Sequence record: OP617743.1
Direction: 5' to 3' (one strand)
Length of the DNA: 64,000 nucleotides
Source of the DNA: Klebsiella phage KP13-26
Below, one piece after another: positions 1 through 64,000 of this stretch. The notes under the pieces are model-generated. The model had not been told where the DNA came from and did no database searches. It saw only the letters and a program-made list of their open reading frames with translations. How positions within the stretch are numbered: the first letter of the stretch is position 1; each line of letters begins with the position of its first letter. Position numbers and translations under genes: made by a program.

Positions 1-1
1 A

Positions 2-1024
2 CTGGGGAACTACTTCCTGAGTCGTGGGGATTTAACAGGCGTACCAAGCGTCCTGTATGGTGAAACAGAGAAACGTGCATCACACATCATCTCCACCTAC
101 AAACGTCGTGCGGAGCAGGGCAAGAATACAGGTGTTCTCTTATCCGGTACAAAAGGTAGTGGTAAAACCATGCTGGCTAAAGTAATTAGCCGTAAGCTTG
201 CCGCCGAAGGTTTGCCAGTGATTATGGTAACGCAAGCGTACAGTGATGCCAACTTCATTGAACTGATGAGCAAGATTGCAGAGAAAGCCATCATCATCTT
301 TGATGAGTTTGACAAAGTGTACGAGAAGAAACAGGATCAGGAGGCGCTGTTAACGCTTCTGGATGGAACGGGTAGCGGTAATAAACTATTCATTCTCACG
401 AAGAATAGTGGTTTTATCTCCGAGTTCTTCCTGAACCGTCCGAGCCGTGTTTTCTACAGCTTCAACTATGATAAGATCTCGTTGGAAACAATGCTGGATT
501 ATCTGGATAAGAATCTGGATAATAAGGAGCACCAGGCAAGCTTCCAGCGTCTGTGGGATGTTAGTTTAGAACTCTCCTTTGATGTGATTCAAGGTATTGT
601 AGAAGAGCTTAACTTCTACAAAGACATGACCTTCAAAGCATGTCTGGATATGATGGGTATTTCCCTGGGCGGTGAAGCCAAGTGGGATATCAGTAGTATC
701 ACCGTGAACGGTAAACTGGCAGAAGTGAACTGGGTTAGTAACTGGCATGGATTCAATCCAATGTCATTCCTGAGCGGCATCAAAACCCTTGATGTTTACC
801 TGCGTCCGGCGACGCAGGACAATCAGGAAGCGTTCGAAGAGTGTTCCGCAGTCATCATTGATGATGAAGGTGATCCACGTATTCACCTGAACGCCACGAA
901 GTGGAAAACAGACCTGATTGCAGGTGGTAAACTGGTGGTTTACAGTGATGTGCCAGGTGATAGTTTCCGAATTGTGTTAGAGCCAAGTACGACACGTTCA
1001 GCAAATCTGTCACTGCTTTACTAA
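2..1024 (+). CDS. AAA+ ATPase, 5'-truncated at window edge (possibly clamp-loader-like)
   Basis: Open frame from nt 2. Walker A GTKGSGKT, Walker B IIIFDEFD, sensor-like PSRV. Stop at 1022-1024 is followed by a hairpin terminator. Confidence 0.6.
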   Translation: MGNYFLSRGDLTGVPSVLYGETEKRASHIISTYKRRAEQGKNTGVLLSGTKGSGKTMLAKVISRKLAAEGLPVIMVTQAYSDANFIELMSKIAEKAIIIFDEFDKVYEKKQDQEALLTLLDGTGSGNKLFILTKNSGFISEFFLNRPSRVFYSFNYDKISLETMLDYLDKNLDNKEHQASFQRLWDVSLELSFDVIQGIVEELNFYKDMTFKACLDMMGISLGGEAKWDISSITVNGKLAEVNWVSNWHGFNPMSFLSGIKTLDVYLRPATQDNQEAFEECSAVIIDDEGDPRIHLNATKWKTDLIAGGKLVVYSDVPGDSFRIVLEPSTTRSANLSLLY

Positions 1025-1028
1025 AATA

Positions 1029-1051
1029 AGCCCCGAAAGGGGCTTTCTTTT
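1029..1051 (+). terminator. Rho-independent terminator
   Basis: AGCCCC-GAAA-GGGGCT stem followed by TTCTTTT. Confidence 0.6.
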
Positions 1052-1064
1052 ATGGAGGAAATAA

Positions 1065-1406
1065 ATGAAAGTAGAGGTTGCAGTTGTACGTTGGGAAGAA
1101 GTAGATCTTGTAGAAGCAATGGAGTTTCATCGCATTGCTTGGGACTATGACATTATTACAGGTAACTTTGCAGAACGCTACTATCCTGCGGAGAGCGATG
1201 ATGTTATTCTGGAGATAAACCAAGAGTTAGTTAATACATGGGATGGGAGCAATGACAGCTATCGTATTGCATGGTTGGAGTGTGCTTCCCTATTGCCCGT
1301 TCTTGAAGGTCTGCACGGTAGTGACATTAAGCGTGCAGTGGTACAGTATGTTAAAGACAACATAGAACGTGTTATTGACACAGATAAAACTGGAGGTTAT
1401 TGGTGA
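1065..1406 (+). CDS. hypothetical protein (113 aa)
   Basis: ORF with GGAGG RBS 7 nt upstream of the ATG. Confidence 0.6.
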   Translation: MKVEVAVVRWEEVDLVEAMEFHRIAWDYDIITGNFAERYYPAESDDVILEINQELVNTWDGSNDSYRIAWLECASLLPVLEGLHGSDIKRAVVQYVKDNIERVIDTDKTGGYW

Positions 1407-1627
1407 AATTAACTAAGGAGCAGATGTTTGATTTTATCCTGAACAACGTAGTTACCATTAGGCCAGATAGTGGTTGGTGGACAAGACATGATGAAGAAGG
1501 AAATATTATTGAACGGTATCAGAATAAATATGCTGTGAGCATCAACGAAACGGGTATGATTGGAATGGATCTTGAAGAAGCCATTCAATACTATCATGAC
1601 AATTGCGGGGATAAGGATGAAATTTGA
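1400..1627 (+). CDS. hypothetical small protein
   Basis: ORF overlapping the previous stop. Likely start is GTG 1403 (after GGAGG) or ATG 1424 (after AAGGAG). Confidence 0.45.
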   Translation: MVKLTKEQMFDFILNNVVTIRPDSGWWTRHDEEGNIIERYQNKYAVSINETGMIGMDLEEAIQYYHDNCGDKDEI

Positions 1628-2234
1628 TAACCTAATCGTAGTGGGTATGCGGGACAAAGTGCCGGAAGGTTTTACAGTGGTTAACACTACGAGTCGTGAT
1701 AAAGAAGGATACGGACAGCAACTTAGTCCGTTCTACCTGCGTGATATACCGATGTATGATGGCATCGTAGCCAAGAACATGGAGAATGCGTGGCAGTTTA
1801 GTAAAGTGTACGAAGAGCACGTAGACGAGGATGGTGATCCGACGGAAGCGTATTACACGTGGGCGCGAGCTGGTTGGGCTAACTGGAGAGCGGAACGCTA
1901 CCCTATGGGTAAGGGTAGAAAGCCTTTGTACAGCCTCTGGGACGGCAAGAAACTGGACTACATCTCCGCTCGTCGTAATCTCTACTTCCCAATGTACGCT
2001 CGTGCAGTGGTGCAAACAGAAACGTTCAAAGATCTGTGGAAACGGGTTAACGATGGTGAAAAGATTGCACTATTGGACTTTGACGGCTATCATTACCAAG
2101 AGTTAGGTATGGATTATTATGATGTAATTCATGCTGAGGACAAAAAGTGTGGTCATGGTTTCGTTATCTACGGGTTAATTCAAAGAGAACTAATTCTAAG
2201 TGGCGACCGACTTTTCCTACCAATGCTAGCCTAA
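1617..2234 (+). CDS. NADAR (DUF1768/YbiA-like) domain protein, possible ADP-ribose-processing enzyme
   Basis: Internal ATG 1617 with AAGGA RBS; the N-extension in the ORF track is rejected. Motifs LSPFY...MENAWQFSKVY resemble the NADAR signature (SNF...E-H-Y-Q-K). Confidence 0.4.
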   Translation: MKFDNLIVVGMRDKVPEGFTVVNTTSRDKEGYGQQLSPFYLRDIPMYDGIVAKNMENAWQFSKVYEEHVDEDGDPTEAYYTWARAGWANWRAERYPMGKGRKPLYSLWDGKKLDYISARRNLYFPMYARAVVQTETFKDLWKRVNDGEKIALLDFDGYHYQELGMDYYDVIHAEDKKCGHGFVIYGLIQRELILSGDRLFLPMLA

Positions 2235-2506
2235 CCTGATATTATCTGATATTTTAAAAATTTTCTTTTTAGAATAAAGGGGGTGGGGTTCAATATTTCA
2301 GAGCCTCACCTCTGCCCTACCGATAAGGTTAGAAAGACGTTTTTATAAACCTCTCGCCATATTTAAAATAACAGTTGACTAATTTCGTAAGCTGTTGTAA
2401 TAGACTAAGAATCTGTTTTGATAGACTCTTGAACAATATCCAAGTAAAGTTTTAACAAAGTGTTCAGATTATTTAAAACTTTTGCGGGAGTTACTTTGAA
2501 AATATA

Positions 2507-2632
2507 GCAAACTGAAATTTAAAATTTCCCTAAATTATTTAAAGTTTTTCTGTATCTTACTACAGAAAAAACGTAAACTGAAATTTAAAATTTTCAAAAA
2601 ATTCCCCAATTATTAAAAGTTTTTCAACTTTT
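2507..2632. repeat. Two ~50-bp AT-rich direct repeats (AAACTGAAATTTAAAATTTYC...TTATT-AAAGTTTTTC) in a 480-bp non-coding region
   Basis: Copies at ~2509-2560 and ~2575-2630, seen by eye. Confidence 0.6.
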
Positions 2633-2711
2633 CGATCTGCATTTTTCCAAAAGCAAAATTTAGAATTCTCAAAAATTTGTCAGATGTTAATGAGAACTAT
2701 TATCATGTGTA

Positions 2712-2780
2712 TTGCAAATGATAATCATTCTCATTCGTATTTCGCTTTTATTTGAGAATGAGAATCATTCTTATTTGCAG
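2712..2780 (+). promoter_or_regulatory. Fur-box-like operator pair
   Basis: AATGATAATCATTCTCATT at 2716-2735 matches 15 of 16 positions of the Fur consensus GATAATGATAATCATTATC. A second copy, GAGAATGAGAATCATTCTTATT, is at 2754-2780. Confidence 0.4.
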
Positions 2781-3030
2781 AATGACACGCAGGTTCGGTG
2801 TTTGTCTCGCGATTCCCGTTATCCCTCGCCATGTAGAAATAATAACATAACCAACACTAGGATCAAGCGTCTTTACATTTCTTTACAAAACTATTCAAGG
2901 CGAACTACCGGCGATTCACCTTCCGACCTGGCCCCAGCGCCTGGTACGTTAGCCCCGCCTTTTCGCCGTGGGGTGGCGTGTCCTCTTCTTTATGGATACA
3001 TTATGCCCCATTCCCTGGGACGTGTCAACA

Positions 3031-3300
3031 TTATTTTTGGGCCTTTTGTGCGTCCAGGACGCCACGCCAAAAGGAGATCCGATCCGGTTTATAACCACAC
3101 GCTGAATAGGCCGCGCCGCATATATCCACTACACACATTTTTACCGCCTTTAAGCCGTGTCCGTGGGCTATAACGTTTGATATTGGGAAAGTGTGTAAGT
3201 CTAGGACTTCCATCACGGTTAACCCTGTATCGCTTGCTACCTGGTGAATGGTGCCACCTTGCCAGCCTAGCGCCTTCATTAAATGTTCTGTATTGGTCAT
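3031..3300 (-). CDS. hypothetical protein (89 aa) in a GC-rich island
   Basis: Minus-strand ORF with AGGAG RBS 8 nt upstream. Strand is opposite to the surrounding early genes. Confidence 0.5.
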   Translation of the reverse strand: MTNTEHLMKALGWQGGTIHQVASDTGLTVMEVLDLHTFPISNVIAHGHGLKAVKMCVVDICGAAYSACGYKPDRISFWRGVLDAQKAQK

Positions 3301-3370
3301 TGCTTGATCTCCTGTGAATGTCTAATGAGTATAAGCCAGGGGCGCACATAGTGCAAGCCCCCAGGATCAA

Positions 3371-3547
3371 TTAATTATACAGGGTATCGGCTAACACTTC
3401 CCCGTTTTCCGCTACAACCTTAACCCGATAAAATCCACCGTCCAACATGCGCAGCGCATGAGGCAAGGGGACAGATCGCGCCTGGCAATGGTTAGCGGAT
3501 GTTTCCCAGGTGTACAGCATTACGATAGTGTCGGACGTTGTGATCAT
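3371..3547 (-). CDS. hypothetical small protein (58 aa)
   Basis: Minus-strand ORF below the 60-aa track cutoff. AAGGAAAG RBS. Sequence MITTSDTIVMLYTWETSANHC... Confidence 0.4.
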   Translation of the reverse strand: MITTSDTIVMLYTWETSANHCQARSVPLPHALRMLDGGFYRVKVVAENGEVLADTLYN

Positions 3548-3650
3548 GTTGCTTTCCTTGTTATGCCTCCACCGTGGCGGCTTGATAACTACTATATACT
3601 AATGAAGGTAAAACGCAAGCGAAAAGATTTAGAAAATATTTGCATCCAAG

Positions 3651-3679
3651 TATTGACGCGAGGATCACACCGAGCTATT
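3651..3679 (+). promoter_or_regulatory. sigma70 promoter TTGACG-N17-TATTAT
   Basis: Consensus spacing; drives ORF 3734. Confidence 0.5.
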
Positions 3680-3733
3680 ATTTCCTACACAAGGCGAGGC
3701 GATAGGCGCTGCGCGCACTAGGAAGAAAAGAAA

Positions 3734-3955
3734 ATGGCAACATTACACGTGGTAGTTTATAAACATGCGGTAACGGGTGATGATATGATCCAGGTACTTG
3801 TTAATGGCTTTTGTGAGATGGAAAGAGAAGCCGATTTTAACGGTTATTGTGTTGTATGTGCTTTCCTTGATTCCCTGGTTGAAATGTGCGTGATCACTCA
3901 TGAGCAGCGCGAAGCGAAGATCAACCGCCTGAAAAAACTTTTAGATATCGAATAA
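3734..3955 (+). CDS. hypothetical early protein (73 aa)
   Basis: ORF with AGGAAG RBS. Confidence 0.6.
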   Translation: MATLHVVVYKHAVTGDDMIQVLVNGFCEMEREADFNGYCVVCAFLDSLVEMCVITHEQREAKINRLKKLLDIE

Positions 3956-3962
3956 AAACCAC

Positions 3963-3990
3963 TTGACAGATTCGCACAGTAACGTATAAT
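3963..3990 (+). promoter_or_regulatory. sigma70 promoter TTGACA-N16-TATAAT
   Basis: Consensus hexamers. Confidence 0.65.
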
Positions 3991-4004
3991 TCACTTCATA
4001 GGCA

Positions 4005-4021
4005 GCGGGAATGGTTCCCGC
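4005..4021 (+). repeat. Leader palindrome GCGGGAATGGTTCCCGC (copy 1)
   Basis: Perfect inverted repeat between the promoter and the RBS. Confidence 0.7.
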
Positions 4022-4044
4022 GCCGATACAAAGAGATTAAAATT

Positions 4045-4581
4045 ATGTCTGACATCATTGAAACTTTCAAATTCTCCCGTAATAACATTGATTTTACTGT
4101 TAGCGTAGTATGTACACAATATTACAATGGATTCGATGATCAATGGAAGATGACCGATACCCATAAGGGCGGCGTAACTATCAAAAACGCTGATGCCGGG
4201 TGGAATGGTTATAAATATGCTATTCCCCAGCAAACTACCCTGGCAGAACTAGCAAGCGCATACGCGGCGCAGGGGCGCGAAAATCCTAGCCGTGAAGCCT
4301 ATGAAAGTCTACAGCGGCAATTATCGCGCGATATTAATGCGAGTGATTACTATTTCAAGGTTGACGCTAGGGCCGGATCTCATATCCTGTTAGATGGTGA
4401 AGTATTTTGTTGCTGTTTTGATTATTCTTACGATGATGAGGGATCATTGTTAGACGTCGCTAAAGAAGTGTGGAAAGAGTACAACGGAGAAGATGAAGCC
4501 CTGGAAGCGGCAACAAAAGCGGCGCGTGACCTCCTGGCAGGCGTAGACGTGTTGAAAAGTATTGTTGAAAACGCGCAATAA
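4045..4581 (+). CDS. hypothetical early protein (178 aa)
   Basis: ORF with AGAGA RBS. Confidence 0.65.
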   Translation: MSDIIETFKFSRNNIDFTVSVVCTQYYNGFDDQWKMTDTHKGGVTIKNADAGWNGYKYAIPQQTTLAELASAYAAQGRENPSREAYESLQRQLSRDINASDYYFKVDARAGSHILLDGEVFCCCFDYSYDDEGSLLDVAKEVWKEYNGEDEALEAATKAARDLLAGVDVLKSIVENAQ

Positions 4582-4584
4582 TAC

Positions 4585-4613
4585 TTGACGCGCCCAAGGA
4601 AAGGGCGCATAAT
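4585..4613 (+). promoter_or_regulatory. sigma70 promoter TTGACG-N17-CATAAT with GCGCCC-N7-GGGCGC palindrome in the spacer
   Basis: The same promoter architecture recurs at 5988, 11658 and 11965. Confidence 0.6.
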
Positions 4614-4643
4614 TCCTCTACACCAACAAAAGAGATTTGAAAA

Positions 4644-4934
4644 ATGAAAATTTCAGAGAACAAAGATCTAATTTTCACCGTTAAAAATTATATACGTTAC
4701 CCATATGAATTTGGCGGATATCCGAAAATTTTAATTATGCGTGATGGTAGTTGCCTTTGCTCAAAGTGTACGCATGAAAATTTTCCCCGCCTATTGGAAG
4801 AATTAAGAGATGAGAGTGATCTAGCATGGATGCCCGCCGACGTGGATATTTTCTGGGAAGGTGCGGATTTCCCGTGTGGTAATTGCCAGACTCCGATCCA
4901 TAGTGCATATGGAGATCCCGAAGAAGAAGAATAA
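4644..4934 (+). CDS. hypothetical protein with CxxC...CxxC (96 aa)
   Basis: ORF containing CSKC and CGNC pairs. Confidence 0.6.
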   Translation: MKISENKDLIFTVKNYIRYPYEFGGYPKILIMRDGSCLCSKCTHENFPRLLEELRDESDLAWMPADVDIFWEGADFPCGNCQTPIHSAYGDPEEEE

Positions 4935-4937
4935 ATA

Positions 4938-4965
4938 TTGACAAGCATCTAAAAGATAGTAAACT
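4938..4965 (+). promoter_or_regulatory. sigma70 promoter TTGACA-N16-TAAACT
   Basis: Hexamers followed by the leader palindrome. Confidence 0.5.
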
Positions 4966-4977
4966 GTTAATCAAAGG

Positions 4978-4994
4978 GCGGGAATGGTTCCCGC
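4978..4994 (+). repeat. Leader palindrome GCGGGAATGGTTCCCGC (copy 2)
   Basis: Identical 17-mer. Confidence 0.7.
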
Positions 4995-5016
4995 GCCTCA
5001 CCAAAGGTAGAAGATT

Positions 5017-5163
5017 ATGAAACAACGTGTAATGAAAATCCATACCAATACCGGATCAACCGTTGTCACTCCCTCCCGTTTCGCTATCGCAAGCCGTTGC
5101 GCTCGTTTGAAACGTGAGTTAAAATCTAACCAGGGCGCGGGGTTTACCAGATGGGGGAAATAA
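5017..5163 (+). CDS. hypothetical small basic protein (48 aa)
   Basis: Sub-cutoff ORF with AAGGTAGAAG RBS. Confidence 0.45.
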   Translation: MKQRVMKIHTNTGSTVVTPSRFAIASRCARLKRELKSNQGAGFTRWGK

Positions 5164-5170
5164 TAACGCA

Positions 5171-5431
5171 ATGAAACCACTGTTTTTAAGCTGTGAGGGC
5201 GAGGTGATCGCCTTCATGGATTCAACAGCCTACGATCTGGCACGGTATGCAATGACGTTTAGAGGGAACGTATATAAAAGGAATGGCGGAGGATATACTA
5301 TCTTTAATCATCGCAATGCCGAGGTAAAGGACGTCACAAGGGTGGATTTAGGGAAGTACCGGATCGGGTGGATGCCATCACGTGATGCGGCAAGCCTTTA
5401 CCGTGTGTGTGAGTTAGTAACGAGGGGCTAA
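5171..5431 (+). CDS. hypothetical protein (86 aa)
   Basis: ORF. Confidence 0.55.
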   Translation: MKPLFLSCEGEVIAFMDSTAYDLARYAMTFRGNVYKRNGGGYTIFNHRNAEVKDVTRVDLGKYRIGWMPSRDAASLYRVCELVTRG

Positions 5432-5434
5432 CCT

Positions 5435-5983
5435 ATGGGGCGCGAGCATGTTGTGCAATCTTGGGTAAAACATGATGAGGATGATTGGAGGGTGATCCCT
5501 CCTCACCTCCTAGACACTGCCAGCGGATACAGTGGCGAGCAAGTGGGGCAACGTGTAGCCCGTAACAACGGGAACACGGCGATTCGCGCCACGATTCCTG
5601 GTTGGCTGCCAAATGGCCGCGCCGACATTGCAGGGGCGGCAGATCCGGCAGATGAAGCAAAAGGTGATCCGCTACTGCTAGTAGATCCAGCGTTTAAGAC
5701 GCTTTTAGAGTACCCTGGCAAGGTGGCGGCGCTGGAGGCTGCGCATAGGGCGGGTAAATTGCCGGATAGCTTATATCGTAGCGCCTTGCGCGTCTTAGAC
5801 GTGAAAGCAGATAAGGCACAGCGCAAGATCGACAAGCTGGCGGGATCTGTCCTCCTGGAGGAAGAGAACGCGCCAGATGAGGAGCCGGAATTGATTCCGG
5901 TAGTCCTGGAGGAGGACGCGATCACGCCGTATCATCCTACACCGGAAGAGGCGGAGCAAGCCTTACGAAATTATTTTAAATAA
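5435..5983 (+). CDS. hypothetical protein (182 aa)
   Basis: ORF with GAGGGG RBS. The long antisense ORF at 5503-5925 is rejected. Confidence 0.6.
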   Translation: MGREHVVQSWVKHDEDDWRVIPPHLLDTASGYSGEQVGQRVARNNGNTAIRATIPGWLPNGRADIAGAADPADEAKGDPLLLVDPAFKTLLEYPGKVAALEAAHRAGKLPDSLYRSALRVLDVKADKAQRKIDKLAGSVLLEEENAPDEEPELIPVVLEEDAITPYHPTPEEAEQALRNYFK

Positions 5984-5987
5984 AGGA

Positions 5988-6016
5988 TTGACAAGCGCCC
6001 AAGAGGGGCGCATAAT
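5988..6016 (+). promoter_or_regulatory. sigma70 promoter TTGACA-N17-CATAAT with GCGCCC/GGGCGC spacer palindrome
   Basis: As the 4585 promoter. Confidence 0.6.
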
Positions 6017-6062
6017 TCATCACATAGGGCGGCAATGACGCCGACACCAAAGAGGATAGATT

Positions 6063-6179
6063 ATGTTAATCAAGAAAGAAAACTGTTTTTTCACTGGTAT
6101 TATCAATGCGCTGATCCTTTCGGTTCCATTGTGGGTAGTTATCGGTTTTACTTTGTGGTTAGTATCGAAAGCAGCGTAA
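6063..6179 (+). CDS. small membrane protein (38 aa)
   Basis: Hydrophobic sub-cutoff ORF with AGAGGA RBS. Confidence 0.4.
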   Translation: MLIKKENCFFTGIINALILSVPLWVVIGFTLWLVSKAA

Positions 6180-6187
6180 AAAAGTAG

Positions 6188-6216
6188 TTGACAGGCAGAT
6201 CCAAAGGGTCTAATAT
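6188..6216 (+). promoter_or_regulatory. sigma70 promoter TTGACA-N17-TAATAT
   Basis: Hexamers followed by a GGCGG...CCGCC leader hairpin. Confidence 0.55.
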
Positions 6217-6269
6217 TCATATCAAGGCGGGGAGATAGGCGAACCGCCAAAGCTGAAAAGGTTGGCATT

Positions 6270-6509
6270 ATGGCAAAGTCAAAAGGTTTTAACGGTCACA
6301 AAAACTGGAATCATTGGAATGTTGCATTATGGATCAATAATGATGAGGGATTATACCGCTATGCAATCGGGTTAATCAATGAGTGCAGTAGCAAGGATGA
6401 GGCCGCGGATCTGATGTGCTACCGTCTTGCGCAAGATGGCATCACCAAAACACCGGACGGCGCGCCGTACAGCAAAACCACGATCCGCGCTGCAATGGTT
6501 GGAATGTAG
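6270..6509 (+). CDS. hypothetical protein (79 aa)
   Basis: ORF. Confidence 0.55.
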   Translation: MAKSKGFNGHKNWNHWNVALWINNDEGLYRYAIGLINECSSKDEAADLMCYRLAQDGITKTPDGAPYSKTTIRAAMVGM

Positions 6510-6536
6510 AAAAATCGTCAATCTTATAAAATAAGG

Positions 6537-6565
6537 TTGACAACCTTCTAAAATAAAGTAAACTG
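6537..6565 (+). promoter_or_regulatory. sigma70 promoter TTGACA-N16-TAAACT
   Basis: Hexamers. Confidence 0.5.
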
Positions 6566-6573
6566 TTAATCAA

Positions 6574-6592
6574 GGCGGGAATGATTCCCGCC
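6574..6592 (+). repeat. Leader palindrome GGCGGGAATGATTCCCGCC (copy 3, variant)
   Basis: Inverted repeat. Confidence 0.65.
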
Positions 6593-6611
6593 ACAACAAA
6601 GAGAGAAAATT

Positions 6612-6773
6612 ATGATTGCCATGAATACTCGCGAAGCCGCTCGCAACGTAGCCCGTAAAGTTAACGCCGTTGCACCTGCTAAATTGAAAGCACCAGTGAA
6701 AGGCGAAAACGGCTGGATCTTCCCTGGCTTGTCTCATAACGATGGCAAAGGCACCTTGAGCCTGAAAAAATAA
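6612..6773 (+). CDS. hypothetical small protein (53 aa)
   Basis: Sub-cutoff ORF with AGAGAGAAAA RBS. Confidence 0.45.
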   Translation: MIAMNTREAARNVARKVNAVAPAKLKAPVKGENGWIFPGLSHNDGKGTLSLKK

Positions 6774-6782
6774 GGGTATACC

Positions 6783-6938
6783 ATGACAAAAGATCAAGCT
6801 TTAAAAATGTTATCCGAAGCACTGACAGCAGCAACCGAAAGTGGATTACTTGACGATGAAATGTTAGGTGCGGTAGCAAACGCCGAAAGCATTAATGATT
6901 TTTGTGATGCGGTGGCGTACTTAGAAAATAGTTGTTGA
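6783..6938 (+). CDS. hypothetical small acidic protein (51 aa)
   Basis: Sub-cutoff ORF. Confidence 0.4.
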   Translation: MTKDQALKMLSEALTAATESGLLDDEMLGAVANAESINDFCDAVAYLENSC

Positions 6939-6963
6939 CTTTTCGTTATGCCGTGCTATCATG
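6935..6963 (+). promoter_or_regulatory. sigma70 promoter TTGACT-N16-TATCAT with a hairpin over the -10
   Basis: GTTGACTTTTCGTTAT motif shared with the 7277 promoter. Confidence 0.55.
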
Positions 6964-7026
6964 TACGGCATAGAGAAAAAGAAACATCCGGCAATAATGC
7001 CTATATCATCAATAAAGGAGATACAC

Positions 7027-7272
7027 ATGACAACTACTAACCTGCTGAAAACCCCGCGTATCGGTGATTCTGTATTCATTGGTTTTGCCACTAATGGCGA
7101 CGGCAAAATGGTTAAGGGTGGCGCTGAAATTCCGTTCGATAAGGTGGCGGCAATCTACGCCGAAACTTCCACCACTAAGGACGGTAAAACCATGCATCAT
7201 GTACGCACAGCGAGCGGCGACGCGGTTGCAGTGATCGGTTGTTCAAAAAACTACTGGCACGCTGTTAAATAA
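7027..7272 (+). CDS. hypothetical protein (82 aa)
   Basis: Internal ATG with AAGGAG RBS; the track extension from 6961 is rejected. Confidence 0.55.
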   Translation: MTTTNLLKTPRIGDSVFIGFATNGDGKMVKGGAEIPFDKVAAIYAETSTTKDGKTMHHVRTASGDAVAVIGCSKNYWHAVK

Positions 7273-7276
7273 GCAG

Positions 7277-7304
7277 TTGACTTTTCGTTATAGCGTCCTA
7301 TAAT
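7277..7304 (+). promoter_or_regulatory. sigma70 promoter TTGACT-N16-TATAAT
   Basis: Hexamers. Confidence 0.6.
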
Positions 7305-7346
7305 GGGCGCTATAGAGAAGAGAAACCACGTTAAACAGGTGAAATC

Positions 7347-7508
7347 ATGACCAACAAAGATAAAGCAACTATTCGCGCACATTACCCGCATTTAACCTTA
7401 CGGTTTAAAGCTGATGGATCTGTAATGGCGTCCAGTGGGCGCGGGTACGCTTACGGGTTATTGTATACAGCAGAGCAAGCACAAGCACACTTAAATTCAG
7501 TAAAATAA
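7347..7508 (+). CDS. hypothetical small protein (53 aa)
   Basis: Sub-cutoff ORF. Confidence 0.4.
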   Translation: MTNKDKATIRAHYPHLTLRFKADGSVMASSGRGYAYGLLYTAEQAQAHLNSVK

Positions 7509-7538
7509 GTTGACTTTCTGTAATGGCTGTTAGATAAT
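7509..7538 (+). promoter_or_regulatory. sigma70 promoter TTGACT-N17-GATAAT
   Basis: Hexamers with a palindrome over the -10. Confidence 0.5.
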
Positions 7539-7583
7539 ACAGCCATTGAAGAGAGAAACCAAACAATCTAACGAGGTGATAAA

Positions 7584-7805
7584 ATGGTTACATTTGCAAT
7601 TATTTCCCTGGTGGCTGGCAACGTGTTTATCAATGACACTTTCCCGGCAGATGATAGCAAGCCCGGCGAGATCAGCACAGCTTATGCAGATTGTAAAGCC
7701 GCCGAACGTATGTTATCGCCTTGCTTGCTGATGAGTGAGCGAGACGACGGGAAAATCGTATTCACCAACGTTGAAACCTGGTATCAATTAGTAGTTGCAA
7801 AATAA
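7584..7805 (+). CDS. hypothetical protein (73 aa)
   Basis: ORF with GAGG RBS. Confidence 0.55.
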   Translation: MVTFAIISLVAGNVFINDTFPADDSKPGEISTAYADCKAAERMLSPCLLMSERDDGKIVFTNVETWYQLVVAK

Positions 7806-7853
7806 ATTTCATCTGATAGAATACTGACATCACTTAAGTAAAAGGGCAATAAC

Positions 7854-8081
7854 ATGAAACGCAAAATCACTATTTCTTATGAGTGGACGCAAGCAGATGG
7901 TAGTGAAGTACTGGATCACCACAAAGAGTACTTGGAAGAGTCAGCCGATGATCGTATCCGCGAACAGATTGCAGTAGGTTGTATTGAGGGGCAATTGCTC
8001 GACAACATCCACACGCAGGAAGATCCCGACGACCACGAAGGGACAGAGTATAAAGGTTGGTGGACTTTAATTACCGAGTAA
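7854..8081 (+). CDS. hypothetical acidic protein (75 aa)
   Basis: ORF with AAGGG RBS. Confidence 0.55.
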   Translation: MKRKITISYEWTQADGSEVLDHHKEYLEESADDRIREQIAVGCIEGQLLDNIHTQEDPDDHEGTEYKGWWTLITE

Positions 8082-8165
8082 AATTAGTGGAAAAATAAAT
8101 TTAGTTCTGTATAATGTTTTACATAGAGACGGGAAACACCTTTTCCCACTAATTAAGGAAAACAA

Positions 8166-8438
8166 ATGAAACTCTTAACTTCTTCTGAAATTCACACTAT
8201 ACTGACAACCAATATCCAAGATTGGAAAAAGTATGCAGATATCGAAAATGTTCAGGATCTTAATAGTTCATTAAAAGATACTGATGTTTTATATATTTTG
8301 GTATCACCTGATTTTTATGATGATATTAATGATGTAGAGCAGGAACTTGAATCCGTATTGGATAAGCATTTTTTACCGTTCAATCGTGATTTTAAACGAG
8401 AATCATATATTTTGATGCATAACATTTACAATAAGTAA
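8166..8438 (+). CDS. hypothetical protein (90 aa)
   Basis: ORF with AAGGAA RBS. Confidence 0.55.
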   Translation: MKLLTSSEIHTILTTNIQDWKKYADIENVQDLNSSLKDTDVLYILVSPDFYDDINDVEQELESVLDKHFLPFNRDFKRESYILMHNIYNK

Positions 8439-8456
8439 AATAAATTACAAGTTCTA

Positions 8457-8484
8457 TTGACATTATTTGGTAGTACTTTATAAT
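8457..8484 (+). promoter_or_regulatory. sigma70 promoter TTGACA-N16-TATAAT
   Basis: Hexamers. Confidence 0.6.
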
Positions 8485-8536
8485 ACTTACCTACAGACAG
8501 ATAGTCTGTTCTTATTTGACTACAACAGAGTAATGA

Positions 8537-8689
8537 AATGAATCCCAAGCATAAAATGATGATGGAAGCAAGCCGTTTTATCAATAAAACAGAAAAAAGA
8601 AAATGTTTTGTTTTATGTCTAATAACGCTTGCAATTGGTTTGGCTTGTGTTATTATTACTTACGCTGATTTATCAAATACCACTAAATA
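8537..8689 (+). CDS. small membrane protein (50 aa)
   Basis: Sub-cutoff ORF with a C-terminal transmembrane segment. Confidence 0.4.
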
Positions 8690-8701
8690 AGAGATAAGAT
8701 T

Positions 8702-9058
8702 ATGAATAACATCCTGATTGAGAAACGCGCCGAACTGCTGGAAGTTAAACAGGCTATCTATGCAAAACAGAGAGAGATCCGCAACTTCTCTTACGAGTCA
8801 ACTGATGATGAGTATGATTCTTATTTGGATGGATGCTATGGCGATCTTGACGTTTGCGGCAGCACTTTCAGCGCGTCCTATGCTCTTAAAAATCTTGACC
8901 CTACGGCGTACCGTTGCGGAAAGTCAGATTATGACAGTGAAAAAGATCTTGACGATGTGCCGGAGTATGTTACACTCATGGAAGAGCTGGAAGAGCTGGA
9001 AGATAAAGAAACCGATCTGGAAAACGAGATCGAAGAGCTGGAAGTGAGCGAAGAATAA
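8702..9058 (+). CDS. hypothetical acidic coiled-coil protein (118 aa)
   Basis: ORF. Confidence 0.55.
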   Translation: MNNILIEKRAELLEVKQAIYAKQREIRNFSYESTDDEYDSYLDGCYGDLDVCGSTFSASYALKNLDPTAYRCGKSDYDSEKDLDDVPEYVTLMEELEELEDKETDLENEIEELEVSEE

Positions 9059-9070
9059 TTTAAAAACAGG

Positions 9071-9099
9071 TTGACAAGGTAAACAGTTTAAAGTAGATT
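9071..9099 (+). promoter_or_regulatory. sigma70 promoter TTGACA-N17-TAGATT
   Basis: Hexamers. Confidence 0.5.
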
Positions 9100-9111
9100 A
9101 TTATTCAAGAC

Positions 9112-9130
9112 GGCGGGAATTGTTCCCGCC
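9112..9130 (+). repeat. Leader palindrome GGCGGGAATTGTTCCCGCC (copy 4)
   Basis: Inverted repeat. Confidence 0.65.
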
Positions 9131-9150
9131 TCACAGATAAAGGTAACACC

Positions 9151-9522
9151 ATGAAAGCAGCAGAGAAAATCAAATCTTACATCCTGGCAGCGATTGATTT
9201 TGAAGGCGAAAACGGCAAAACGTTTACCACCGAGGAAGAGAAGATCACCGAACTGATGCGCCGCTTTAAAGCTGAATATTGGTATCCAGCAAATCAGCAG
9301 CGCTACGGCACCATGACAAAAGCAATGGCCTCATGGTTGCAGGGTTTACCGTCTGACATTAATCACGCATTCTATTATGATGAGATTGATTCTCTTTTGA
9401 TTGAGTGGGGTTATCTAAAACATACCAGCCGTGAAGCAACAATTGACCGCGAGCGGGATCAATACTGGCTTTATCTGGCGGGTTCACTGATGAGCCTTGC
9501 AAAGGGTTACAACCTGGCATAA
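9151..9522 (+). CDS. hypothetical protein (123 aa)
   Basis: ORF with AAAGG RBS. Confidence 0.6.
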   Translation: MKAAEKIKSYILAAIDFEGENGKTFTTEEEKITELMRRFKAEYWYPANQQRYGTMTKAMASWLQGLPSDINHAFYYDEIDSLLIEWGYLKHTSREATIDRERDQYWLYLAGSLMSLAKGYNLA

Positions 9523-9582
9523 GATACACAACAACGGCGGCAACTTCCCGCCACACTTTGAAAATAAAATGAGGGTTTAAAA

Positions 9583-9717
9583 ATGAATGGTAGCCACCAC
9601 GTCGAAAAAATGGCAAGCGATAAACAGCGAAAATCATGGGACGATGAAACCGGGCGCAAAGGAGACAAGCGCAATAAAACAAAACGAGATCGGAGTGAAA
9701 AACGACGTTGGGAGTAA
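9583..9717 (+). CDS. hypothetical small basic protein (44 aa)
   Basis: Sub-cutoff ORF followed by a terminator. Confidence 0.35.
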   Translation: MNGSHHVEKMASDKQRKSWDDETGRKGDKRNKTKRDRSEKRRWE

Positions 9718-9723
9718 TAAGGA

Positions 9724-9748
9724 GGGGCGCAGATAGCGCCCTTTTCGC
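9724..9748 (+). terminator. Rho-independent terminator
   Basis: GGGGCGC-AGATA-GCGCCC stem followed by TTTTCGCTTT. Confidence 0.6.
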
Positions 9749-9834
9749 TTTATACAGCGTTTTCTATAGTGAGCCATACAAACACCAGGGAGCACCATAA
9801 AAACCGCTTAGAACGTATTACAGGAGCTTAGACA

Positions 9835-10017
9835 ATGATATTAGAACAGATTCAAAAGGCACTAGCCCAGGGCGGCAGACTTTCAGCACGTTACCGTGAT
9901 CAATGGGGTTTTATCATTAGCGGCGTGATCCTGGCTACCGAGGGCGGCGACGTGCTGATCGATACCCTGAAAAACCGAGTGAAGCCGGAGATGGTGATAT
10001 CTATCAAGCACCTTTGA
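9835..10017 (+). CDS. hypothetical protein (60 aa)
   Basis: ORF whose RBS (AGGAG) lies inside repeat element copy a. Confidence 0.5.
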   Translation: MILEQIQKALAQGGRLSARYRDQWGFIISGVILATEGGDVLIDTLKNRVKPEMVISIKHL

Positions 10018-10108
10018 TTGATAGGTTTAAACGATTAGACACTGCATCGATAATGGCACATAGTAGATACATAGAGCGGGGCAAAGGCCAGCTAGGGGAG
10101 GAAACGAA

Positions 10109-10492
10109 ATGAAAAAATTTATCATCGCCGCTATGCTGGCAGCAGTAAGCGCCAGCGCAGCAGCAGACACCGAGATCAACGTGATGAGCGCAAGCCGTGA
10201 TTTACGCGCCAGTATTGAAAAAATGTTAATTGTATCAGGTGATAATAACGCAACGTTACGATCTTACACCTTATCAAAAACCTTTGAGGACGCGCTTGAT
10301 TCTCAAATGATACCTATTCTCAATAATGACCCTGATGCATCATGCGAGCTTATCGCAGCGCGGATCGCGGAAAACGGGCGGCAGAACTACGCGCCTTATC
10401 AGGTTAACCCACTTATGACAAGGGCTATTGATAATATGATCGGTAAAATGGTTGTTTATACTATGGCGCGGTGTTATTACTTAAAGGGTTGA
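10109..10492 (+). CDS. secreted/periplasmic hypothetical protein (127 aa)
   Basis: N-terminal signal peptide MKKFIIAAMLAAVSASA/AAD. GGGGAGG RBS. Confidence 0.6.
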   Translation: MKKFIIAAMLAAVSASAAADTEINVMSASRDLRASIEKMLIVSGDNNATLRSYTLSKTFEDALDSQMIPILNNDPDASCELIAARIAENGRQNYAPYQVNPLMTRAIDNMIGKMVVYTMARCYYLKG

Positions 10493-10517
10493 CAGGAAGC
10501 ACTTGATCGATTATCTT
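10489..10517 (+). promoter_or_regulatory. sigma70 promoter TTGACA-N17-TATCTT
   Basis: Hexamers. Confidence 0.5.
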
Positions 10518-10547
10518 TAAGCCAGGCAAACAAAAGGGTAAAGAAAA

Positions 10548-10823
10548 ATGATTCAGGCTAACACTTTAATGATGTTTCAGGAAGTGCAAAACGCCGCTGT
10601 AATGGTTGAGCAATTCCAGGACGGCGACACCATGATCGCCACGTTGAAAGAGAACGCCGAAAGCATTCTAATCATTAGCTTGAAAACAGTTGCAAAAGGT
10701 TATTATTCCCTTGCTTATCATTTTATCACTAATGATGATGAAGCAAGCCAAGATTTTTCCCTGCCTTTCCCGGCAAATTATGCGCCAGCTTTTGTGGCTG
10801 CAATTATTAATGATGTTTTCTAA
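10548..10823 (+). CDS. hypothetical protein (91 aa)
   Basis: ORF with AAGGGTAAAG RBS. Confidence 0.55.
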   Translation: MIQANTLMMFQEVQNAAVMVEQFQDGDTMIATLKENAESILIISLKTVAKGYYSLAYHFITNDDEASQDFSLPFPANYAPAFVAAIINDVF

Positions 10824-11106
10824 TGGGTAATGAATAAAGAAAGTCAATAGCTTTCCCAGTTATTTTTCATTTTTGCGTTATGCAAAAAAGTGAATTTAAA
10901 GACTTCTCATGCAAGATGATTAAGGGTATGGCAAACGGCGAGAGCCGCTTAGAATGCGTTTTAGAGCGTTTTAGCGGGTATTGACTTTTCCAGAAACGCT
11001 CAAAGCGTCTTAAATTTAGTTTCATCGTGTGATTATTTGCATACAGGTGCATTTCTATTCATTTTTCTGAATAATGTAAATATGATGAATATTCCATTCA
11101 TCCCTA

Positions 11107-11134
11107 TTGACTACCCGACCCGATCTGCTATGAT
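11107..11134 (+). promoter_or_regulatory. sigma70 promoter TTGACT-N16-TATGAT
   Basis: Hexamers. Confidence 0.5.
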
Positions 11135-11189
11135 TTATCACGTAGGGCGGGGCAATAATGCAGCGCCACAAAATCCGAAGGATTGTATT

Positions 11190-11648
11190 ATGAATAAATT
11201 CTGTGTAGGTCAAAAAGTTATTGATTGTTTCAATGATCGTAAACTGTTAACGGTTGTTAAAACTTTTGAATCTGGTCAAATCGAACTTGAAAACGGCGTG
11301 ATCACCTATACGGATCGGGTTCAACGCCAAGAGCATTACCTTGATCATACAAATTACCTGTACCATCATTCTCGTTTTGGTGATGCTGTATGCATGATCA
11401 ATGAAGCGTTTCAAGAGTACATTTCAGGACTTGCCGAAATGGGAGATTTATGCTCTTATCCTGGGGAATCTGTTTTCATAATGAAAGCGCGTACCATGTG
11501 CCAAACGTGGATCGACGAAGCCGCCGCGAGGATTGAGCATGGTTTAGCCTGGAAGCGTACAGCAGAACACAATTTATCACAGTGGTATCGTGTACCGCTT
11601 GATCATCACTTCCCATTCCTTAACCCTGAAAATGTGACAGACTACTAA
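11190..11648 (+). CDS. hypothetical protein (152 aa)
   Basis: Internal ATG with AAGGA RBS; the track extension from 11037 is rejected. Confidence 0.55.
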   Translation: MNKFCVGQKVIDCFNDRKLLTVVKTFESGQIELENGVITYTDRVQRQEHYLDHTNYLYHHSRFGDAVCMINEAFQEYISGLAEMGDLCSYPGESVFIMKARTMCQTWIDEAAARIEHGLAWKRTAEHNLSQWYRVPLDHHFPFLNPENVTDY

Positions 11649-11657
11649 AAAATAGTG

Positions 11658-11686
11658 TTGACGCGCCCAAGGAAAGGGCGCATAAT
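11658..11686 (+). promoter_or_regulatory. sigma70 promoter TTGACG-N17-CATAAT with spacer palindrome (identical to the 4585 promoter)
   Basis: 29-bp identity to the promoter at 4585. Confidence 0.6.
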
Positions 11687-11698
11687 TCATCACATAGA

Positions 11699-11717
11699 GC
11701 GGGGAGCGGTTCCCCGC
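11699..11717 (+). repeat. Leader palindrome variant GCGGGGAGCGGTTCCCCGC
   Basis: Inverted repeat. Confidence 0.55.
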
Positions 11718-11737
11718 TAAATGAGAGAGATTCCATT

Positions 11738-11962
11738 ATGTTCGATTTAGACAGACTGGCAACAGCGATTGAAAAAGCAGGTGATGCAAAGTATGGCATC
11801 CAAGATCATTACTTTATCGGTCAATATCCTGATGGTACTTACTACGGTGTATTGTCTAACAAAGTGAAAAGCCGTAGCAGCGCCGCTCAACTGCGAAGCC
11901 CGGAATTTTTCGAACAAAAAGGCATTAAAGCGATCAAGGTTATGAAGCGTAAAGCTAAATAA
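11738..11962 (+). CDS. hypothetical protein (74 aa)
   Basis: Leader AAATGAGAGAGATT is shared with the gene at 15679. Confidence 0.55.
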   Translation: MFDLDRLATAIEKAGDAKYGIQDHYFIGQYPDGTYYGVLSNKVKSRSSAAQLRSPEFFEQKGIKAIKVMKRKAK

Positions 11963-11964
11963 AT

Positions 11965-11994
11965 TTGACAACGCGCCCGAAGAGGGCGCATAAT
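11965..11994 (+). promoter_or_regulatory. sigma70 promoter TTGACA-N18-CATAAT with GCGCCC/GGGCGC spacer palindrome
   Basis: Hexamers. Confidence 0.5.
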
Positions 11995-12024
11995 ACATTT
12001 TTATATTGTACCGGAGTTTAATAA

Positions 12025-12477
12025 ATGAAAATCACAGAAAAAGATATCGCACCTGGTAAAGTATTCTATAATGTATTTTTCCTGCCAGGACGTAGCGCAG
12101 CCAAATTAGAATCGAAGGTTATTGTAACATCTTTTGTTAATACTAATAACAATATTAAAAGACCCTGGTTTACTTGTATTCATGATTACCGCCCCTATGG
12201 GTTCGATTGGGAAAATAAAGACGCACATAATTTTTTAGGTGATATTGGTATTGGGGCATGTTATAATATGCACAGGATGTTTACAACCGAAGAAAGCGCC
12301 CTTGATTATGTCAAACAATGTAATTCCGGGGTTTTTGTAGACAAAGAAGACCAAAAGTATTATGATAGTGAGACTAGTTTAGAGGCCATCACGAGAAGGG
12401 AATATTTAGAGCTAGTTGATAATGATTTCTGGAATCTTGAGGATGATTATCAAAGTACGCCGGAAGATTTTCAATAA
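12025..12477 (+). CDS. hypothetical protein (150 aa)
   Basis: ORF with GGAG RBS. Confidence 0.6.
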   Translation: MKITEKDIAPGKVFYNVFFLPGRSAAKLESKVIVTSFVNTNNNIKRPWFTCIHDYRPYGFDWENKDAHNFLGDIGIGACYNMHRMFTTEESALDYVKQCNSGVFVDKEDQKYYDSETSLEAITRREYLELVDNDFWNLEDDYQSTPEDFQ

Positions 12478-12490
12478 CTAAGGTAGAATC

Positions 12491-12727
12491 ATGAAAACGA
12501 AAAGCATTCTCATTAACAAAAAATTTCCCAATCGTGTCTGGGAAATTAGTGAAGTGATCCACGCCGGGACGATTGAACAATATAACCGTTTAATTGGGTA
12601 TATCCGGGAAACTGAATGCGGTTATGTCTGGACTCATTCTGGACTAAACCGCGAAAGCGCAAGCTATTTCCCAACAAAACCCCTTGCGCTGATAGGTTTA
12701 AAGATGGTGCATCAAGATTATAAATAA
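12491..12727 (+). CDS. hypothetical protein (78 aa)
   Basis: ORF with AAGG RBS. Confidence 0.5.
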   Translation: MKTKSILINKKFPNRVWEISEVIHAGTIEQYNRLIGYIRETECGYVWTHSGLNRESASYFPTKPLALIGLKMVHQDYK

Positions 12728-12745
12728 TTTATTTCGCCCTGGGGC

Positions 12746-12774
12746 TTGATCTCCCTGGGGCGTTTTGCTATCCT
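12746..12774 (+). promoter_or_regulatory. sigma70 promoter TTGATC-N17-TATCCT
   Basis: Weaker hexamers. Confidence 0.35.
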
Positions 12775-12782
12775 TATTTTGT

Positions 12783-12802
12783 GGGCGGGAATGGTTCCCG
12801 AC
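12783..12802 (+). repeat. Leader palindrome GGGCGGGAATGGTTCCCGAC (copy 5, imperfect)
   Basis: Inverted repeat. Confidence 0.6.
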
Positions 12803-12820
12803 ACATAACGGGGATTTAAC

Positions 12821-13120
12821 ATGCAACCTTTACAATTACTTTCCACTTTACGCGCTATTGCCAACAACACTTTGATCGCTTGCCAGCGCCAGGAGTTTAA
12901 ACCTGAATTCATCTATAAGAATCATAACCAGCAGTTAGCCACCATTGAACAGGCAATTAGTGGTTACAAAATGGGGGCAAAGGTTAACGCGAAATATAAA
13001 GCAGAGATCAAGAAAATAACGCTTGCACCAATGAAAGATAAGAATTATTATCTAATCAGTGAGCAGGTGAAAGGCGGCGTAAGCCAACTAACCAGCGCGA
13101 TTGACTTCATGAAACGATAA
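12821..13120 (+). CDS. hypothetical protein (99 aa)
   Basis: ORF. Confidence 0.55.
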   Translation: MQPLQLLSTLRAIANNTLIACQRQEFKPEFIYKNHNQQLATIEQAISGYKMGAKVNAKYKAEIKKITLAPMKDKNYYLISEQVKGGVSQLTSAIDFMKR

Positions 13121-13167
13121 CCAGCGATTAACCAGGAGGGCGGCAGCAATGCCGCCAACAATGAAGA

Positions 13168-13431
13168 ATGAAAAACATCATTTACCGATTGACAAAACGC
13201 AACATTCTGATCGCTACTGTGATCGCTTGCCTTTTCGCTTTCGTGAGTAACGCAACGTTTAACGCTGTGGGCGGGATGCTGTTTAATGCTGGAAATGTTT
13301 CAACAGCTAACACAATGATCGACATTTTGCAACTTTTCTTTTATGTCGCCTTTCGTTTAAAAATAGCTTGCAAACTGGATCGCTATGATGTACCTTTTAT
13401 TTGTGGCGGCGTGATAGCTATTGTATGTTAA
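13168..13431 (+). CDS. putative membrane protein (87 aa)
   Basis: Hydrophobic ORF with a weak RBS. Confidence 0.4.
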   Translation: MKNIIYRLTKRNILIATVIACLFAFVSNATFNAVGGMLFNAGNVSTANTMIDILQLFFYVAFRLKIACKLDRYDVPFICGGVIAIVC

Positions 13432-13444
13432 CCGGAGTAAAAAC

Positions 13445-13738
13445 ATGTTAAGATCTAACAAAAATTTAAAATTGCGTCAATCCCTCGTTAATATGGCGAT
13501 CAGTGTTGAGCCGTACAAACGAAAGGAGCCTAAGCAAGATATGCGAGGGCGCAAAACAACCTGGACAGATCAACAGGTATTAGAGATCCGGGCCTTACAT
13601 AAATATGGCGGCATGTTACCCGCCGAAATTGCAGAACGTTACAACACCACGAAAGGTGCAATAAATAGCTTGCTTTCTTATGTTACCCGCGTACACTTAG
13701 AGCCAGAAAGAAAACATTTACCAGCGAGAGAGGCTTGA
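13445..13738 (+). CDS. HTH DNA-binding protein (putative early transcriptional regulator)
   Basis: Internal ATG with GGAG RBS. Helix-turn-helix-like segment LPAEIAERYNTTKGAINSLL. Confidence 0.45.
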   Translation: MLRSNKNLKLRQSLVNMAISVEPYKRKEPKQDMRGRKTTWTDQQVLEIRALHKYGGMLPAEIAERYNTTKGAINSLLSYVTRVHLEPERKHLPAREA

Positions 13739-13762
13739 CAATAGCAGCGGATCTGGTAAAGT
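13735..13762 (+). promoter_or_regulatory. sigma70 promoter TTGACA-N16-TAAAGT
   Basis: Hexamers. Confidence 0.4.
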
Positions 13763-13813
13763 GTATCACGTAGGGCGCGGAATAAGCCGAGGCCCGTAAA
13801 AGAGGTTAGAAAC

Positions 13814-14011
13814 ATGTTTACTTACTTGCTAATTAATGATTCAGCTAATGAAGTGGTGCATACTGATAAGCCATCTTTGCCGGGTTTTCGTCATTTTGGT
13901 AAATATGAAAATTGCAAGCAAATTTCGTGCTTTACTGGAAAAGTCATTTCCACCGTTGAAGATGACTTGGAAATCCTCACAAAAATTTGTAACTTGCGTT
14001 TAACTAAATAG
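13814..14011 (+). CDS. hypothetical protein (65 aa)
   Basis: ORF with AGAGG RBS. Confidence 0.5.
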   Translation: MFTYLLINDSANEVVHTDKPSLPGFRHFGKYENCKQISCFTGKVISTVEDDLEILTKICNLRLTK

Positions 14012-14013
14012 GA

Positions 14014-14406
14014 ATGATTCTCATGTCCAACTTTGATATCTTTTTAGCGGCTTATGTTGAGGCTATGTTTTGGAGTAGTAGCGGGACAACCCCGGACGGG
14101 GAAGATCTGGAAAGTCTGGAAGGGTTCGAACTTTCCACCGAAGCGAAGCGCAAGGCTAAAGGAGAATGCGAATCATTCTTATTTGCAGGGGCTAACCTCC
14201 TGGCTGATCTGCCTGAATGGTACGGGAAAGGCGACGGCGGCGCATACGCTTATGCTGGGCATGACTTTTGGCTTACTCGCAACCATCACGGTGCTGGATT
14301 CTGGGATCGTGGGCTAGGTGATTTGGGCGACCGCCTCACCACGTTAGCGCAGACATATGAGGAGTCTGATCCCTATATTGGCGATGATGGAAAAATTTAT
14401 TATTAA
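14014..14406 (+). CDS. hypothetical protein (130 aa)
   Basis: ORF with AGGAA RBS. The alternative-frame ORF at 14054-14317 is rejected. Confidence 0.55.
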   Translation: MILMSNFDIFLAAYVEAMFWSSSGTTPDGEDLESLEGFELSTEAKRKAKGECESFLFAGANLLADLPEWYGKGDGGAYAYAGHDFWLTRNHHGAGFWDRGLGDLGDRLTTLAQTYEESDPYIGDDGKIYY

Positions 14407-14412
14407 AAACGC

Positions 14413-14441
14413 TTGCAACGCTGATCGCCGTTTGCTATAGT
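14413..14441 (+). promoter_or_regulatory. sigma70 promoter TTGCAA-N17-TATAGT
   Basis: Hexamers. Confidence 0.5.
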
Positions 14442-14451
14442 TTACCACGTA

Positions 14452-14471
14452 GGGCGGGAATGGTTCCCGCC
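14452..14471 (+). repeat. Leader palindrome GGGCGGGAATGGTTCCCGCC (copy 6)
   Basis: Inverted repeat. Confidence 0.7.
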
Positions 14472-14486
14472 TCCCGGAGAAACATC

Positions 14487-14876
14487 ATGAAAAATTCCAT
14501 TGTTATCACTAATAACGACAAATTAACTACCCTGATCGGGATTGTTAACGATGTTTCGCCATTCCTGGTGAAAACCATGTACAAATATATGCAGGAGTGC
14601 AAATATAGTATTTGGGCAGAGCATTGCCACTACCAGGATGAAAGCGCGGCGGAGTATATGATCGCACGTCTGCGGGATAATATGCAAGCGTGCTTATCAC
14701 AGAGCATGATTAATGAGATTGATTCTCGTTATTCAATGGCGCTTGAATATCAAGCACAAGCACAATACTCGCAGCTCGACTACGAAGAGCAGCAGGATCA
14801 GGAGGCTTTTTGGGAACGTAGCGACGCACAGGCTGATTTTGATGATAAGGTGAGCATGTATTACAACGAATATTAA
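14487..14876 (+). CDS. hypothetical protein (129 aa)
   Basis: Start at ATG 14487 after CGGAGA. The track start at 14460 lies inside the palindrome and is rejected. Confidence 0.55.
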   Translation: MKNSIVITNNDKLTTLIGIVNDVSPFLVKTMYKYMQECKYSIWAEHCHYQDESAAEYMIARLRDNMQACLSQSMINEIDSRYSMALEYQAQAQYSQLDYEEQQDQEAFWERSDAQADFDDKVSMYYNEY

Positions 14877-14925
14877 TAAACAAGGGGAGCCGCTACGGTT
14901 CCCCATCTTTATAAGGATAAATAGT

Positions 14926-15213
14926 ATGTTTACAGTCAAAGAAAAAACATTATTGTTAAAAGTGTTAAAAGATTATCCCCGTAACATGAGAGAACCATTT
15001 GAAACGAATGGAGAATTTGAGCAGCACTTAAAAGAGGTTGACTCATTGATTAAAAAGGTGGAAGATTTTTCCCCCGTAAATATGAAGTACTACGACGATG
15101 GATGGAATGATTTTGTAAACGGTAAACCTTTTGATGAATCTCAAAGGGAAAATATCCATTATAGTGATGGTTATGATGATTCAAAGTTCTATAATGCCAA
15201 AGAAGAGATTTAA
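14926..15213 (+). CDS. hypothetical protein (95 aa)
   Basis: ORF with AAGGA RBS. Confidence 0.55.
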   Translation: MFTVKEKTLLLKVLKDYPRNMREPFETNGEFEQHLKEVDSLIKKVEDFSPVNMKYYDDGWNDFVNGKPFDESQRENIHYSDGYDDSKFYNAKEEI

Positions 15214-15224
15214 TCTTTACAATT

Positions 15225-15253
15225 CCAGGGCTTGCTTTTTGCCCTGGTTTTGC
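15225..15253 (+). terminator. Rho-independent terminator
   Basis: CCAGGGC-loop-GCCCTGG stem followed by TTTTGC. Confidence 0.55.
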
Positions 15254-15598
15254 TATTATCTTTTATAGGCTATGGCACCTGATGCAGGGGGAGACAAACA
15301 CCGAACCTGCCCGTCATTCAGGGAAGCTAACCGAACCTGGACGCCTCCCTTCAAATGAGAATTACTCGCAACAAACATCGTGCCAACTTTACTTTCTAAG
15401 TGAGAAAAATTCTTATTAGTGAGATCTATTTGTTTATGAGCTAGGGTATTACCAGGACACAAAAGCGCTTAAAATCGATTCTAGAGCGTTTTAAAGGTAT
15501 GTATGTTTATACAGGTTATGAAAATAAATTTGACAAAGTTTTTATAGTGTGCTATTCGCATATGATTGTTTTCTTTACAGTTCTTTACAAATCTACTC

Positions 15599-15626
15599 TT
15601 GCATGAAATATCAGTTATGCTATTAT
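15599..15626 (+). promoter_or_regulatory. sigma70 promoter TTGCAT-N16-TATTAT
   Basis: Hexamers. Confidence 0.5.
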
Positions 15627-15678
15627 TTATCTCGTAGGGCAGGAACACGAAATCAACCACTAAATGAGAGAGATTATT

Positions 15679-15873
15679 ATGTACATCATCAAAGGCACTG
15701 AAAAGGTTATGGGTTTAGGTCACATGGCTGCACATATTGAAAACATGACCGGAAAAACGAATGACCGACTTTATGATCATGTTGTTACCCGCCTGGCAGC
15801 TATGAAAAACATCGGACAGCTTGAAGGGTTCAGCGTAGCAGGGCAGCAAGTAACAGTAATCAAAATCGGCTAA
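15679..15873 (+). CDS. hypothetical protein (64 aa)
   Basis: Second in-frame ATG chosen by analogy with the 11738 leader. Confidence 0.5.
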   Translation: MYIIKGTEKVMGLGHMAAHIENMTGKTNDRLYDHVVTRLAAMKNIGQLEGFSVAGQQVTVIKIG

Positions 15874-15926
15874 CAATCTGGGGCGTGACAAGCGCCCTAA
15901 CAATAAACTCACATAGGAAAACGAAA

Positions 15927-16295
15927 ATGACTATCATCAATCTGAATACTACTATCAAAGGTAAAGATTTTGGCGGCGTAGTAGATAACGATCCTATGTG
16001 GAGTCTGTCAGTGTTTAAAGGTGATTTAATCGACGTTGTAACCATTGATAGCGGGTCAGATGACTATAAGTGTGAAATTCATCTCACTAACTGGTACACT
16101 GGCAAAGTTTACGCCCTGGATCGCGTGATCATCGGTCGAATCGAAACATTAGAGGACGAAGAAACCGGAGAAACCTTTGATTATTATATCAATAGCACTA
16201 ACCGTGCAGAACGCTTGTTAGAGAAGATGAAAGAAAAGGGAACTATTGATTTATCTCATTGGGTGGACATTACAAACGATCCAGCCTACAAATAA
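15927..16295 (+). CDS. hypothetical protein (122 aa)
   Basis: Internal ATG with AGGAAAACG RBS. Confidence 0.55.
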   Translation: MTIINLNTTIKGKDFGGVVDNDPMWSLSVFKGDLIDVVTIDSGSDDYKCEIHLTNWYTGKVYALDRVIIGRIETLEDEETGETFDYYINSTNRAERLLEKMKEKGTIDLSHWVDITNDPAYK

Positions 16296-16311
16296 AACAC
16301 CATTTCAAATA

Positions 16312-16340
16312 GGGCGCACAAAGCGCCGTTTCTTTTTGCT
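16312..16340 (+). terminator. Rho-independent terminator ending the early block
   Basis: GGGCGC-ACAAA-GCGCC stem followed by GTTTCTTTTTG. Confidence 0.6.
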
Positions 16341-16499
16341 TATCATTTAATGATAGCTTTTACCGATTGAAATCACTCACAGCAAAAAGTGAATAAATCG
16401 CGTTATGAGGTTTTCTAAGCAAGGTTGACTAACTACCAGGGGCAAGCGGTAAGCCGCTTAGAACGCATTACAGGAGCTTTAAAGGGCATAGCCACTATC

Positions 16500-17250
16500 T
16501 AAGTGATCAATAAATCCACCAATTTAACGATCTAATCAATAATGATAATCAATCTCATCTATCTGTGCTTAATTATGCAGAATATTGCATAATGTGATAG
16601 TGAGAATCATTTACAATCAAAGTAACAATTGACAATTTATCCAATCATAAACAATCAAATAATAAATAGATAAATAGTTATCTTGCTAACATATCTAATT
16701 GATATCATTTCATTAATTAACAATAACACAATAAAACAATCAACTAATCAATAATAAGCAATGAAATTATTATTAATCTACAATTCATTCTTACAATAAT
16801 AATCTATGAAATAATTAGCAAAGAATGTATTAGCAAGCCTACGCGGGAAACGTAGGCTGCTAATAATACCGCAACTACACCACCCCACTCATTACTATTC
16901 CTAATAGTAATTCGTGTTATTATGTAGCTTGCAATAATTGCAAGCGTAATGCTTCCGCTTACAATCATTACGTGCGGTATTATTAGCACGTTGTTAAATA
17001 ATCCTAGAGGTATTATTAGCTATCAAAGAATATCTAATAACCTAACGGTATTATTAGCCATATTGGAAATGGCAATAATGCCCACTATCACGAAGTGATA
17101 AACATACGGAATTATTAGCACACAAAGCAATTAGCATTCTAACAGAATAATTCATTGTGAAACAATTAGCACACTATCTATTTGCGGAGGAATTATTGAG
17201 TGAATAACGAAAATAATTCTATAGCTAATGAATAGCATTGTAATTATTAA
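16500..17250. other. AT-rich non-coding region with iterons (GGTATTATTAGC x4), a TTGCAATAATTGCAA palindrome and a CCTACG/CGTAGG hairpin; candidate replication origin
   Basis: No plausible ORFs. Iteron-like sites at 16975, 17008, 17046 and 17107, with an inverted copy at 16861. Confidence 0.45.
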
Positions 17251-17756
17251 GGATTAAATAATGAAAAGAATAACTATTGTCGGCGAAAACATTAGCGCGA
17301 TCAGCGCTATGTGTTGAGCATTAATGAGAATAAGAATTAATATTATTCGGGCGAGCAAATGCCCACGAAGTGGGCTATTGTTGAGCACAGAGCTAATACT
17401 ATTTGCGGGGAAAACATCGTTAGATGTTCGTTAGAACAGCTACGGAATGTTGAGCCACTTCTTTTAAAAGAGAAATTTTTAGGAATTATCTTGATTTTCG
17501 AGCCGTTTGATGCTATGCGCAGCATACCACTGTTCACTTATACAGTGGATTTGTCATGAGAATCGTTATCAGTCGCCTTTTGTGGCAATTTGGCACCTTG
17601 TAAACACATGTTTATTAATGCCAAGCCATTGATTTATAAGGATTTATTGTCAGTTTATCGTGATTGGCATGGAATATGGCTAATCTTTGACCAAAAGTGT
17701 CGTAAGTTATTGAATGATATTAAGAATGAGAATGATTCGCATTGATATTTGGGACT

Positions 17757-17818
17757 CGCGGAAATTTGAAAATGGGGGTGCCCGAAAATCGCGTTAAGCA
17801 CCTCTCGCAACCGCGAGA
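17757..17818 (+). ncRNA. GC-rich structured element (two stem-loops) inside the AT-rich non-coding region; possible small RNA or binding site
   Basis: CGCG...CGCG stem of 37 nt and a CTCGC-AACC-GCGAG hairpin. This is speculative. Confidence 0.2.
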
Positions 17819-17870
17819 AAGCGAGCCATATTGACGCCAACATATTGATATTATTAACATTTCTTTGCCA

Positions 17871-18033
17871 AATAGGGGGTGGCTTAAAAATTCCGGGTAT
17901 ATGGGAGAAATTTTGTAGTTTTTGTGGTAATTGTATGTAAAATAATCAGCAATAATAATGTTTAATTGATAGATATTTCCGATGATAATCCTGTGTAAAT
18001 AGGGGTAGCTTTTTATTTCCGGGTGTTGTAGGA
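17871..18033. repeat. Two ~35-bp direct repeats AATAGGGGTRGCTT...TTCCGGGT
   Basis: Copies at ~17871-17905 and ~17999-18033. Confidence 0.5.
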
Positions 18034-18257
18034 TGATTGTCATGAAAGATTGCTATGTGTAAGGAGAGAAAGATGGAAGCGTTAATGATACTTGGTGCTA
18101 TAGTTGTGTTGCTGCTGGTACTATATTTTGCTCCAGGAGATGGTTCAGATTGGGATACATATTTCTAAAGAGGAGAATGTTAGGTGCAAGATGAGAGTAA
18201 AAACTTAAGAATGGAAGTCATGTAATAGCTAGTGATCGTCATAACAAAGGAGAAATT

Positions 18258-18455
18258 ATGTATCAATTGAAAGTGAACAGTGTGATTAATCATCCGATTA
18301 ATCTGGTGATTAATGGTGCAATTGCCACAGGCTTCGGGGTGTATTATTATGATGGCTGGGATGCTGTAACGTATAGCTTGGCTATGTTTGCAATGATGCA
18401 AATGTTTGACGCTTTATGGGTTTACATCAAAACTAAGTGGTGCAATAAGGAGTGA
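18258..18455 (+). CDS. small membrane protein (65 aa)
   Basis: ORF with AAGGAG RBS. Confidence 0.55.
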   Translation: MYQLKVNSVINHPINLVINGAIATGFGVYYYDGWDAVTYSLAMFAMMQMFDALWVYIKTKWCNKE

Positions 18456-18621
18456 TTAACATGCAAGAAGAGCGTAGTGTTTGGTATGCTGAGGGATTTG
18501 TCCATGCTCTTTCATACGGGCGATTCTATCGTCGTAATCCCTACAGGGTGGGGAGCAGACCCTTTAATGAGTGAGAAGAAGGTTTTGATCATGGTGTACG
18601 TAAATATTCTGAGGAGAAGGT

Positions 18622-19332
18622 ATGATCAGTAAAGAAGAGTTAGAGAAGTGGGCTTTTCAGCTAAATATGGATGGTGATTGTGATGCAACAGATAAAGATA
18701 TTGAAACTCTCATTACTCAGGCGCTGGACACAATGGAAGAGCTTGAGACAGCAAAACGTTGTTTACCTGTAGATAAAGAATTTGAAGTGAGAGGTTCATG
18801 GATTGGTTCTGTGCAAAATTACATTGTTCACCTAGAAGAATCCTTGAAGGATGCAACTGCTTATATTGAAAAACTACGGGAGTGGAATGCAGGCTTAGCT
18901 CAAGAATCTTTTGAAAGGCAGGAACGAATTGCAGAGTTGACAGCGGGGAAGGTTGGTAATGCTTTGCTTGAAAGAGAAAATCATCATGCCGAAGTTGTTG
19001 GACATTTGGTTGATCTGATTATTGAGCTTAAAGCAAAACTCTCAGAGTCTTCTGAGAGCGAGTCAGATCGTAACCCTGTACTAGCGTATGCCGACAGTTA
19101 TCGTGATATGGCGAAACAAGGTGTCGAGTCAGTCCCAATTTGGAGCGTCATCACCGACCTAGAGCGAAACATAGCGCCGCTATGTCGCCACACGCAGCCA
19201 GCGCCGGAAGTGCCAACGTTTGATGAATGGCTGGAGCTTAGCGGTAATAAGCCACTTGGTTGGGTCAAAGACGCGATGCGCGAATCTTATGACGCCTGCC
19301 GTTCTGCCATGCTTAACGGAGGTAAATTATGA
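18622..19332 (+). CDS. hypothetical protein (236 aa)
   Basis: ORF with GAGGAGAAGG RBS. Confidence 0.65.
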   Translation: MISKEELEKWAFQLNMDGDCDATDKDIETLITQALDTMEELETAKRCLPVDKEFEVRGSWIGSVQNYIVHLEESLKDATAYIEKLREWNAGLAQESFERQERIAELTAGKVGNALLERENHHAEVVGHLVDLIIELKAKLSESSESESDRNPVLAYADSYRDMAKQGVESVPIWSVITDLERNIAPLCRHTQPAPEVPTFDEWLELSGNKPLGWVKDAMRESYDACRSAMLNGGKL

Positions 19333-19694
19333 AGTTCGAAGAATGGTTAGCACAACAGGATGGGGTTATTGAAGTAGATTGCGGCTGTGTTACCGCAGAA
19401 GCTTTTTATCACTGGATGCGCGTAGCTTATGAGTCGGGTAACTCTCTAGTGCAATCCGATTGCTGCCCGGTGAAAAACCAAGGATGGATTCCCGTAAGCG
19501 AGCGTCTACCAGAGAATAAACCAGGAGGTTACGAATACCTGGTATTTGAAACACTCAATGGATGTGTAAATCATGATTACTGGGCTGTGCCAGATACAGG
19601 ACAGGAATTTACTCCTTTCTGGAACCGTTATGGCAACTATGTAACCCACTGGATGCCACTGCCCGCTGGGCCAAAGGAGCAAGATAATGTTTAA
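19329..19694 (+). CDS. DUF551-like phage protein
   Basis: W-IPVSERLPE and THWMPLP motifs, typical of DUF551. ATGA overlap with the upstream gene. Confidence 0.5.
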   Translation: MKFEEWLAQQDGVIEVDCGCVTAEAFYHWMRVAYESGNSLVQSDCCPVKNQGWIPVSERLPENKPGGYEYLVFETLNGCVNHDYWAVPDTGQEFTPFWNRYGNYVTHWMPLPAGPKEQDNV

Positions 19695-19818
19695 TCCTAA
19701 TGAAGGTCTTACTTCTATGCTTATTGTGCTAGGAATTGTTTGTGGGGTTGTTGGATGGGCAGCCATCGAACTTCTCTGTTGGTTGTTTTCTTTCGTGCAT
19801 ATCACTTTTGGGAGATAA
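19687..19818 (+). CDS. small membrane protein (43 aa)
   Basis: Sub-cutoff hydrophobic ORF; coordinates approximate. Confidence 0.35.
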   Translation: MFNPNEGLTSMLIVLGIVCGVVGWAAIELLCWLFSFVHITFGR

Positions 19819-19884
19819 ACAAGCCTTGCAATTTCTTATGAATGTGTGTAATGTATGTACAAGATATAGAAATGGAGGTGGAAG

Positions 19885-20403
19885 ATGAAAATTCGTTTAT
19901 TACACGATGGTGGTTATGAGGGATTAGCTAACGTGCAATTTCCTGTTGAAGTGGAAGTTGAGCGTGAGGGTTACGGCGGCGGCGTCTATGTGGGGTGGGA
20001 TGCAATCTCTGCTATTCCTGGGTGGTTCTACAATAAAAATGATGCTTACGAAGGAGGTTCTTATTATTTCTGTAAGCATGAAGTGGAAATCGTTGGCAGC
20101 GAGGTAGAGGAGCGTATCTCTGCTCTACGTGAAAAAGGCATAACTTTGTTCCCTAACCTCTCGAAAGAAGAAAAGATAGACGTGTTGTATATTGAGGATG
20201 AACCTGCGGTATCCGCTAAATATTACACTGATAAGATACTGGGTGCAGATCGCAAAGACAAACTGATCTCGCTTGTAAGAGATTACGGGGAGATCATTAC
20301 CGAGGGATACAAACACGACTCTCTTCTAGCTATGCTTGCTTGTCACGAAGAAGAGAAGCGTCTGTTGAAAGAGATCATTAAGATGATTAACGAGGGTGTT
20401 TAG
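19885..20403 (+). CDS. hypothetical protein (172 aa)
   Basis: ORF with GGAGG RBS. Confidence 0.65.
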   Translation: MKIRLLHDGGYEGLANVQFPVEVEVEREGYGGGVYVGWDAISAIPGWFYNKNDAYEGGSYYFCKHEVEIVGSEVEERISALREKGITLFPNLSKEEKIDVLYIEDEPAVSAKYYTDKILGADRKDKLISLVRDYGEIITEGYKHDSLLAMLACHEEEKRLLKEIIKMINEGV

Positions 20404-20411
20404 GAGGGCGT

Positions 20412-20642
20412 ATGAAAGGTAATAAAATGAAAGTTAAAGATGTACCTAGCGCATACACTTTGTGGTTAGCACGACTTCTACGTCAACAAATTACCACTGG
20501 ACAGAAAACCCCTATGAATGCTCGTGCTCTGAAGAAAGGACGCGCTACTTTTGGATTTAATGCTGTTTCCGTGAAGATGATGAAATTAGGCTATAAACCA
20601 AAATATGCCCGTTATCCTTCTACATATGCTTGGTTTGATTAA
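20412..20642 (+). CDS. hypothetical basic protein (76 aa)
   Basis: ORF. Confidence 0.5.
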   Translation: MKGNKMKVKDVPSAYTLWLARLLRQQITTGQKTPMNARALKKGRATFGFNAVSVKMMKLGYKPKYARYPSTYAWFD

Positions 20643-20653
20643 CAGGAGTGAAT

Positions 20654-20839
20654 ATGGAAAAGTCAGAACAAAAATTTAAGATTGGGGATCGTGTAGCTGA
20701 TATTCACACAGGTAAAGTGGGAAATATCACAGCTATTTACTGGAGTGAAGGCGATAAACATAACCCAGCGGAGTGGGCATACTCTATGGATAAAATGGGG
20801 TGGTTATTTATTGGGGAATCAGATTTAGTAGCAGTGTAA
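20654..20839 (+). CDS. hypothetical protein (61 aa)
   Basis: ATG 5 nt after CAGGAG. Confidence 0.5.
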   Translation: MEKSEQKFKIGDRVADIHTGKVGNITAIYWSEGDKHNPAEWAYSMDKMGWLFIGESDLVAV

Positions 20840-20849
20840 GGAGGTAGTC

Positions 20850-21020
20850 ATGCGTGTGTTTATAGATGAGTTTGATAGAGATTACAGAACTATTACCAAT
20901 AACCTTGAGAAGGAATTCAACTCTATCCAGGAAGCAGAAGAATGGTGCAAAGAAGCCTCTGGGTCAGGGTACACTTATCTTATTGATATGAGCTTGACAA
21001 AAGCTATAAACGAGGGTTAA
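20850..21020 (+). CDS. hypothetical small protein (56 aa)
   Basis: Sub-cutoff ORF with AAGGAGG RBS. Confidence 0.45.
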   Translation: MRVFIDEFDRDYRTITNNLEKEFNSIQEAEEWCKEASGSGYTYLIDMSLTKAINEG

Positions 21021-21100
21021 ATATGCTCATACACTTCTTGATGGATGTTTGGTTTATTATACTTATGTCTTGGGTCTTTGTATCAAGGGGAGAATTTTGA

Positions 21101-21391
21101 ATGAACGTTAAGAAACAATCTAAAATAAAGTCTCTAGGTCGTTATAAACATTATAAAAGTTTTGGATGGTTGGCTAGAGTAGTTTATCGTCTACGCGGTG
21201 ATAAAACTATTCGCCACTATCTTGCCACTGGCAAGTATGTTAGAACAGAGTCGGAAGAAGCCTATGAACTTGTGCCAGGATCTGGTATGTTGTTCAAAGA
21301 TTTATTTATCACCAGCAAAGTGAGGCGTTCACGTGTTAAAAATGTTCCTGATGGTGCGCGATTTGTGGGTAAAACATGCGGTTTATCGTGA
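21101..21391 (+). CDS. hypothetical basic protein (96 aa)
   Basis: ORF with AGGGGAGAA RBS. Confidence 0.55.
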   Translation: MNVKKQSKIKSLGRYKHYKSFGWLARVVYRLRGDKTIRHYLATGKYVRTESEEAYELVPGSGMLFKDLFITSKVRRSRVKNVPDGARFVGKTCGLS

Positions 21392-21558
21392 GTATCTCAT
21401 TGATAATGCACAGCAGAAACAGCTTGGGATATCTTAGGGAGGTGTTAAACCGTGGAGATTGAGAAAGTAAAGGTTGCCCCGAAGGAAAGAGTTTTACAAC
21501 TAATTCCAATTCCAGTATGCTTCCTGCTAATGGGGTTGACACTTATTTAGGAGGCGCT

Positions 21559-21768
21559 ATGCGACGTATGCTGTGTTGGTTTTTAGCTGGGGTTTTAGGG
21601 GCTTTCTTTTTAGTAGTGTGTGATAAGCTGGCAGAACTTGCAAGTGGTGCTGCACATAAACAGAAGGTACAAACAGAAGAGTGTATCTATCTAAAATACA
21701 AAAAAGATGCTGAAAAGTTCCTTGACAAGGACTGTCAGAGGTATGTAAGATATAAGCAAGATAACTAA
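21559..21768 (+). CDS. membrane protein (69 aa)
   Basis: Internal ATG after AGGAGG; N-terminal transmembrane segment. Confidence 0.5.
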   Translation: MRRMLCWFLAGVLGAFFLVVCDKLAELASGAAHKQKVQTEECIYLKYKKDAEKFLDKDCQRYVRYKQDN

Positions 21769-21796
21769 CTAGGTAATTAACTTAGAGAGGTAGAGT

Positions 21797-22060
21797 ATGA
21801 CTCTGGCAGACAAAGTGCTACAAAACGTTAAGAGTAAAGCCATAGTGTGTAGAGCTAAAGCTTTCGAATCCTATTACTATGATTTGAAGAAAATGGTGAA
21901 AGATCCTGACCTACTAGAAACAGGGGTTGTACACTACTATCATCGTAACCATTTAACTAATCAAAGATTCAACAATAGAGGCACGAATAGCAGATGGTAT
22001 GCAACTACTACGTATACCACTGAAAATAAAACTGGTATTAGTCTTTCTTTAATGAGATAA
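21797..22060 (+). CDS. hypothetical protein (87 aa)
   Basis: ORF with GAGAGG RBS. Confidence 0.55.
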   Translation: MTLADKVLQNVKSKAIVCRAKAFESYYYDLKKMVKDPDLLETGVVHYYHRNHLTNQRFNNRGTNSRWYATTTYTTENKTGISLSLMR

Positions 22061-22068
22061 GGAAGTAT

Positions 22069-22311
22069 ATGAACATATTCACTGAGCAACGTATGGGTAC
22101 ACCAATTACAGAAGATGAAAGATTCGCTATTTCTACAGAGCTTAACAATCTGGAAGCCCTGTATCATGATGAAGCATGGATTGGCAAGGAGGTAGCCGCT
22201 TGCACAGATTTGATGGGAAGTTGGGATAGAGATCTAGTGCTATTGTGTCTTGAGCATGACATAAACATGTTGCGTCGTACTCTCGAAACAGGTATAGTGA
22301 CAGAACATTAA
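22069..22311 (+). CDS. hypothetical protein (80 aa)
   Basis: ORF with AAGGAAG RBS. Confidence 0.55.
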   Translation: MNIFTEQRMGTPITEDERFAISTELNNLEALYHDEAWIGKEVAACTDLMGSWDRDLVLLCLEHDINMLRRTLETGIVTEH

Positions 22312-22336
22312 CGCTACATACAAGGTGTCTTCCATA

Positions 22337-22627
22337 ATGAATGATATAGTTAAGTTTGCTCTGGTGATTTCAGTGTTAAGTTTGTTTGGATGGCTTATTC
22401 TCACTATAGCTTCACATTTCTTAATGCGAGAGTTAAGAAAGGAAGAGAAAGCATATGAAGAGACAATGAGACATTTAAGACTGTTATGCAGACATGTAAG
22501 TTTTGCAGGAGCATATTCTGCCTATAGAGATTACTACAAAAAGGATGAAGATCATCTTCCAGCAGATTTATTAAGAAGACACTACCAAGCCGCACGTATA
22601 GAATGGTTAGCACGTAACCCAAGATAG
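22337..22627 (+). CDS. membrane-anchored protein (96 aa)
   Basis: Internal ATG; N-terminal transmembrane segment. Confidence 0.5.
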   Translation: MNDIVKFALVISVLSLFGWLILTIASHFLMRELRKEEKAYEETMRHLRLLCRHVSFAGAYSAYRDYYKKDEDHLPADLLRRHYQAARIEWLARNPR

Positions 22628-22637
22628 GAGAATAGAT

Positions 22638-23066
22638 ATGAATTTTAAAGTAGGGGATAAGATCGTTTTTCAACCGCAAGGTAATAACATTGAAGATTAT
22701 TTTCTTAGCGGAGTACAGGCGGGTGATACTGGAATTATCACTTATCTTACAGAAGAAGATGTTATTGCAAATATGACTACCCAGTGGGGAGAGATTCTTG
22801 AATATTTTTATCTTAACCCTGAAGATTGCATTGTTGAGGAAGAAAAACTACCTCCTGTAGAAGCTACTCTACATATTGGTAAACATGATGTAAAACTTCT
22901 TTTAGATCGTAGTGTCTATGAAGATGTATACATTGGGATAGGAGATATTTATAAGGATGGATTTCTACATGCAGGAGAAGGAATCCATTTCACTGTTGAT
23001 GAAGCCTTAGCTTTAGCTCATGATATTAAACGTATGGCTCTAGCTGTACAGAGAGGAGAACTATAA
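22638..23066 (+). CDS. hypothetical protein (142 aa)
   Basis: ORF with AGGAGAA RBS. Confidence 0.6.
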   Translation: MNFKVGDKIVFQPQGNNIEDYFLSGVQAGDTGIITYLTEEDVIANMTTQWGEILEYFYLNPEDCIVEEEKLPPVEATLHIGKHDVKLLLDRSVYEDVYIGIGDIYKDGFLHAGEGIHFTVDEALALAHDIKRMALAVQRGEL

Positions 23067-23077
23067 TTAATAAATAG

Positions 23078-23140
23078 ATAGTTAATTAGTTAATAATTAA
23101 TTAGTTAATAATTAATTAGTTTATTGGTTAATAGGTTAAT
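23078..23140. repeat. AT-only tandem repeat (TTAATTAGTTAATAA x3, then GGTTAATAGG x2)
   Basis: Seen by eye in the intergenic region. Confidence 0.6.
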
Positions 23141-23290
23141 AGGTAGTAGATAGATTAACATAACATGTTTCTCATAACAAATCTACTACCTCGCTATCGC
23201 TCGGTATATAATACTAGGGTAGCATGTTTTTTATCAAAAGTAAAACAGATAATTCCTATTAATAAGGGAAGATTGACAGTTGGAGGCTAT

Positions 23291-23527
23291 ATGGCAAAGA
23301 AGTCTAAAAAAGTGAATGAAGAAACCTCTGAACAAGAAACCTTTACACAGATTGGAGATCTGTGTAATGAACCAGTTGCTCCTACAGAGGCGCTGGAAGA
23401 GGTTATGTCCTGCAAAGAAGAAAAAAGATTTTGCCCTGTTTGTGGTGGAACAGGTTTTGTCTTTGTTGGAGAAGGACAGCTAGAAAGATGCTGGCCTTGT
23501 TCTGGCACGGGTGTTACAGCTCTTTGA
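23291..23527 (+). CDS. DnaJ-type zinc-finger mini-protein (CxxCxGxG x2)
   Basis: CPVCGGTG and CWPCSGTG repeats; GGAGG RBS. The long antisense ORF at 23287-23862 is rejected. Confidence 0.5.
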   Translation: MAKKSKKVNEETSEQETFTQIGDLCNEPVAPTEALEEVMSCKEEKRFCPVCGGTGFVFVGEGQLERCWPCSGTGVTAL

Positions 23528-23544
23528 TTATTTAAGGAGGTTTT

Positions 23545-23874
23545 ATGGAATTTAATATTGATCAGGGTAAAGAATATCTTGCATCCCTGTCTGGAAAAGA
23601 TACATCTTACGGAAATAAATGGGATAAACCTTCTGATGGTCACGATTCTGTAACCAAAGTATGGTATTTTGATGTACAATGGTCTGATTGCCCTGTGGAA
23701 GTTGAAAAACAAGTAATCCAGATGTGGGAGGATTACGAACTTGGTAATGACTTTTACATGCTCAAATCTAACCTGGATGAGGATCTTTTTGAAAATTATC
23801 CGGCAGTCTACTTCTGGCTTGAACACAAAGGCGTTCAACCCGGTGAACGTGTAATCATTCATTGGTGGTGGTGA
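23545..23874 (+). CDS. hypothetical protein (109 aa)
   Basis: ORF with AAGGAGG RBS. Confidence 0.6.
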   Translation: MEFNIDQGKEYLASLSGKDTSYGNKWDKPSDGHDSVTKVWYFDVQWSDCPVEVEKQVIQMWEDYELGNDFYMLKSNLDEDLFENYPAVYFWLEHKGVQPGERVIIHWWW

Positions 23875-23972
23875 TTTAAGCGTTTACAATGTGCGGATAC
23901 CGCACAGAAGTAAATCGCTATATACTAAAGATCGCGCCTTCGGCGCTCGGATAAATCCTAAGCGGAGGTCAA

Positions 23973-24164
23973 ATGATTAGAAGTTATCACAGATGGTTAG
24001 CCATCCAAGAGAAGAATACCCTCCGTGGTGTTCCAGGGTACAGCCCAAGCACGGATGATATCTTAGATAAGATGGAAGAATTCTTCAAAGAGCCTCGTTC
24101 TCATCTGAAAGAGGTACTTGGGGCATGGGACGGTACGCCTGAAAGTGTAGGAGAACGTACATGA
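23973..24164 (+). CDS. hypothetical protein (63 aa)
   Basis: ORF with GGAGG RBS. Confidence 0.5.
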   Translation: MIRSYHRWLAIQEKNTLRGVPGYSPSTDDILDKMEEFFKEPRSHLKEVLGAWDGTPESVGERT

Positions 24165-24571
24165 TTACCTTAGAACAATTCCAGAACATGGAGCGAGGAA
24201 CCATTATCTATATTTGTGCAGGTGGGAGAGCAAATAACTTGGTCGTGGATCGTTTCCATTCAGTACACGAAAACAAAAAGCGCGGAACCGATACAACCAT
24301 GATTCTCACTTACACTGGAGGTATGAGTTTTATAGGCCACATGAATTCAGGTAATGGTGTTTACCTTACAGAAGAAGAAGCTAGAGAGCACATGCGTAAA
24401 CGCGCTAAGTGGTTGCATGATATCCAAACAGAAAACCTCAAGGCGAAAATTGCAAACTTGCAATATGAGCTTGATAAACATCTTGACAGCGATCCAACTA
24501 TTGACTATGTTTATCTGGACAGAACAGATGAACCAGAACCGGAGGGATGGTGGTATGACAAAACAATATAG
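24161..24571 (+). CDS. hypothetical protein (136 aa)
   Basis: ATGA overlap with the upstream gene. Confidence 0.6.
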   Translation: MITLEQFQNMERGTIIYICAGGRANNLVVDRFHSVHENKKRGTDTTMILTYTGGMSFIGHMNSGNGVYLTEEEAREHMRKRAKWLHDIQTENLKAKIANLQYELDKHLDSDPTIDYVYLDRTDEPEPEGWWYDKTI

Positions 24572-24839
24572 AATTTTAGAAAGGCAACGGTTTGAAGATG
24601 AGAGTGTGTATATTGTTCAACGGACTCGAAAATTTCTTTGGTTGTTTCCTTATTGGGCCACTTATCAAGGTTACACATTCACCGGTAATGAAGATTGTAT
24701 ATTTAATACCATAGAAGATGCTAAAGCTTTTATTGAAAATACTGTAAAGTTTAATCGCTGGTGCGCCGAGAGAGGTGATCGTGTGATTGCTGTGTACCAG
24801 CTAAACAACGATGGTGAACTGGAGGAAGTTGAAACATGA
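24555..24839 (+). CDS. hypothetical protein (94 aa)
   Basis: Start ATG after GGAGGG; the track extension from 24354 is rejected. Confidence 0.5.
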   Translation: MTKQYRILERQRFEDESVYIVQRTRKFLWLFPYWATYQGYTFTGNEDCIFNTIEDAKAFIENTVKFNRWCAERGDRVIAVYQLNNDGELEEVET

Positions 24840-24994
24840 AAATAGCCCTTGTGTTTTTGGTAGGATTTGTGGTATCATTCTTTATGCTTTGTGGAGGTAG
24901 TGTTCTCTTTCATTATGGACTCGATGGTTTTGCTGTCTTTTTAGGGAGTCTTGCCATTGGATCTATTACCGCGATTATTGCAGCCAATAACTAA
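24836..24994 (+). CDS. small membrane protein (52 aa)
   Basis: Sub-cutoff hydrophobic ORF with ATGA overlap. Confidence 0.4.
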   Translation: MKIALVFLVGFVVSFFMLCGGSVLFHYGLDGFAVFLGSLAIGSITAIIAANN

Positions 24995-25010
24995 TGAAGG
25001 ATATTGCAAA

Positions 25011-25643
25011 ATGAAAATTGGTATCGGTGTGATCACTATGGGTGTTCGCACCATTAATAGAAAACTATTTGAAAACAGTGAACATGGGATTTTTATCTAC
25101 ACAGATAAGGAACGTTTAGGCCCAAGTCATGCTCGTAATAAAGTGCTAGAGCACTTTGACGGTTATGATCATATTTTTATATTTGATGATGATTGTTTCC
25201 CTACAAAACTTGGTTGGGAAAATTATTTCATCACTCAAGCTTCTGAGCATAACATCCATTATATGGCTATTCCAGAAGTATTTGGTGGTCAGTTTGTATC
25301 TAGTGACAAAGAAATGCAGTATTGGTTTAGCGCATTAGGTTGTTTCGTGTATCAAGATAAGGTTGCAATGGATGTTATTGGTGGTTATAATACTGCGTAT
25401 AACAGATATGGTTATGAAGATGCAGGGCGATCTCGTAGAGCATTACAGGCTGGCTTAACAGGACATAACAATGCTTGGGGCTTTCCTGTGCGAGGGTTGT
25501 CTTACATACATTCTGAAGATGTATTCGGAGAGAATCCTGCCCCGAACATTCAGACTTCTGAAAAGCTGGCGTATATCGCACAAAACCAACCGATCTACCA
25601 GAAAGAGATTGAAGGTAAACAACTTTTCTACCCATACAAATAA
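25011..25643 (+). CDS. GT-A fold (family 2-like) glycosyltransferase
   Basis: DxD motif FIFDDDCFP and YGYEDAGRSRR (GT2 G-x-G-ED-like) motif. Confidence 0.5.
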   Translation: MKIGIGVITMGVRTINRKLFENSEHGIFIYTDKERLGPSHARNKVLEHFDGYDHIFIFDDDCFPTKLGWENYFITQASEHNIHYMAIPEVFGGQFVSSDKEMQYWFSALGCFVYQDKVAMDVIGGYNTAYNRYGYEDAGRSRRALQAGLTGHNNAWGFPVRGLSYIHSEDVFGENPAPNIQTSEKLAYIAQNQPIYQKEIEGKQLFYPYK

Positions 25644-25653
25644 GGAGAGAGAA

Positions 25654-25863
25654 ATGGAAATGCCAAACCAAGAGGTTATCGAGCAAGCAATTATCCTCCT
25701 AGCTGAAAGTTGCCAGGCAGACATGGCGGTTCTGTTTGTTGCAGAGCCAACTCAGGATGCTATTGATCGTATGATCGCAGCAGACACTGCGTGGAGAGAG
25801 TTTAGCGCTGCTCACCCTGAGATTGAACAGTACGTTGATTGGAAAGAGTTGCAGGGGGATTAA
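25654..25863 (+). CDS. hypothetical protein (69 aa)
   Basis: ATG after AAGGAGAGAG. Confidence 0.5.
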   Translation: MEMPNQEVIEQAIILLAESCQADMAVLFVAEPTQDAIDRMIAADTAWREFSAAHPEIEQYVDWKELQGD

Positions 25864-25864
25864 C

Positions 25865-26230
25865 ATGTTAATTAAAGAAAACTACAAAAACTATAGCAGC
25901 AGCATAAACTTCATTGACTCCAATGATAACTTCGTTGGTTTCGATATGGGTGGTCAGTGTTGCGAACAGTTCGGCTGGTACATCAGTCGTGAAGCGATTG
26001 CTTTCGACGATTATGGAAGTTCTGTCGAACTTCAAGAAGAAGATCTGGTAGGTTATCGTTTTGATACCACTTTTGTCGATAACTACAATTTTGATGAAAC
26101 TGTAGTGTTTCGTCTGGTGAGTGATAAAGGCGGTGTTGCATACCTGCATCTGTTCAACTCTCATAATGGCTACTACAGCCACGGTTGGGAGTCTACAATG
26201 GATGGCATTTCTCGTGAAGGGTATCTATGA
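25865..26230 (+). CDS. hypothetical protein (121 aa)
   Basis: Internal ATG with GGGGGA RBS. Confidence 0.55.
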   Translation: MLIKENYKNYSSSINFIDSNDNFVGFDMGGQCCEQFGWYISREAIAFDDYGSSVELQEEDLVGYRFDTTFVDNYNFDETVVFRLVSDKGGVAYLHLFNSHNGYYSHGWESTMDGISREGYL

Positions 26231-26850
26231 GTGATGCTAATTACTGGGACGGGGTGAAACCCCTCGTTCCAGGTGTAGTGGTGAAGTACGCTGGGTCAAA
26301 AAGCAGCGATTTTTACCTACTACCTGAGCCAGGTACACTACTAACTCTTATTGCAGAAGATATTCAGATGGGTTTCAACCCTGTTTGGATTTGTCTCTGG
26401 TATGATGAGGCTGGCAGAGTGAATCTCGTCCCTCTTTTGAAGAATGTGCTAGCGCCTGCCGAAGAACCGATTGATCCACGTACACAGGAAGTAGCTGATC
26501 GTTATTATCCGTGGACAGGCAAAGCCTTAGATCTGAAATTCTTACAGAAGTCTCTTGACTCCCTGTTGAATCCAGTGCAAAATGAACCTGTTCCTGATGA
26601 GAAACCTGCCTCAAAGTTTTCTGAGGTAACGTTCCTCACTGATGGAGGTAGTGCAGCATTAAGTAACGTTCGCTTCCCTGTCACTCTACAATTGACGGAC
26701 GAAGAACATAAACTATACCCAGAGCTAGATGGTGTTACCATCCTTGGTGGAATACTTAACATGCTTCCTGGTATTGATAAAGACCATAAATTCGATGATG
26801 ATAAGTTCTACTTGTTCTACATCAACGAAGAAATCACCTATAAGGAGTAA
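26227..26850 (+). CDS. hypothetical protein (207 aa)
   Basis: ATGA overlap with the upstream gene. Confidence 0.65.
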   Translation: MSDANYWDGVKPLVPGVVVKYAGSKSSDFYLLPEPGTLLTLIAEDIQMGFNPVWICLWYDEAGRVNLVPLLKNVLAPAEEPIDPRTQEVADRYYPWTGKALDLKFLQKSLDSLLNPVQNEPVPDEKPASKFSEVTFLTDGGSAALSNVRFPVTLQLTDEEHKLYPELDGVTILGGILNMLPGIDKDHKFDDDKFYLFYINEEITYKE

Positions 26851-27030
26851 TGATGATTACCGCAATCGTATTTTTCGCGCTGGGATACCTCACCCACAAA
26901 TACAAAGACGTGCTGATCGTTAAGATTGAAGCAGCTACTGCTAAAATCCAAGCGTTCCTCGACTCTAAACGTTAATACCTATTAAAGGCTGTATCTTGAT
27001 AGGTACAGCCTATCAAAGAAGGAGAAAAGC

Positions 27031-27204
27031 ATGTTTACAGAAACCGATTTCAAGTGTGTTCATTGTGGTAAATCATTTGGCGACCATAAAGCAAAGACTT
27101 TCCATTGTCCTCGTAAAGGTCGCGGTAATTTAAAAGGTTTCGATCCATCACATGTGTATTCGCCTAACCGTGATAAGCCAGAAGAGGATAAATTCACCAG
27201 CTAA
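27031..27204 (+). CDS. zinc-ribbon small protein (57 aa)
   Basis: CVHCG...HCPRKG motifs; GGAGAAAAGC RBS; sub-cutoff. Confidence 0.4.
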   Translation: MFTETDFKCVHCGKSFGDHKAKTFHCPRKGRGNLKGFDPSHVYSPNRDKPEEDKFTS

Positions 27205-27332
27205 GGAGGTTTCATGTCTACAGTTATAATCATCGTTGCAGTGCTGATCATCTTTGGTGCTGCCAAGTACAGCCTTATTGCGGCTCTGGTGGCTGGTATG
27301 GTGTTGGGCCTCATCTTACCGAGACTCATGAA

Positions 27333-27716
27333 ATGAAGTTGTGGCGTGTAGCAGGGAAGGATGGTAAAGGTTTTTACTACACAGAAGTAAAACCTGGTAT
27401 TACGATGAGCCAAGCTGTAAGCAACGCAATCAACCGAGATATTGGGATGATGGATGAACAGCACCCTCGTCCTAGTGACGATGGTATCCGAGATGTTGAA
27501 GACCACCACCGCTTTGCTTTCTCTTCAATGAGCCAACTGTACAATTGGTTTGATCCAGAGATGTTTTCTGCTAGTTGTAAGCAAGGCGCTATGCTGGAGG
27601 TGTGGGAAGTGGATTCACAGTATGTGAAGTTTGGTCGAACTCAAGTGTGCTTTGAACAAGATAAAGCAAAAAGAATAAAAGTAACAAGACTGGAAAAACA
27701 CAAATTGAGGAGATAG
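27333..27716 (+). CDS. hypothetical protein (127 aa)
   Basis: ORF. Confidence 0.6.
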   Translation: MKLWRVAGKDGKGFYYTEVKPGITMSQAVSNAINRDIGMMDEQHPRPSDDGIRDVEDHHRFAFSSMSQLYNWFDPEMFSASCKQGAMLEVWEVDSQYVKFGRTQVCFEQDKAKRIKVTRLEKHKLRR

Positions 27717-27717
27717 T

Positions 27718-28008
27718 ATGGAACTCGTACAAGAAGTTTATGATAAACTGAAAGATAAAGGCTTAGATTGGCCTATGTATGCTCTTGTCGTGGTAAGAGA
27801 TGATGACGGGGAGATAAAGTTCTCATCCCTGAGTAAAGATTATATCTCAGTAAGCCCAGAGAATAATATTTATATGCGAGGCCAAGACTGTCTGTTTAAT
27901 AACAGAGTGTTACCTGAACCATACTTAGGATATGGTACTAAGAATGCTATGGAGATTGTGACTCGTTACGAGTTTGAACAGTTTTATTTTACTAAAGAGA
28001 ATAAATAG
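27718..28008 (+). CDS. hypothetical protein (96 aa)
   Basis: ORF with GAGGAG RBS. Confidence 0.6.
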   Translation: MELVQEVYDKLKDKGLDWPMYALVVVRDDDGEIKFSSLSKDYISVSPENNIYMRGQDCLFNNRVLPEPYLGYGTKNAMEIVTRYEFEQFYFTKENK

Positions 28009-28016
28009 GAGAAAAT

Positions 28017-28538
28017 ATGAAAGCAAAAGTTATTAGTGCAATAGGTTATAGTTTTGATGCCGAGGTAGTTGGTAAAGTTTTTAATGTTGTTGAAGATTTC
28101 GGTCACGGTGTACGCCTTGATATTAAAAATACATCCAACAACGGGTTTTGGAATTTTCCTAAGAGTCATGTACAACTGATTGAAGATACAGTTTCTGAAC
28201 AAGGAAAAAAGTCGAAGACTAAAGTAAGACAAAAGCCTAAGAAGCAGATACAAACTAAAGTTTATATTTCTTACCGAGATGGTTCTAGCCATTTGACTAA
28301 ACGTGTAGTTAATATTGTTGTACGTGCAGAAGATAAAGTTATCGCTGTAACATCCGAACGTAATGTAGACGGCCTGGTTATTCGTGAGAATGTTACTATC
28401 CCTTCTACTAACATTGATTGGATTGATATCACCGGTAAAGAGGCTCATCACAGTTACTTCTTCGATGAACAGGGTCAAGTAAAAGCTTCTTGTCAATGGT
28501 TTGGAAAAGACCATAAGTTCAAAACACGTAGTCATTAA
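28017..28538 (+). CDS. hypothetical protein (173 aa)
   Basis: ORF with AGGAGAAAA RBS. The antisense ORF at 27984-28535 is rejected. Confidence 0.6.
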   Translation: MKAKVISAIGYSFDAEVVGKVFNVVEDFGHGVRLDIKNTSNNGFWNFPKSHVQLIEDTVSEQGKKSKTKVRQKPKKQIQTKVYISYRDGSSHLTKRVVNIVVRAEDKVIAVTSERNVDGLVIRENVTIPSTNIDWIDITGKEAHHSYFFDEQGQVKASCQWFGKDHKFKTRSH

Positions 28539-28546
28539 TAAAATAA

Positions 28547-28570
28547 ACCCGCCTAGTGCGGGTTTTCTTA
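28547..28570 (+). terminator. Rho-independent terminator
   Basis: ACCCGC-CTAGT-GCGGGT stem followed by TTTCTTA. Confidence 0.6.
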
Positions 28571-28792
28571 TAGGAGAATTTTATGGATGGTCTTTACTTA
28601 TACTGTCAAGTGTGTAATAACTATGTTGCAGGGGAAATTGTGGTTGTGGGTGGACTAATCGTTATCTGAAAGATGAACAGCCTCTACTAGAAGATATTGC
28701 AATGGAAGAACTTATCCAGGAGCTATCGTCACGACTGTTTCATTTCACCCCAGACGAGTTTGAAGATGTCTTAGATGAACTGAGGAGGAATT

Positions 28793-29017
28793 ATGTTAGA
28801 GATTAATGAAGGGTGTATGGCTTTCTTAGTAGATAATCCTTTTCCATTTAGTGTAGGGGTTCATGTTGGAGAAAAGATGCAAGATGGTCTATGGCATTGT
28901 GTATTGATTAGTAAGATTCATCATTACCAAGAGGTTTACCTTCATACAGATCAGATCGCTAGGATATCCGATTATGATGATTTAGTTATTGAACTATATA
29001 GTAAGGGGGTACATTGA
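28793..29017 (+). CDS. hypothetical protein (74 aa)
   Basis: ORF with GAGGAGG RBS. Confidence 0.55.
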   Translation: MLEINEGCMAFLVDNPFPFSVGVHVGEKMQDGLWHCVLISKIHHYQEVYLHTDQIARISDYDDLVIELYSKGVH

Positions 29018-29096
29018 TTGGATTTTGGGAAGGAGTGTTAGTAACACTGGTAATAGTTGTACTCATTGCAGGTTACTTTAGTGATGAATAAAATAA

Positions 29097-29128
29097 AGCC
29101 CTCAGAGCGTTTATGAGGGCTTTTCTCT
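29097..29128 (+). terminator. Rho-independent terminator at the end of the plus-strand block
   Basis: AAGCCCTCA-loop-TGAGGGCTT stem followed by TTCTC. Confidence 0.6.
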
Positions 29129-29204
29129 ATGTAACATGAATCAATGTACTAGGTGAGCTTAGAAACGCTTACAAAGCGATTGAGAGCGTTTTAGACGTTA
29201 TTCA

Positions 29205-29238
29205 AATAAAAGAAAAGGGGCTTTCGCCCCTTTGATTA
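29205..29238 (-). terminator. Bidirectional hairpin terminator at the strand switch
   Basis: GGGGC-TTTC-GCCCC stem flanked by T-runs on both strands. Confidence 0.6.
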
Positions 29239-30051
29239 TCCATTTAGATGATCTTCGACCATCTTAATGAAATGTGCATTGCTGAAGGTCTCAGCAGCTC
29301 CTGCATAGTAAACAACGACTCCCCTTTCTTCATAGAGGTTTTGTTCAAGATAATTCAAGCCGGGGTTAACAACGATCATCTTGGTTCCCATGTTTAGCGC
29401 AGGAAACAGTTCCCAGTTAAAGTTGATTACTTGGTTAGAGCAGCCAACTACAATTACCATATCTTGCCCTGTTAGGGTATCGAACAACGCATACATGTCG
29501 TTGTAGAGAGGTGCAGCCTCACCGAAGAACACAACATTAGGTTTAACCCAGTGGAATGCGTCGATATCCACATGAGCGTAGCCAACGTCCACCAGTGTTT
29601 CTTGAGAACTAGGCTCTAAACGATAACGGATCTCAGGTAAATAGCCGTGAACATGGAGTACAGATTCACGAGCCACACCAGCACGTTCCAACAGATCATC
29701 AACGTTAGTCGTGATGTTGTAGACACGCTCAGGAGCCATTGCAAACCATTTAGCAATTTGCAGGTGAGCTGCGTTAGGCTCTACAGTTGCTAGTTCTACA
29801 CGACGCTTGTTGTAGAAATTGTTTGTCTTCTCGTACAAATCCATCCCGTCATCATCAATACCACCTACAACAGGAACATCAGGGGATGTACGGCGGCGAT
29901 AGCCAGCTTGGAATGCACCAATATCACACACTTCAGCAAGATCATACTCGTCCCATAGTGCTTTCCCACTATCGGTATCGGTACGAAATGTACGCACACC
30001 GCTATCGGCGCTAAGTCCAGCACCGGAAACCACAATTAACCTTCTTGGCAT
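29236..30051 (-). CDS. SIR2 (sirtuin)-family NAD-dependent enzyme, no Zn ribbon
   Basis: Motifs GAGLSADSGVRTFR, TTNVDDLLERAG, VHG and KPNVVFFGE. Internal ATG 30051 preceded by GGAGGG. Confidence 0.7.
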   Translation of the reverse strand: MPRRLIVVSGAGLSADSGVRTFRTDTDSGKALWDEYDLAEVCDIGAFQAGYRRRTSPDVPVVGGIDDDGMDLYEKTNNFYNKRRVELATVEPNAAHLQIAKWFAMAPERVYNITTNVDDLLERAGVARESVLHVHGYLPEIRYRLEPSSQETLVDVGYAHVDIDAFHWVKPNVVFFGEAAPLYNDMYALFDTLTGQDMVIVVGCSNQVINFNWELFPALNMGTKMIVVNPGLNYLEQNLYEERGVVVYYAGAAETFSNAHFIKMVEDHLNG

Positions 30052-30167
30052 TTTTATCCCTCCACTATTTAATACACATTGTGTTTGATAATTTATCATA
30101 TCTTGATAATTCATATTTCACCTATACAAATAAAGCCCCAGGAAGGGGCTTTTATTAATTTTGAACA

Positions 30168-30827
30168 CTATACCACAGTTTTCATGTAGTTGTCAAATGT
30201 TTCTTTGTCTCCATTGGCAACCCAACAGGAGAAGTCTTCCTTCGGGTCTGGGGTTACACCTTCTTTCCAATCCCAACGAACATGACCACCATACTTCGCA
30301 CCAGGGAAAGTGTACTCCGCAGTATGAGTGATACGTCCAGGGCCACCCTCAAACTTGGTAAAGGTGAGCTGTGGATAGCAACGCATGACTGTTTCAATCC
30401 ACCAATCAAGACGATCTTTCGCCTCGTTGATGTAATAGGCATGGCGTTCCATCTCATCCCAATCGAACCATACACCCTGTTCATTCTGGAAAAACACGAG
30501 TTTCAGAGGATCATAGATATACGTGTAGTAATCATCGTTTTCCTCTTCGCCATTATATCCTTCCCAAGCTTCGCGCAGTTCTTTGTTATCATGTGCAGAG
30601 TACATCCACCAACCATGCTCCAAAAGAGCTTTATAAGGAACATAACCCTTTTCTGCATATTGGTCAAATTCTTTCACACGATGGACTTTACAGTATTCGT
30701 CGTCACCACCAATATCGAGCATACAAGCTCCACGACGACGAGCTGCCAAGCCGTGAGAGTCAAATACAACTACACTACCTTCGTAATCATTGCGATCAAC
30801 TTGATACGCCACCAGTTTCTTTGTCAT
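30168..30827 (-). CDS. hypothetical protein (219 aa), SIR2 operon
   Basis: ATG 30827 after GGAG; TAATG overlap with the Zn-ribbon gene. Confidence 0.55.
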   Translation of the reverse strand: MTKKLVAYQVDRNDYEGSVVVFDSHGLAARRRGACMLDIGGDDEYCKVHRVKEFDQYAEKGYVPYKALLEHGWWMYSAHDNKELREAWEGYNGEEENDDYYTYIYDPLKLVFFQNEQGVWFDWDEMERHAYYINEAKDRLDWWIETVMRCYPQLTFTKFEGGPGRITHTAEYTFPGAKYGGHVRWDWKEGVTPDPKEDFSCWVANGDKETFDNYMKTVV

Positions 30828-31006
30828 TATTTGCTCTCCAAACTTTTGTAACCAGTTTTGCAACTGTTACACTCATATATGTTTAATTTAGTATTGTCTG
30901 GTTTATGGAAGCAATTACAGCCGCACTTACAACTAAATTCTTTTCCGCCTACTGTTAAAATGAATGTTTCAATCTTTCCATCTTCTAGTGTCACTGGTTC
31001 TGCCAT
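30827..31006 (-). CDS. Cys-rich zinc-ribbon protein (59 aa)
   Basis: Sub-cutoff ORF with seven Cys (CKCGCNC...CNSC); GGAGG RBS. Confidence 0.5.
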   Translation of the reverse strand: MAEPVTLEDGKIETFILTVGGKEFSCKCGCNCFHKPDNTKLNIYECNSCKTGYKSLESK

Positions 31007-31027
31007 ACTACCTCCGTAGAAATTATC

Positions 31028-31171
31028 TTAGTAATATAAACTTAATATTGCTGCTAGGCATAGCAAAGATACCAGCAACCATGTAGTGTATTTTACCACT
31101 TTGTATCTAAAGATAGTAGGATCGGTAGCCAACTTTGATAACATCTCTAACACTGCCACTACCGCCTCCAT
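31028..31171 (-). CDS. small membrane protein (47 aa)
   Basis: Sub-cutoff hydrophobic ORF; TAATG overlap with the upstream gene; coordinates approximate. Confidence 0.35.
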   Translation of the reverse strand: MEAVVAVLEMLSKLATDPTIFRYKVVKYTTWLLVSLLCLAAILSLYY

Positions 31172-31854
31172 TACACACCTCTATTAGCCTTAAATACAGC
31201 ACGAGCAAACCCACGAGGCGTGAGAGATCGCAACTGTTTAGTTTTCTGGCTCTTCCCGCCTAGACTTTTCCATCCCCAAAACCAGTTTTGGTATTCTTTA
31301 ACCGGATTCTTAGGAGGCATGACAAATCCGTTACCACACCAGATACATGTTTTCTTTGTGTAAGCATCACAGAAAGGCATCTTAGGATGAAAACTCCCCT
31401 CTTCGGGGCGAAGATGCGCCCCATACTCCCACGGATGAAAATAATAATTAGGAAGCTTCCATTTAGTAGAAAGTTTACCTACTGGGTTTTCAATCATGTA
31501 GGGTACATTATATTTGTTACCTAATGTCTCTACTATACGAACATTTTTCAAAGCTTCATCAAGTTCTTCTTCAGTTCTCTCATGTTGCTCTCCACTGTTT
31601 GCTAGGAAAGTACACGAAGGGAACCCAAAGATAATGCTAGGGGCATCCCCACCATTATTACCCATCCCAGTAGGATCGAAAGTTTCATCAATCCAAGTAT
31701 CCACATATGTGATTAATGGGTGTTCCATTTTAATCACATATTGTCCATGATCCGCAGCACTGGAATTAAAGCAATACACTTGATATCCAGCCTCAGCCCA
31801 GGGAAGCCCCATGATTCCTGAGCCATCATAAAGGCACCATACCACTTTACTCAT
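31171..31854 (-). CDS. C5-cytosine methyltransferase-like catalytic-domain protein (truncated, no target-recognition domain)
   Basis: Motif I LYDGSGIMGLPWAEAG, motif IV-like GFPSC and motif VI IENPVG. The 227-aa length is too short for a complete C5-methyltransferase. Confidence 0.45.
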   Translation of the reverse strand: MSKVVWCLYDGSGIMGLPWAEAGYQVYCFNSSAADHGQYVIKMEHPLITYVDTWIDETFDPTGMGNNGGDAPSIIFGFPSCTFLANSGEQHERTEEELDEALKNVRIVETLGNKYNVPYMIENPVGKLSTKWKLPNYYFHPWEYGAHLRPEEGSFHPKMPFCDAYTKKTCIWCGNGFVMPPKNPVKEYQNWFWGWKSLGGKSQKTKQLRSLTPRGFARAVFKANRGV

Positions 31855-32784
31855 TCAATCTCCTTGAAATGGTTTAACGATGTGACTGTTAGCTTTGAAT
31901 CGCTCGATGTAATCAGTTTCACCCATGCTCTCATAGAATTTCATAACTACTCCGAAATTCTCCCAAGCGTACTCACGGAAGTAGCCTGACGTTATAGAGG
32001 TGCAAACCTTGCTCAAAGCCATAACAAAACTCTGACGAGCAGGAACTTCAAAATTAAAAGGGATCTGCGAACGTTCCAGTGCTAAGACACAGCTTTCTTC
32101 GTACACACCGAGAAGACGGATATGATTTTCTTGCTCAAAGAACTTTTCTTTGGAGGTCATCACTTCACTATCATCTTTCATATACGATTTGTATGCAGGA
32201 ACACCGAGAACTGCCACCGCTTCGTGAATGGTGTCATGATCGTACACATATGGCACTTCGTCGCCTTTGAAGAAGTCTTTGCTCTTCACATCCAAGTTTG
32301 GGTGAGAATAGTTATAGGTTTCTTTCTCACGCAGTTTGAATACTTCTTCTAACTCCGGCGGAATTTTAGCCCCAAGAGAGCGCATGAAATGAATGTCGTT
32401 CATGGTCTTGAAAAAGTGTGGACTGTTCTTCTTATAACGATGACTCATTTTCAGAAGATACAGAACATCTACCGGAGCCACGAAATCACCGTTGTTAAGG
32501 AACATACTCTGTGGGCTTGCCTTGCAATATTGGATCAGAATATCTGTGCTATCGCCCGGTTGAGCAATATCAAACTCGATATGTGTCCCATCTGTCAGTT
32601 TGACATGACCTTTGTTGCCAGTACGTTCCACAAGCTCAACGCCTTCTTCGTGGGTGTAACGCATGAATGCTATACTCCACTCCTTCTCTGTGCAAAGAAA
32701 GTCAAGATCAAGACAAGGGCGATAAAATTTCTTAGCCTCCCGTTCTAATTGAATCTCTAAACCACGGCTACCAACCATAATCAT
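31855..32784 (-). CDS. hypothetical protein (309 aa), first gene of the SIR2 operon
   Basis: GAGGAG RBS; stop adjacent to the 31854 start. Confidence 0.6.
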   Translation of the reverse strand: MIMVGSRGLEIQLEREAKKFYRPCLDLDFLCTEKEWSIAFMRYTHEEGVELVERTGNKGHVKLTDGTHIEFDIAQPGDSTDILIQYCKASPQSMFLNNGDFVAPVDVLYLLKMSHRYKKNSPHFFKTMNDIHFMRSLGAKIPPELEEVFKLREKETYNYSHPNLDVKSKDFFKGDEVPYVYDHDTIHEAVAVLGVPAYKSYMKDDSEVMTSKEKFFEQENHIRLLGVYEESCVLALERSQIPFNFEVPARQSFVMALSKVCTSITSGYFREYAWENFGVVMKFYESMGETDYIERFKANSHIVKPFQGD

Positions 32785-32854
32785 AATGTTTCTCCTCTCT
32801 TAAATGATAGATAGAGTTTACTTAGTATTATACCCAATGTCAATACTTAGACAA

Positions 32855-32877
32855 TAAAAAACCCGCCGAAGCGGGTT
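32855..32877 (-). terminator. Rho-independent terminator (minus strand)
   Basis: ACCCGC-TTCG-GCGGGT stem followed by TTTTTT. Confidence 0.6.
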
Positions 32878-32885
32878 CTTGTCAT

Positions 32886-33251
32886 TTAACACATTTCTGA
32901 AGAAGACACCCAGATACCTTGAGTTAGTTTACCTTCCTCATCGGCATATTCACTTGCTCGCCAGCCCAGGTAGTATTCTTCAATATCTGTACCTTTAGGA
33001 TAATATGTTTGTCCATTTTCCCCATATTCACCCCAGTAGGCTTGTACACCACCCTCGTCAGCCAAAGCGGCTATCTGATCTTTCACCGTCTCCACATATT
33101 CTTCTGCGGCTTTGGTCAGCTCTTGAATTTCTTTATCGTAATCACGTTTTTCCATTTTCTTCTCCTCTGCTTCTGCGATTAAGTTTAGCTCTGGCATCAG
33201 GAATGACCAGAGCAATTCATTAGCAACTGGACGTGACCCAAACTGATCCAT
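32886..33251 (-). CDS. WxSSSxxC-tail paralog F (121 aa)
   Basis: Ends GIWVSSSEMC. Start taken at ATG 33251; the listed 33290 start is TTG. Confidence 0.5.
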   Translation of the reverse strand: MDQFGSRPVANELLWSFLMPELNLIAEAEEKKMEKRDYDKEIQELTKAAEEYVETVKDQIAALADEGGVQAYWGEYGENGQTYYPKGTDIEEYYLGWRASEYADEEGKLTQGIWVSSSEMC

Positions 33252-33444
33252 CTGCGTACACTCCAAACGTTTCGGAATTTCCTTCGCCAAAACAGTCAGA
33301 AGACTGCCAATCTTCGAAGGTCATTTCTCCATCACAACTGATATCTAATCCGAAATCATTAGCTTCAGCCAGTGCGTGTAGTTCTTTAATGATTTTTTGT
33401 GCTTCAAGTGCCTTCTCTTGAATCTGATCAATGTTACGTGACAT
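33220..33444 (-). CDS. WxSSSxxC-tail paralog E (74 aa)
   Basis: Ends SVWVTSSC; ATG 33444 after AGAGGGT. Confidence 0.5.
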   Translation of the reverse strand: MSRNIDQIQEKALEAQKIIKELHALAEANDFGLDISCDGEMTFEDWQSSDCFGEGNSETFGVYADGSVWVTSSC

Positions 33445-33470
33445 TTTTGTACCCTCTATTGTTAAACTGC

Positions 33471-33499
33471 TTTCATTATAGGGCAAAACTTCATGCCCT
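33471..33499 (-). promoter_or_regulatory. Minus-strand sigma70 promoter TTGCAG-N17-TATAAT with GGGCA/TGCCC spacer palindrome
   Basis: Seen on the reverse complement. Confidence 0.45.
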
Positions 33500-33529
33500 G
33501 CAATAAAAATTCTTACATCATAACCCATA

Positions 33530-33724
33530 CTAGCAACCCAGAGAAGACGGGAACCAGTTATCACCAGTATACTCGTTTTCTTCTTCTGGATCAAAGTAAC
33601 CGCCCATGCCGTAAGCCGGATGGAAACCAAAACCTTCACCTGTTTCCAAGGATAGACGCTGTGCTTCTTCAAGAGCGGCTCTTGCCGCAGCTACTGCTTC
33701 GCTTACTGTTTTAAATTCACCCAT
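33530..33724 (-). CDS. WxSSSxxC-tail paralog D (64 aa)
   Basis: Ends DNWFPSSLGC; AGGAG RBS. Confidence 0.5.
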   Translation of the reverse strand: MGEFKTVSEAVAAARAALEEAQRLSLETGEGFGFHPAYGMGGYFDPEEENEYTGDNWFPSSLGC

Positions 33725-33739
33725 TTTTATCTCCTATTA

Positions 33740-34177
33740 TTACCAGCAAATACTGCTTGAAATCCAACCATGCTCATATCCAGCGTTAATGTGCGCTGAA
33801 AGAACTTGCTCTTTACCTACACTAAACTTTCCGTCTTCGTAGACGAAAGGTTCTTGGATACCAGATTCTTCCCAGAGATTCATCAGCACCTGTTTAGCAG
33901 TGTTGATTTCATCCAGGCGTTCTTTACTAACCATAACATTGTTGTAGCAATAATCATAGATTGCATCTTCCTGAATAGGTTCCATAGTCTCTTTGTTATA
34001 AGCCCATGTGGTCAGCATGTAATCATCTGTCCAATAAGGTTTAACTTCGAGAGGAATACCTTCCACATGAAGACGCTCATCTTCATCACCCAAGAACAAA
34101 ACGGTAAATTTATATTCGCCGCTACTTAGATCGTAGTAATCTTCACCTACACGAAGGTTGTCAATGTTATTATACAT
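33740..34177 (-). CDS. WxSSSxxC-tail paralog C (145 aa)
   Basis: Ends HGWISSSICW; AAGGGG RBS. Confidence 0.55.
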   Translation of the reverse strand: MYNNIDNLRVGEDYYDLSSGEYKFTVLFLGDEDERLHVEGIPLEVKPYWTDDYMLTTWAYNKETMEPIQEDAIYDYCYNNVMVSKERLDEINTAKQVLMNLWEESGIQEPFVYEDGKFSVGKEQVLSAHINAGYEHGWISSSICW

Positions 34178-34186
34178 TTTAGCCCC

Positions 34187-34606
34187 TTAACAAGTCATGC
34201 TACTAGAGCACCAAGCATGAGTACCTTGGATATAGGCAGAGCATTCGTCGTTACCAATATACACACGGTCATCTGATACAATAAGATCTCTTGTATTTAC
34301 ACCCAGAGACTTCAGCGTATCCACGATGTGTTGGCGTTCTTTATCTTTTCTTTTACGTTCTACAGGATCGATTAGACCGTGTTCATTAATAAATTCTTCA
34401 ATATAATTATCCCCTTCAATAAATTCGTCATTATAATAATCTTCGTAAAGAATTGCATCGTTATGTTCAGGGAGTTCATTCATTTCTTCTAGATATGCCT
34501 GTTTGTCTTCATCACTAGACCAAACACCATCAGCAAACACAATGCGAGCTACTTCATCACCCCAATTATCTTCGAATACTTGCCCAGCCACATATTTATT
34601 CTTCAC
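34187..34606 (-). CDS. WxSSSxxC-tail paralog B (139 aa)
   Basis: Ends THAWCSSSMTC; GTG start after GAGGAG. Confidence 0.55.
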   Translation of the reverse strand: MKNKYVAGQVFEDNWGDEVARIVFADGVWSSDEDKQAYLEEMNELPEHNDAILYEDYYNDEFIEGDNYIEEFINEHGLIDPVERKRKDKERQHIVDTLKSLGVNTRDLIVSDDRVYIGNDECSAYIQGTHAWCSSSMTC

Positions 34607-34880
34607 AAGGTATCTCCTCTTCTAATACTGCTTTAATTTTAAATGCTTTACTTCCTAAGTAACCGTCGCAACGGTCTTCATCCCCATAGTGCGAATAAAA
34701 GTCAAATTGTACAGTTGATTCACTCATTAGAAAAATCATATCTGTATGCTTTGTACCTTCGGGAACAATATTTTGGATATGCGGTAGAAGTTTACAATCA
34801 TAAAAACAAAGATCACCCGCACTACCTACTTCATCCCAACCTTCCCAAGACTCCACAAAAGAATGTTCTAAGCCTGCCAT
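34596..34880 (-). CDS. hypothetical acidic protein (94 aa)
   Basis: GAGGAGGG RBS. Confidence 0.55.
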   Translation of the reverse strand: MAGLEHSFVESWEGWDEVGSAGDLCFYDCKLLPHIQNIVPEGTKHTDMIFLMSESTVQFDFYSHYGDEDRCDGYLGSKAFKIKAVLEEEIPCEE

Positions 34881-34895
34881 ACAACCCTCCTCTAG

Positions 34896-35054
34896 TTAAC
34901 AATCATAAGAAGAACTACGCCAAGAGACATTTACTTCAACATTTTCCCCATCTTCTAAAGTAATGTTGAAATAATCATGCCCTAAACCCTCAGCACGAGC
35001 CATAACAATGGCCTCTTCTAGCTTTTGTGCAATCAGTTGCTCGATAGTTTTCAT
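34896..35054 (-). CDS. WxSSSxxC-tail paralog A (52 aa)
   Basis: Sub-cutoff ORF ending VSWRSSSYDC; GAGGAG RBS. Confidence 0.45.
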   Translation of the reverse strand: MKTIEQLIAQKLEEAIVMARAEGLGHDYFNITLEDGENVEVNVSWRSSSYDC

Positions 35055-35077
35055 TTACTTCTCCTCTATTCTAAATA

Positions 35078-35521
35078 TTACACCAATACACTCTTGCTGA
35101 TATCTTCTAAAAGAAAGCTGAATTCTAGAACTAAAAAATCTCCTTCAGAATTACTTTCTATATATACAGAAAAACCAACATCTGTGTTATCCTTAGAGAG
35201 TGGCCCCAAGTGAAGTTTATATTCTTTATGATCTTCTTTTGTATATGTTACTGTATAGAACATATCCCTAAGTAACCCAGCCACAAAACGTTGTTTTTCT
35301 AACGGATTGGTATAAGTTAAAAGCTTCTCTTTTTGCTCCTCATTCAAAGGTCTTTCTACTGTATAGAAAGGAATTTCTTTCTTTTCTTCAGAATTAAGAA
35401 TTACCGTAGAGTTTGTAGAATAAACCCTGTCTTTTAAACCCACCTCGTCTAACTTATCATTTACATATTTAGTTAAAGCAGGTGTTAATTTGAATATCTC
35501 GTTTACTTGTCTTATCGTCAT
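35078..35521 (-). CDS. hypothetical protein (147 aa)
   Basis: TAATG overlap with the upstream gene. Confidence 0.6.
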   Translation of the reverse strand: MTIRQVNEIFKLTPALTKYVNDKLDEVGLKDRVYSTNSTVILNSEEKKEIPFYTVERPLNEEQKEKLLTYTNPLEKQRFVAGLLRDMFYTVTYTKEDHKEYKLHLGPLSKDNTDVGFSVYIESNSEGDFLVLEFSFLLEDISKSVLV

Positions 35522-36039
35522 TACCAGGTATCTCCCTTTGGCTTGATAACCTCAACGAAGAAAGAAGTTTCCATTTGCAGAGTATTGTTTAAAATAAACC
35601 CGTATAAAGGATACGCTGTAGTTCCTGCATATTGAATAGTATCAGCAGGAGCAAAATGCACAGCTACTTTTTGTGCTCCGTTATCTAACTCATGAACAAT
35701 TGCACGTAAGATCTCATTCACCATCACGGTAGTGAATGTTTGCAGTACAGTGTTTTCAAATGGAACATACCCTAAGAAATGAAGATTAATATCTTCAATC
35801 TCTTGTTGAGTCAAATCTTTATCCAGTGGATAAAATGGAATAGTATATGCAACGTTATCTTTTGTCAAGAAGACATCACAATTATGATAAAGGAAGTCTA
35901 CTTTGTCCATAACAAAACGAATACCTTGCCAAAGTGTATCTTGTACACGTTCTTGGATAGCCTCAGTTAAATCTACGAGATCGTGATGCATATGACTTAC
36001 ATTAGTACGTTCTCCTCCTCTAAGACATGCTTTAAGCAT
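35521..36039 (-). CDS. hypothetical protein (172 aa)
   Basis: GAGGAGG RBS. Confidence 0.6.
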   Translation of the reverse strand: MLKACLRGGERTNVSHMHHDLVDLTEAIQERVQDTLWQGIRFVMDKVDFLYHNCDVFLTKDNVAYTIPFYPLDKDLTQQEIEDINLHFLGYVPFENTVLQTFTTVMVNEILRAIVHELDNGAQKVAVHFAPADTIQYAGTTAYPLYGFILNNTLQMETSFFVEVIKPKGDTW

Positions 36040-36604
36040 TAATTGCCTCCTCTAAAATAGGTTTAATGAAATCAAATATTTCCCGTTTACTTTTACCTCG
36101 TATGTTAAAGCAAGGAATATTAAACTGTTTTGCTAACATCCATGCAGTTCTAGTCCCTCCTTTTGCATCCCCATTTTTATCTACATCTGAACAGGCCAAT
36201 AAAAATAAAGAGGGAACAGGATTTTCCAAATCTCTTCCTAGCACCTGATGAACATTGCGTTGATGCAATTTCTTACCCCCTTGTGATAACCTATCCCAAG
36301 CAGGATGTATTTCTTTTGCATATTTAACGCTTATAGCGTAGTTCATTGTATCAGGGCTGTCAAGACAAATTTTCTCCCCTGCTATTTCATTACCTTCAAA
36401 TTTAGGCCACGGAATGTAAATTTCTTTGTTATCAGGAAGATTAGACAAGGATACACCATACTCGAATGCAGAATCGGAGCCTCCTGCCTTACCGGATCTT
36501 AACTTAAGCCATTGGGCTAACCATTTAGCGACGGCAACCATTATATCCCATTCTTCATCTGTGATATCACGACTTCCTACACCAGTGTAAAATAATCCCT
36601 CCAT
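36032..36604 (-). CDS. DprA/SLOG-like Rossmann-fold protein
   Basis: GVGSR...SGKAGGSD...GGTRTA pattern resembling the DprA/Smf fold; GAGGTGA RBS. Confidence 0.35.
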   Translation of the reverse strand: MEGLFYTGVGSRDITDEEWDIMVAVAKWLAQWLKLRSGKAGGSDSAFEYGVSLSNLPDNKEIYIPWPKFEGNEIAGEKICLDSPDTMNYAISVKYAKEIHPAWDRLSQGGKKLHQRNVHQVLGRDLENPVPSLFLLACSDVDKNGDAKGGTRTAWMLAKQFNIPCFNIRGKSKREIFDFIKPILEEAINA

Positions 36605-36613
36605 CCTATCACC

Positions 36614-36868
36614 TCAGCAGGTTACAGTAAATGGATTACCTGGGGTATAAGGTATTTGTGGATTCTTCCAGATATCCTCGATTTGCTGTTTCCAAATTTC
36701 CCTTAGCTTTGTCACATCTGGATCAATGCTTTCATTAGGAACATCTGTTTCCACCTTAATAATTTCTTCTGACACCAAAATCTCTTTGGCTAGCTCAAGG
36801 TTGTCTGTCTCGATAGTGGTTTCTTTAGTCACTTCACCGACAGTTTCTTTGATTGTTATTTTGTACAT
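36614..36868 (-). CDS. hypothetical protein (84 aa)
   Basis: AGAGGAAG RBS; TAATG overlap with the upstream gene. Confidence 0.55.
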   Translation of the reverse strand: MYKITIKETVGEVTKETTIETDNLELAKEILVSEEIIKVETDVPNESIDPDVTKLREIWKQQIEDIWKNPQIPYTPGNPFTVTC

Positions 36869-37605
36869 TAGTCTTCCTCTAAAGTTGAATAAAACTTAAC
36901 CGTTCCTTGCTCATCAAACCAACTAAATGTCAGATTATTGTTGAAACAAGACCCGGTATCCATATATATACGATTAGCATTCATTAATGGCTTTGGTACA
37001 TAAGAGTGTCCATGAAATACATAGTCTACGCCTAATACTTTAGGCAAAGAAATCCCCTCCTGAGCACAGGAAATCATATCTCTATCCCACATTAAAGACT
37101 CTGCAAAAATATCTTCCTTTTCCTTGGATAATCCCAAATTAGGTATCTCTGTTACTGGTAAATATTCATAAGCAGAAGGATAACCTCCATGTATAAATGC
37201 TAACTTTTTACCTCTATGTTCTACTACTAGAACAACGGGGAGATTTTCTACCATTGTTGCCAATAAACTAACACCATCTTCCCCAAGCTCACTCCAAACA
37301 GTATGACCACCATTCTGATACCAACATTCATAATAATCTCTACTGCCTTCTAACATGCCTCTAATTAGCATATCTTCATGATTACCACGGATAGCAAAAC
37401 GGTTAGACTTACGTGTGAATTCAATTACACATCGCAGATTTTGTTTACCCCTGTCAGTAAGATCTCCGAGAGAAATAACATAATCTGTATCTCTAATTCC
37501 TAGAACTCTTTCTCCTTTTTTATAGAGATCGTAACATCCATGTAAATCCCCTATGATAAATAAATCTTTATCATCCTCCAATTTAATAAATTCATAAAGT
37601 TTCAC
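36868..37605 (-). CDS. Ser/Thr protein phosphatase (PPP/lambda-phosphatase type)
   Basis: GDLHG, GDLTDRG and RGNHE motifs; GTG start after GAGGAG. Confidence 0.8.
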   Translation of the reverse strand: MKLYEFIKLEDDKDLFIIGDLHGCYDLYKKGERVLGIRDTDYVISLGDLTDRGKQNLRCVIEFTRKSNRFAIRGNHEDMLIRGMLEGSRDYYECWYQNGGHTVWSELGEDGVSLLATMVENLPVVLVVEHRGKKLAFIHGGYPSAYEYLPVTEIPNLGLSKEKEDIFAESLMWDRDMISCAQEGISLPKVLGVDYVFHGHSYVPKPLMNANRIYMDTGSCFNNNLTFSWFDEQGTVKFYSTLEED

Positions 37606-37614
37606 TTTTTCTCC

Positions 37615-38187
37615 TCAATAAGTCATTCCAACAGCGTAGCTGAAGGTAGGCTCGACAATAACAGTTGCAACAGCTATATATTTTTCATTTACTGCATAGC
37701 ATTCTACACGACATACAACAATACCATTTACAATGAACTCCATACAATGTGTCATATCCTCGCATGTAAATATAGTATATGTTATTCCCATAGCATCATA
37801 CAACGATTTTACTTCTTTTGCAAGTTCTGTGATAGGGTCTGTTTCTGCTACAATATATGCTGCTACTATTAAACTATTTGAGTAGTGTGTTGTATCTTCT
37901 AAAGATAATGATCGACAAGGAAGTAATGAAAAGTACTTACCATATGCCAATAACCCAGATCTTACTTGATTAATAACAGCTTGAGAAGGATTTGTTACAT
38001 AAAATAAATTCTCTTTTGGGTTATCAATATTACTGCGAGCTATACATTTAGTAGGAGAATTCTGGTCAAAGACATGATCAAAGTCTACACAAATAGGTAG
38101 ATTATAAGTTTTAAAATTATTTTGTAGGATTGAGACAGCTTTTAAAATGCTGTCCGTATTTATTTTACCATTAAAAGCCAAAGGCAT
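37615..38187 (-). CDS. hypothetical protein (190 aa)
   Basis: AAGGAG RBS. Confidence 0.6.
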   Translation of the reverse strand: MPLAFNGKINTDSILKAVSILQNNFKTYNLPICVDFDHVFDQNSPTKCIARSNIDNPKENLFYVTNPSQAVINQVRSGLLAYGKYFSLLPCRSLSLEDTTHYSNSLIVAAYIVAETDPITELAKEVKSLYDAMGITYTIFTCEDMTHCMEFIVNGIVVCRVECYAVNEKYIAVATVIVEPTFSYAVGMTY

Positions 38188-38196
38188 ATGTGCTCC

Positions 38197-38394
38197 TTAA
38201 CTAGTAACATCTACCTCAGTACTTCCTTCCGTAGGAGATATTACAGTACACCTGGTTGCCATATAAGAAACATTCCAACCATTTGGAGAAGTTTCTATTA
38301 AAACCCTATCTTTTGCGATAAACTGGATATAATCAAGTGCTTCTCGCATAGATAAGAACGTTTTTGTAATTTGTTCTTCGTGCAATGATTCCAT
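38197..38394 (-). CDS. hypothetical protein (65 aa)
   Basis: Internal ATG 38394 after GAGGAG. Confidence 0.5.
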   Translation of the reverse strand: MESLHEEQITKTFLSMREALDYIQFIAKDRVLIETSPNGWNVSYMATRCTVISPTEGSTEVDVTS

Positions 38395-38402
38395 AGGTCT
38401 CC

Positions 38403-39065
38403 TCAACTTATTTCTAATTTGTGACATAAACGTTGTACTGCTTTTGCATCGAAAGCTGCGCCTCTTATTGTTTTTTTGCCTGCCTCATTTAACCTTTTTG
38501 AAATAGTTAAAAATGGCATGTTTTGAGACCTGTATGCAGTTAACAATGGTTTAAATTCTTCTGCCCACTCCAAGGAGTACTTAGTATGTTCCTTCTTCGA
38601 GTAATCTGTTCTATGGTATTTTTCATTAGCAGCGCCTAAGAGAGTACCTTTCTCTTTAGCTACTTTTAAACTTTTCTTTACACGATCAGAGATTCCTTTT
38701 GCTTCCTCTTCTGCAAGAACTGCAAGAATATTAATGATCATGTTTTCTGCGGAGGGCATCGTAGCTACACGCACTTGTATCATTTCCAATAAAGCCGCAA
38801 CGGAGGCTGTGTTACGTCCTAAACGGTCAACCTTAGCAACAACTAAGGTGGCTCCTGTTTGCTTACATAGGTTAACAGCTTTAACAAGTTCCCTACGCTG
38901 ACGCCAGTCGCCTTTACCCGTGTAGTACTCAGCAAAACTACCAATAACAGTACAATCTTCTTGAGTATCAAGAAATCTTTGAATGTCAATCTCTTGAGCT
39001 TCAATACCGTATTGATTACCTTGTTGTTTTCTTTTAGATAGACGATGATAAAGTACGTATTTCAT
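38403..39065 (-). CDS. Serine recombinase (resolvase/invertase family)
   Basis: N-terminal YHRLS-Q catalytic-serine motif, VDRLGRN, C-terminal helix-turn-helix; AGGAGGG RBS. Confidence 0.75.
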   Translation of the reverse strand: MKYVLYHRLSKRKQQGNQYGIEAQEIDIQRFLDTQEDCTVIGSFAEYYTGKGDWRQRRELVKAVNLCKQTGATLVVAKVDRLGRNTASVAALLEMIQVRVATMPSAENMIINILAVLAEEEAKGISDRVKKSLKVAKEKGTLLGAANEKYHRTDYSKKEHTKYSLEWAEEFKPLLTAYRSQNMPFLTISKRLNEAGKKTIRGAAFDAKAVQRLCHKLEIS

Positions 39066-39114
39066 AATGCCCTCCTGCTATTTATGAAGAGTATGCACTA
39101 CTCTTCATCATATG

Positions 39115-39318
39115 TCAAGTGGTTGTGATATCATCTTCCTGAATAGTTGATTCTTCATCAACAAAAACTTTATCAGGAGTGATATTCTTTCCTGTTATAC
39201 GTGATAGAAGAACAGCACCAATATCTTTTGCTTGCTGTTCATTATCAGCGTAGACATTAGTTCCCGTGTCCTTCTTAGTACTTTCATTAGTGTACACTAA
39301 GTAATAACTGTATGGCAT
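39115..39318 (-). CDS. hypothetical protein (67 aa)
   Basis: ORF. Confidence 0.5.
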   Translation of the reverse strand: MPYSYYLVYTNESTKKDTGTNVYADNEQQAKDIGAVLLSRITGKNITPDKVFVDEESTIQEDDITTT

Positions 39319-39326
39319 TTTTATTC

Positions 39327-39551
39327 CTAGTAGTTATCTCGTTCATCCTGAAGACTTTTAGCAATCTTTCCGTACTCTATAGCCAGTCCAGCCATGCTTT
39401 CTGTTTGTGCCGTCATAGCTTCTTTGAAGAACATAGAAATTGCTGCTTGTTGAATAGTTTCAATACCGTCTGAATCTGTAGTGATATTGAGGCTCAAGTC
39501 ATCATCTTCTGTAAAGATAAGCGAGATGTTAAAATTAAAAGTTGATTCCAT
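39327..39551 (-). CDS. hypothetical protein (74 aa)
   Basis: ATG 39551 after GAGGAG. Confidence 0.5.
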   Translation of the reverse strand: MESTFNFNISLIFTEDDDLSLNITTDSDGIETIQQAAISMFFKEAMTAQTESMAGLAIEYGKIAKSLQDERDNY

Positions 39552-39561
39552 TAGTTTCTCC

Positions 39562-40071
39562 TCATACAAAATAGAAAGGTTGCGTAAGCCCTAGACGATT
39601 CTTAGGGTCATAAACATACCACGCATATGCTGTTTTATCTGTCCCGCCACCAACAAAAGAGGGTCTTTCTGACAAAACGATCAAATGATTAGGGGGATTA
39701 TTTTTATGAAACTCCCTACGTTTCTTGGATTCTAAGAATCCTAAACGAAGGAGGTATATACACACATCACATTCTTGTAGACTCTTCTCTAAGAATTGTA
39801 ATGCCAGTTTAAATGGAGGATTTGTGATAATAGCATCTGGCTTTCTCTTCCAACTACTATTAAAATAATCTATCCCCTCGTCTAACTCACAATATTCAGA
39901 TCCTTCTGGAAAATGCTGATAGATAGCATTTGCTAAACCTCTACAAGGTTCAGCAAAAGTCCATCCCTCTTCCACAAGATTTTTAAAATCTATAATACCG
40001 AATAAACTATCTATACACTTTTGGGGAGTAGGATAAAAGTCATTATCCGGTCTTTCATAGTTGTTTGCCAA
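39562..40071 (-). CDS. Phage Dam-type N6-adenine DNA methyltransferase (small, PF05869-like)
   Basis: NPPF motif IV; about 170 aa, typical of phage Dam. Probable TTG start. Confidence 0.55.
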   Translation of the reverse strand: MANNYERPDNDFYPTPQKCIDSLFGIIDFKNLVEEGWTFAEPCRGLANAIYQHFPEGSEYCELDEGIDYFNSSWKRKPDAIITNPPFKLALQFLEKSLQECDVCIYLLRLGFLESKKRREFHKNNPPNHLIVLSERPSFVGGGTDKTAYAWYVYDPKNRLGLTQPFYFV

Positions 40072-40489
40072 TTTCTAAAATATCCTCTTTAGTTAACTCT
40101 GGGTCTTCCTCGAAGGAGCTGATATCCATAAGAACTTGAAACTCCTCCAGAGACACAGGAATTACCTGATTTTCCTCACGTGCTTTTAATACTTCCAATA
40201 AAGCATCTACCATATCAGAGTATTCATAGAACTTGAGTAGTTGATAATCTAAAGGAGATATCTTATCTTCTTGAAGTAGCCATTCTGTGGCATTATCGAG
40301 AGAACCAACAACGTGCATCATTTCTCCAAAGGCATTAACCTCCCATTGGCGTGTTCTCCACCAACTTAACTTCTCAGTTAAAACGTAACGCTTGTTAGAA
40401 AGATAACTTAAATAATTTTCAGCACGCTTACATGTTTGCTGATAAGCATATACCTGTTTATCAAAAAACTCTACTGGGATAGGTAACAT
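40055..40489 (-). CDS. hypothetical protein (144 aa)
   Basis: AAGGAGGAG RBS. Confidence 0.6.
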   Translation of the reverse strand: MLPIPVEFFDKQVYAYQQTCKRAENYLSYLSNKRYVLTEKLSWWRTRQWEVNAFGEMMHVVGSLDNATEWLLQEDKISPLDYQLLKFYEYSDMVDALLEVLKAREENQVIPVSLEEFQVLMDISSFEEDPELTKEDILEIGKQL

Positions 40490-40500
40490 ATCTCCTCCTT

Positions 40501-40522
40501 AAAATGCCCCGGAGGGCATTTT
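40501..40522 (-). terminator. Hairpin terminator
   Basis: TGCCCC-GGA-GGGCA stem with flanking T-runs. Confidence 0.45.
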
Positions 40523-40525
40523 TTA

Positions 40526-41152
40526 TTAGTTGTCTACACTACTCGATGTGTCTGTCTCATCTGAGCCTTCGGCTAGAATTCTATCCCCTTCTTCACCATC
40601 AGGGCTACCTGTAAGGAGCAGATTTAAAAGTTGTGCTCGGGTGAATCCACGGAGATCCTCGTCAGTAATATCCACAGGAACTTTTTGCTCTTCTATGAAG
40701 GTATCTCCTCCAGAAAAAGCATCTCTAAGTTTAGCTACATCCATTGCTACCTCTGGTGTAGCGCCACTATCCAGTGCTGCTAAAGCGTAATCCGCTCCAC
40801 TTCCTACAGCGTAGTATTCAGCTTCTATTGGCATTGCACGTGCTGGATTATTTCCTTCGTGAATAAAAATTTTACCATCAGGATGAACAACAAGCGCCAC
40901 AAATTCTTCATCTTCTTTATCTGGGTCAGATTGAATCATTAACCCCGGAATAGCTTCTTGTGCAGCCTGACATTGTAGATTTTGTTCAAACCAAGAGAAA
41001 AAAGTTAAAATAGAAGATAAACGCCCTGCACCACCCACAAGATAATCACCAATTTTTCTTACTTTTTTAAAGTTGTATTGATCTACTCTGGAGCCTACAG
41101 TCACTTTACCATCACTAAGGATTTTATTTCTTGTTGCAATAATTGTTGTCAT
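40526..41152 (-). CDS. hslV: HslV-like Ntn-hydrolase threonine protease with acidic C-terminal extension
   Basis: Start re-set to Met-Thr-Thr (MTTIIATRNK) after AGGAGGAG. Aligns with E. coli HslV blocks GNVKKVRR..., GFAGG and IGSGG. No HslU gene nearby. Confidence 0.7.
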   Translation of the reverse strand: MTTIIATRNKILSDGKVTVGSRVDQYNFKKVRKIGDYLVGGAGRLSSILTFFSWFEQNLQCQAAQEAIPGLMIQSDPDKEDEEFVALVVHPDGKIFIHEGNNPARAMPIEAEYYAVGSGADYALAALDSGATPEVAMDVAKLRDAFSGGDTFIEEQKVPVDITDEDLRGFTRAQLLNLLLTGSPDGEEGDRILAEGSDETDTSSSVDN

Positions 41153-41153
41153 A

Positions 41154-41645
41154 TTATTTCTCCTCCTGAAGTGTTTTAAGAACAGCTTTGCCACCATTGG
41201 TATATTTTCTTAAATAATCAATGGCTCGCAATGTTTCTTTATCTACTGTTATTTTACTGGATACTGCCAGAGGATGATTCAGTAAATCACTGCATTCTCT
41301 CACTAGCAAAGACTTTTTATGGAATATATTACTTAAGAACAATAGTTTACTCTCTTCTTCGTCCAGGAGAAGAAGCTCAGGAGTTGAGCCTGCTATCTCT
41401 ATTATACACTCAAGTAAGCTCCCATTACTATCAGAAAGTTCTTGATAGTAGCTTAAAATATAATTTTTATTTGTAATCCACGATAAAAACATTTTAAATT
41501 TTTGTCTTAAAGTCAGATTTTCTAATCTTAAAGATATTTCCTGCTCAATAAGATTACTACAAATTTGTCTAAACTCATTGGGTTTTACTAACCCTGCTTG
41601 ATAACACTCGTCTATTCCATTCTTATCAATCTCAACAAAAACCAT
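41154..41645 (-). CDS. hypothetical protein (163 aa)
   Basis: AAGGAGAG RBS. Confidence 0.6.
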   Translation of the reverse strand: MVFVEIDKNGIDECYQAGLVKPNEFRQICSNLIEQEISLRLENLTLRQKFKMFLSWITNKNYILSYYQELSDSNGSLLECIIEIAGSTPELLLLDEEESKLLFLSNIFHKKSLLVRECSDLLNHPLAVSSKITVDKETLRAIDYLRKYTNGGKAVLKTLQEEK

Positions 41646-41683
41646 TATCTCTCCTTAAAAGTGGCGTCCTTGCCTTATTATTA

Positions 41684-42439
41684 TCACTTATAAACGTCTG
41701 TCATCAACTTAGAAAGACGAGAACGTTTGTTTTCATCCGAGGACATTTCTACATAACCGATAAAGTCTACGATAGGTTGTCTATCACCATACTCATCTTC
41801 TGGTACGAGATGGTCTAGAAGATCTTTTAGACCATTAGGACGTTTCTTAATAGCATATGTTTGCCTAATATCTCCAAGAACAACAACGTGAGTATTAATA
41901 CCCGCTCGCTCAACGAGAAGTTTTAAAGTATCCGGCGACATGAGCTGTGCTTCATCAATTAAAACAATGGAGTTATCCAAGGTGGCACCAAGCATGTAGT
42001 TCGGAATATTAAGCTCAATCTTACCAGAAGAAATATCATTTTCTAGCTTATTCGCGGTCATGAACTGCTGGAAGATGCGTTTCGTTGAATCATAGTGGGC
42101 TGCCAGTTTGTCTGTTTTATCTCCTGATAAAAAACCAATCTGGTCATCACCGACTTCCGTTGGATTTTTAAGGAAGATAAGTTTACGATAATCTCCTGCA
42201 CGGAGCATTTGTAGTGCTTTCCATAGGGCTGTGGATGTTTTACCAGTACCTGCTGGGGCAGTAACGATAGTCAAATCATTCCACACCATACTATGTACAA
42301 TATCTTGTTGCGCTTCGGTAGGATAAAATTCGTCTAAACGATAGTCATCATTTCCTACAGCCTTTTGTGCGTAGCGACTTTCGCGTTTATCATTGTTTGC
42401 TAACTCTTGACGACGAGTTTTTGCTGGTTTATTTCCCAT
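41684..42439 (-). CDS. phoH: PhoH-like ATPase
   Basis: Walker A APAGTGKT; length and architecture fit PhoH; AAGGAG RBS. Confidence 0.8.
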   Translation of the reverse strand: MGNKPAKTRRQELANNDKRESRYAQKAVGNDDYRLDEFYPTEAQQDIVHSMVWNDLTIVTAPAGTGKTSTALWKALQMLRAGDYRKLIFLKNPTEVGDDQIGFLSGDKTDKLAAHYDSTKRIFQQFMTANKLENDISSGKIELNIPNYMLGATLDNSIVLIDEAQLMSPDTLKLLVERAGINTHVVVLGDIRQTYAIKKRPNGLKDLLDHLVPEDEYGDRQPIVDFIGYVEMSSDENKRSRLSKLMTDVYK

Positions 42440-42475
42440 AGTACCGCTCCTTAATAAGGGGCTTACGCCCCTTTG

Positions 42476-42976
42476 TTAGTTGTAAGCATCAAGTGTTCCA
42501 GAGGTTAGAACCTTGATTACTCGCTCTGCACGATTAGGCGTTTGTTTGTACCACTTACTCTTACGTAAGTTAATACCAGCCTGAGTATAGTACGAATTGC
42601 TTACTAATGTCAAGCTGTTTTTGAAAGATTCTGCTCCAGCAATCCCCATTTGGAATACCATATTGATGATTGCCATTTTACGAATAGGACTAACCTTATC
42701 GTAGATAGGAGACAGGATCTTACTTTGTTTAATTTGCTTAGTTGCTTTTTCAACATCAGCTCGGAATATAGCACGTGCTTCTGCTTCAGTGATAACTCCA
42801 TTGGTCTTACGACCTACTAGCTTATCCAGTTCAGCAATAGCCACTGCTTTATCTTTGACTTTTGTTAAAAGATGCCCAATACCAATTGTCCAATACCCAA
42901 GGGTATCTTTATAGACAGTTAGCTTTAAGCCTTCATCTAAGCGAAGCATATCAAACTCATCTACTACTCTAGCCAT
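42476..42976 (-). CDS. T4-type lysozyme (endolysin, GH24)
   Basis: MLRLDEGLKLTVYKDTLGYWTIGIGHLL carries the T4 lysozyme catalytic E/D/T triad. Start re-set to MARVV (166 aa). Confidence 0.85.
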   Translation of the reverse strand: MARVVDEFDMLRLDEGLKLTVYKDTLGYWTIGIGHLLTKVKDKAVAIAELDKLVGRKTNGVITEAEARAIFRADVEKATKQIKQSKILSPIYDKVSPIRKMAIINMVFQMGIAGAESFKNSLTLVSNSYYTQAGINLRKSKWYKQTPNRAERVIKVLTSGTLDAYN

Positions 42977-42983
42977 GTTTTCC

Positions 42984-43130
42984 TTATGCGTCAACCTCAC
43001 CATGATCCAGAACATCAAAAAGCATGTGTTCTTGAGTTGGTTCACGTTTCGGTTTTGTTTTCTTAGTGTGGGACTTAAGCTCTGCTGCTAAAGCACGAGA
43101 AAAGATCTTACGTTTTTGTTTACCTTTCAT
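42984..43130 (-). CDS. small Lys-rich protein (48 aa)
   Basis: Sub-cutoff ORF with GGAG RBS. Confidence 0.3.
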   Translation of the reverse strand: MKGKQKRKIFSRALAAELKSHTKKTKPKREPTQEHMLFDVLDHGEVDA

Positions 43131-43134
43131 ATTG

Positions 43135-43401
43135 TTACTCCGCAATCTGAGCCATGAATTCACGTAGTTCTGTAAAACCTCCTACGTGTTTATAGTCCAC
43201 GTCAGCATCTTCCTGTACTAGAATCTGAGGAAAAGTGCGTGGTGGAACTCCTGTTTTCTCTATGACCACTGCTTGCATGTGGTCTAGAGAATAATCTTCA
43301 TCCAAGGTAAGATATTTAAAATCCTGACCTCTCATCTCCAACAGTTGTTTAGCCATGTTGCAGAATTGGCAGTCAGGTTTACCGTAGATTACAAAATTCA
43401 T
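43135..43401 (-). CDS. Glutaredoxin/NrdH-like redoxin
   Basis: GKPDCQFC active-site-like motif; thioredoxin-fold length; ATGA overlap with rmlD. Confidence 0.6.
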   Translation of the reverse strand: MNFVIYGKPDCQFCNMAKQLLEMRGQDFKYLTLDEDYSLDHMQAVVIEKTGVPPRTFPQILVQEDADVDYKHVGGFTELREFMAQIAE

Positions 43402-44240
43402 TCTCTCTCCTTATTTAATAGAACTTTCAGTGATTCATTAATACCGCAGACTACTGGTTTTGGATTCAGAAAGCCTTTGGTTTCAAGATAAGATTTAGCA
43501 GGACGTGGTGCCTTGGAATTATATTGCGAAGCAGATATTGGATTCACTTTAACTGTCGTATCTATTTCGCAGAAAATAGTTGTCGCGAAATCATACCAAC
43601 TTAAATAGTCCTTGCCTGCATAATGAAAAATACGAGCACCAACCCCATACTCCAGCATGGCAAAGATCATCTCGGCAAGGTAAGGAGCATATGTTGGACA
43701 AGAGTAATGATCACAGATAACATCAAACTCCCGCTGACCTGCGTTATAACGACCTAACAATGTTTTTAGGAAGTTATTACCGAACTCACTGTATACCGAA
43801 GCAGTACGAATAATTAAAGCTCCCGGATGAATGGCATGAACTAACTCTTCACCAAAACGTTTGGAATAACCATATACATTTAGAGGATTGGTTGGAGCAC
43901 CTTCGATACCAGGGAATGAACCATCAAAAACATAATCAGTCGAAATGTGGATTAAGTCAATGTGCAATTCGCTACAAATTTTAGCAATGTTAGCCGCACC
44001 ATAAGCATTTACATCTAAAGCTGCTTGAATGTTATCTTCTGCTTTGTCAACATCTGTGTAAGCTGCACAGTTAATAACTGCATCTGGCATCTCATCAATA
44101 ATCAAGTTACGGATTTGCTCAAAATTGGTAATGTCGCTGCGTTTACGATCAGGTCTGATGAGTTCCACGTCATCGGGTTTCACTTTCTTAAGTGCTTGGC
44201 CTAATTGTCCTTGCGCTCCCAATACTAAGTAACGTTTCAT
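43398..44240 (-). CDS. rmlD: dTDP-4-dehydrorhamnose reductase
   Basis: N-terminal Rossmann GAQGQLG; STDYVFDG motif. Confidence 0.75.
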   Translation of the reverse strand: MKRYLVLGAQGQLGQALKKVKPDDVELIRPDRKRSDITNFEQIRNLIIDEMPDAVINCAAYTDVDKAEDNIQAALDVNAYGAANIAKICSELHIDLIHISTDYVFDGSFPGIEGAPTNPLNVYGYSKRFGEELVHAIHPGALIIRTASVYSEFGNNFLKTLLGRYNAGQREFDVICDHYSCPTYAPYLAEMIFAMLEYGVGARIFHYAGKDYLSWYDFATTIFCEIDTTVKVNPISASQYNSKAPRPAKSYLETKGFLNPKPVVCGINESLKVLLNKERE

Positions 44241-44806
44241 CCAAAGATCTCCCTTAACGTTTTAGCCTCTCGGTCTTTTTGGGACAAGATAGGCTTAAAG
44301 TAGTCATCATTAAAGATGAGGTCAAATCCCCAATCAACAGCCACATCTGGATCATTCCAAGCGAGGCTACGCTCTGACGTAGGATCGTAATATTCAGTGC
44401 ATTTGTACTCGAAGTCGGCAGTATCAGAAACCACAACGAAACCGTGGGCGAAGCCTGGTGGAATCCAGAACTGCACCTTGTTTTGTTCGCTAAGTACCAC
44501 ACCCTCCCACTCCCCAAAGGTCGGACTACCTTCACGCAAATCAACAGCTACGTCAAAGACCATGCCACTTGTGCATCGCACCAACTTACCTTGAGGATTT
44601 GTTTCTTGATAGTGGAGTCCACGCAGGACTCCTTTTGAAGAACGAGAATGATTGTCTTGAACAAATGTATATTTTCCAATAAGAGTATCATAACGAGCTT
44701 GATTAAAAGATTCTAGAAAAAATCCTCGGTCATCAGCAAATACTCTAGGTGTGATTATTAGGAGACCTTCAATACCTGTCTCTCTTACGTTATGAGTATT
44801 CTCCAC
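44237..44806 (-). CDS. rmlC: dTDP-4-dehydrorhamnose 3,5-epimerase (cupin)
   Basis: Blocks PRVFADDRGFF, RGLHYQ and WIPPGFAHGF. GTG start after AGAGGGG; ATGA overlap with rmlD. Confidence 0.8.
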   Translation of the reverse strand: MENTHNVRETGIEGLLIITPRVFADDRGFFLESFNQARYDTLIGKYTFVQDNHSRSSKGVLRGLHYQETNPQGKLVRCTSGMVFDVAVDLREGSPTFGEWEGVVLSEQNKVQFWIPPGFAHGFVVVSDTADFEYKCTEYYDPTSERSLAWNDPDVAVDWGFDLIFNDDYFKPILSQKDREAKTLREIFG

Positions 44807-44817
44807 TGTTACCCCTC

Positions 44818-45144
44818 TTACCAAACATTTTGACTACAAATAGTTGTTGTCTCAACCCCATATTTCTCTTTAAGTTCTTTAGCAATTTCTTCAGCCTTTA
44901 CAGTAAGGAATTTCAAATCTATGTCTTTTGCATAATCCCCGCCTGCTAGTTCAACACCAAACATACAATCTTCTTGAGCAGCATCATAATAAGGAGAAGC
45001 AGAAACTACTTTAAGACAATCATATAGGAACCAAGTGAAATCCCCATCGTATCCCTCAACAACTTCTTCATTATCTCCTAATGCTTGCTCCCAAACTGAG
45101 AAAGGAGCACCTTGAATCATTTTCCAGCCAATATCAATTCCCAT
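44818..45144 (-). CDS. hypothetical protein (108 aa)
   Basis: AGAGGAG RBS. Confidence 0.55.
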   Translation of the reverse strand: MGIDIGWKMIQGAPFSVWEQALGDNEEVVEGYDGDFTWFLYDCLKVVSASPYYDAAQEDCMFGVELAGGDYAKDIDLKFLTVKAEEIAKELKEKYGVETTTICSQNVW

Positions 45145-45347
45145 TATAACTCCTCTTTAATCTGTTTAAGCATAGTTTTCAACTCTAGTTCTGATAACAC
45201 CAACTCAAAAATATCTCCTGATTCTTCTGATTTGACGAATATGGAGTAACCTTTCTTAAGACTTCCATCATTAGACACAAAGTCAACAGCACCACCTTCC
45301 TCAACAACTAATTCTGAAATTATACTAGCGTCTTCAAATTCAATCAT
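45144..45347 (-). CDS. hypothetical protein (67 aa)
   Basis: GAGGAG RBS. Confidence 0.5.
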   Translation of the reverse strand: MIEFEDASIISELVVEEGGAVDFVSNDGSLKKGYSIFVKSEESGDIFELVLSELELKTMLKQIKEEL

Positions 45348-45356
45348 GTTTTCTCC

Positions 45357-46442
45357 TCAAAAATCAAACTCTTCATCATCGGCAATATCTTTATTTGCTG
45401 AATTAAGTTTATAATCAGTGCGCTGAATCTCTTGTGCTGCTGCTTGAATTTGATCCGGGTTTAGCCACACATCCATCCAAGCTAAAGGAGTTTGTTTTGG
45501 AGCACGGAATTTGTGTTTCATCTTTAAACGACGATAAATAGGTGCAGCATTGAAGTAAACCCATTGTTTTGACAACTCAGCATTCAGGCCAACGATAACA
45601 CGTCCTTCACTGAACAGATAATCGCACCAATCTTCTTCTTGGGCAATAATAGTATCCAGAATAGCAGTCAGTTCTTCAATGTTATCTTCATAAACTTTCT
45701 TCCATTCAGGTTCTTTCATCAGCGCGTCAATAATAGCATAATCCATCTTAACATGCAATACCTCATCCAACATAATTTTCTGAATCAGCTTACATGCACC
45801 AACGAACAATTGTTGCTCTGCTAAAGCAAATGTTGCAGAGAAAGAAGAAATAAACTGAATACCTTCCAGACCAATTAGAGCAATCATACCTTTGAGGATC
45901 AACAGACGCAGGTCGTCATTTGCTTCCAGTTGTCCTAGAGCGTATTTGTGACCAGCTTCATACAGTTCTGACATCACTTCTTCCACAACACCCATACGCT
46001 GGAAAATACGGTCATTCTCCATGATCTGTTCAATCACTTCGTTTGGATTTGGAATACACTGACGGATAATTTCAGAGTAAGTGAGAGCGTGAAGCACTTC
46101 AATTTCAGATTGCTTCATCATCATCGCACAAGCTTCGTTATTACTCAGGAACGGAGCAAACAACGTGATAATAGATTTCGCCAGGGAATCATTCTCCCAC
46201 TGGAACGACAGGTTCTTTATCATCACATCGTAGTTATTGGCAGAACACGCTACGAAGTCTTTTCTTGTTTGATCTAAGTTGACTTCATTTTCATCCCAAT
46301 CTTGGGCCTTTTGTAGTTTGTACAAGCGATGCATTTCAGGATAGGTAACATTAATGGAATCGAAGATACCCAGTTGTTCACCTAAGAAGACCGGGTATTT
46401 ACCCTCTTTGTAAGTTTCGTTATGTAAGTTAATTGCTGCCAT
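45357..46442 (-). CDS. nrdB: Ribonucleotide reductase class Ia small subunit
   Basis: Di-iron ligand blocks (…EVLHV…, FALAEQQLF); 361 aa. Confidence 0.85.
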   Translation of the reverse strand: MAAINLHNETYKEGKYPVFLGEQLGIFDSINVTYPEMHRLYKLQKAQDWDENEVNLDQTRKDFVACSANNYDVMIKNLSFQWENDSLAKSIITLFAPFLSNNEACAMMMKQSEIEVLHALTYSEIIRQCIPNPNEVIEQIMENDRIFQRMGVVEEVMSELYEAGHKYALGQLEANDDLRLLILKGMIALIGLEGIQFISSFSATFALAEQQLFVGACKLIQKIMLDEVLHVKMDYAIIDALMKEPEWKKVYEDNIEELTAILDTIIAQEEDWCDYLFSEGRVIVGLNAELSKQWVYFNAAPIYRRLKMKHKFRAPKQTPLAWMDVWLNPDQIQAAAQEIQRTDYKLNSANKDIADDEEFDF

Positions 46443-46774
46443 TATTTTAAATCCTCCACGATATTACACGATGTTTTAATTGCCTCAATGTGTTTTTGTT
46501 CCATGTTTTCCATTTGATAAAGTGATTCCAATGCTTCCCATACACTTTTTGTTAGCAGGATTGTACCAGTATTATTCCTTTTCCCAAAGTATCTAGACAT
46601 AGCCCATGCTGTGGCCTCTGGATCATCTGAAGCCCATATTTCAACGTTATCAAACTGCATACCTGCAATACACTTACAACACCAACTAGACGTAAAATCT
46701 TTACTATCAACTAATATATAGTTTCCATTTCGTCTTAAAGGTGTTACGCCAGGGAGTACGATTAACGTATGCAT
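46442..46774 (-). CDS. hypothetical protein between nrdA and nrdB (111 aa)
   Basis: Start at internal ATG after AAGGAGG; the 46837 start lies inside the nrdA terminator and is rejected. Confidence 0.45.
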   Translation of the reverse strand: MHTLIVLPGVTPLRRNGNYILVDSKDFTSSWCCKCIAGMQFDNVEIWASDDPEATAWAMSRYFGKRNNTGTILLTKSVWEALESLYQMENMEQKHIEAIKTSCNIVEDLK

Positions 46775-46785
46775 ATTCCTCCTTA

Positions 46786-46810
46786 GAAAAATAAAGGGGC
46801 TTTCGCCCCT
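46786..46810 (-). terminator. Rho-independent terminator after nrdA
   Basis: GGGGC-GAAA-GCCCC stem followed by TTTATTTTTCT on the minus strand. Confidence 0.55.
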
Positions 46811-46815
46811 TGATA

Positions 46816-49065
46816 CTACATCTTGCAAGCGGAACAACCATCTTCATCAAAACCAGAATCCTCTTGGGCCAAAGATTCGGCTGACTTAGTTTTACTATTC
46901 AGATAGTAAAGAGACTTACCACCTAACTTAGCAAATGTAAAGATAAATTGCATCTGAGCTTTAATAGATAGACGACCACCCTCCATTTTTGAATAGTCAA
47001 CCCATTCATCACAGGAAATACCCTGATCCATGAATTTAGTTAACAATCCGTACATTTCAGCAACATCCTTTGGAGGAGTATCCCATGCACTCTGATAAAC
47101 AGTTTTCAGCTTTTCGTAGTCAGGTACGATAAACAATACGTTCCCTTTCTGACTCTGTTTATACATGATTGTGTCACGTACTGGATATACAGAATTGGTG
47201 GTGTTACTCACTAGGCTACTTGATTCGTTCGGTGCAATAGCTGTTAATACACTGTTGCGGATACCACCCTGAGCAATAATCTCCTGGCGTAATCCTTCCC
47301 AATCGTGTTTCAACTCAAAGTTGCCAATATCATCCACCGCTTTTGAGTAGGTGTCAATTGGGAGCCAACCTTGAGGCCATTTGGTTTTGTCAATCCATTC
47401 TGCATTACCTTTCTCTTTCGCCAAGCGAAGAGATGCACTTGCCAACCAGAAATAGTGGCGTTCGGCTAACTCGTGAATCAGTTTCTTACCATACGGATCA
47501 GAATATGTCGCGAAGTTACTTGCGAGATAATGAGCAAGGTTTGTAATCCCAACACCGATGGAACGACGAGCTTTCGCTGTGATCTCATTGTGCTTGAATG
47601 GGTAAACCATTGTCTCAATAACGTTGTCGATTGTCAATACGGTATAGTAAGCGACATCTTCATACTCTTCCGGTTTAACTCTACCAGCAACGATAGAAGA
47701 TAGGAAGCACAAAGCTAATTCCTGATCCTCAGTATTATCACCAGTGAAAAGATCCGTCATCTTATGGAATGCTTTCGTCGGCAGGAAAATTTCCTGACAC
47801 AGGTTTGACTGATACACGGTATCAATAAACGGTGTGTGATTATTTACGTTGTCAGCAAAGAACATATAAATACGTCCTGTTTCTGCACGTTGAATAATAA
47901 TCTCCGTCAATAGATCACGAGCTTTAACGAATTTCTTTTTAATACGTTTACGACTAACACGGTCATAAACCTCATCAAACTCTTCTTCGCTCTTATAAAG
48001 CGCCTCATAGAGTTCTGGAGCATCATCACAACTCACCAACATCCATTCTTCACCTTTCGCTGCACGACGCAGGAAGGAACGGTTAACCACAACAGAATAA
48101 TCTAACTTATCTACACGCTTGTCAACTGGAGTTGTCGGATTCTTGATACGGATTAAGTCATCAAAATCTGGTTCCAAGATAGTGTATGTGACGGTAGCAC
48201 TACCACCACGACTTGCCTGTTTTGAAGCACCAACACTATCTTCCATCCACTTCAAATAGGGAAGTAATCCACCGTGAATAATACGGTTTTTCTTAACTCC
48301 TTGTCCCGTAGCACGAGTCTGAAGGTTAACACCAATACCAGCGTTATTCAGAGTATACTCGTGTGCGAGATAGTTTGCAATAGCCAACGATTCTGCTGTA
48401 TCGTCTGCACGGAACAAACAACAAGAAGCACTACCCGGAATAGGAGTACGCAGTGTCGTCAGATAAGGTGACGGTAGATTGATTTTAAGATCGCTGACAT
48501 AGGTGTACAGGCGCTTAATATCTTCAATGCGTCGTTCCTTCGGCTGGATCTCCATTACCTTCATTGCCACACCGATAAATAAGAACTGTGGAGATTCATG
48601 AACAATATCGTTCACGGCATCTTTAACTAGGTATTTATCTGACATTTGGCGAAGAACAGAGTAACCATAGCCCAAGTTCTTATCGTGTTTAACAATCTTG
48701 CCTATTTCTTTAATTTCTTCTTCGGTATAGTCCATTTTGATCCAGTGGCCTTGGCTCACCATATCTCTATAGAAATCATTCAGGGAAGGGATACTGTGGT
48801 ATCCCCCATGTGCCTGCTTATAAATCATACCAAGAAGTAATCGACCAGCCATATCACTATATGCTTGAGTTTTCTTGTCAATACACGCAGAGATCATTGC
48901 TTTATGCAGATCACGTGTTGACACCCCATCATAACAACGTTTTACAGCTTCTAATTCAATTTCAGACCAGTTTAGTTTTCCGGCAGCGAATTCAGACCAT
49001 TTACGAAGTTTCTCTGGATTAAACTCTTCTTTCTTTCCATTAGATTTGGTTACGTATCGAATCAC
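46816..49065 (-). CDS. nrdA: Ribonucleotide reductase class Ia large subunit
   Basis: ATP-cone N-terminus; NLCQEIFLPT active-site block; C-terminal CxxC tail; GTG start after GGAG. Confidence 0.9.
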   Translation of the reverse strand: MIRYVTKSNGKKEEFNPEKLRKWSEFAAGKLNWSEIELEAVKRCYDGVSTRDLHKAMISACIDKKTQAYSDMAGRLLLGMIYKQAHGGYHSIPSLNDFYRDMVSQGHWIKMDYTEEEIKEIGKIVKHDKNLGYGYSVLRQMSDKYLVKDAVNDIVHESPQFLFIGVAMKVMEIQPKERRIEDIKRLYTYVSDLKINLPSPYLTTLRTPIPGSASCCLFRADDTAESLAIANYLAHEYTLNNAGIGVNLQTRATGQGVKKNRIIHGGLLPYLKWMEDSVGASKQASRGGSATVTYTILEPDFDDLIRIKNPTTPVDKRVDKLDYSVVVNRSFLRRAAKGEEWMLVSCDDAPELYEALYKSEEEFDEVYDRVSRKRIKKKFVKARDLLTEIIIQRAETGRIYMFFADNVNNHTPFIDTVYQSNLCQEIFLPTKAFHKMTDLFTGDNTEDQELALCFLSSIVAGRVKPEEYEDVAYYTVLTIDNVIETMVYPFKHNEITAKARRSIGVGITNLAHYLASNFATYSDPYGKKLIHELAERHYFWLASASLRLAKEKGNAEWIDKTKWPQGWLPIDTYSKAVDDIGNFELKHDWEGLRQEIIAQGGIRNSVLTAIAPNESSSLVSNTTNSVYPVRDTIMYKQSQKGNVLFIVPDYEKLKTVYQSAWDTPPKDVAEMYGLLTKFMDQGISCDEWVDYSKMEGGRLSIKAQMQFIFTFAKLGGKSLYYLNSKTKSAESLAQEDSGFDEDGCSACKM

Positions 49066-49075
49066 TTCTACTCCA

Positions 49076-49324
49076 TTAATTATGCATATTTAGAACATCT
49101 ACATCATACCCTGTTTTCATTTCGTTATATAAGCCATTTGCATATAAGAATCCTTCAAAATGAGTAATATCTTGAAAACCTTTTTCTTTAGCTTTACGAT
49201 CTGCTTCTTGTCTTTTAGGGGATAATCGTTTAGATGTGTCTTTAATTACTGTGACATTACAGCCAATACTTTCATCAAAGTAAACTTCAATATCACAACC
49301 TTCATATTTATTACTTTCGGTCAT
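49076..49324 (-). CDS. hypothetical protein (82 aa)
   Basis: ATG 49324 after GAGAGG. Confidence 0.5.
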   Translation of the reverse strand: MTESNKYEGCDIEVYFDESIGCNVTVIKDTSKRLSPKRQEADRKAKEKGFQDITHFEGFLYANGLYNEMKTGYDVDVLNMHN

Positions 49325-49336
49325 TTGGCCTCTCAA

Positions 49337-49750
49337 TTAGAAATCAGAGCCATCATCATTACGTGACGGATCATGTTCATTTCCAAAGTCTTCCATTTTA
49401 ATATGAGAAACACCCCAACCTTCAAATTCTTCTTCTCCAAAATGTAAAATGTCATTGTTTTGATATACACGTTTAAATAGACAATTTGCATCTACAGGGA
49501 AAGTAAATAAAGTGGTTTTAGCATAAACAACACGACGATTATTATTACTACGAATATTCATATCGCGCTCGACAGTGTAATGTCCATTTTCAGGCATACC
49601 TAACATAACGAGAGCAGCTCGTAACACATTAGAATATTCTGAATTTGGGATTGTGCCATTATTTTCCTGTTCTTTTTTCTGCCAGATAGGTGTAGCTTTG
49701 ATGGTAGACATGCTTACGGTCGCCCAAGTGGTTGTATTAATTAGTGACAT
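49337..49750 (-). CDS. hypothetical protein (137 aa)
   Basis: AAGGAGA RBS. Confidence 0.6.
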   Translation of the reverse strand: MSLINTTTWATVSMSTIKATPIWQKKEQENNGTIPNSEYSNVLRAALVMLGMPENGHYTVERDMNIRSNNNRRVVYAKTTLFTFPVDANCLFKRVYQNNDILHFGEEEFEGWGVSHIKMEDFGNEHDPSRNDDGSDF

Positions 49751-49771
49751 AAATTCTCCTTATTCTCCAAA

Positions 49772-49789
49772 GGAGAGCTATAGCTCTCC
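49772..49789 (-). terminator. Perfect 18-bp palindrome GGAGAGCTATAGCTCTCC (hairpin terminator; a minus-strand TTGACT-N17-TAAGAT promoter overlaps it)
   Basis: Seen in sequence. Confidence 0.4.
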
Positions 49790-49826
49790 CAACGTTATGC
49801 TATCTTACATCAATCTCAAGTAAAAG

Positions 49827-50249
49827 TCAATAGGAGTTTGGTAAATATCTCCCTGTGGTTAAATCTCTGGGGTTGGTTGGTTTTAACCCCATATTTATAG
49901 CGTGGGTAGTGTTTTCTTTTTCAGTACACCACTCCAGATTTTCCACGGTGTTATTATGTTTGTTACCATCTTTATGGTTGACAAAAGGTTTGTTATCAGG
50001 GTTTGGAATAAACGCTTCTGCAACTAACCTGTGAACCCTGTACGTCTTAACAATACCATCCTTAGCTAGCCGTATGGTAAGGTAGCCTGTGCCATGTTCT
50101 GAACACTTTCTTTCACATTCTGGTACAAACTGTTGAACATCACCGTAAGGAGTTTTCCTTGTAACCCATCTCTCTAAACTATAAACCTTACCATTTTCAT
50201 CAACTTCGTAGACGCCCTCATACCCTTTAACAGATTTACGTTTTACCAT
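49827..50249 (-). CDS. HNH homing endonuclease (NUMOD4 + HNH_3)
   Basis: GYEGVYEV and HRLVAEAF...[10 protein letters not shown] motifs. Confidence 0.75.
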
Positions 50250-51211
50250 TTAGTGTGGTTCGGTAGTAGTTGTCTATATTGCACCCATCCTTTGAAATTA
50301 GCACTCCAGAAGTTACCATGCTTGTCTACATGAGTATAACCTTCATATCTATTAAGGGTGGCAAATACATCTTCACCTGTTGAAGAATCAACTACTAGCA
50401 TGGGAGTGGCAATATGTTCGAAAGGAGAAGCATGTACCTTACGACCAGTTAGTAAACGTCCATAGATATCCAAAGCTTTATCTTTAGTAGAGTTTAGACG
50501 ACGATAACTCACCTGCGCACAACAGGATGATGAAATAGCTTTAGCTTCTTGCTCATCTAGGATAACTTTCTCGCCATTTTCATCTTCTACGTAATAGCCG
50601 CAGAATACCCAGACGTCATCCCCTTCTGTACCAATATTTTCGTAGAAGTGTTCTACGTAAGGTGTATGCCACTGCCCTGGATGAAGCAGTTCTGGAGTTG
50701 AAGATTCCACTTCTTTATGCATAGCTTTAGCCAGAGCTTCAATAGTAGGATCAGCTTCCTCGTCATCTCGTAGCCACCAAAAGTTTTCATATTCTGTTGC
50801 AGTGAGCACTGTTTTCATTCTCTGGAACGGCTCTAGGAGACGATTAGCAATCTGCTTATGATAACCAGCTTCTGCTAGTTCTTCTGCAAAACGTGCTGCA
50901 CTAAGAGCAGCCAATTTCCACCATTCACGACCAGTGTATCCTGCACCCACAATACCATCGTGTTCTACGCCCTTATCTTGCATACCTGGTTGATTAGCCC
51001 CAAACCGATAAGGCATTGCAGGTTCATTTCTAACCATTTCAATTAGTGTTTTTACTGGAATTGCGCGGCTAGAAGCAGCATTTCTACTGAATAAGCGATG
51101 TGTCATTAACTCGCTATGGATGATTCGAGGGTATTCCAACTCGAAGGTGATGATTTCATTTCCACGCCCATTATGTGAATGAGCAATTACTTTTGCGCTA
51201 ATATCTGGCAT
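50243..51211 (-). CDS. thyX: Flavin-dependent thymidylate synthase
   Basis: ThyX-type motif …[16 protein letters not shown] (H-R then Ser 7 residues later); AAGGAGA RBS. Longer than typical ThyX (322 aa). Confidence 0.6.
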
Positions 51212-51220
51212 TGTTTCTCC

Positions 51221-51820
51221 TTATTTATGATAAATGTCCACAACATTAAAGATATCCTTCCAAGGATCTTCAATTGAAGTTATCAATACATTTGGTAGTG
51301 CTTTTAATTCTTCTAAAAATGGGTCTTCGTAAATAGTATTAAAGTATACCTTTACAACATGATCAGGGAATAGAACAAGATTCTCTGCCCGATCATCAAT
51401 TGTTATGTCACAAGGTAGTAAGTATTTCTCCTTTGTTGCGAAGAAGCCATTACCTGTTCCTCTCCCAAAATCAAATTCAGGAAGGTTACGCTTTATATAA
51501 CGATATTTGGAACTAAAGTGTCCACCCTTTGTATGGCTTGCAATGAGAAGTGAATCCCCCGCTTTACCAAAGTAGTTAAGTGTTTCGACACTTCCTGGTA
51601 CTGTACCCATTGTGTCGTATAGATGCTGATTATCCCAGAAGGAATGTGGGTCTATCCCAAATCTCTTTTCGAAATCAGGAAAGTATGCGGATAGGTTGTA
51701 AAGTGCATCTTTGCCAGAAGTTGGCAATACCACGTTATCACCACTCACAGCATTCAACCAAGCAAGCCAGGGAACATCAGCCGGAGCTATTACTAAATCA
51801 CAATCACAAACGATTCTCAT
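51221..51820 (-). CDS. HAD-superfamily 5'(3')-deoxyribonucleotidase-like protein
   Basis: N-terminal DxDxV (CDCDLV) motif directly after the Met; GAGGAG RBS. Confidence 0.4.
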   Translation of the reverse strand: MRIVCDCDLVIAPADVPWLAWLNAVSGDNVVLPTSGKDALYNLSAYFPDFEKRFGIDPHSFWDNQHLYDTMGTVPGSVETLNYFGKAGDSLLIASHTKGGHFSSKYRYIKRNLPEFDFGRGTGNGFFATKEKYLLPCDITIDDRAENLVLFPDHVVKVYFNTIYEDPFLEELKALPNVLITSIEDPWKDIFNVVDIYHK

Positions 51821-51862
51821 GTTTCTCCTCAAAGCCCCGTCTGTGGGGCTTATATTACTCTC

Positions 51863-52435
51863 TTAAGACTTAGATGCAAGCAAAATTTCAACTATCTGTT
51901 TTCTTCGCTTAATTATTGTACTGGCGGGAATAACCCCACGTTTTGTAAGCCAAGCTTTATCTTTTTTAGCTGAACACAAAGCAATTGCTTCTTTCTCTAT
52001 TCTAGCTTCTTCAAAAGAAATTCCATGTTTATCTGCATAAGCATGGATGGCATTACATTGTTTACACAGAATACGCAAGTCTTCCTCCTTAACATATAGA
52101 AGACGTAGGACAAATTCTGGCACATCTTCATAACATGTTAGGGCTTTTGCAGGATAAATATGGTCTACCTGAAAATCTGCCATTTTACCTGTATGTCCAC
52201 AGATATCGCAAGTGCAATTCCATATTTGCTTAGGCTTACCTGTTTTCTTATCTAACATGACATTTCCGTCTTTGTCAAGTCTATCTACTTTGAATCTTGC
52301 AGCATTAAGTTTTTTTATTTTGTTAGGGTGTACCATCCAAGCTCTACGTAAACACCCTCTTATATACGTATAAAATTCTGCTTGTGTTTTCCAGGGAGTT
52401 CCTTCTCCCCACATTATTTTTGGTTCTTTATTCAC
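51863..52435 (-). CDS. HNH endonuclease domain protein
   Basis: CDICGHTG...DHIYP HNH motif. Confidence 0.5.
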   Translation of the reverse strand: MNKEPKIMWGEGTPWKTQAEFYTYIRGCLRRAWMVHPNKIKKLNAARFKVDRLDKDGNVMLDKKTGKPKQIWNCTCDICGHTGKMADFQVDHIYPAKALTCYEDVPEFVLRLLYVKEEDLRILCKQCNAIHAYADKHGISFEEARIEKEAIALCSAKKDKAWLTKRGVIPASTIIKRRKQIVEILLASKS

Positions 52436-52616
52436 TACTACTTACCTTCTCTGCTGAATAATCACCCGGTGGAATGTTATATTTGAAAAATAGCATTCTA
52501 TCTAAACCTGATTTACACATATGCTCAGGGATAACAATAGTATGAAGAAGTTTGCTTTTTCTTTTATTATATATGTGATAAACATCTCCTTCCCTATATT
52601 GTTTATTCTCTGCCAT
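52428..52616 (-). CDS. hypothetical protein (62 aa)
   Basis: ORF. Confidence 0.45.
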   Translation of the reverse strand: MAENKQYREGDVYHIYNKRKSKLLHTIVIPEHMCKSGLDRMLFFKYNIPPGDYSAEKVSSSE

Positions 52617-53001
52617 CAAGTTTTCTCTTTAAAGATTCTACTTCCGCTACTGCTGCAAAGTAGTCCTGATGAATCATAGCTTTTAATGCAGCTTGAATAA
52701 AAGGATCTTCAGAATACATGTCAATAAGGATTTCTGCTTGTTCCTTCTTCTCTTGACTATTGAACAATGGGTAGTTGCTTTTGAGATAATTTGGTGCAGA
52801 AGCACAGATATCCCGTTCAATATTAATACAATGAATGGCCTTATTTAAATTGACTAATCTATCGCCTTTATCTCTGATGATGTATTTAGCTAGCTTAGTA
52901 AAACAAGGTGTTCCCCCAATAAGATATGCTAATTCTAGGGGTTGCATTTTAAGACGTTTGTAATGATCGCCATCTATTTGAATGTTTAATGCATCAGACA
53001 T
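52603..53001 (-). CDS. hypothetical protein (133 aa)
   Basis: Internal ATG after AGGAGA, preceded by a terminator. Confidence 0.5.
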   Translation of the reverse strand: MSDALNIQIDGDHYKRLKMQPLELAYLIGGTPCFTKLAKYIIRDKGDRLVNLNKAIHCINIERDICASAPNYLKSNYPLFNSQEKKEQAEILIDMYSEDPFIQAALKAMIHQDYFAAVAEVESLKRKLDGRE

Positions 53002-53010
53002 ATAATCTCC

Positions 53011-53036
53011 TAAATAAGAAAGGGGCCGAAGCCCCT
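53011..53036 (-). terminator. Rho-independent terminator
   Basis: GGGGC-TTCG-GCCCC stem followed by TTTCTTATTTA on the minus strand. Confidence 0.55.
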
Positions 53037-53041
53037 GTGTG

Positions 53042-54010
53042 TTAGATACCAATAGTTGTATTGGCACGTTTTTCTTTATTACGTAGGTTAATACGCCCAC
53101 GAGACAAGCTGTTGCAAGAGGAGCAGCGCAACACTTGGAATGTACTTACCGTGGTATGATAAAACTTACCAGGTACAATTTCTAAATGATCCTTCCCACA
53201 ACGAGGACAACGAACATTCTCGTCTTCGTAATAAGCTGACAGATTAGGATGTTGAGGAATCCACGCCAAGATTTTAATGTACAAATCACGTAATGAAACT
53301 ACATCCCCGTCATTATATGTTTGCATACGTTCGAAAGCACTTTTATCACCTTCGCAACAAGCTTTCCACAATGGGAATCCTTCATTATCTAGCTTTTCGC
53401 TTTCTGTTTCAAAGTATGCACCCATTTCTTTTAACGAGTTGGACGGTAGCGCAAACTGTTTCTTGGCTGCTTTCAATGTGTCTACAACAACATACGTAGA
53501 TGGTGGTTTCATACCATGATAAGCAAATCTTTGATTAATGTAGGCTCTATCAAACTTATACCCATTGTGTGCGACAACCACATCAGCATCATCTAGAATC
53601 TGCCATAGGTCTTGACACAATTCCCAATCATCTGTATGATCGATATCGAACAACGGGTATGAAGTTAAGTTCTTACCTTCTACTTCTCCTGTATAAAGAT
53701 CAGAAATAGAATAAGACAACAGATAACCACGTTTAATAACTTGATCTGGTGAAATAAAAGCTTTGAAACGGCGGAAACTATAAACAATTTCCGGGGCTGT
53801 CTCTACGTCAATGATTTTGATTACAGGCTGTTTAATTCCATCTGCAATATCCCTGACTTCACTAAGACTCTCGCCACGTGCAAGAAAATCATTTACTGTG
53901 CTCTTTCTACTGGCACTTCCTAGAACTTTAGCTGCAATGTGTCTTGAAGAATAACCCGCAGCTTTCATCGATGCAATTTCGATTTTCTGTTCATTTGTTA
54001 ACTTACTCAA
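53042..54010 (-). CDS. DnaQ-like DEDDy 3'-5' exonuclease with N-terminal HTH and C-terminal zinc ribbon
   Basis: Exo I IIDVETAP, Exo II HNGYKFDRAY, Exo III YNDGD, CPRCG...CSSC. TTG start after AGAGGAGGAAG. Confidence 0.6.
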   Translation of the reverse strand: MSKLTNEQKIEIASMKAAGYSSRHIAAKVLGSASRKSTVNDFLARGESLSEVRDIADGIKQPVIKIIDVETAPEIVYSFRRFKAFISPDQVIKRGYLLSYSISDLYTGEVEGKNLTSYPLFDIDHTDDWELCQDLWQILDDADVVVAHNGYKFDRAYINQRFAYHGMKPPSTYVVVDTLKAAKKQFALPSNSLKEMGAYFETESEKLDNEGFPLWKACCEGDKSAFERMQTYNDGDVVSLRDLYIKILAWIPQHPNLSAYYEDENVRCPRCGKDHLEIVPGKFYHTTVSTFQVLRCSSCNSLSRGRINLRNKEKRANTTIGI

Positions 54011-55122
54011 ACTTCCTCCTCTTCTGAGATATAGCTCTGAAGCATACTCTCAAATGTTGTTTCATCTTTATCCCAACGTTTCATATAAACCAACTGGAAT
54101 ATTGTTTCTAGCCATTCATCAGTAGTCAGATATACATCTACCCCATCGAAAGATGTAAAAGTAACTCCTGTAGGGAACCATTCATAGTACTGGTCTTTTA
54201 CGGTTTGGAATAATTCCGCTTGGGTTTTACACTGAGATATTAATTTATAACATGTCATATCGCCAAATTTAATATCAAAATCTTGGTATGGGCGGATACT
54301 ATCTGTTTTATCTCCCATAAGCATCTGGTATGCTAACCAATAACTACCCCAGCCCTTAACCTCTTTCTTTTTACTTTTTTCTACTACCCAAATATCTCCG
54401 ATAGAGTCATCTATCAGAATTATCTGAGGTGTTTTAAACACACCATCTTCTTTATAGAAGTTGAATAGTAAACTAGGAGTGGATAAGCTGTCCTTATCTA
54501 TTGAGCACACTACGTATGAAAATTTCCCTGTTTTAAGGTAATCTTGGTATCCCGTATACCCATATTTTTCAAGTTCATCGTCTGCTTCAATATCTGTGAC
54601 TACATCCCCGTTATGTTGTTCCACAAGGTAGTTTTTAGTCTCAGATAATTGTAAGGGTTTTATTTCAGATCTTTCAGATTTGTATTCTGTTGGCATTTGG
54701 AATAAATGCCGGAATGTTTTACCTACACCAATAACGCCACGGTATTTTGTTACTTTGAGATGGTCTAAAATACCACCGATTTTTGTTTTTGCTGCTTGAA
54801 AAGTGAATGCAATGTTATCAGGAGCAACTTGAACATCTTCAATGTCAAAATCTTCTTTTGAGAAAGTTTTTTTGCCTGCCTTCTCTCTTGAGCTATTTAA
54901 AGCTCCTAACCAACCCCCAATGGTTGTTTTACTACTTCCCCAAAAATCGGTACGTTTATCAAACTCTTTTGTGTTCCCGGAAGATTTGTGTATAACTTTG
55001 ATTGAACGTTTCTCTAAAGCAGATGCGGCTTGGAAAGCAATCTGATCATAGTCAATTACAAGTGTTGTATTTTCATCAATATACTTATGTAAATCTTCCG
55101 GCTCTATTAATATGTAGCCGAT
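54007..55122 (-). CDS. FEN-family 5'-3' exonuclease / RNase H-like; N-terminal 145 codons lack a canonical start
   Basis: The track ORF 54007-54696 carries DIEADDEL and GDKTDSIRPY (H3TH) blocks. Its upstream in-frame extension 54697-55131 carries the FEN N-motif TLVIDYDQIAFQAAS but has no ATG, GTG or TTG. A possible ATC start at 55122 follows AGGAGGG. Confidence 0.45.
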   Translation of the reverse strand: MGYILIEPEDLHKYIDENTTLVIDYDQIAFQAASALEKRSIKVIHKSSGNTKEFDKRTDFWGSSKTTIGGWLGALNSSREKAGKKTFSKEDFDIEDVQVAPDNIAFTFQAAKTKIGGILDHLKVTKYRGVIGVGKTFRHLFQMPTEYKSERSEIKPLQLSETKNYLVEQHNGDVVTDIEADDELEKYGYTGYQDYLKTGKFSYVVCSIDKDSLSTPSLLFNFYKEDGVFKTPQIILIDDSIGDIWVVEKSKKKEVKGWGSYWLAYQMLMGDKTDSIRPYQDFDIKFGDMTCYKLISQCKTQAELFQTVKDQYYEWFPTGVTFTSFDGVDVYLTTDEWLETIFQLVYMKRWDKDETTFESMLQSYISEEEEV

Positions 55123-55131
55123 ATTACCCTC

Positions 55132-55341
55132 CTATTCATCATCCTCGTCGGTTGAAAATGTCTTTGTATATGGACATTGACGATTTACAGATACTTCGTA
55201 GGTGAAGTCATAATTTGAGTTAGAATAGAAACAAACTTTTGTATCACCACTCACAGTTTCTCCTGAATTTGGAATGGTTATTTGCCCTGCTTTTGCAGAA
55301 GCACTTGTGATTAATAATAAAACAAGTAGAATGTTCTTCAT
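55132..55341 (-). CDS. small secreted protein (69 aa) with signal peptide
   Basis: MKNILLVLLLITSASA/KA. Its TAG stop is in-frame with the FEN extension. Confidence 0.5.
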   Translation of the reverse strand: MKNILLVLLLITSASAKAGQITIPNSGETVSGDTKVCFYSNSNYDFTYEVSVNRQCPYTKTFSTDEDDE

Positions 55342-55415
55342 AATATTATCCTCATAATGCCCACCTAACTAAGTAGGAGGGCATGTTAACACAAACGAAG
55401 TCCGTAAGTCAAGCG

Positions 55416-56300
55416 TTATTTTTTAAAAGTGGCCCCAGCCAGATCTTCGAGCATACCACGTACCTCTTTGAAGCACAGCAGGACTGCTGCTTCGATACTA
55501 CCTTCCTCGTCGTTGAAGTATTTCGGGAACTTGATTCCGCTCAGACGGAAATCTTTATCCACAATGAAGTTGACAACACCATCATACTCCAGACCAATAG
55601 CCTGAACAGATTTGCCATCTTCTTTCAGTTCTAGAGCTTTAGAGTCATACAGAGATTCTTTGCTCCAGACAACGATACCTTCATCATCTTCTAGTTTGAT
55701 GTAGTTGCCTAGGGTTAGACGCTGAAATTCATGAGTCTCTAAAATCTCACCAAAACCTTTTACAATAAGGTCTTCATGGACACCAAAACCCATAACTGCA
55801 AAACTACCCAGAACATCACGCAGGAATGCAGTAATTTCCTCGCTGACTTTCTTACTACCATTAATAACGTACAGAATGTCCATCTCAGTATCAAGCACTA
55901 CGTAGTTGTAGAAATCATCTGCTTCTGTCTCCGGGAGGAGAGAGAAAATAACATCAGCTTCAATAGCTTTCTTACTTTCTTTGTCGAGGAAGAACTCAAT
56001 ACCGGGATTATCGATAGCATGGGCTTCTTCCATCTGTTTAATCTTAGCAGCAACCAGGCGTTTAACTTTTTTCTTGTTCACTTTCTTGACAGACTGACCA
56101 ACGTTGATCAGTTGCAAACCGTTAAACTCTTTCACATAAGATTGGTCATCCTCAAACTTAACAAGGCCAATTGTATGAGCTTGCTGACCTTCTGCAATCA
56201 CAAAGTCCAGAGGACGATCAGTGATGTTATTTAGTTCGGCAATAGACAGACCTTCGGCAGCAGCCAGCGGAAGGGCAGATTTGAATTTTTTAGCAAACAT
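55416..56300 (-). CDS. RdgC-like recombination-associated protein
   Basis: About 300 aa; blocks SLLP...VLDTEMDILYVINGSKK...LRDVLGS align with E. coli RdgC; AAGGAGA RBS. Confidence 0.4.
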   Translation of the reverse strand: MFAKKFKSALPLAAAEGLSIAELNNITDRPLDFVIAEGQQAHTIGLVKFEDDQSYVKEFNGLQLINVGQSVKKVNKKKVKRLVAAKIKQMEEAHAIDNPGIEFFLDKESKKAIEADVIFSLLPETEADDFYNYVVLDTEMDILYVINGSKKVSEEITAFLRDVLGSFAVMGFGVHEDLIVKGFGEILETHEFQRLTLGNYIKLEDDEGIVVWSKESLYDSKALELKEDGKSVQAIGLEYDGVVNFIVDKDFRLSGIKFPKYFNDEEGSIEAAVLLCFKEVRGMLEDLAGATFKK

Positions 56301-56309
56301 AGTTTCTCC

Positions 56310-56594
56310 TTATTTCACTTCAACAACGAAATACTGTACCTTCTCATAGGTCACGATATAGTCAGGCATCTTATACTCACCCTTGTAGGTCTTACCAAAT
56401 AGGCGCACAGCTTCATTTACTTTATTAGCAGGGTCAGCTAACCACTGTGCTTCAGTATGGAAACGGAACTTCATGTGTTTGTTGCCACTATGCAACCCAA
56501 CAACTTCTGTTGTAATGTCTTCGATACCTGCACGTTTGAGGTTTTGAATAACCTGTACTAATCCGTTCTCGAAAATTTGATTTTGTTCAAACAC
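56310..56594 (-). CDS. hypothetical protein (94 aa)
   Basis: GTG start after GGAGG; a hairpin lies upstream. Confidence 0.5.
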   Translation of the reverse strand: MFEQNQIFENGLVQVIQNLKRAGIEDITTEVVGLHSGNKHMKFRFHTEAQWLADPANKVNEAVRLFGKTYKGEYKMPDYIVTYEKVQYFVVEVK

Positions 56595-56634
56595 GGTTTC
56601 CTCCAAACATTGCCCCCGAAGGGGGGGCATAAAG

Positions 56635-57357
56635 TTAGCCTACAATACTTTTAATATCAGGTTTAGAAAAGGTAGAAGGTTTCATGATCTTACCTTTATC
56701 ATCAAAAAACACATAGACTTTTTGTTTCTCATTGTAGGTGGCATGTACACCAATGTACGCACCTTCTGAACGATCCTTATTACGCTCCTCGATTGCAGCA
56801 CATTCTTGTGCAATAGCAAACTCAATATCCTTAGTCTCCCACACTGCCAGAAGCTGTTTGCGAGTTGGGTATTTCGAGTCATTACTACGTAATACCTCTT
56901 TAAGAACTTTTTTGTAGTTGTACTTAGAACGGACTAGAGTGTCTCTTGCCATGCGTAGCATAGCTATAGTAAGAGGGATAATTTGTGCATCGGTTGACAT
57001 TTCTTTCTCATATAAAAGAAATTCATCATACACTGCTTCAGGGAAAACATCACCAACACCTGTGCTTAAAATCTTTTCGAGATTTTCTTCACTAGTAAAC
57101 ATAAAAGTTAGGTAACTAGCTACTACAAAAACATCTGCGGCAGCATCTAAAAGTTCAACATGATCGTTAATCTTCGCAGCATCTTGAAATTCTTTCAACT
57201 CTTCTCTGACATATCCTAACTGTGCAATAAACATTTCATTGGTAAACTCAGGAGTTTCTCCTCCTCGTGCTTTAGCATTCCATGCAATAACATGTTTAGC
57301 AGCGTCAATGAAAAATTGATTATCGGCTTTAATAGGTTTATAAAAATCTGTAATCAC
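56635..57357 (-). CDS. MazG-like all-alpha NTP pyrophosphohydrolase
   Basis: REELKEFQDA...ELLDAAADVFVVASYL EExxE/D pattern. Confidence 0.35.
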   Translation of the reverse strand: MITDFYKPIKADNQFFIDAAKHVIAWNAKARGGETPEFTNEMFIAQLGYVREELKEFQDAAKINDHVELLDAAADVFVVASYLTFMFTSEENLEKILSTGVGDVFPEAVYDEFLLYEKEMSTDAQIIPLTIAMLRMARDTLVRSKYNYKKVLKEVLRSNDSKYPTRKQLLAVWETKDIEFAIAQECAAIEERNKDRSEGAYIGVHATYNEKQKVYVFFDDKGKIMKPSTFSKPDIKSIVG

Positions 57358-57371
57358 TCGTTCTCCTTAAA

Positions 57372-57546
57372 TTAAATCAGAAATATAGCGTGCTAGGTAA
57401 TATGTAACTAAACCAAAACCAATCCCAGACATAGCCGAATCTATAACGCCAGCAACTTGTACAGGAATAGTTTTTCTTTCTTGTTCAGCAAGGGTCATAA
57501 TACCGATTGCGATAATAAACAACACTAATAAAATAATGTAAAACAT
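57372..57546 (-). CDS. small two-TM membrane protein (58 aa)
   Basis: Sub-cutoff ORF with AAGGAGG RBS. Confidence 0.4.
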
Positions 57547-57555
57547 TTTACCTCC

Positions 57556-58674
57556 TTATTCGGCAGGTTCCCATGTCCCGTCGATCATCTCTCTTAGACG
57601 AACACCAACTGGTTTCGTAGGAATCCCGGCGTCAGATAATTCTTCATATTCAATTTCTACAAATTGATCGATAAGTTGGGAAGCGTTATCGGCTTTGCGG
57701 TAGTTAATGGTCGGATGTGAATCTTTCCTCATCAGGAATTCCACAATCTTATCATCTTTTGTAACCCCTGTCAACACCCCATCACCATTTTTATCAACAG
57801 TCATACCCGTTACTTTTACTTCCATGTTGCCACGAGGTTTACGTTTGATAACGTCATAGGAACGTTTACCGAACTCATACATACCGTCTTCGTTGCGATA
57901 CACGATACCTTCGGCTTTATCTTCCAAAGCTTTTTCATAAAAAGCGTCTAACTGCTCTTGGTTTTCAATGTACTCAGAATGCACAACATGAATAAGGTCT
58001 TCTAAGCCAGCTTGTACAACCATCTCTGCTAAGTCTTTCAAGAACTCTACACGCTTCTTGAATGGTAGATCTGGTACAGGAATATCATATACGTAGTAGC
58101 CTAACTGCTCAGTGATACCAGCCTTATACTTCTTCCATGCTCCATTGATGACTTGCAGACTCAGAACACCCAAGCCAGCAAACACTTCACCATCTAAAGG
58201 ATACCCAAAATCTTCCTGAATGAACTCAGGAATTTTAGTCCAGTGTTCAGGAAGTGTATACACTTCACCAGCTTTTGATAGGCATTCACCATCATCGTTA
58301 AGCATAGAACGTAAACCATTCAACTTGTATTGCGCATACCCTGGGAAACGCACTTTATGAGAGAAGTCCTTATAATCCTGACACTTCATCGGTGTAAAGG
58401 GTTCGTGATCTTGTGCTTCCTCAATGGTGTGGTAATATCCTCGTTTAAGCTGCTTCGTCCATTTTGCCAAAGCTTCTAATTCCGCTTGCTCTTCTGGTGT
58501 AGTTTCATTAGATCGACCAACATTTTTAGCTTCGGCTTCATAGGACTTCGTAGTAATCTTTCCACCAAGACGACCATGACCAACTGTAACAGTTGCACCA
58601 TCCGTATAGACAGACCATTCTTTAATATTACCTTTGGTGTCTTTACCATACAATGTAGGATTTAATTGCAGCAT
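57556..58674 (-). CDS. ATP-dependent DNA ligase
   Basis: Motif I K-L-N-G-L-R; 372 aa, similar to T7-type ligases; AAGGAGAA RBS. Confidence 0.6.
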   Translation of the reverse strand: MLQLNPTLYGKDTKGNIKEWSVYTDGATVTVGHGRLGGKITTKSYEAEAKNVGRSNETTPEEQAELEALAKWTKQLKRGYYHTIEEAQDHEPFTPMKCQDYKDFSHKVRFPGYAQYKLNGLRSMLNDDGECLSKAGEVYTLPEHWTKIPEFIQEDFGYPLDGEVFAGLGVLSLQVINGAWKKYKAGITEQLGYYVYDIPVPDLPFKKRVEFLKDLAEMVVQAGLEDLIHVVHSEYIENQEQLDAFYEKALEDKAEGIVYRNEDGMYEFGKRSYDVIKRKPRGNMEVKVTGMTVDKNGDGVLTGVTKDDKIVEFLMRKDSHPTINYRKADNASQLIDQFVEIEYEELSDAGIPTKPVGVRLREMIDGTWEPAE

Positions 58675-58683
58675 TATTTCTCC

Positions 58684-58908
58684 TTACCAATCAAAAACTG
58701 TTTCTTGGACACTAAACATCATCTGTGTTAAATCAACCTCTAAATATTCTGATGAGGTAACGAGGAATGAGTTTACAATAGTGAATCCTTCATTATCCAA
58801 GACTTCGCAAATCTCTTGATACATATCTTCAATCTCTACACCTTCCCCAAAAGAGAAAAGGCATTGCTCATGCTCACTCACGCCTCTTACATAAATAGCT
58901 GTACTCAT
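58684..58908 (-). CDS. hypothetical protein (74 aa)
   Basis: GGGAGGA RBS. Confidence 0.5.
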   Translation of the reverse strand: MSTAIYVRGVSEHEQCLFSFGEGVEIEDMYQEICEVLDNEGFTIVNSFLVTSSEYLEVDLTQMMFSVQETVFDW

Positions 58909-59090
58909 TCATCCTCCCACGCTGCATACGCGCAGCAATCATCTGTTTCGATTTCACCTTCATTTCCGCAAACAAGGCATTTCACTTTGTCGCCATAATA
59001 GAGGTATAACTCATCACCTTTTTCGGTCTCTACTTCAATCTTACTGCTCCCACAAGGGCAATAGAGCCACGGTACAATAAGTTTTCTCAA
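58905..59090 (-). CDS. zinc-ribbon protein (61 aa)
   Basis: CPCG...CLVCG; TTG start after GGAGGTGA. Confidence 0.45.
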   Translation of the reverse strand: MRKLIVPWLYCPCGSSKIEVETEKGDELYLYYGDKVKCLVCGNEGEIETDDCCAYAAWEDE

Positions 59091-59329
59091 ATATCACCTC
59101 CACACATTCCACAGCGTTCACGCCCACTCATATCATAGTAGGTAGCACCATCATGGGGACAACCCTTATGAAGTTGCTCATAAGCGTGATTGAATGCACG
59201 TAATTCATGTTCCCAAAACCCACGGTTATCTTCATCAGGTTCACCAGTTACAGGCTCCAGTTCGATAAGACGTTCAAGAGCCTTTCTCCACGAGTTCTCA
59301 TGGGTATAAAAATCATCTGGAATATTCAT
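59087..59329 (-). CDS. zinc-binding protein (80 aa)
   Basis: CPHDG...CGMCGG. Confidence 0.45.
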   Translation of the reverse strand: MNIPDDFYTHENSWRKALERLIELEPVTGEPDEDNRGFWEHELRAFNHAYEQLHKGCPHDGATYYDMSGRERCGMCGGDI

Positions 59330-59331
59330 TT

Positions 59332-59490
59332 TCACCCCTTTGGTACGCAGATGCCACGGTCAAAGATTTTGTTGCGAACGCCCTCATTCAAGGCCATCAT
59401 ACATGCACCCTGAGAATTAAACTCCTGATTCCAACCACTGCTACCTTCCCCGTAAGTCCAGATAGCAAACAGTATATACATTGTTACCAT
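59332..59490 (-). CDS. hypothetical small protein (52 aa)
   Basis: Sub-cutoff ORF with AGGAGGAG RBS. Confidence 0.35.
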   Translation of the reverse strand: MVTMYILFAIWTYGEGSSGWNQEFNSQGACMMALNEGVRNKIFDRGICVPKG

Positions 59491-59501
59491 TATTACTCCT
59501 C

Positions 59502-59906
59502 CTACTGTAATTTTAAGGAATTACGCAAACGTTTTTCTTGAGTATCACGAATATTCTGTGGAACATCGTGGATAGAGTTATTCCCATGACGGTTTTCTAC
59601 AACTAAGCTTACCACCTGATATTCGTACTCTTCTGCTAAATCCAGATAAGGAGTAAGTTCTTTCTCCGTGGTGGATGTATTAGATACGATAATCTTGAGG
59701 AAACCCTGTTCCATCGCTTCCTTTACCTTATCTTGGCACCATTTATGTGCTGCATGAACATTCTCAGGTTTCCAATCGTAAACACCATCCTCAGTGTAAT
59801 GAAATTTGTCTGCTTCACAGACAGGCCACAAATCTTCTGCCAACATATCTGCCACTGTGGACTTACCAGCACCAGACACACCACGTAAAATAATAAGTCT
59901 TTTCAT
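59502..59906 (-). CDS. Polynucleotide 5'-kinase (T4 Pnk N-terminal-domain-like, stand-alone)
   Basis: P-loop GVSGAGKST; IIVSNTS corresponds to the T4 Pnk SDTN block. Confidence 0.6.
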   Translation of the reverse strand: MKRLIILRGVSGAGKSTVADMLAEDLWPVCEADKFHYTEDGVYDWKPENVHAAHKWCQDKVKEAMEQGFLKIIVSNTSTTEKELTPYLDLAEEYEYQVVSLVVENRHGNNSIHDVPQNIRDTQEKRLRNSLKLQ

Positions 59907-60826
59907 TATTTCTCCCTCTCAAAGTACGTTTCGATTTTCTCTCTCCGAACTTGGGAATCTAAAGCTTTCCATTCTTCTTTTTCAAAAGCGAAACGTAGCC
60001 ACTCTAGCAGTGAATAGTATTCTTCGTCAATACGTTTCCTTGCTTCTTGTGGATTATCCCAAATCATATCCCATTTATTATCCCCTCCGCGCATCAGGAA
60101 TTTTTTCGCCAAGTAATGTGGAGATTTGATTTTCATAAGAAGTTCGCTGTTTTCTTCATCTGTTCCGATATTACGGATGACATAACCCTCATGCTGGACA
60201 TGCTGGACATTATAGACCACATCACCAAAAGGAACAACACCCCATGTAGGGCGCTTTGCGCCAATAACCTCAGCAATACGATCAAGCTTATGTTCTTCCA
60301 CCATAACACCGTTCAAAGCAAGGTCACGGACACCAATAAGATATGCCCCTTCTTCCTCATCTATAATGTGCGGATCACTTCTATCACAGATTTCAAAGAT
60401 AAATGTGAAATCCTCTGGAAACGCCACACGGTCAAACTTAAGTTCGTCAAGATGTTTCCGTGCAAGAGTGGAGAACTCGGAATCCAAGGTTCCTGTTGTT
60501 GACACAAGAAGTTTTTCACCACGTACCGCAGCAGTTGCCATAAATCCATTGACTTTACGAACGCACACAACCTGCTGATCAAGTGGTAAGTCTGTTCCAT
60601 TTTCAAAACGATTGAAAATCTTCGTGAAAGGCCAGATAATAACATTATCTTCTGCATCAACAACCATCCCACGGCATTCCAGCAAACGTTGGTCTGTATG
60701 CCATAGGTTATCCCAGAACACATTGTTCTTATATTTAAGAACAGACAGTCCCGCGTATGGGCCATCAATATAAGTCTTTTTCGTGACTAATTTTTTAGCT
60801 ACCAAGTCATCGACATTAAATTTCAT
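59906..60826 (-). CDS. RNA ligase, T4 Rnl1 (RnlA)-like
   Basis: LLECRGMVV and motif I VRKVNGF align with T4 Rnl1 LECRGIMF and TKEDGSL. Confidence 0.55.
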   Translation of the reverse strand: MKFNVDDLVAKKLVTKKTYIDGPYAGLSVLKYKNNVFWDNLWHTDQRLLECRGMVVDAEDNVIIWPFTKIFNRFENGTDLPLDQQVVCVRKVNGFMATAAVRGEKLLVSTTGTLDSEFSTLARKHLDELKFDRVAFPEDFTFIFEICDRSDPHIIDEEEGAYLIGVRDLALNGVMVEEHKLDRIAEVIGAKRPTWGVVPFGDVVYNVQHVQHEGYVIRNIGTDEENSELLMKIKSPHYLAKKFLMRGGDNKWDMIWDNPQEARKRIDEEYYSLLEWLRFAFEKEEWKALDSQVRREKIETYFEREK

Positions 60827-60828
60827 AA

Positions 60829-61377
60829 CTATTCCTCAATCTTTTTATGGTGATCGATTACCTTCACGTCGCGCGTATCCATAATCTCAATAACTTCATC
60901 GAAATGAATTATTTTACCAACAGCATCCCAACCAACATCCATCATCTTTCCGAATAAATGGTCTGGAAAACTTCCATGTGAGTGCCCATGTAAATGAATT
61001 GAACCACGGCCTTGTTTATTCCATGACGCAATAGGATAGTGACAAAGAACAAAAAATTTCTTTTTATACTTCACCTCTTCATAATACTTCACTTCACCGT
61101 ACTTTTCAAGAACTTCACGGTGTTTTGAGTAATCATGATTCCCAACGATAAAGGTAATCTCACCGTTTAAACGGGAAGCAATGAAATCTGTTTCTTCTGG
61201 CGTACCAAAACAGAAATCTCCAAGATGATACATTTTTGTGCCAGGTGTTTTTGCTTTTTCGTTCCAAGCCGCAATAAGAGCCTCTGTCATCTCTTCCATA
61301 GTTTCCCACGGTCTAAAATTAGGAGCAAACTCCTTGATACGTTTATGCATGAAATGCAGGTCACTTGTCAAATACAT
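60829..61377 (-). CDS. Calcineurin-like metallophosphoesterase
   Basis: DLHFMH, GDFCFG, GNHD and HGHSH motifs. Confidence 0.7.
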   Translation of the reverse strand: MYLTSDLHFMHKRIKEFAPNFRPWETMEEMTEALIAAWNEKAKTPGTKMYHLGDFCFGTPEETDFIASRLNGEITFIVGNHDYSKHREVLEKYGEVKYYEEVKYKKKFFVLCHYPIASWNKQGRGSIHLHGHSHGSFPDHLFGKMMDVGWDAVGKIIHFDEVIEIMDTRDVKVIDHHKKIEE

Positions 61378-61736
61378 TAATATAGTCCCTCGCTAAATAG
61401 GTCACGGTGATGACCGTTTCTTTCATAGTTAATCTGATTGGCTGCTTCTGCGATGATATACGCATCTTCGCGACTCCACCAATTATAATACTGATCAATG
61501 AAGCCTTGATCATCAGGAAGACACCAACCTTTCTCCAACAAACCAGCATCCATTAGAACTTTTATCTGTTGGGATAATACCGGATTTGTGTGTCTGACAC
61601 ATGGTACAACCAATTCTTCCCCAGTTGTCAGGATGTATTTGTTAGCCGCACATACAATAACACGTTGAGCGTAAGTCTCTTCGTCATGAATCCAATAGAG
61701 ATGTTGGTAGCAAATATTATCTTTCATCATGATCAT
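61377..61736 (-). CDS. hypothetical protein (119 aa)
   Basis: Start uncertain. Confidence 0.45.
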   Translation of the reverse strand: MIMMKDNICYQHLYWIHDEETYAQRVIVCAANKYILTTGEELVVPCVRHTNPVLSQQIKVLMDAGLLEKGWCLPDDQGFIDQYYNWWSREDAYIIAEAANQINYERNGHHRDLFSEGLY

Positions 61737-61892
61737 CTGTACTAATTTTTAGACCACTTGTAATTAATACAACTACAAAAAGTAACCATTCCCATCCCGG
61801 TTTATCATGGTAGATAAGAAATGCTACAGCGAGAAATCCGGTAATAGGAATTGCTGCAAACATAAAAACAGCCAAAATGTCTCTTATTTCTT

Positions 61893-62060
61893 TCATTTAG
61901 GTCTCCACATTTCAGGTGTCCAGTAGACATAACATCTGTCCCCAGCAGGGAACCAAAGATTACCGACACGATACATCTCTACTTCTTTTCCTTCTGGTGT
62001 AATGGCAATCACCACCTGATGTGGGTAAGGAAGTTGACCTTGTGCGGGTTTATTCCACAT
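61893..62060 (-). CDS. hypothetical small protein (55 aa)
   Basis: Sub-cutoff ORF with AGGAGAAA RBS. Confidence 0.35.
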   Translation of the reverse strand: MWNKPAQGQLPYPHQVVIAITPEGKEVEMYRVGNLWFPAGDRCYVYWTPEMWRPK

Positions 62061-62216
62061 GTTATTTCTCCTGTCTACTCGTCTTCAAAGTGTGAATCAT
62101 AGTAACAATAATCGAAACTGTCAAGGGCTTTCTGCACATCAGGCCAATGGTCTGTTTCTTTATAGATATACCACCCATCACCTTCATCTACCCAGATAAC
62201 GTACATATTTGTTTCC

Positions 62217-62558
62217 TCAATAGTGTTTACGAATCAGTTCAATACCGTAACGAGCAAGATGCTCCTTTGCCAGCATGAATTTCTGTGCAGCAGATGGATT
62301 GGATGTATGCACATAGATACTCTGCAAACCTTTAAAACCTCCCGCAGCAATCATGCTCTCCAGTCTGGTGAATACATAATATCCATCGTACCCAGGGCCG
62401 AGGTCATTGTCAAAGTGAATTTCAGTCACTTCGTTTGTAATGCCTTTGAACTGAAGATTCATGTACAAACTCCAGATGCCTTGTGCGGATTTAACCCAGA
62501 TAGCTTCTGGGTAGCCGTAGTCTTTAGGATCACGTAAATCATCAAGCCAAATTCTCAT
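62217..62558 (-). CDS. hypothetical protein (113 aa)
   Basis: ATG 62558 (MRIWLDDLRDP...). Confidence 0.5.
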   Translation of the reverse strand: MRIWLDDLRDPKDYGYPEAIWVKSAQGIWSLYMNLQFKGITNEVTEIHFDNDLGPGYDGYYVFTRLESMIAAGGFKGLQSIYVHTSNPSAAQKFMLAKEHLARYGIELIRKHY

Positions 62559-62710
62559 ACCTTTTGCACCCAACCTTTTTCGATTAGGATATCGAAGATA
62601 GGCATATGCTCGTTATATTCCAAGACATCGCCTACCTTGTGTGCGCCAAGGATTGACAAAGCAATATGGTAGTTGTCAAACGCTCGGATATCAGTGATAC
62701 GTAGTTTCAT
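62555..62710 (-). CDS. hypothetical small protein (51 aa)
   Basis: Sub-cutoff ORF with GGGAGGAAG RBS and ATGA overlap. Confidence 0.4.
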   Translation of the reverse strand: MKLRITDIRAFDNYHIALSILGAHKVGDVLEYNEHMPIFDILIEKGWVQKV

Positions 62711-63033
62711 TTCTTCTTCCTCCCTTTCGGTTTCTCATAAAGTCCCAATACCGCAGATTCTTTCGCACATATTGGAACTGTAGTCATGCCACGTCTTTTT
62801 GCATCTGGCATGTGCAATTCCCACCATCCCCACCAGTAGAGTTGATCCTGCGTGAGAGGTTCAGCCATAGGATCTGCCTCCTGCTCTTCAAAGCGTTGGA
62901 GCGCCTCTTCAATCTTCTCAATCGGTGTGTCAAAGACAAATGCCTCCGTGTCAAACTTAGGTTTCGGTGCAGATGGAGATGCTCGCTTAGTAGCGGGTTT
63001 TCGAGCGGATTGCTTCTTCGGTGTTTTCGCCAC
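62707..63033 (-). CDS. hypothetical protein with basic termini (108 aa)
   Basis: GTG start after GGAGGTGGTGA. Confidence 0.5.
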   Translation of the reverse strand: MAKTPKKQSARKPATKRASPSAPKPKFDTEAFVFDTPIEKIEEALQRFEEQEADPMAEPLTQDQLYWWGWWELHMPDAKRRGMTTVPICAKESAVLGLYEKPKGRKKK

Positions 63034-63226
63034 TCACCACCTCCATACGATCTAAGAAGTCTCCCTGGAAACGCCAGTATTGTGTACCACTACGAAGATC
63101 TTCGTAGATCACAATAGGATCAAACACCTTTGATACGCCAGCAGGGGAAGGGAAACTAACCACTGAATACAATCCACCTTTACCCACACAAGAATAGGTA
63201 ACACCTGTAAGCGGAAATTTACTCAT
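62987..63226 (-). CDS. hypothetical protein (79 aa)
   Basis: ATGA coupling to the upstream gene; overlaps the next gene by 47 nt. Confidence 0.4.
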   Translation of the reverse strand: MSKFPLTGVTYSCVGKGGLYSVVSFPSPAGVSKVFDPIVIYEDLRSGTQYWRFQGDFLDRMEVVSGENTEEAIRSKTRY

Positions 63227-63408
63227 TTTCGCATATACTCCAAAACAGGAACATGATCTGCTGTGAGAGTAACACTATTATATGTCACTTCACCCCACTC
63301 AATCAACTCAGCAACCCAAATAAGAAAATGTTCTTTGGCCTCTGCATAGTTGTGTGTTTGTTTAACATCATGAATACCACCCAAGGTTACACGATAAATA
63401 GGAGCCAT
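63223..63408 (-). CDS. hypothetical protein (61 aa)
   Basis: Internal ATG after GGAGAAA. Confidence 0.45.
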   Translation of the reverse strand: MAPIYRVTLGGIHDVKQTHNYAEAKEHFLIWVAELIEWGEVTYNSVTLTADHVPVLEYMRK

Positions 63409-63409
63409 A

Positions 63410-63628
63410 TTATTTCTCCACTCGGAAAGACATAATATCACCGGGCTGAGGATCATTTTCATCAATCCACCATTCTTCTGCCTCATCCCTGCCTGTACGC
63501 ACATTGTGGAATACTTCTCCATCCCGATGGAGAACCGTCACTAACGTACCTTCTGGTACTGGGAAATAAGGTTCTTTATCACCATCGACACCCCAATTAT
63601 ACCATACGCCTTTTTCATATTCGCTCAT
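63410..63628 (-). CDS. hypothetical protein (72 aa)
   Basis: GAGGAGAA RBS. Confidence 0.5.
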   Translation of the reverse strand: MSEYEKGVWYNWGVDGDKEPYFPVPEGTLVTVLHRDGEVFHNVRTGRDEAEEWWIDENDPQPGDIMSFRVEK

Positions 63629-63930
63629 CATTTCTCCTCACAAACAAGTTGTAGTTGTCGTTCCAAGGGAATCTTGTTCCCAAATTGGAAGTTGATTAAT
63701 TTGCAATCAAGGTCGATGATCTGATTACGATCCAAACCAACTACCTTAACAGAGTTACCAACGTACCACTCTACGTGGTCGAAGTCAAGCATTGTATTTG
63801 CTTTTTCTAAGATAAACTCCAATTGCTTCCATTCCACCGACATATCATCGTCATGGAAAGCAGCACAGAAAGCTTCACCGTTATAGAATCCGCGAAGCTC
63901 TCCTATCAAAGTTGTATGTGTAAAGTCCAT
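63628..63930 (-). CDS. hypothetical protein (100 aa)
   Basis: AGGAGGT RBS. Confidence 0.55.
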   Translation of the reverse strand: MDFTHTTLIGELRGFYNGEAFCAAFHDDDMSVEWKQLEFILEKANTMLDFDHVEWYVGNSVKVVGLDRNQIIDLDCKLINFQFGNKIPLERQLQLVCEEK

Positions 63931-63948
63931 CAGACCTCCTGTATCGCG

Positions 63949-64000
63949 TTATGAGCCGTTTTCTTTCTCTGGATGATAAACCACTAGCCGTGGCTTGTCA
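63949..64000 (-). CDS. 3' end of a gene running off the window edge
   Basis: Open frame ending at TAA ~63949. Confidence 0.3.
   Translation of the reverse strand, partial: DKPRLVVYHPEKENGS

Follow-up and report, generated by a model that had tools for sequence, protein, structure and literature searches.

A promoter-hairpin cassette repeated in the early region of Klebsiella phage KP13-26 and in related phages

The stretch of DNA analysed here (the window; 64,000 nucleotides of Klebsiella phage KP13-26, OP617743.1) belongs to a phi92-like myovirus of the Stephanstirmvirinae, the closest record being Klebsiella phage KP2025. The palindrome GCGGGAATGGTTCCCGC occurs six times in this 64-kb window, between 4005 and 14470 and always on the plus strand. 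Three copies are exact (4005–4021, 4978–4994 and 14454–14470) and three have one mismatch (6575–6591, with loop TGA; 9113–9129, with loop TTG; 12785–12801, with A as the last base). By chance 0.04 copies would be expected, and 0 of 100 shuffles matched the observed number; counting both strands of the palindromes, there are 11 matches. The palindrome reported in a preliminary description of this DNA is therefore real, and its coordinates were good to 0–2 nt, 6574, 9112, 12783 and 14452 being the starts of extended palindromes of 19–21 nt. Its placement in the leaders of early-type transcription units also held, each of the six copies lying between an upstream promoter-like site (TTGxxx-N16/17-TAxxxT) and a downstream SD and ATG. 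The copies begin 10–14 nt 3' of their sigma70-type -10 hexamers, and their ends lie 16–23 nt before the start codons.

All of the features described below are on the plus strand. In cassette A, a sigma70-type promoter scoring 12/12 (TTGACA-16-TATAAT, 3963–3990) precedes hairpin copy 1 (GCGGGAA-tgg-TTCCCGC, 4005–4021; MFE -16.5, z -3.7), the stem of which is extended by GGC.A...GCC (4001–4024). Cassettes B and C, approximately 85% identical over their whole length, each possess a TTGACA-16-TAAACT promoter (10/12; 4938–4965 and 6537–6564), followed in B by copy 2 (4978–4994), which is exact and has 20 nt (GCGGGAATGGTTCCCGCGCC) in common with copy 1, and in C by copy 3 (GGCGGGAA-tga-TTCCCGCC, 6574–6592; z -5.2). 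Copy 4 (GGCGGGAA-ttg-TTCCCGCC, 9112–9130) lies behind TTGACA-17-TAGATT (10/12; 9071–9099), copy 5 (GCGGGAA-tgg-TTCCCGA, 6 bp plus outer GUG/CAC pairs; 12785–12801) behind a weak promoter, TTGATC-17-TATCCT (8/12; 12746–12774), and copy 6 (GGCGGGAA-tgg-TTCCCGCC, 14453–14471) behind TTGCAA-17-TATAGT (9/12; 14413–14441). These promoters had been called strong, which applies to the four scoring 12/12 or 10/12 and not to the remaining two. The -35 hexamer of the promoter at 12746–12774 overlaps a terminator-like hairpin (12735–12762).

The 20 nt 5' of each -35 hexamer are AT-rich, reading for example aataaaaaccac, agaataaata, ataaaataagg, aatttaaaaacagg and ttattaaaaacgc. On the plus strand the six copies are followed by gccgatac, gcctcacc, acaacaaa, tcacagat, cacataac and tcccggag; a T-run follows none of them, and none was called terminator-like on this strand. 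Rfam covariance models gave no match in 2200–19000 at E ≤ 1. The ORFs downstream of the hairpins have no Pfam domain and fall into PHROGs of unknown function. Approximately 8 of the 21 cassettes in the region are without a leader hairpin, which is therefore not obligatory.

Three variants of the palindrome had also been listed. The one at 11699 genuinely belongs to the family (AGCGGGGA-gcggt-TCCCCGCT, 11698–11718; 22 bits with the covariance model), and its promoter (11658–11686, 10/12) contains a stem-loop in the spacer. That at 13137 proved to be a related hairpin with a weak model score (GGCGGCA-gcaa-TGCCGCC, 13139–13156; 12.6 bits) and no recognisable promoter, while the third (GGGGAGCCG-cta-CGGTTCCCC, 14884–14904) looks like a terminator rather than a leader hairpin because of its T-rich tail and its position just 3' of a stop codon. 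An eighth, weak family member absent from the preliminary description, GGGAAA-cacct-TTTCCC (8131–8147), follows a promoter at 8088–8115.

The motif search in related phages that the preliminary description had proposed was carried out with a covariance model, R1. Its matches in the window are confined to 4000–14475, and every window member scores higher on the plus strand than its minus-strand counterpart. Approximately 5–17 promoter-hairpin-RBS cassettes were found per early region in eight relatives, and the cassette is also present in two Vequintavirinae and a 384-kb jumbo coliphage. The window and the early regions of eight Stephanstirmvirinae gave 62 plus-strand matches, every one with a TTGxxx/TAxxxT promoter upstream; 48 of the 62 promoters score at least 10/12, whereas the figure for randomly chosen positions in this DNA is 2.2%. 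Across 76 instances from 12 phages, the distance from the end of the -10 to the stem is 11.4 +/- 1.9 nt and that from the end of the stem to the start codon 20.4 +/- 2.5 nt; the helix measures 6–10 bp and the loop 3 nt (n=54), 4 nt (n=18) or 5 nt (n=4). T(G/A)G loops closed by A-T pairs predominate in three phage lineages; TGA, TTG, CAC, CGC, GCGGT, ACTTC and AAA were also found. The 19-mer GGCGGGAATGGTTCCCGCC recurs in Serratia phage Kashira and Cronobacter phage GAP31 with differing flanks, and further stems in the family include GGGGAGAA/TTCTCCCC and GCCGGGGA/TCCCCGGC.

Base pairing is kept in these hairpins. Paired cells amount to 96.4% against 79.8% in shuffles, and the covariation score is 0.393 against 0.135 (0 of 500 shuffles reached 0.393; slid partners gave at most 0.086), in an alignment that was fitted to the structure and is composed of related paralogues and orthologues. 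In the plus-strand rows there are 28 distinct 5' arms, and 93% of pairs are Watson-Crick. Compensatory changes are seen between the copy at 9112 (GGCGGGAA/TTCCCGCC) and the orthologous site of KP2025 (GGGGGA-gcggt-TCCCCC), and between the copy at 6574 (GGCGGGAA/TTCCCGCC) and AGCGGTAA/TTATCGCT of FBKp34, the latter involving one G.U pair and two double changes. The hairpin dominates the predicted folds of the leaders (MFE -12 to -17.5 kcal/mol, z -1.5 to -5.2) and leaves the SD and AUG unpaired, with approximately 3–6 unpaired 5' nt if transcription starts, as assumed, 7–8 nt after the -10. Sense-strand G.U pairs number 25 and A.C pairs 11, some of the pairs being artefacts of fitting the alignment to the model; the excess is only suggestive, and selection at the RNA level is therefore not proven over single-stranded DNA or a cruciform. 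Most likely, each early mRNA carries the palindrome as a folded hairpin close to its 5' end.

The cassettes also coincide with junctions between genomes. A chimeric cassette in FKP3 corresponds to cassette A as far as the hairpin and to cassette B beyond it, the crossover lying at copy 2; that of KP13-16 has its B-C junction within the hairpin, at copy 3. Crossovers exactly inside the hairpin in two relatives have led to indels of 953 bp and 1.5 kb. The homology of KP2025 stops at 14460, within the loop of copy 6, and three relatives have homology breakpoints at 13158, adjoining the hairpin at 13139–13156. Of 74 homology-block ends, 31 fall in cassettes, which make up 14.5% of the region. The comparison shows the hairpin copies to be crossover sites at which genes have been acquired, lost or exchanged among related phages: the near-identical copies serve as short direct repeats for recombination that removes, adds or exchanges ORF modules.

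The same recombination behaviour characterizes the PeSL 'mobile regulatory cassettes' of T4-like phages, known from RB49/phi1, PST/T4 and nt-1/KVP40 (Arbiol et al. 2010, PMC2839356; Comeau et al. 2014, PMC4122927). A PeSL consists of a sigma70 early promoter and a polyG/polyC stem-loop, repeated in hyperplastic regions by ORFans and mediating modular shuffling (PMC2839356; PMC4122927). The two kinds of cassette share a near-consensus sigma70 early promoter preceded by AT-rich DNA, together with a G-tract/C-tract stem-loop. Each is present in tens of copies in a variable early region, before small ORFans, and in each the copies coincide with the sites of indels and module swaps between close relatives. 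The classical PeSL subclasses are themselves represented in the window, with the stem-loop in the promoter spacer (4585, 11658) or the -10 hexamer in the hairpin loop (6946–6973, 7288–7315). The two kinds differ in lineage, PeSLs belonging to the Straboviridae and the KP13-26 type to the Stephanstirmvirinae, Vequintavirinae and a jumbo phage. They differ also in position: the RB49 stem-loops (GGGGAT..ATCCCC) lie mostly between -35 and -10, and PeSL stem-loops in general sit before, inside or right behind the promoter boxes, ahead of the transcription start, whereas in KP13-26 the stem-loop begins approximately 9–14 nt after the -10, beyond the canonical start and within the predicted transcript, and has no U-tract. 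No sequence homology exists between the KP13-26 hairpins and the PeSL stem-loops of RB49/phi1, and a search of 100 kb of RB49 with R1 gave nothing convincing and no promoter-associated match (best 19 bits). Terminator activity and mini-circles have been shown experimentally for PeSLs.

Our preferred reading, to which we assign a probability of about 0.55, is that the palindrome is a 5'-proximal RNA hairpin which both stabilises the mRNA and insulates it, and which forms part of a PeSL-like mobile regulatory cassette; we infer the start of transcription, the folding of the RNA in vivo and the function as stabiliser and insulator. The palindrome is the stem-loop module of a repeated expression cassette of approximately 85 bp, which would drive many small early ORFs and is arranged as AT-rich upstream region, sigma70 -35/-10, about 11 nt, G/C-rich hairpin (7–9 bp), about 20 nt of A/C-rich spacer with SD, and ATG. 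Host RNA polymerase would start some 7 nt past the -10 (predicted start), so that the hairpin would be transcribed as approximately +5 to +25 of each early mRNA. Folding co-transcriptionally, it would leave about 3–6 5' nt unpaired and the SD and AUG open, hinder 5'-end-dependent decay via RppH and RNase E, and insulate the translation start region from upstream and downstream sequence; any ORF placed behind the cassette would then be expressed. It counts against this reading that some 4–6 nt would remain unpaired with the canonical start, a number which work by Belasco reportedly places at the upper end of what still allows a 5' hairpin to protect. Since RppH and RNase E require a single-stranded 5' end, secondary structure there stabilises E. 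coli mRNAs (PMC3997798). As in the stabilising stem-loops of the ompA and papA leaders (PMC3997798), the hairpin would lie a few nt from the predicted 5' end and be followed by an open RBS. A 5'-terminal stabiliser has about 0–4 unpaired nt ahead of its hairpin, the prediction for KP13-26 being 3–6. Those stabilisers are single-gene elements, whereas the KP13-26 hairpin is a multicopy, near-identical family spread across phage lineages. Function would hinge on pairing and not on sequence in either case, in line with the covariation. The T7 gene 10 leader has a further 5'-terminal stabilising stem-loop.

Several other roles had been suggested for the palindrome. An RNase III site was not supported, the stems of just 6–10 bp being below the required length; a canonical RNase III substrate needs a long helix of about two turns (~20 bp). 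Nut-type antitermination was likewise not supported, no boxA-like sequence lying beside any copy; the boxA pattern has two matches in the 64 kb, at chance level, and none in the leaders. The lambda-type nut/boxB and the KP13-26 element are both short hairpins in early-transcript leaders, but lambda nut has a boxA, its boxB is a 5-bp stem with a 5-nt GNRA-like loop as against approximately 7–9 bp and 3 nt, no N-like protein was identified, and the KP13-26 type of hairpin occurs in 8–17 copies, each with its own promoter. Translation control by pairing with the SD or AUG is at odds with the predicted folds, in which the hairpin pairs with neither; control through an RNA-binding factor may occur.

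The suggestion of a double-stranded DNA operator, at which a dimeric repressor such as the product of ORF 13445–13738 would block the early promoters, draws on a perfect inverted repeat whose centre, approximately 20 nt past the -10, could place a bound protein in the way of RNA polymerase, and on a weak PHROG match of ORF 13421–13738 to 'transcriptional regulator, D5-like' (E = 4e-5). However, both stem arms change together, giving the 28 distinct arms, and a single genome can contain more than one stem and more than one half-site spacing (loops of 3, 4 or 5 nt), which is a misfit to one protein with fixed half-sites and spacing. ORF 13445–13738 has no Pfam hit (no HTH domain), and tblastn found it only in five Klebsiella phage records and one distant Pseudomonas phage, and not in FKP3, ALITA, PNJ1809-36 or Tr1, which carry 5–17 hairpins each. 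With stems that differ yet pair, a loop of 3–5 nt and the putative HTH ORF missing from four hairpin-bearing phages, a fixed DNA operator is very unlikely. It is unlikely that the stem-loop is an attenuator, terminator or 3' exonuclease barrier for read-through from the upstream gene, as proposed for PeSL stem-loops, one of which reduced lacZ expression in the manner of a strong terminator (PMC2839356). The early genes have few other terminators between them, and promoterless hairpins of the same type with a T-run form terminator-like sites at L026:8873-8899 and L028:10622-10648, but the lack of a T-run or a terminator-like call at all six plus-strand copies stands against it; moreover, the hairpin sits 3' of the next promoter, so a terminator would also attenuate that promoter's own transcript. 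That the hairpin has no expression role and is kept as a recombination or selfish-repeat signal (a target of structure-specific nucleases or a cruciform hotspot), homogenised by gene conversion, seems most improbable. The crossovers do map within it, and site-specific recombination was left open by the PeSL authors (PMC4122927), but the distances to promoter and start codon are tightly fixed over the 76 instances from divergent phages, and the stems diverge yet keep pairing, which favours selection on a transcribed structure over mere identity between copies.

The 5' stabiliser of the preferred reading leaves the degree of conservation to be considered. Mean identity of the 17-mer among the six copies is 94%, against 28–39% in the flanks (promoter spacer, initial transcribed region and downstream 20 nt). 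The palindrome had been regarded as too conserved for a generic hairpin; the figures make this a reasonable objection, but recombination between copies explains part of them. Together with the occurrence of the same 19-mer in the Vequintavirinae, this identity exceeds the needs of a purely structural stabiliser. A tentative and rather unlikely alternative is an RNA recognition element, in which a phage or host protein binds the conserved apex (GAA-URG-UUC) and coordinates the fate of early mRNA; it could do so by shutting off translation, by processing, by antitermination or by protecting the mRNA from phage-induced decay. The exact hairpin is far more conserved than its flanks within the genome, Kashira and GAP31 share the 19-mer despite differing flanks, and the T(G/A)G loop with its A-T closing pairs prevails in three lineages. 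Against this, loops vary from TGA to GCGGT, ACTTC and AAA, no candidate binding protein, nearby boxA or Rfam family was identified, and neither the SD nor the AUG falls within the hairpin. The G-rich 5' arm and the apex might, with similarly modest probability, constitute a sequence-specific early-mRNA tag, partly spread horizontally between large virulent myoviruses of enterobacteria, of which no fewer than three lineages would share it (Stephanstirmvirinae, Vequintavirinae and jumbo phages of 350–380 kb), and read by a common host or phage factor. If so, phage early transcripts could thereby be labelled as 'self' and escape phage-induced mRNA decay, or could be shut off in a coordinated way.

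The palindrome that the preliminary description placed in the 5' leaders of the early transcription units was searched for across the 64-kb window using GCGGGAATGGTTCCCGC as the query, with up to three mismatches allowed. Its conservation was confirmed, six sites being recovered against 0.04 expected from shuffled sequence. Three copies are exact (4005, 4978 and 14454) and three carry one mismatch (6575, 9113 and 12785), all on the + strand; the positions first reported are the start points of longer 19–21-nt palindromes, hence a slight offset. Each of the six occupies a short gap between small + strand ORFs, 10–14 nt 3' of a TTGxxx-N16/17-TAxxxT site and 16–23 nt 5' of an SD and ATG. The promoters had all been described as strong, which holds for four of the six (scores of 10–12 of 12) and not for the other two (8–9 of 12). 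Identity among the copies is 94% in the 17-mer, vs 28–39% in the promoter spacer, in the segment from the -10 to the stem and in the 20 nt beyond the hairpin. Among three proposed variants, the one at 11699 is genuinely related; the hairpin at 13137 is related too but has no promoter, and the one at 14884 follows a stop codon and resembles a terminator.

Small ORFs of unknown function are arrayed along the early region, which is preceded by approximately 1.3 kb without credible ORFs (2230–3550). Between 3900 and 15000 the region shows 93.5% identity to Klebsiella phage KP2025 over 84% of its length, and patchy matches to other Klebsiella members of the Stephanstirmvirinae; these relatives are phi92-like myoviruses of about 140–150 kb. 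The non-coding stretch contains an AT-rich 66-nt tandem pair (2468–2599) and two Fur-box-like palindromes, 2714–2732 (16/19 to GATAATGATAATCATTATC) and 2753–2775, which jointly make up an inverted-repeat pair of 24 nt. A further Fur-box-like site is present at 16538–16556, and a similar 'gaatgataatcattctc' occurs in the corresponding region of Serratia phage Kashira (L027 in our set; after L027:4972). Near 30 kb the GC skew reverses sign, hairpins at 28545–28565, 29214–29233 and 30132–30152 read as bidirectional terminators, and rightward and leftward transcription units probably converge at about 30000. No tRNA genes were found in the 64 kb. The ORF called at 14460–14876 begins at an ATG within the hairpin loop, in frame with 14487, which is likely to be the true start (SD GGAG 8 nt before it); automated gene calls may make this ORF too long. 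In KP2025 and other public records, tiny early ORFs matching window 4644–4934, 5017–5163 and 13445–13738 carry implausible product names – 'DNA ligase' on a 96-aa ORF, 'portal protein' on a 48-aa ORF, and 'ribosomal protein subunit L20' or 'HNH endonuclease' on a 97-aa ORF – which are probably annotation artefacts.

Conservation in related phages was assessed by scanning every + strand promoter of the early region in the window and in eight relatives (KP2025, phi1_175008, FKP3, FBKp34, KP13-16, Citrobacter Tr1, Justusliebigvirus ALITA and Phapecoctavirus PNJ1809-36). A common leader is present in all of them, in which the -10 is followed after some 5 nt by CA(Y)RTAG(R), then by a hairpin rich in G/C, a spacer rich in A/C that includes the SD, and the ATG. 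Since a MAFFT alignment of 48 hairpins was structurally inconsistent, it was replaced by a loop-anchored ungapped seed and covariance-model alignment, the model (R1) being seeded with 20 loop-anchored hairpins. Within the window R1 detected, besides the six copies, members at 11695 and 8125; all lie within 4000–14475, and nothing beyond 16 kb reached E < 1. Because the element is palindromic every R1 site also gave a - strand match; at each window site the + strand scored higher. The nine early regions contain 62 + strand R1 members, every one with a promoter-like site upstream, and this site scores at least 10/12 in 48 of the 62 vs 2.2% at random positions of the same DNA. In 76 promoter-associated instances from 12 phages, the end of the -10 lies 11.4 ± 1.9 nt from the start of the stem and the stem ends 20.4 ± 2.5 nt from the start codon; the stems are mostly 7–9 bp, with loops of 3 nt (n=54), 4 nt (n=18) or 5 nt (n=4).

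To judge from these alignments, it is pairing rather than sequence that is kept across the family. Standard pairs fill 96.4% of cells vs 79.8% in shuffles of the model-derived alignment. The covariation score is 0.393 vs 0.135 when shuffled (0/500 shuffles reach 0.393) and no more than 0.086 with slid partners, for related sequences in an alignment fitted to the structure, and part of it reflects register shifts in which an extra A in one arm is met by an extra T in the other. The + strand rows comprise 80 distinct sequences with 28 different 5' arms, and their pairs are 577 Watson-Crick, 25 G.U, 11 A.C and 9 other. Compensatory differences are found at orthologous sites, as defined by flanking colinear homology: site 9112 reads GGCGGGAA/TTCCCGCC in the window vs GGGGGA/TCCCCC in KP2025, and site 6574 reads GGCGGGAA/TTCCCGCC vs AGCGGTAA/TTATCGCT in FBKp34, a difference of two double changes and one G.U pair. 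A test of G.U vs A.C orientation gave 12 vs 13 in its first version, which was swamped by non-family hairpins, and 25 vs 11 in its second, in which some pairs are forced by the model alignment; the G.U excess is no more than suggestive of selection at the RNA level.

Seven leaders were folded from the seventh nt after the -10 through the AUG. The hairpin dominates all seven predicted folds (MFE -12 to -17.5 kcal/mol), lying 3–4 nt from the assumed 5' end and leaving the SD and AUG unpaired; z-scores are -3.3 to -5.2 in four leaders and -1.5 to -2.0 in three that are G/C-rich. No T-run follows the hairpin at any of the six copies. The nearest functional analogues are 5' stabilising hairpins, whose effect arises because RppH and RNase E require single-stranded 5' ends (PMC3997798). 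A hairpin near the predicted start of an early mRNA would stabilise and insulate the transcript, and we infer, as we do the transcription start sites, that it probably acts as a 5'-proximal RNA stabiliser and insulator of early mRNAs. An Srd-type RNase E activator was considered as a reason for such protection; tblastn with RB49 Srd gave no match in the 64-kb part of the genome covered.

Other roles had been proposed for the palindrome. A fixed double-stranded DNA operator is unlikely because differing stems and half-site spacings coexist within one genome. Its suggested HTH partner, ORF 13445–13738, was rejected, being restricted to five Klebsiella phage records and missing from four hairpin-bearing phages; it possesses no Pfam domain and only a weak PHROG regulator match. 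Processing by RNase III, which requires longer helices than the 6–10 bp seen here, is also unlikely, and the idea of a boxA/nut antitermination site was discarded since no boxA accompanies the hairpins. An RNA-binding factor may recognise the hairpin, and this would account for how closely the exact sequence is conserved, both within the genome and between lineages; an Rfam scan of 2200–19000 (E <= 1) gave no match.

In genome comparisons the hairpin copies demonstrably mark recombination junctions. Phage FKP3 lacks window 4025–4977 and has a single promoter-hairpin-SD cassette, identical to that of copy 4005 up to the hairpin and to that of copy 4978 beyond it, which places the crossover within the shared 20 nt, GCGGGAATGGTTCCCGCGCC. 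KP13-16 lacks 5021–6536 and carries a chimera of the 4978 and 6574 cassettes that switches within the hairpin. Homology to KP2025 ends at 14460, in the loop of the sixth copy, and in three relatives homology breaks off at 13158, at the base of the 13139 hairpin. Of 74 homology-block ends in all, 31 fall in cassettes, which make up 14.5% of the region, an enrichment partly expected for any intergenic site.

Searching a phage collection with the cassette revealed matches also in the Vequintavirinae and jumbo phages, and R1 identified the promoter-hairpin-RBS arrangement in Serratia phage Kashira (identical GGCGGGAATGGTTCCCGCC, four times), Cronobacter phage GAP31 (stems GCCGGGGA/TCCCCGGC and one identical copy) and the 384-kb coliphage WPEC3 (about 20 copies in 14.6 kb, stems GGGGAGAA/TTCTCCCC). 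The hairpins GGCGGGA-tcag-TTCCCGCC of WPEC3 (L026:8873-8899) and GCCGGGA-taat-TTCCCGGC of GAP31 (L028:10622-10648) are followed by TTTTTT and have no promoter, and for this reason look like intrinsic terminators, which suggests a common origin of leader hairpins and terminators. At least one early ORF, 6270–6509, has homologues of approximately 70% nucleotide identity in the rV5 group (Vequintavirinae) and in ~350-kb jumbo phages (121Q, PBECO4, slurp01). Otherwise unrelated lineages thus have early ORFans in common, which fits an exchange of early modules between them. An exact-motif scan of IMG/VR gave 17 mostly unrelated single matches, only two contigs (~150 kb) being relative-like. With one genome per bacterial species, the exact 19-mer gave 45 single matches, scattered over taxa that are unrelated and mostly GC-rich, and none in the usual hosts; the motif therefore does not belong to the host.

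Among described systems, the promoter-early stem-loop (PeSL) of T4-like phages comes closest. PeSLs combine a sigma70 early promoter, AT-rich in its upstream region, with a polyG/polyC stem-loop; about 50 copies stand before ORFans in hyperplastic regions, and they mediate modular shuffling and mini-circle formation (PMC2839356; PMC4122927). The present element occurs in other phage families, lacks a terminator signature, and has its stem-loop 3' of the -10, inside the predicted transcript, whereas those of RB49 lie in the promoter spacer; homology to the latter was rejected by comparison with RB49. Classical PeSL placements are also present in the window: a spacer stem-loop, gcgccc-aaggaaa-gggcgc, identical in two promoters (4585–4613 and 11658–11686), hairpins with the -10 hexamer in the loop (6946–6973 and 7288–7315), and a terminator hairpin overlapping the next -35 (12735–12762). 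Literature searches, mostly outside subscription journals, on promoter hairpins of phi92, rV5, PVP-SE1 and RaK2, on transcription in Stephanstirmvirinae and on the motif returned no description of the element. The best explanation is that it forms the leader stem-loop of a promoter-leader cassette, PeSL-like and horizontally shared.

On this reading, R1 would serve as a simple sequence handle with which to find mosaic junctions and early transcription units in these families of therapeutic phages, and the cassette would be a natural part, compact and combining promoter and 5' UTR, for use in expression in Enterobacteriaceae. Conservation of the hairpin across lineages makes a common recognition tag on early phage mRNAs directly testable. 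If our reading is right, phi92-like, rV5-like and some jumbo phages would use a standard portable promoter-leader module to express the unknown early genes that they carry in large numbers, the module's own repeats would drive early-gene gain, loss and exchange, and the 'mobile regulatory cassette' idea developed for PeSLs would reach beyond the T4-like phages.

Follow-up and report, generated by a model that had tools for sequence, protein, structure and literature searches.

A probable concatemer junction with a short direct terminal repeat and a conserved palindromic element in a large Klebsiella myophage

Introduction

What is the role of a long gene-free stretch between two operons of a large phage? 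Positions 16296-18054 of the window (the whole stretch of DNA analyzed here, 64,000 nucleotides of Klebsiella phage KP13-26, record OP617743.1) raise this question, which an earlier note had answered with a candidate replication origin or regulatory hub. The window derives from a Stephanstirmvirinae myophage with ~94% identity to the Klebsiella phages phi1_175008, FKP3, and KP2025, a type of myovirus with a genome of ~149 kb. Direct terminal repeats (DTRs) have been reported as the ends of Stephanstirmvirinae genomes (PMC12695924).

Comparison with related genomes leads us to regard 16296-18054, with good confidence, as the concatemer junction of a short-DTR myophage, where both ends of the linear genome meet, assembled as if the chromosome were circular. 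The genome terminus appears to organize the region: a 344-bp DTR, with its cutting sites, could be mapped by homology to genome ends from four independent depositions. Most of the sequence features listed in the earlier note proved to be real, and its replication-origin reading found no support; the idea of a regulatory or cis-acting hub survives in spirit, as conserved non-coding signals crowd the region. Three features had been overlooked: the terminal repeat itself, the pairing of two iterons around a large conserved structure, and the tandem arrangement of cut-site modules.

Results

A gene-free region behind an operon terminator

As had been claimed, no credible open reading frame (ORF) lies between the stop codon at 16295 and the RBS and ATG at 18055. 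The longest ORFs of the region (107, 66, 64, 62, and 61 amino acids) are broken in frame in the relatives or diverge faster than the DNA. These ORFs were considered as genes and dropped, as tblastn against the relatives returned frame-broken or poorly conserved matches. The region is AT-rich (GC content of 0.341, versus 0.402 for the whole window), with a value of 0.236 in the tract at 16480-16835. A scan of the window for tRNA and tmRNA genes returned none, and Tandem Repeats Finder reported two trivial 8-nt arrays only. Searches for comparable loci yielded 5 only through the Gp30.8-like protein, 4 only in a pattern scan of IMG/VR, and 16 in a metagenome scan.

The upstream plus-strand operon, whose last gene encodes this Gp30.8-like protein (stop at 16295), ends in an intrinsic terminator at 16313-16340. 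The stem GGCGC-ACAAA-GCGCC (16313-16327) and the T-run behind it are present, in line with the terminator named in the note; the terminator is conserved in 6 to 8 of 11 distant homologs, and the homologous place is annotated as a terminator in FBKp34. Further downstream, on the plus strand at 16425-16480, lies the relic of a duplicated leader and RBS. It includes the GCTTAGAACGCATT element (16456-16469) that the note had placed at the start of the region and that recurs in diverged copies at 9806 and 10947. The copy at 9806 leads into the AGGAG...ATG of a real ORF; the relic has no ORF behind it, with ATA in place of the ATG and a stop codon after that. The ensuing AT-rich tract was rightly called rich in CAATCAA, as AATCAA occurs six times in 16534-16746, out of 30 occurrences in the whole 64 kb. 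It also holds two Fur-box-like palindromes, and ATTAGC occurs in it at 16814 and again at 16829. The blocks 16540-16610 and 16720-16800 of this tract are conserved in 5 of the 11 distant homologs.

A direct terminal repeat mapped by homology

Homology to annotated or exactly repeated ends of related records identifies 17453-17796 (plus strand) as the predicted DTR, of ~344 bp. PQ360875 has exact 343-bp ends that align at ~93% to window positions 17453-17795. The annotation of phi92 gives DTR-L at 1-343 and DTR-R at 148270-148612 (343 bp), and the window aligns to DTR-L at ~70%. The ends of Schickermooser are exactly repeated over 329 bp in the record, the published length being 328 bp (PMC6563267), and a 342-bp DTR was called in BME3 by PhageTerm (PMC12210895). 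One end of record OR062526 lies at ...TGTTG, and six records begin at the equivalent of window position 17453.

All mapped ends (phi92, Schickermooser, PQ360875, and OR062526) fall at one motif, TGTTG/AGC on the left and CGCGTTA/AGCAC on the right (the slash marks the end). The window carries the left-edge motif at 17449-17455 and the right-edge motif at 17790-17801, so that both repeat edges share GTTR/AGC, and the conservation profile peaks at these edges. The genomic position of the repeat also matches that in the relatives: it is non-coding and sits between the Gp30.8-like gene and the small genes of the left end. By the same homology, 16296-17452 would belong to the right arm of the chromosome and 17797-18054 would be the start of its left arm, both of them non-coding. 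In the virion, a copy of the DTR is predicted at both chromosome ends, and the window would hold a single collapsed copy.

Tandem modules at the repeat edges

Three left-edge modules stand in tandem on the plus strand (17273-17316, 17341-17383, and 17399-17452), each consisting of TATT..G-run, a GC hairpin, and (T)GTTG/AGC. KP2025, L021, and L032 have two such modules and phi1_175008 has one. The sequence of the hairpin is lineage-specific, yet a hairpin is kept in all lineages other than that of phi92 (z of about -2 to -3). The GCCCAC-GAA-GTGGGC hairpin recognized earlier, at 17361-17375, falls among these modules. Because there are three of them, the left edge of the repeat is ambiguous: it could lie at 17317 or 17384 instead of 17453 if an upstream module is used, giving repeats of 344, 413, or 480 bp.

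The right-edge module (17745-17796, plus strand) reads ATATTTGGGA..., a G-rich spacer, and GAAAATCGCGTTA/AGCAC. Its sequence is invariant in 15 homologs, and its coverage in the conservation profile is 11/11. The GC-rich double stem-loop previously placed at 17757-17818 does not stand up as a structure: it folds no better than shuffled sequences (z = -0.99; 33 of 200 as good), and no conserved pairing was found there among 11 homologs. It merely spans the right DTR edge and overlaps the right-edge module. A small RNA at 17750-17830, which the note had suggested looking for, is likewise left without support, as the fold is non-significant, the pairing is not conserved, and these positions coincide with the right repeat edge. 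A motif in the same orientation at both edges is insufficient alone to account for staggered cuts.

A conserved multi-hairpin element left of the repeat

A terminal repeat with cutting sites is an ordinary feature of this phage group; the palindromic element that adjoins it is undescribed. This cloverleaf-like palindrome cluster of ~150 nt, at 16837-16988, is closed by a 15- to 16-bp stem. Its first part is hairpin H1 (16837-16857), GCCTACG-CGGGAAA-CGTAGGC, which contains the CCTACG/CGTAGG hairpin of the earlier description. Compensatory changes affect 3 of the 7 pairs of H1 on the plus strand (8 pairs on the minus strand) among 17 homologs, with 100% of cells paired. The multi-branch remainder, at 16858-16988, folds better as the minus strand. 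Its outer stem P1 pairs 16858-16873 with 16973-16988 and in the window is a perfect 16-bp stem, of which 10 bp, GCTAATAATA/TATTATTAGC, are invariant. Inside P1 lie hairpin P4 (16875-16927), the invariant palindrome P3 (16927-16945), and hairpin P2 (16946-16972). P3 is the palindrome that had been called perfect, GCTTGCAA-TAA-TTGCAAGC; its arms are indeed perfect, around a 3-nt center.

The fold of 16858-16988 is far more stable than those of shuffled sequences, on the plus strand (z = -7.7) and still more so on the minus strand (z = -11.1). Double changes were seen at twelve pairs, the share of paired cells is 97.6%, and none of 500 shuffles was as good. The minus strand folds better in 17/17 homologs, by 11 to 24 kcal/mol, with z down to -13.9. 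The element occurs as a single copy in each of 132 phage records, is covered by 11/11 distant homologs in the conservation profile, and is better conserved than the neighboring gene. The distance from the element to the repeat on its right is 465 nt in the window and 200 to 460 nt in all relatives. A plus-strand promoter within it (TTGCAA-16-TACAAT) was considered and dropped, as other genera have a spacing of 13 or 34 nt.

Rfam 15 returned no match at the gathering score for the window and no relevant match at E <= 5 for 16200-18200. A covariance model of the element found no match in the 2.6-kb non-coding region of rV5 or in FBKp34, where the edge motifs are also absent. On this basis, the system is limited to the clades of phi92, phAPEC8, and the Klebsiella phages.

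We tentatively propose that the element represents a previously undescribed class of cis-acting folded nucleic acid in large short-DTR myophages, made of H1 and a four-way junction that is closed by GCTAATAATA/TATTATTAGC and holds GCTTGCAA-N3-TTGCAAGC. Its minus strand may provide a fold-back primer or recognition structure for duplicating or processing the repeat, or else a structured RNA that packaging or replication requires. As to its role, our choice, with low confidence, is that the minus strand acts in cis, as folded DNA, when the ends are processed or synthesis is primed. The strand bias could alternatively stem from RNA or from mutational bias, and proteins could simply bind the invariant parts (10 bp of P1 and the P3 palindrome) as double-stranded DNA.

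A structured non-coding RNA from the minus strand, possibly the cis-acting part of a longer leftward transcript, is a rather unlikely reading of 16837-16988. The strong covariation and the consistently better minus-strand fold would suit it, as would a minus-strand TTGATA-17-GATTAT in the window that would start transcription ~10 nt before the element. G-U pairs on the minus strand amount to 50 cells versus 2 reciprocal A-C cells, a count that is based on the minus-strand predicted structure and so favors that strand, the plus-strand structure giving 5 versus 1 pairs. Against an RNA, the promoter is not conserved: no minus-strand sigma-70-like site is positionally conserved among 16 homologs, 5 of which have none within 330 nt, and positions vary in the rest. 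H1 is not followed by a U-tract, and Rfam offers no match. The inner hairpins are near-perfect palindromes with centers of 0 to 4 nt, one of them loopless, and thus look like symmetry at the DNA level; P1 and H1 show double changes with almost no one-sided intermediates.

Iterons as stem arms and the origin question

The iterons at the heart of the earlier origin proposal exist, at coordinates shifted by 1 to 2 nt: GGTATTATTAGC occurs at 16976, 17009, and 17047 on the plus strand, at 17108 with one mismatch, and at 16859 on the minus strand. These five matches compare with 0.45 expected in the window, and none of 100 shuffles reaches five. Two of the five, the inverted and the first direct copy, are the paired arms of the outer stem P1 and not origin iterons. 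The other three, at 17009-17119 on the plus strand (GGTATTATTAGC at 17009 and 17047; GGAATTATTAGC at 17108), are recent, clade-specific tandem copies of the P1 3' arm. Such extra copies number three in the window, two in phi1_175008, and none in KP2025 and L021, whose deletion end-points fall within the iteron repeats. ATTAGCA copies follow the array at 17130 and 17165, and the distant homologs give 0/11 coverage of 17000-17440.

A replication origin, at which the iterons would bind an initiator, the AT-rich 16480-16835 would melt, and the element on the exposed minus strand would be a priming or primosome-assembly site, is quite unlikely. It would accommodate the proximity of the repeats to a 24%-GC tract and the strand asymmetry of the ~150-nt multi-hairpin element, with a layout that we take to resemble that of single-strand initiation sites. 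Mean GC skew, moreover, is lower to the left of the region (about +0.09) than to its right (about +0.2). However, the direct array is missing in KP2025, L021, and other genera, its spacings of 33, 38, and 61 nt lack helical phasing, no DnaA boxes (TTWTNCACA) were found in the region, and no initiator gene lies in it or next to it. The skew does not change sign here, as the note had suggested checking, and it is uninformative as an origin test because it follows the direction of transcription; in the related rV5, shifts in skew also track transcription, and a step at the physical ends is expected wherever the origin sits. Packaging and origin roles are not mutually exclusive, and the conserved palindromic element itself may conceivably have an origin function.

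Promoter-like sites and Fur-like boxes

Two rightward promoter-like sites lie within the DTR. The first, at 17491-17519, reads TTGATT, a 17-nt spacer, and TATGCG, and its -35 hexamer TTGAYT and 17-nt spacing recur in every homolog inspected. The second, putative site, at 17590-17618, reads TTGGCA, a 17-nt spacer, and TATTAA; its phi92 equivalent is TTGACA-17-TAGACT, and it is conserved in 4 to 7 of the 11 distant homologs. Downstream of the repeat, two plus-strand copies of AAATAGGGG..GCTT..TTCCGGGT (17870-17905 and 17997-18032) precede the first left-end ORF (ATG at 18055). The 35-bp direct repeats of the note are thus present in two copies, which are imperfect (one indel and ~78% identity across 23 nt). 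A related motif, AGGGGGTG..CGGGTATAC..AAATTTT, is found at the corresponding position in homologs of the phi92 type and in others, and the pair at 17870-18032 probably consists of promoter or regulatory sites.

Fur-box-like palindromes occur at 16538-16556 and 16596-16614, and also at 17552, 17722, and in the non-coding stretch 2686-2772. Those at 16538, 16596, and 17552 match the Fur box GATAATGATAATCATTATC, the site of the host iron regulator, at 14 to 16 of 19 positions. The phi92 repeat contains a 17/19 match, and the 11 Fur-box-like matches compare with about 2 in shuffles (~5-fold enrichment). These palindromes and the conserved promoter-like sites would fit a purely transcriptional control region unconnected with DNA ends, i.e., a long leader with promoters and operators whose repeats, for example the Fur-box-like palindromes, would be bound by a regulator of the phage or the host. 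This reading is very unlikely, as it leaves unexplained both the exact terminal duplications and four independent genome records that end exactly at GTTG/AGC or GTTA/AGC. Nor do regulatory sites speak against a terminal region, where they are expected.

Discussion

A terminal repeat bounded by cutting sites suggests the following course of events at the predicted junction. The terminase or its nuclease would recognize the edge modules, through the G-run, the hairpin (not in the phi92 type), and GTTG/AGC on the left and through GAAAATCGCGTTA/AGC on the right. Cutting would duplicate the single repeat of each junction in a T7-type manner. The palindromic element could contribute by folding back and priming synthesis toward and through the repeat, or it could be a recognition site for primase or for packaging. 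Once the left end is injected, the rightward promoter-like sites in and after the repeat would drive the first genes.

This assignment would fix the start and end of the linear genome for this phage and its Klebsiella-infecting relatives, among which several deposited records are opened at the wrong place or carry artefactual duplications at the junction. It also provides a simple rule for finding the termini in a phage group that is used therapeutically, i.e., TGTTG/AGC ... CGCGTTA/AGCAC. To our knowledge, the recognition and duplication of short exact terminal repeats are understood for T7 and T3 only. The shared cut motif, the hairpin modules of varying copy number, and the deeply conserved, covarying palindrome cluster adjoining the repeat offer mutable targets for the study of end processing in large myophages.

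Comparison with known systems

The closest counterpart is Escherichia phage phi92 (Justusliebigvirus; NC_023693), which shares its gene order with the window: the Gp30.8-like last gene is followed by ~1.1 kb without genes, the 343-bp repeat, a further ~0.3 kb of non-coding DNA, and the first gene. Its repeat is homologous (69 to 81% in blocks) and has identical edge motifs. In contrast to the three tandem hairpin-bearing modules of the window, phi92 has one module with no hairpin and a C-run in place of the G-run, and the three additional P1 3' arms of the window are missing from it.

Iteron origins such as lambda ori and plasmid oriV also combine direct repeats with a nearby AT-rich tract. 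The repeats of the window, however, are 12-nt cores with irregular spacing whose copy number varies from 0 to 3 in close relatives, two copies are base-paired to one another, and neither an initiator gene nor DnaA boxes accompany them. The terminal hairpins of parvoviruses (AAV ITR) and single-strand initiation sites (G4 oric, plasmid sso/ssi) offer an analogy of layout only: an outer stem around small palindromes, short repeats nearby, and strand-specific folding over ~130 to 150 nt. Unlike these, the element described here is internal, 0.5 to 0.8 kb from the right end of a double-stranded DNA genome, and shares no homology with them.

The T7/T3 concatemer junction resembles the window in its short, exact, non-permuted repeat set in non-coding DNA with promoters, and in the short repeats and the inverted repeat left of the terminal repeat. 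The two differ in that there is no sequence similarity, that the window belongs to a ~149-kb myovirus known here from its sequence, and that its palindrome is a four-way, cloverleaf-like cluster rather than a single inverted repeat. Duplication of the terminal repeat with a hairpin intermediate has a precedent in T7 (PMC4281155). A feature of this T7 type is present in the window, where P1 forms an inverted repeat capable of folding back, left of the DTR, with its pairing kept by compensatory changes.

The terminal repeat and its setting

Homology to mapped genome ends shows the stretch at 16296-18054, judged from its sequence, to be a concatemer junction, where both linear genome ends meet, with a terminal repeat and its edges. 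It is real, feature-rich noncoding DNA, as an earlier note had held: from the stop at 16295 to the RBS and ATG at 18055 the sequence contains no credible ORF, GC is 0.341 versus 0.402 for the window (0.236 at 16480-16835), a terminator is present at 16313-16327, and the palindromes and hairpins listed are found in the sequence. The iterons are equally real, with five occurrences of GGTATTATTAGC (plus strand, 16976, 17009, 17047, and 17108 [one mismatch]; minus strand, 16859) against an expectation of 0.45 in 64 kb. Three claims had to be scaled down: the GCTTAGAACGCATT element does occur in the region but is a leftover from the duplication of a leader and its RBS, the two "35-bp repeats" are repeated at only ~78% identity over 23 nt, and the third, a stem-loop, is treated below with the right edge. 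The duplicated leader (~45 nt plus RBS) lies at 16420-16480 and 9760-9830; the copy at 9806 leads to a real ATG, whereas that at 16456 has ATA for ATG and no ORF, and its sequence suggests that a gene start once stood here and was lost.

The 1.77-kb query matched Klebsiella phages phi1_175008, FKP3, and KP2025 at ~94%, and a 160-nt piece (16829-16988) matched dozens of Escherichia Phapecoctavirus records at ~75%. The matching phages are Stephanstirmvirinae myoviruses of ~149 kb. Small plus-strand genes run to ~29.5 kb in the window, followed by minus-strand nucleotide metabolism genes (RNR, ThyX, ligases), and the closest relative has a CDS-free gap of ~2 kb at the same place. The first ORF past the repeat (18055-18168), unannotated in the closest circular record, has a good RBS and specifies a hydrophobic peptide of 37 amino acids.

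Direct terminal repeats (DTRs) form the genome ends of the Stephanstirmvirinae (PMC12695924), of 342 bp in BME3 by PhageTerm (PMC12210895) and 328 bp in Schickermooser (PMC6563267). The Schickermooser record has exact 329-bp ends. The ends of PQ360875, the linear record of phi1_175008, are exactly identical over 343 bp aligning to 17453-17795, while phi92 is annotated with DTR-L at 1-343 and DTR-R at 148270-148612, the latter separated by 1.1 kb from the last gene before it, a Gp30.8-like one; the window shows this order too. OR062526 ends precisely at ...TGTTG, and six records start at the equivalent of 17453. The edges in all these genome records read TGTTG/AGC on the left and CGCGTTA/AGCAC on the right (slash, repeat edge); because the window has both motifs, the terminal repeat of KP13-26 is placed at 17453-17796, a predicted 344 bp. 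Among 11 distant homologs, conservation is highest at both repeat edges, with 11/11 coverage at 17700-17800. A "GC-rich double stem-loop" reported previously simply straddles the right edge; its folding does not surpass that of shuffles (z = -0.99), and pairing is not conserved in 11 homologs. The genome terminus is the organizing feature of the region, and as such nothing unusual among these phages.

The deposited BME3 record (PP239276) contains two copies of the junction region, a further 342-bp copy, and Ns, and that of FKP3 (PP895363) holds a 317-bp piece three times; both look misassembled around the terminal repeat.

Edge modules

In most lineages, the left-edge module consists of TATTTG(C)GGGG, a GC-rich hairpin whose sequence varies by lineage, and (T)GTTG/AGC, unlike the phi92-type edge, which has a C-run and no hairpin. 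The right-edge module (ATATTTGGGA ... GAAAATCGCGTTA/AGC) is similar in layout but invariant in sequence. Three left-edge modules stand in tandem in the window, their cut positions falling at 17316/7, 17383/4, and 17452/3. Any of these could be the left edge actually used by this phage, for a repeat length of 344, 413, or 480 bp; the last module is the one favored by homology. phi1_175008 has one module, and KP2025 and the close relatives L021 and L032 have two each. This variation between one, two, and three copies (17317-17452 in the window) suggests that the module is duplicated by end-processing errors or recombination.

The conserved palindromic element

Nothing else in the region is as well conserved (11/11 homologs versus 5/11 for the neighboring gene) as a ~150-nt palindromic element at 16837-16988, present as one copy in each of 132 phage records. 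It comprises a hairpin, H1 (16837-16857), and a multibranch structure closed by two iterons, the inverted one (16858-16873) and the first of the direct ones (16973-16988), which are perfectly complementary over 16 nt. Folding against shuffles gave z = -7.7 for the plus strand and -11.1 for the minus strand. Across 17 distinct homologs, compensatory double changes occur at 12 pairs and 97.6% of cells are paired; 0/500 shuffles reached these values, and slid controls yielded 1-4 such pairs. Two parts are invariant, the palindrome GCTTGCAA-N3-TTGCAAGC and the outermost 10 bp of the stem that closes the structure (GCTAATAATA/TATTATTAGC); the remaining stems change sequence freely with pairing kept. 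The shorter core ATTAGC is found in every genus on the flanks of H1 and of the closing stem and is enriched here, 9 of its 23 plus-strand copies in the window falling within 2.7% of the window length.

The predicted structures favor the minus strand, with 50 G-U cells versus 2 reciprocal ones counted on the minus-strand fold, a choice that itself biases the count towards this strand (5 pairs versus 1 on the plus-strand fold), and greater minus-strand stability, by 11-24 kcal/mol, in 17/17 homologs. A minus-strand RNA is a rival candidate explanation of the palindrome cluster; the element matches no Rfam family, no sigma-70-like promoter is conserved in position, and H1 is not followed by a U-tract. 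Each inner hairpin is a near-perfect palindrome around a center of 0-4 nt, a symmetry that looks like one acting at the DNA level, not in RNA.

Promoter-like sites and Fur-like boxes

Two rightward promoter-like sites with a conserved -35 and 17-nt spacing lie inside the repeat (17491 and 17590). Downstream of it, a different motif, shared with distant relatives, is present in two copies (17870 and 17997). Fur-box-like palindromes (about GAGAATGAGAATCATTCTC) are found in noncoding DNA at 2686-2772, 14162, 16538, 16596, 17552, and 17722, with 11 plus-strand matches of at least 14/19 versus ~2 in shuffles. They may serve host Fur or act as a phage operator. Within the terminal repeat of phi92, positions 74-92 match the Escherichia coli Fur box at 17/19. 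A second ORF-poor, low-GC stretch (2235-3400; GC, 0.358; skew near zero) carries three such palindromes in 90 nt, one of which (TGCAAATGATAATCATTCTCATT) is nearly identical to the phi92 terminal-repeat box.

Proposed end processing and comparison with other phages

We favor a palindrome cluster that would act in cis as folded DNA, in end processing or priming; the minus-strand 3' end is directed away from the repeat, so that fold-back would prime synthesis towards and through it. Alternatively, the cluster may be recognized in packaging or serve as an origin or priming site. The origin proposed earlier for the region finds no support in anything testable here: iteron number is variable and dispensable, spacing is unphased, the region has neither DnaA boxes nor an initiator gene, and GC skew shows no sign change (skew shifts in rV5 track transcription direction). 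The iterons at 17009, 17047, and 17108 lie in a stretch common to 0/11 distant homologs, with two extra copies in phi1_175008 and none in KP2025 and L021, where deletion endpoints fall inside repeats; by sequence, they arose through recent tandem copying of the 3' arm.

What merits follow-up is the undescribed, covarying element, along with the cut motif common to both edges and its tandem modules. Edge-module motifs are absent from rV5 and FBKp34. In rV5 (NC_011041), 2.6 kb between convergent genes (104013-106618) carry no gene; at this place its relative LL12 has a terminal repeat of 459 bp. Neither the palindromic element nor GTTR/AGC edge motifs occur in that stretch of rV5; Vequintavirinae therefore use different terminal signals. 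In KP13-26, terminase would recognize the edge modules, and the first genes at the left end would be transcribed from promoters in and after the repeat. During processing, the one repeat copy at the junction would be doubled, as happens in T7-type phages (PMC4281155).

Follow-up and report, generated by a model that had tools for sequence, protein, structure and literature searches.

A predicted minimal Dcm-type methyltransferase and a zinc-less CobB/SIRT5-like sirtuin among accessory genes of Klebsiella phage KP13-26

Our results suggest that the six-gene region analysed here is probably a set of independent accessory genes, including a minimal Dcm-type methylase and a zinc-less sirtuin of the CobB/SIRT5 type. 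The stretch is ordinary rather than a new NAD-targeting operon. The sirtuin (SIR2) and the small Dcm (gene B) are two known accessory enzymes among four independently distributed small genes (A, C, D and E). The window, by which we mean the whole 64,000-nucleotide stretch of record OP617743.1, comes from a Stephanstirmvirinae (phi92-like) Klebsiella phage, a 150-kb myovirus; its relatives by DNA identity are phage FKP3 (up to 94.7%) and phi1_175008 (88%).

Gene layout and distribution

All six of the minus-strand reading frames that had been proposed from the letters of the window are present (Table 1). The motifs quoted for two of them are real: GAGLSADSGVRTFR, TTNVDD and HVHG in SIR2, and DGSG, GFPSC and ENPVG in B. 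The terminator-like hairpins on both flanks were found as well, and so was the GAGGAG ribosome-binding site of A, which follows a promoter just downstream of the first hairpin. The last hairpin ends the leftward array where rightward genes converge. The region would be the distal end of a long leftward array of early/middle genes. Hairpins are enriched in it (10 found, against 4.3 +/- 1.8 in shuffled sequence). Two details changed: SIR2 starts at ATG 30051 behind GGAGGG and is 271 aa long, not 272 aa, and D, described as a Cys7 protein, has six Cys and one His instead.

Table 1. Genes and transcription signals of the region (positions in the window)
Feature	Position	Strand	Details
Terminator-like hairpin	32857..32880	-	AACCCGC-TTCG-GCGGGTT then T run; ends upstream gene 32886-33290
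Sigma-70-like promoter	32827..32854	-	TTGTCT-16-TATAAT; 10/12 matches
Gene A, 309 aa	31855-32784	-	DUF7277 (residues 1-87), DUF7275 (107-294), phrog_2141
Gene B, predicted Dcm-type C5 cytosine DNA methyltransferase, 227 aa	31171..31854	-	phrog_757
Gene C, 47 aa	31028-31171	-	hydrophobic C-terminal stretch WLLVSLLCLAAILSLYY
Gene D, Cys-rich, 59 aa	30827-31006	-	phrog_5768; CxCxCxC-H...CxxC
Gene E, 219 aa from ATG	30168-30827	-	phrog_8514
Promoter-like site	30196-30167	-	TTGACA-18-TATAGT; 11/12 matches; just upstream of the hairpin below
Palindromic G+C-rich hairpin	30132..30152	.	AAAGCCCC-TTCCT-GGGGCTTT; inside the 116 nt that separate E from SIR2
SIR2, zinc-less CobB/SIRT5-like sirtuin, 271 aa	29236..30051	-	PF02146, phrog_2162; T5.102/rV5 phage clade
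Terminator-like hairpin	29214..29233	-	AAAGGGGC-GAAA-GCCCCTTT then T run

Among the small neighbours, the invariant G5-S6...D26-x-D28...E70 of A may be a nucleotidyltransferase motif, and C matched no family in a profile search. Homologues of D occur mostly in FelixO1-like and Erwinia phages, and E is almost restricted to Stephanstirmvirinae.

The original prediction had joined the six genes into a single NAD/ADP-ribose module for anti-defence or host takeover, in which NAD+ or ADP-ribose would be depleted or altered during infection by a zinc-less SIR2 of the defence type, and a methyltransferase-fold fragment may act on a nucleotide or DNA substrate. We consider this very unlikely. It is true that A to E follow closely on each other downstream of a single promoter, with overlaps of 1 nt (the start of C over the stop of B, the stop of D over the start of E). 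B is therefore co-transcribed with its neighbours, and a functional connection within this group of five is conceivable. The missing Cys4 site of SIR2 would also fit such a module, as would the NAD hydrolase label that the KVP40 homologue was first given (cited in PMC5107563) and the finding that phage Dcm activity triggers the NAD(P)+-hydrolysing retron Eco1, which indirectly connects Dcm to NAD in hosts (PMC12916289). However, E is separated from SIR2 by a hairpin and a promoter-like site, so that a single six-gene operon is not obvious. The genes are also distributed independently: SIR2 is found in 977 phage records, B in at least 1,493, A in 733, D in 224 and E in 140, and these five genes, which were searched for, occur in largely different phage groups. 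In related phages variable extra genes are inserted between the six genes, both junctions included.

The proteins themselves argue against a module too. SIR2 falls in PF02146 beside CobB and SIRT5, by sequence and by structure, and is a single domain without a sensor partner. B belongs to a family of complete DNA methyltransferases with demonstrated activity on DNA. None of the six proteins, SIR2 included, matched a PADLOC defence model, apart from a weak BovA match of E (E 0.031). A supposed NADAR gene (1560-2234) had been counted towards the same theme; its only Pfam match at E <= 0.01 is DUF6939, and the NADAR label is not supported. These family assignments already largely refute the module. 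We find no evidence that SIR2 and A to E function together, and their distributions are unrelated. What we find instead is a set of ordinary accessory genes that are widespread among phages, which is close to the outcome that the original prediction itself had named as contradicting it. The region would thus be a row of accessory genes that were acquired independently, rather than a dedicated NAD operon.

The sirtuin and the methyltransferase

The SIR2 fold is confirmed. With 77 bits the protein is well above the PF02146 cutoff of 24; it also matches phrog_2162 with an E value of 1.8e-100, and its best sequence match in the PDB is E. coli CobB (E 1.7e-17). With its AF2 model (pLDDT 90.3), the top 50 Foldseek matches are canonical sirtuins throughout, CobB first (TM 0.82-0.86 when normalised to CobB); defence SIR2 proteins are absent from these 50. 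Its NAD motifs read GAGxSxxSG..FR and TNVD, its catalytic residue is His136, and Tyr81-x-x-Arg84, FFGE and VVNP are present too; the CobB alignment puts Y81 and R84 on the Tyr and Arg of FYNARR. SIR2 keeps every NAD-binding and catalytic residue as well as the class III Tyr-x-x-Arg. The NAD, His, Y-x-x-R, FFxE and N-P residues are invariant in 44 members of the clade, including T5-like DT571/2, rV5 and Mydo.

That SIR2 lacks a Cys4 zinc module was correctly predicted, as there is no Cys from HG to KPNVVFFGE. Its closest representatives lack CxxC, whereas in more distant ones CxxC...CxxC still surrounds the same IGY motif. The four zinc-binding Cys are lost and the beta-ribbon they held is retained: in the model, the ribbon at residues 137-156 is confidently predicted (pLDDT ~95). 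Loss of the zinc site, which was published in 2016 for the Vibrio phage and KVP40 homologues (PMC5107563), could have altered the peptide-binding small domain. To conclude from the missing zinc that SIR2 is a defence-type NADase was nevertheless mistaken, because the protein belongs to the CobB/SIRT5 lineage and has kept the class III Tyr-x-x-Arg.

For B the methyltransferase fold stands and the truncation does not. The best PDB matches of its AF2 model (pLDDT 85.8) are the prophage C5-MTase 3g7u, DNMT3A/3B and DNMT1, all of them C5 DNA methyltransferases. B matches phrog_757 (E 9.5e-79), and its family of at least 2,952 homologues consists of small proteins as a whole, with lengths of 210-255 aa in the 120 listed. 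In a Pfam profile search B itself reaches no threshold, and 12 of 49 homologues touch PF00145. It carries motifs I (DGSG), IV (FPSC, with Cys81), VI (ENPVG, with Glu122) and IX (RSLTPRGFA) and the pair Lys167/Lys168; D10-G-S-G13, F78-P79-x-C81, E122-N-P-V125, K167 and R209-S-L-T212 are invariant in the family.

The full-length match of B to the Dcm of KarlJaspers (bas06_0055; 49% identity, E 1e-69) ties it to an enzyme with demonstrated DNA 5mC activity. In phage K42, a strain 95.4% identical to KarlJaspers, a 711-bp dcm leads to 5mC on Ec86 msDNA, as detected by LC-MS; mutating the CCWGG site of the msDNA abolishes defence, and Dcm carrying C82A/E128A/K175A/K176A was the inactive control there (bioRxiv 10.1101/2023.08.16.553469). 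All four mutated positions are conserved in B, where they correspond to C81, E122, K167 and K168. On these grounds B appears to be a complete, minimal Dcm-type DNA C5-cytosine methyltransferase. Motif I would bind SAM, and Cys81, helped by Glu122 and Lys167/168, would attack C6 of a flipped cytosine, so that a short site is methylated. Homology to the KarlJaspers/K42 enzyme makes CCWGG our best guess for that site. The window shows no avoidance of CCWGG: it has 93 such sites, where 73 +/- 8 would be expected. The likely role of B is to shield phage DNA from restriction, and recognition by retron Eco1 may be a side effect.

Possible roles of the sirtuin

We found no assayed enzyme and no established function for the phage sirtuin clade in the searchable literature, and we infer the role of SIR2 from its residues and relatives. 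Most likely, SIR2 would act on host or phage proteins and free their lysines of acetyl or succinyl-type acyl groups; each turnover would consume one NAD+ and release nicotinamide and O-acyl-ADP-ribose. A different role, in RNA repair, comes from a 2022 prediction of Iyer, Burroughs, Anantharaman and Aravind, who name as prototypes Escherichia phage V5 and Proteus phage Mydo (PMC9503650, section 3.7.3). The sirtuin would use NAD+ like KptA/Tpt1, moving ADP-ribose to a 2'-phosphate at broken and resealed tRNA or mRNA so that the phosphate is removed. Together with the phage's Rnl1-type RNA ligase, phosphoesterase and MazG-like enzymes, it would undo the damage of host anticodon nucleases. The orthologues of rV5 (about 50% identical to SIR2) and Mydo (about 56%) do lie one to two genes from an RNA ligase and a phosphoesterase, which favours RNA ends over protein lysines as substrate. 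The window encodes orthologues of these two, an RNA ligase (59906-60826, 45% identical to that of rV5) and a phosphoesterase (60829-61377, 32%), and also a MazG-like protein and a DNA ligase; the invariant Tyr-x-x-Arg could hold a phosphate just as well as a carboxylate. In KP13-26, however, the ligase cluster is ~30 kb from SIR2. The T5-like sirtuin has nrdD and a helicase as neighbours, and the 6 kb searched on each side contain no RNA ligase; hence the association is lineage-specific. T4-type Pnkp/Rnl1 repair, moreover, is not known to leave a 2'-phosphate. The acyl-lysine tunnel motifs FFGE and VVNP are also kept as in deacylases (PMC5107563). We therefore regard RNA repair as possible but rather unlikely.

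One could also argue that SIR2 is a decayed, non-catalytic remnant that binds NAD+ or ADP-ribose or acts as a decoy, because loss of zinc would destabilise the small domain. The zinc ligands are missing clade-wide, and the authors of the 2016 study raised the question of stability (PMC5107563). Yet about 46 columns, with all catalytic and NAD-contacting residues among them, are invariant in phage families that are only 50-60% identical, which indicates purifying selection on catalysis, and the ribbon is among the confidently modelled parts. A dead remnant is hardly plausible, and lysine deacylation stays our preferred reading.

Comparison with known systems

The nearest known system is the T5.102/rV5/Mydo clade (phrog_2162), a distinct viral sirtuin clade (PMC9503650) whose members are 50-76% identical to SIR2 over the full length. 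Matches come from T5-like, rV5-like, Mydo-like and phi92-like phages, with the KP13-26 entry at 100%. Like SIR2, they consist of a single domain (~250-280 aa), share its invariant residues and have no Cys4 site. SIR2 differs in its place, last in a leftward array beside E and Dcm and far from the RNA ligase cluster, and in a ~26-residue insertion (about residues 49-74) that some subclades lack.

Outside phages, the best sequence and structure matches are CobB and human SIRT5, class III enzymes with NAD-dependent lysine deacetylase and desuccinylase activity. They share with SIR2 the GAGxS, TNVD-type, HG, FGE and xNP motifs and the Tyr-x-x-Arg pair, which in CobB and SIRT5 binds the succinyl carboxylate. 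In contrast to them, SIR2 is phage-encoded, lacks the CxxC...CxxC zinc site and carries an additional insertion within its small domain; where the usual motif is TQNID, it has Thr in place of Gln (TTNVDD). ThsA, DSR1/DSR2, SIR2-HerA and the pAgo-associated SIR2 have a Rossmann-type SIR2 superfamily fold, use of NAD+ and the absence of Cys4 in common with SIR2. However, the phage protein has none of their fused or adjacent sensors (SLOG, HerA, pAgo, a large C-terminal domain), and it matches the canonical Sir2 model PF02146, whereas defence SIR2s are usually assigned to another Pfam family, SIR2_2. Its gene belongs to a lytic phage, theirs to host defence islands.

B most resembles the KarlJaspers/K42 Dcm, the trigger of retron Ec86/Eco1 (236 against 227 aa, similar from end to end). 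Both have the FPxC, ENPVG, KK and RSLTPRGFARAV motifs, and the published model of that Dcm also matches DNMT3A best. The two differ at motif IV (FPPC against FPSC in B) and in origin, as the Dcm comes from a 51-kb Drexlerviridae siphovirus. With M.HhaI and E. coli Dcm (PF00145) B shares the motif order I, IV, VI, VIII-like, IX, which implies the same catalytic Cys/Glu chemistry, and its fold matches 3g7u, DNMT1 and DNMT3. It is ~100-250 aa shorter than the classical bacterial C5 DNA methyltransferases. Only ~35 residues separate the motif VIII region from motif IX, where the classical enzymes usually carry the target-recognition domain, and motif VIII is Lys-Lys in B instead of their Arg-x-Arg.

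Layout and mosaic structure of the six genes

All six minus-strand open reading frames of the original prediction exist (see table). Gene A is preceded by a GAGGAG ribosome-binding site and directly abuts gene B, which encodes the C5-methyltransferase-like protein. There is a 1-base overlap at B/C and another at D/E. Because A to E are packed so tightly, they almost certainly share one transcript. A gap of 116 nt separates E from the gene of the sirtuin-family protein (SIR2). This gene starts at the ATG at 30051 with GGAGGG in front, and its product is hence 271 aa long, not 272 aa as first stated. Gene D, described as having seven cysteines, has six and one histidine. Terminators had been said to bound the unit, and there are indeed hairpins at both ends, but the internal hairpin between E and SIR2 had been missed. 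The region has more terminator-like sites than expected by chance (10, against 4.3 ± 1.8 in shuffled sequence).

Positions of the six genes, of transcription signals around them and of the RNA ligase, phosphoesterase and MazG-like genes
Feature	Position	Strand	Remarks
Gene A	31855-32784	-	309 aa
Gene B	31171-31854	-	227 aa
Gene C	31028-31171	-	47 aa
Gene D	30827-31006	-	59 aa
Gene E	30168-30827	-	219 aa counted from ATG
SIR2 gene	29236-30051	-	271 aa
Terminator-like hairpin 5' of A	32880-32857	-	
Sigma-70-like promoter 5' of A	32854-32827	-	TTGTCT-16-TATAAT
Promoter-like site just upstream of the E-SIR2 hairpin	30196-30167	-	11/12 matches
Palindromic G+C hairpin in the E-SIR2 gap	30152-30132		
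Hairpin closing the array where plus-strand genes converge	29233-29214	-	
Rnl1-type RNA ligase	59906-60826	-	PF09511, phrog_562; 45% identical to that of rV5
Calcineurin-like metallophosphoesterase	60829-61377	-	beside the RNA ligase; 32% identical to that of rV5
MazG-like pyrophosphohydrolase	56635-57357	-	

Over the 4-kb region, identity is 94.7% to Klebsiella phage FKP3 (Stephanstirmvirinae, Justusliebigvirus) and about 88% to both phi1_175008 and KP2025. The SIR2 product is identical to a Klebsiella phage KP13-26 protein, and the protein sequences are 98–100% identical to deposited entries. In the annotation of phi1_175008, the six genes are the final members of an unbroken leftward array of more than 25 kb that holds replication and nucleotide-metabolism genes. 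The six do not form an isolated operon. A tRNA scan of the window found no tRNA.

It had been proposed that the six genes form one NAD module. This proposal is contradicted by distributions that differ from gene to gene and by insertions at the gene junctions of relatives. A was found in 733 phage records (largely of T4-like phages, actinophages and phages of Pseudomonas), D in 224 (mostly FelixO1-like and Erwinia phages) and E in 140 (nearly all Stephanstirmvirinae). By tblastn, B is found in 1,493 phage records, mostly of Drexlerviridae, Webervirus, Dhillonvirus, Vequintavirinae and phi92-like phages, and SIR2 in 977, with carriers among T5-like, rV5, Mydo, 4MG and phi92-like phages and Vibrio and enterobacterial jumbo phages. 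Gene content varies as well. FKP3 carries a gene for an HNH endonuclease and an ORF of 192 aa between E and SIR2 (L002, 4039-5234), where a homing-endonuclease cassette appears to insert; in the window the same gap (30052-30167) carries the hairpin alone. In phi1_175008, KP2025 and ESCO5 an additional gene of some 130 aa separates A from B, and ESCO5 is without C and D and has another gene ahead of Sir2. The neighbours of the sirtuin vary among T5-like, rV5, Mydo, ESCO5 and FKP3 phages, and no conserved sirtuin partner was found across them; the product of gene E and the protein following Sir2 in rV5 are unrelated (E-value 0.84). Independent distributions and variable gene content are typical of a mosaic accessory region rather than of a co-evolving system. 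The operon logic does not hold. The recurring NAD/ADP-ribose theme gets no profile support from the gene called NADAR-like at 1560-2234 (+), which matches only Pfam DUF6939 (E-value 1.1e-9) at an E-value of at most 0.01. No PHROG family matched it.

In the N-terminal DUF7277 of A, residues G5-S6, D26-x-D28 and E70 are invariant, an arrangement that resembles a Pol-beta nucleotidyltransferase signature. Across 33 A homologues Pfam returned DUF7275 and DUF7277 alone at E-values up to 10, so it is the motif that suggests a nucleotidyltransferase. PDB sequence searches with A (single sequence and profile) and with E (single sequence) gave chance-level matches only (E-value ≥ 0.28), and NCBIfam returned nothing for A, B, C, D and E. 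The C-terminal DUF7275 of A has invariant H115, H123, H161, H183-D184 and H187; this domain alone is matched in many T4-like phages.

Several other genes of the window deserve mention. Just upstream of the unit, at 33220-34606 (-), consecutive small acidic proteins end in alike C-terminal motifs (...WVTSSC, ...SSLGC, ...WISSSICW, ...WCSSSMTC), which points to a family of paralogues whose Cys-containing tail is conserved. A phrog_768 'DprA-like' protein and a calcineurin-like (NinI-type) phosphatase are encoded at 36032-36604 (-) and 36868-37605 (-), the DprA-like gene one small gene downstream of the phosphatase. The former is called YspA in the KP2025 annotation and has no Pfam match at an E-value of at most 0.01. 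We take YspA-type proteins to be of the SLOG family, a fold proposed to bind ADP-ribose-derived nucleotides. Finally, the MazG-like protein and an ATP-dependent DNA ligase are encoded within 56635-58674 (-), near the RNA ligase/phosphoesterase pair. This set of RNA ligase, phosphoesterase, MazG and DNA ligase flanks the sirtuin in rV5 and Mydo; here it stands without an adjoining sirtuin.

A zinc-less sirtuin of the CobB-SIRT5 type

SIR2 belongs to a known clade of phage sirtuins and is of the CobB-SIRT5 class III type. It scores 77.1 bits on PF02146 (cutoff 24), matches phrog_2162 (E-value 1.8e-100) and is matched by CobB-type models of NCBIfam at 2e-29, under their equivalog cutoffs. Among solved structures, its best matches by sequence are E. 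coli CobB (E-value 1.7e-17), the archaeal Sir2Af1/Af2 and SIRT5, and the copy of T5-like phages is annotated 'T5.102 putative Sir2-like protein'. The AlphaFold model (pLDDT 90.3) agrees with CobB structures 1s5p and 6rx* at a Foldseek E-value of 1e-16 and a TM of 0.82–0.86. The NAD and catalytic motifs were taken as GAGxSxxSGIxxFR, TxNxD and the His of HG. In 44 members of the T5.102/rV5 clade all NAD-binding and catalytic positions are unchanged: G11, A12, G13, S15, S18, F23 and R24, T116, N117, V118 and D119, and H136 and G137 are invariant, as are PNVxFFxE, G-x-S and N-P.

The absence of a Cys4 zinc module, noticed in the original prediction, is borne out: there is no Cys from H136 to K171, that is from HG to KPNVVFFGE, and clade relatives have no conserved Cys in this segment. 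In a search of 1.84 billion representatives, CxxC was absent from the approximately 21 closest 50%-identity representatives. Remoter relatives keep CxxC...CxxC around the same 'IGY' ribbon motif, and the ribbon strands are confidently predicted at 137-156 of the AlphaFold model. Hence, the zinc ligands were lost while the ribbon was retained. Zinc-less Sir2/CobB proteins were reported in 2016 for the Vibrio phages phiGrn1 and phiSt2 and for KVP40, with T5 and others listed as Sir2/CobB carriers (PMC5107563). The phiGrn1 protein is 38% identical to SIR2.

That a zinc-less protein implies a defence-type NADase is, however, a step our results do not support. A PADLOC scan of the six proteins gave one weak match, of gene E to BovA (E-value 0.031), and its defence models did not match SIR2 at E-values up to 0.1. 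SIR2 is a single-domain protein of 271 aa, flanked by E (phrog_8514) and a terminator; no sensor or partner (SLOG, HerA, pAgo, TIR or a large C-terminal domain) is fused or adjacent to it. The top 50 PDB neighbours of its model are canonical sirtuins throughout, with CobB leading, and ThsA, DSR2, SIR2-HerA and pAgo-associated SIR2 are not among them. SIR2 therefore differs from the defence effectors (ThsA, DSR, SIR2-HerA, pAgo-SIR2) in profile, in partners and in structural neighbours. The placement in PF02146/CobB, the lack of a PADLOC match and the canonical neighbours together leave the path from zinc loss to defence NADase unsupported. The Foldseek comparison did agree with the sirtuin fold of SIR2 and the C5-methyltransferase fold of B. 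The defence-effector reading was dropped, as the PADLOC scan gave nothing beyond the weak match of E.

A probable lysine deacylase, with RNA repair as a rival reading

The most probable activity of SIR2 is lysine deacylation. It would bind NAD+ and, via His136, strip acetyl- or succinyl-type groups from the lysines of host or phage proteins. We favour this reading because the acyl-lysine tunnel motifs and the Tyr-Arg pair of CobB/SIRT5 are intact, and because RNA ligase adjacency is limited to rV5 and Mydo among the loci examined. Y81 and R84 (Tyr-x-x-Arg) are invariant in the 44 clade members and align onto the FYNARR segment of E. coli CobB. In CobB and SIRT5 this pair holds the carboxylate of succinyl- or malonyl-lysine. 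Deacetylation of host Acs, which would activate it, has been proposed in silico for phage Sir2 (PMC5107563).

One could also argue that SIR2 is not a deacylase but uses NAD to process the ends of nucleic acids, for instance as a Tpt1-like remover of 2'-phosphates, which we regard as unlikely. A KptA-like role in RNA repair was predicted for phage sirtuins from the adjacency of RNA ligase, cREC, kinase, MazG and phosphoesterase genes (PMC9503650; Iyer et al. 2022, type 2: V5/Mydo). SIR2 is orthologous to the sirtuins of rV5_ev158 (49.6% identity) and Mydo (55.9%) over 99–100% of its length, and an Rnl1-type RNA ligase and a metallophosphoesterase, potential partners, are encoded in the window. 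The Tyr-x-x-Arg pair would then grip a phosphate, and SIR2 would aid the ligase and phosphoesterase 30 kb away in trans and so undo the anticodon-nuclease defence of the host. However, the RNA ligase, phosphoesterase and MazG-like genes lie 27–31 kb from SIR2 and are not adjacent to it, and the adjacency seen at the rV5 and Mydo loci does not extend to the T5-like and phi92-like loci examined. The partners exist in the window, but the argument from gene context, valid for rV5 and Mydo, fails in this phage. Overall, we give deacylation roughly twice the weight of a Tpt1-like action on RNA 2'-phosphates. If RNA repair were true, about 1,000 sequenced phages, T5 among them, would put the sirtuin fold to a new catalytic use.

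A literature search for biochemical studies of phage sirtuins found only two in-silico treatments, and these conflict: an Acs-activating deacetylase in one, Tpt1-like RNA repair in the other. The zinc-less CobB-like sirtuin is conserved across some 1,000 phage genomes, that of the model phage T5 among them, and its role would be a tractable question in T5 or the BASEL phages.

A small Dcm-type methyltransferase

B matches phrog_757 'DNA methyltransferase' (E-value 9.5e-79). It has at least 2,952 homologues in a large protein database, and the best 120 listed measure 210–255 aa. In an alignment of 49 sequences motifs I (D10-G-S-G13), IV (F78-P79-x-C81), VI (E122-N-P-V125) and IX (R209-S-L-T212) are invariant, as is K167, and K168 is at least 90% conserved. 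Pfam gave no match on B itself at E-values up to 1, and 12 of the 49 homologues touch PF00145 weakly (best E-value 3e-6). Because PDB sequence searches with B (single sequence and profile) gave only chance-level matches (E-value ≥ 0.28), its fold was taken from the AlphaFold (AF2) model (pLDDT 85.8). The best Foldseek matches of this model are the prophage C5-methyltransferase 3g7u, DNMT3A/3B and DNMT1 (E-values 3e-5 to 3e-4, TM about 0.47–0.50).

B shares motifs I (FxGxG; DGSG in B), IV (PC; FPSC in B) and VI (ENV; ENPVG in B) and the fold with classical C5 methyltransferases (PF00145). In these enzymes a large target-recognition domain separates motif VIII from motif IX, whereas B has none, as had been pointed out: the YTKKTCIW strand in the motif VIII region is followed after only about 35 residues (173-208) by RSLTPRG (motif IX). 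The conclusion that B is truncated has to be given up, since its size is typical of the family and it matches the 236-aa 'Dcm-like C5 cytosine methyltransferase' of phage KarlJaspers (bas06_0055) end to end with 49% identity (E-value 1e-69). In this active family, as in DNMT3, a missing target-recognition domain is normal. B is a complete small Dcm rather than a fragment, and small Dcm-type methylases of its family ought not to be labelled truncated. Another methyltransferase-like ORF, at 39562-40071 (-) and 169 aa long, aligns with no more than part (204-374) of the phrog_799 'DNA methyltransferase' profile, which has 458 positions; in contrast to B, it may indeed be a partial or split methylase.

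Taken together, the original prediction was largely correct in what it observed and mostly not in how it interpreted it. Both headline genes are in families already annotated and surveyed, and that of the methyltransferase is functionally characterised. B would bind SAM and methylate cytosine C5 in a short DNA site via Cys81 and Glu122, and this methylation would shield phage DNA from restriction. The window has 93 CCWGG sites where 73 ± 8 are expected, which fits methylation but is not diagnostic of it; the site count gave no sign of CCWGG avoidance, and is uninformative alone on specificity.

A characterised enzyme of the family is that of K42, a KarlJaspers strain (95.4% identical) with a 711-bp dcm (bioRxiv 10.1101/2023.08.16.553469). 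K42 Dcm puts 5mC on the msDNA of retron Ec86, as seen by LC-MS, and mutating the CCWGG site of the msDNA abolishes defence; hence, methylation there triggers the retron (bioRxiv 10.1101/2023.08.16.553469). 5mC at CCWGG is demonstrated for the K42 enzyme only. The inactive control in that study was a C82A/E128A/K175A/K176A mutant (bioRxiv 10.1101/2023.08.16.553469), and their counterparts in the alignment with B are C81, E122, K167 and K168. According to a later paper, this methylation switches on NAD(P)+ hydrolysis by the effector of retron Eco1 (PMC12916289). Methylation by B could expose the phage to Eco1. Since one small Dcm is active and a known trigger of retron Eco1, phages that carry such a Dcm, like this one, may be sensed by this NAD(P)+-hydrolysing defence.
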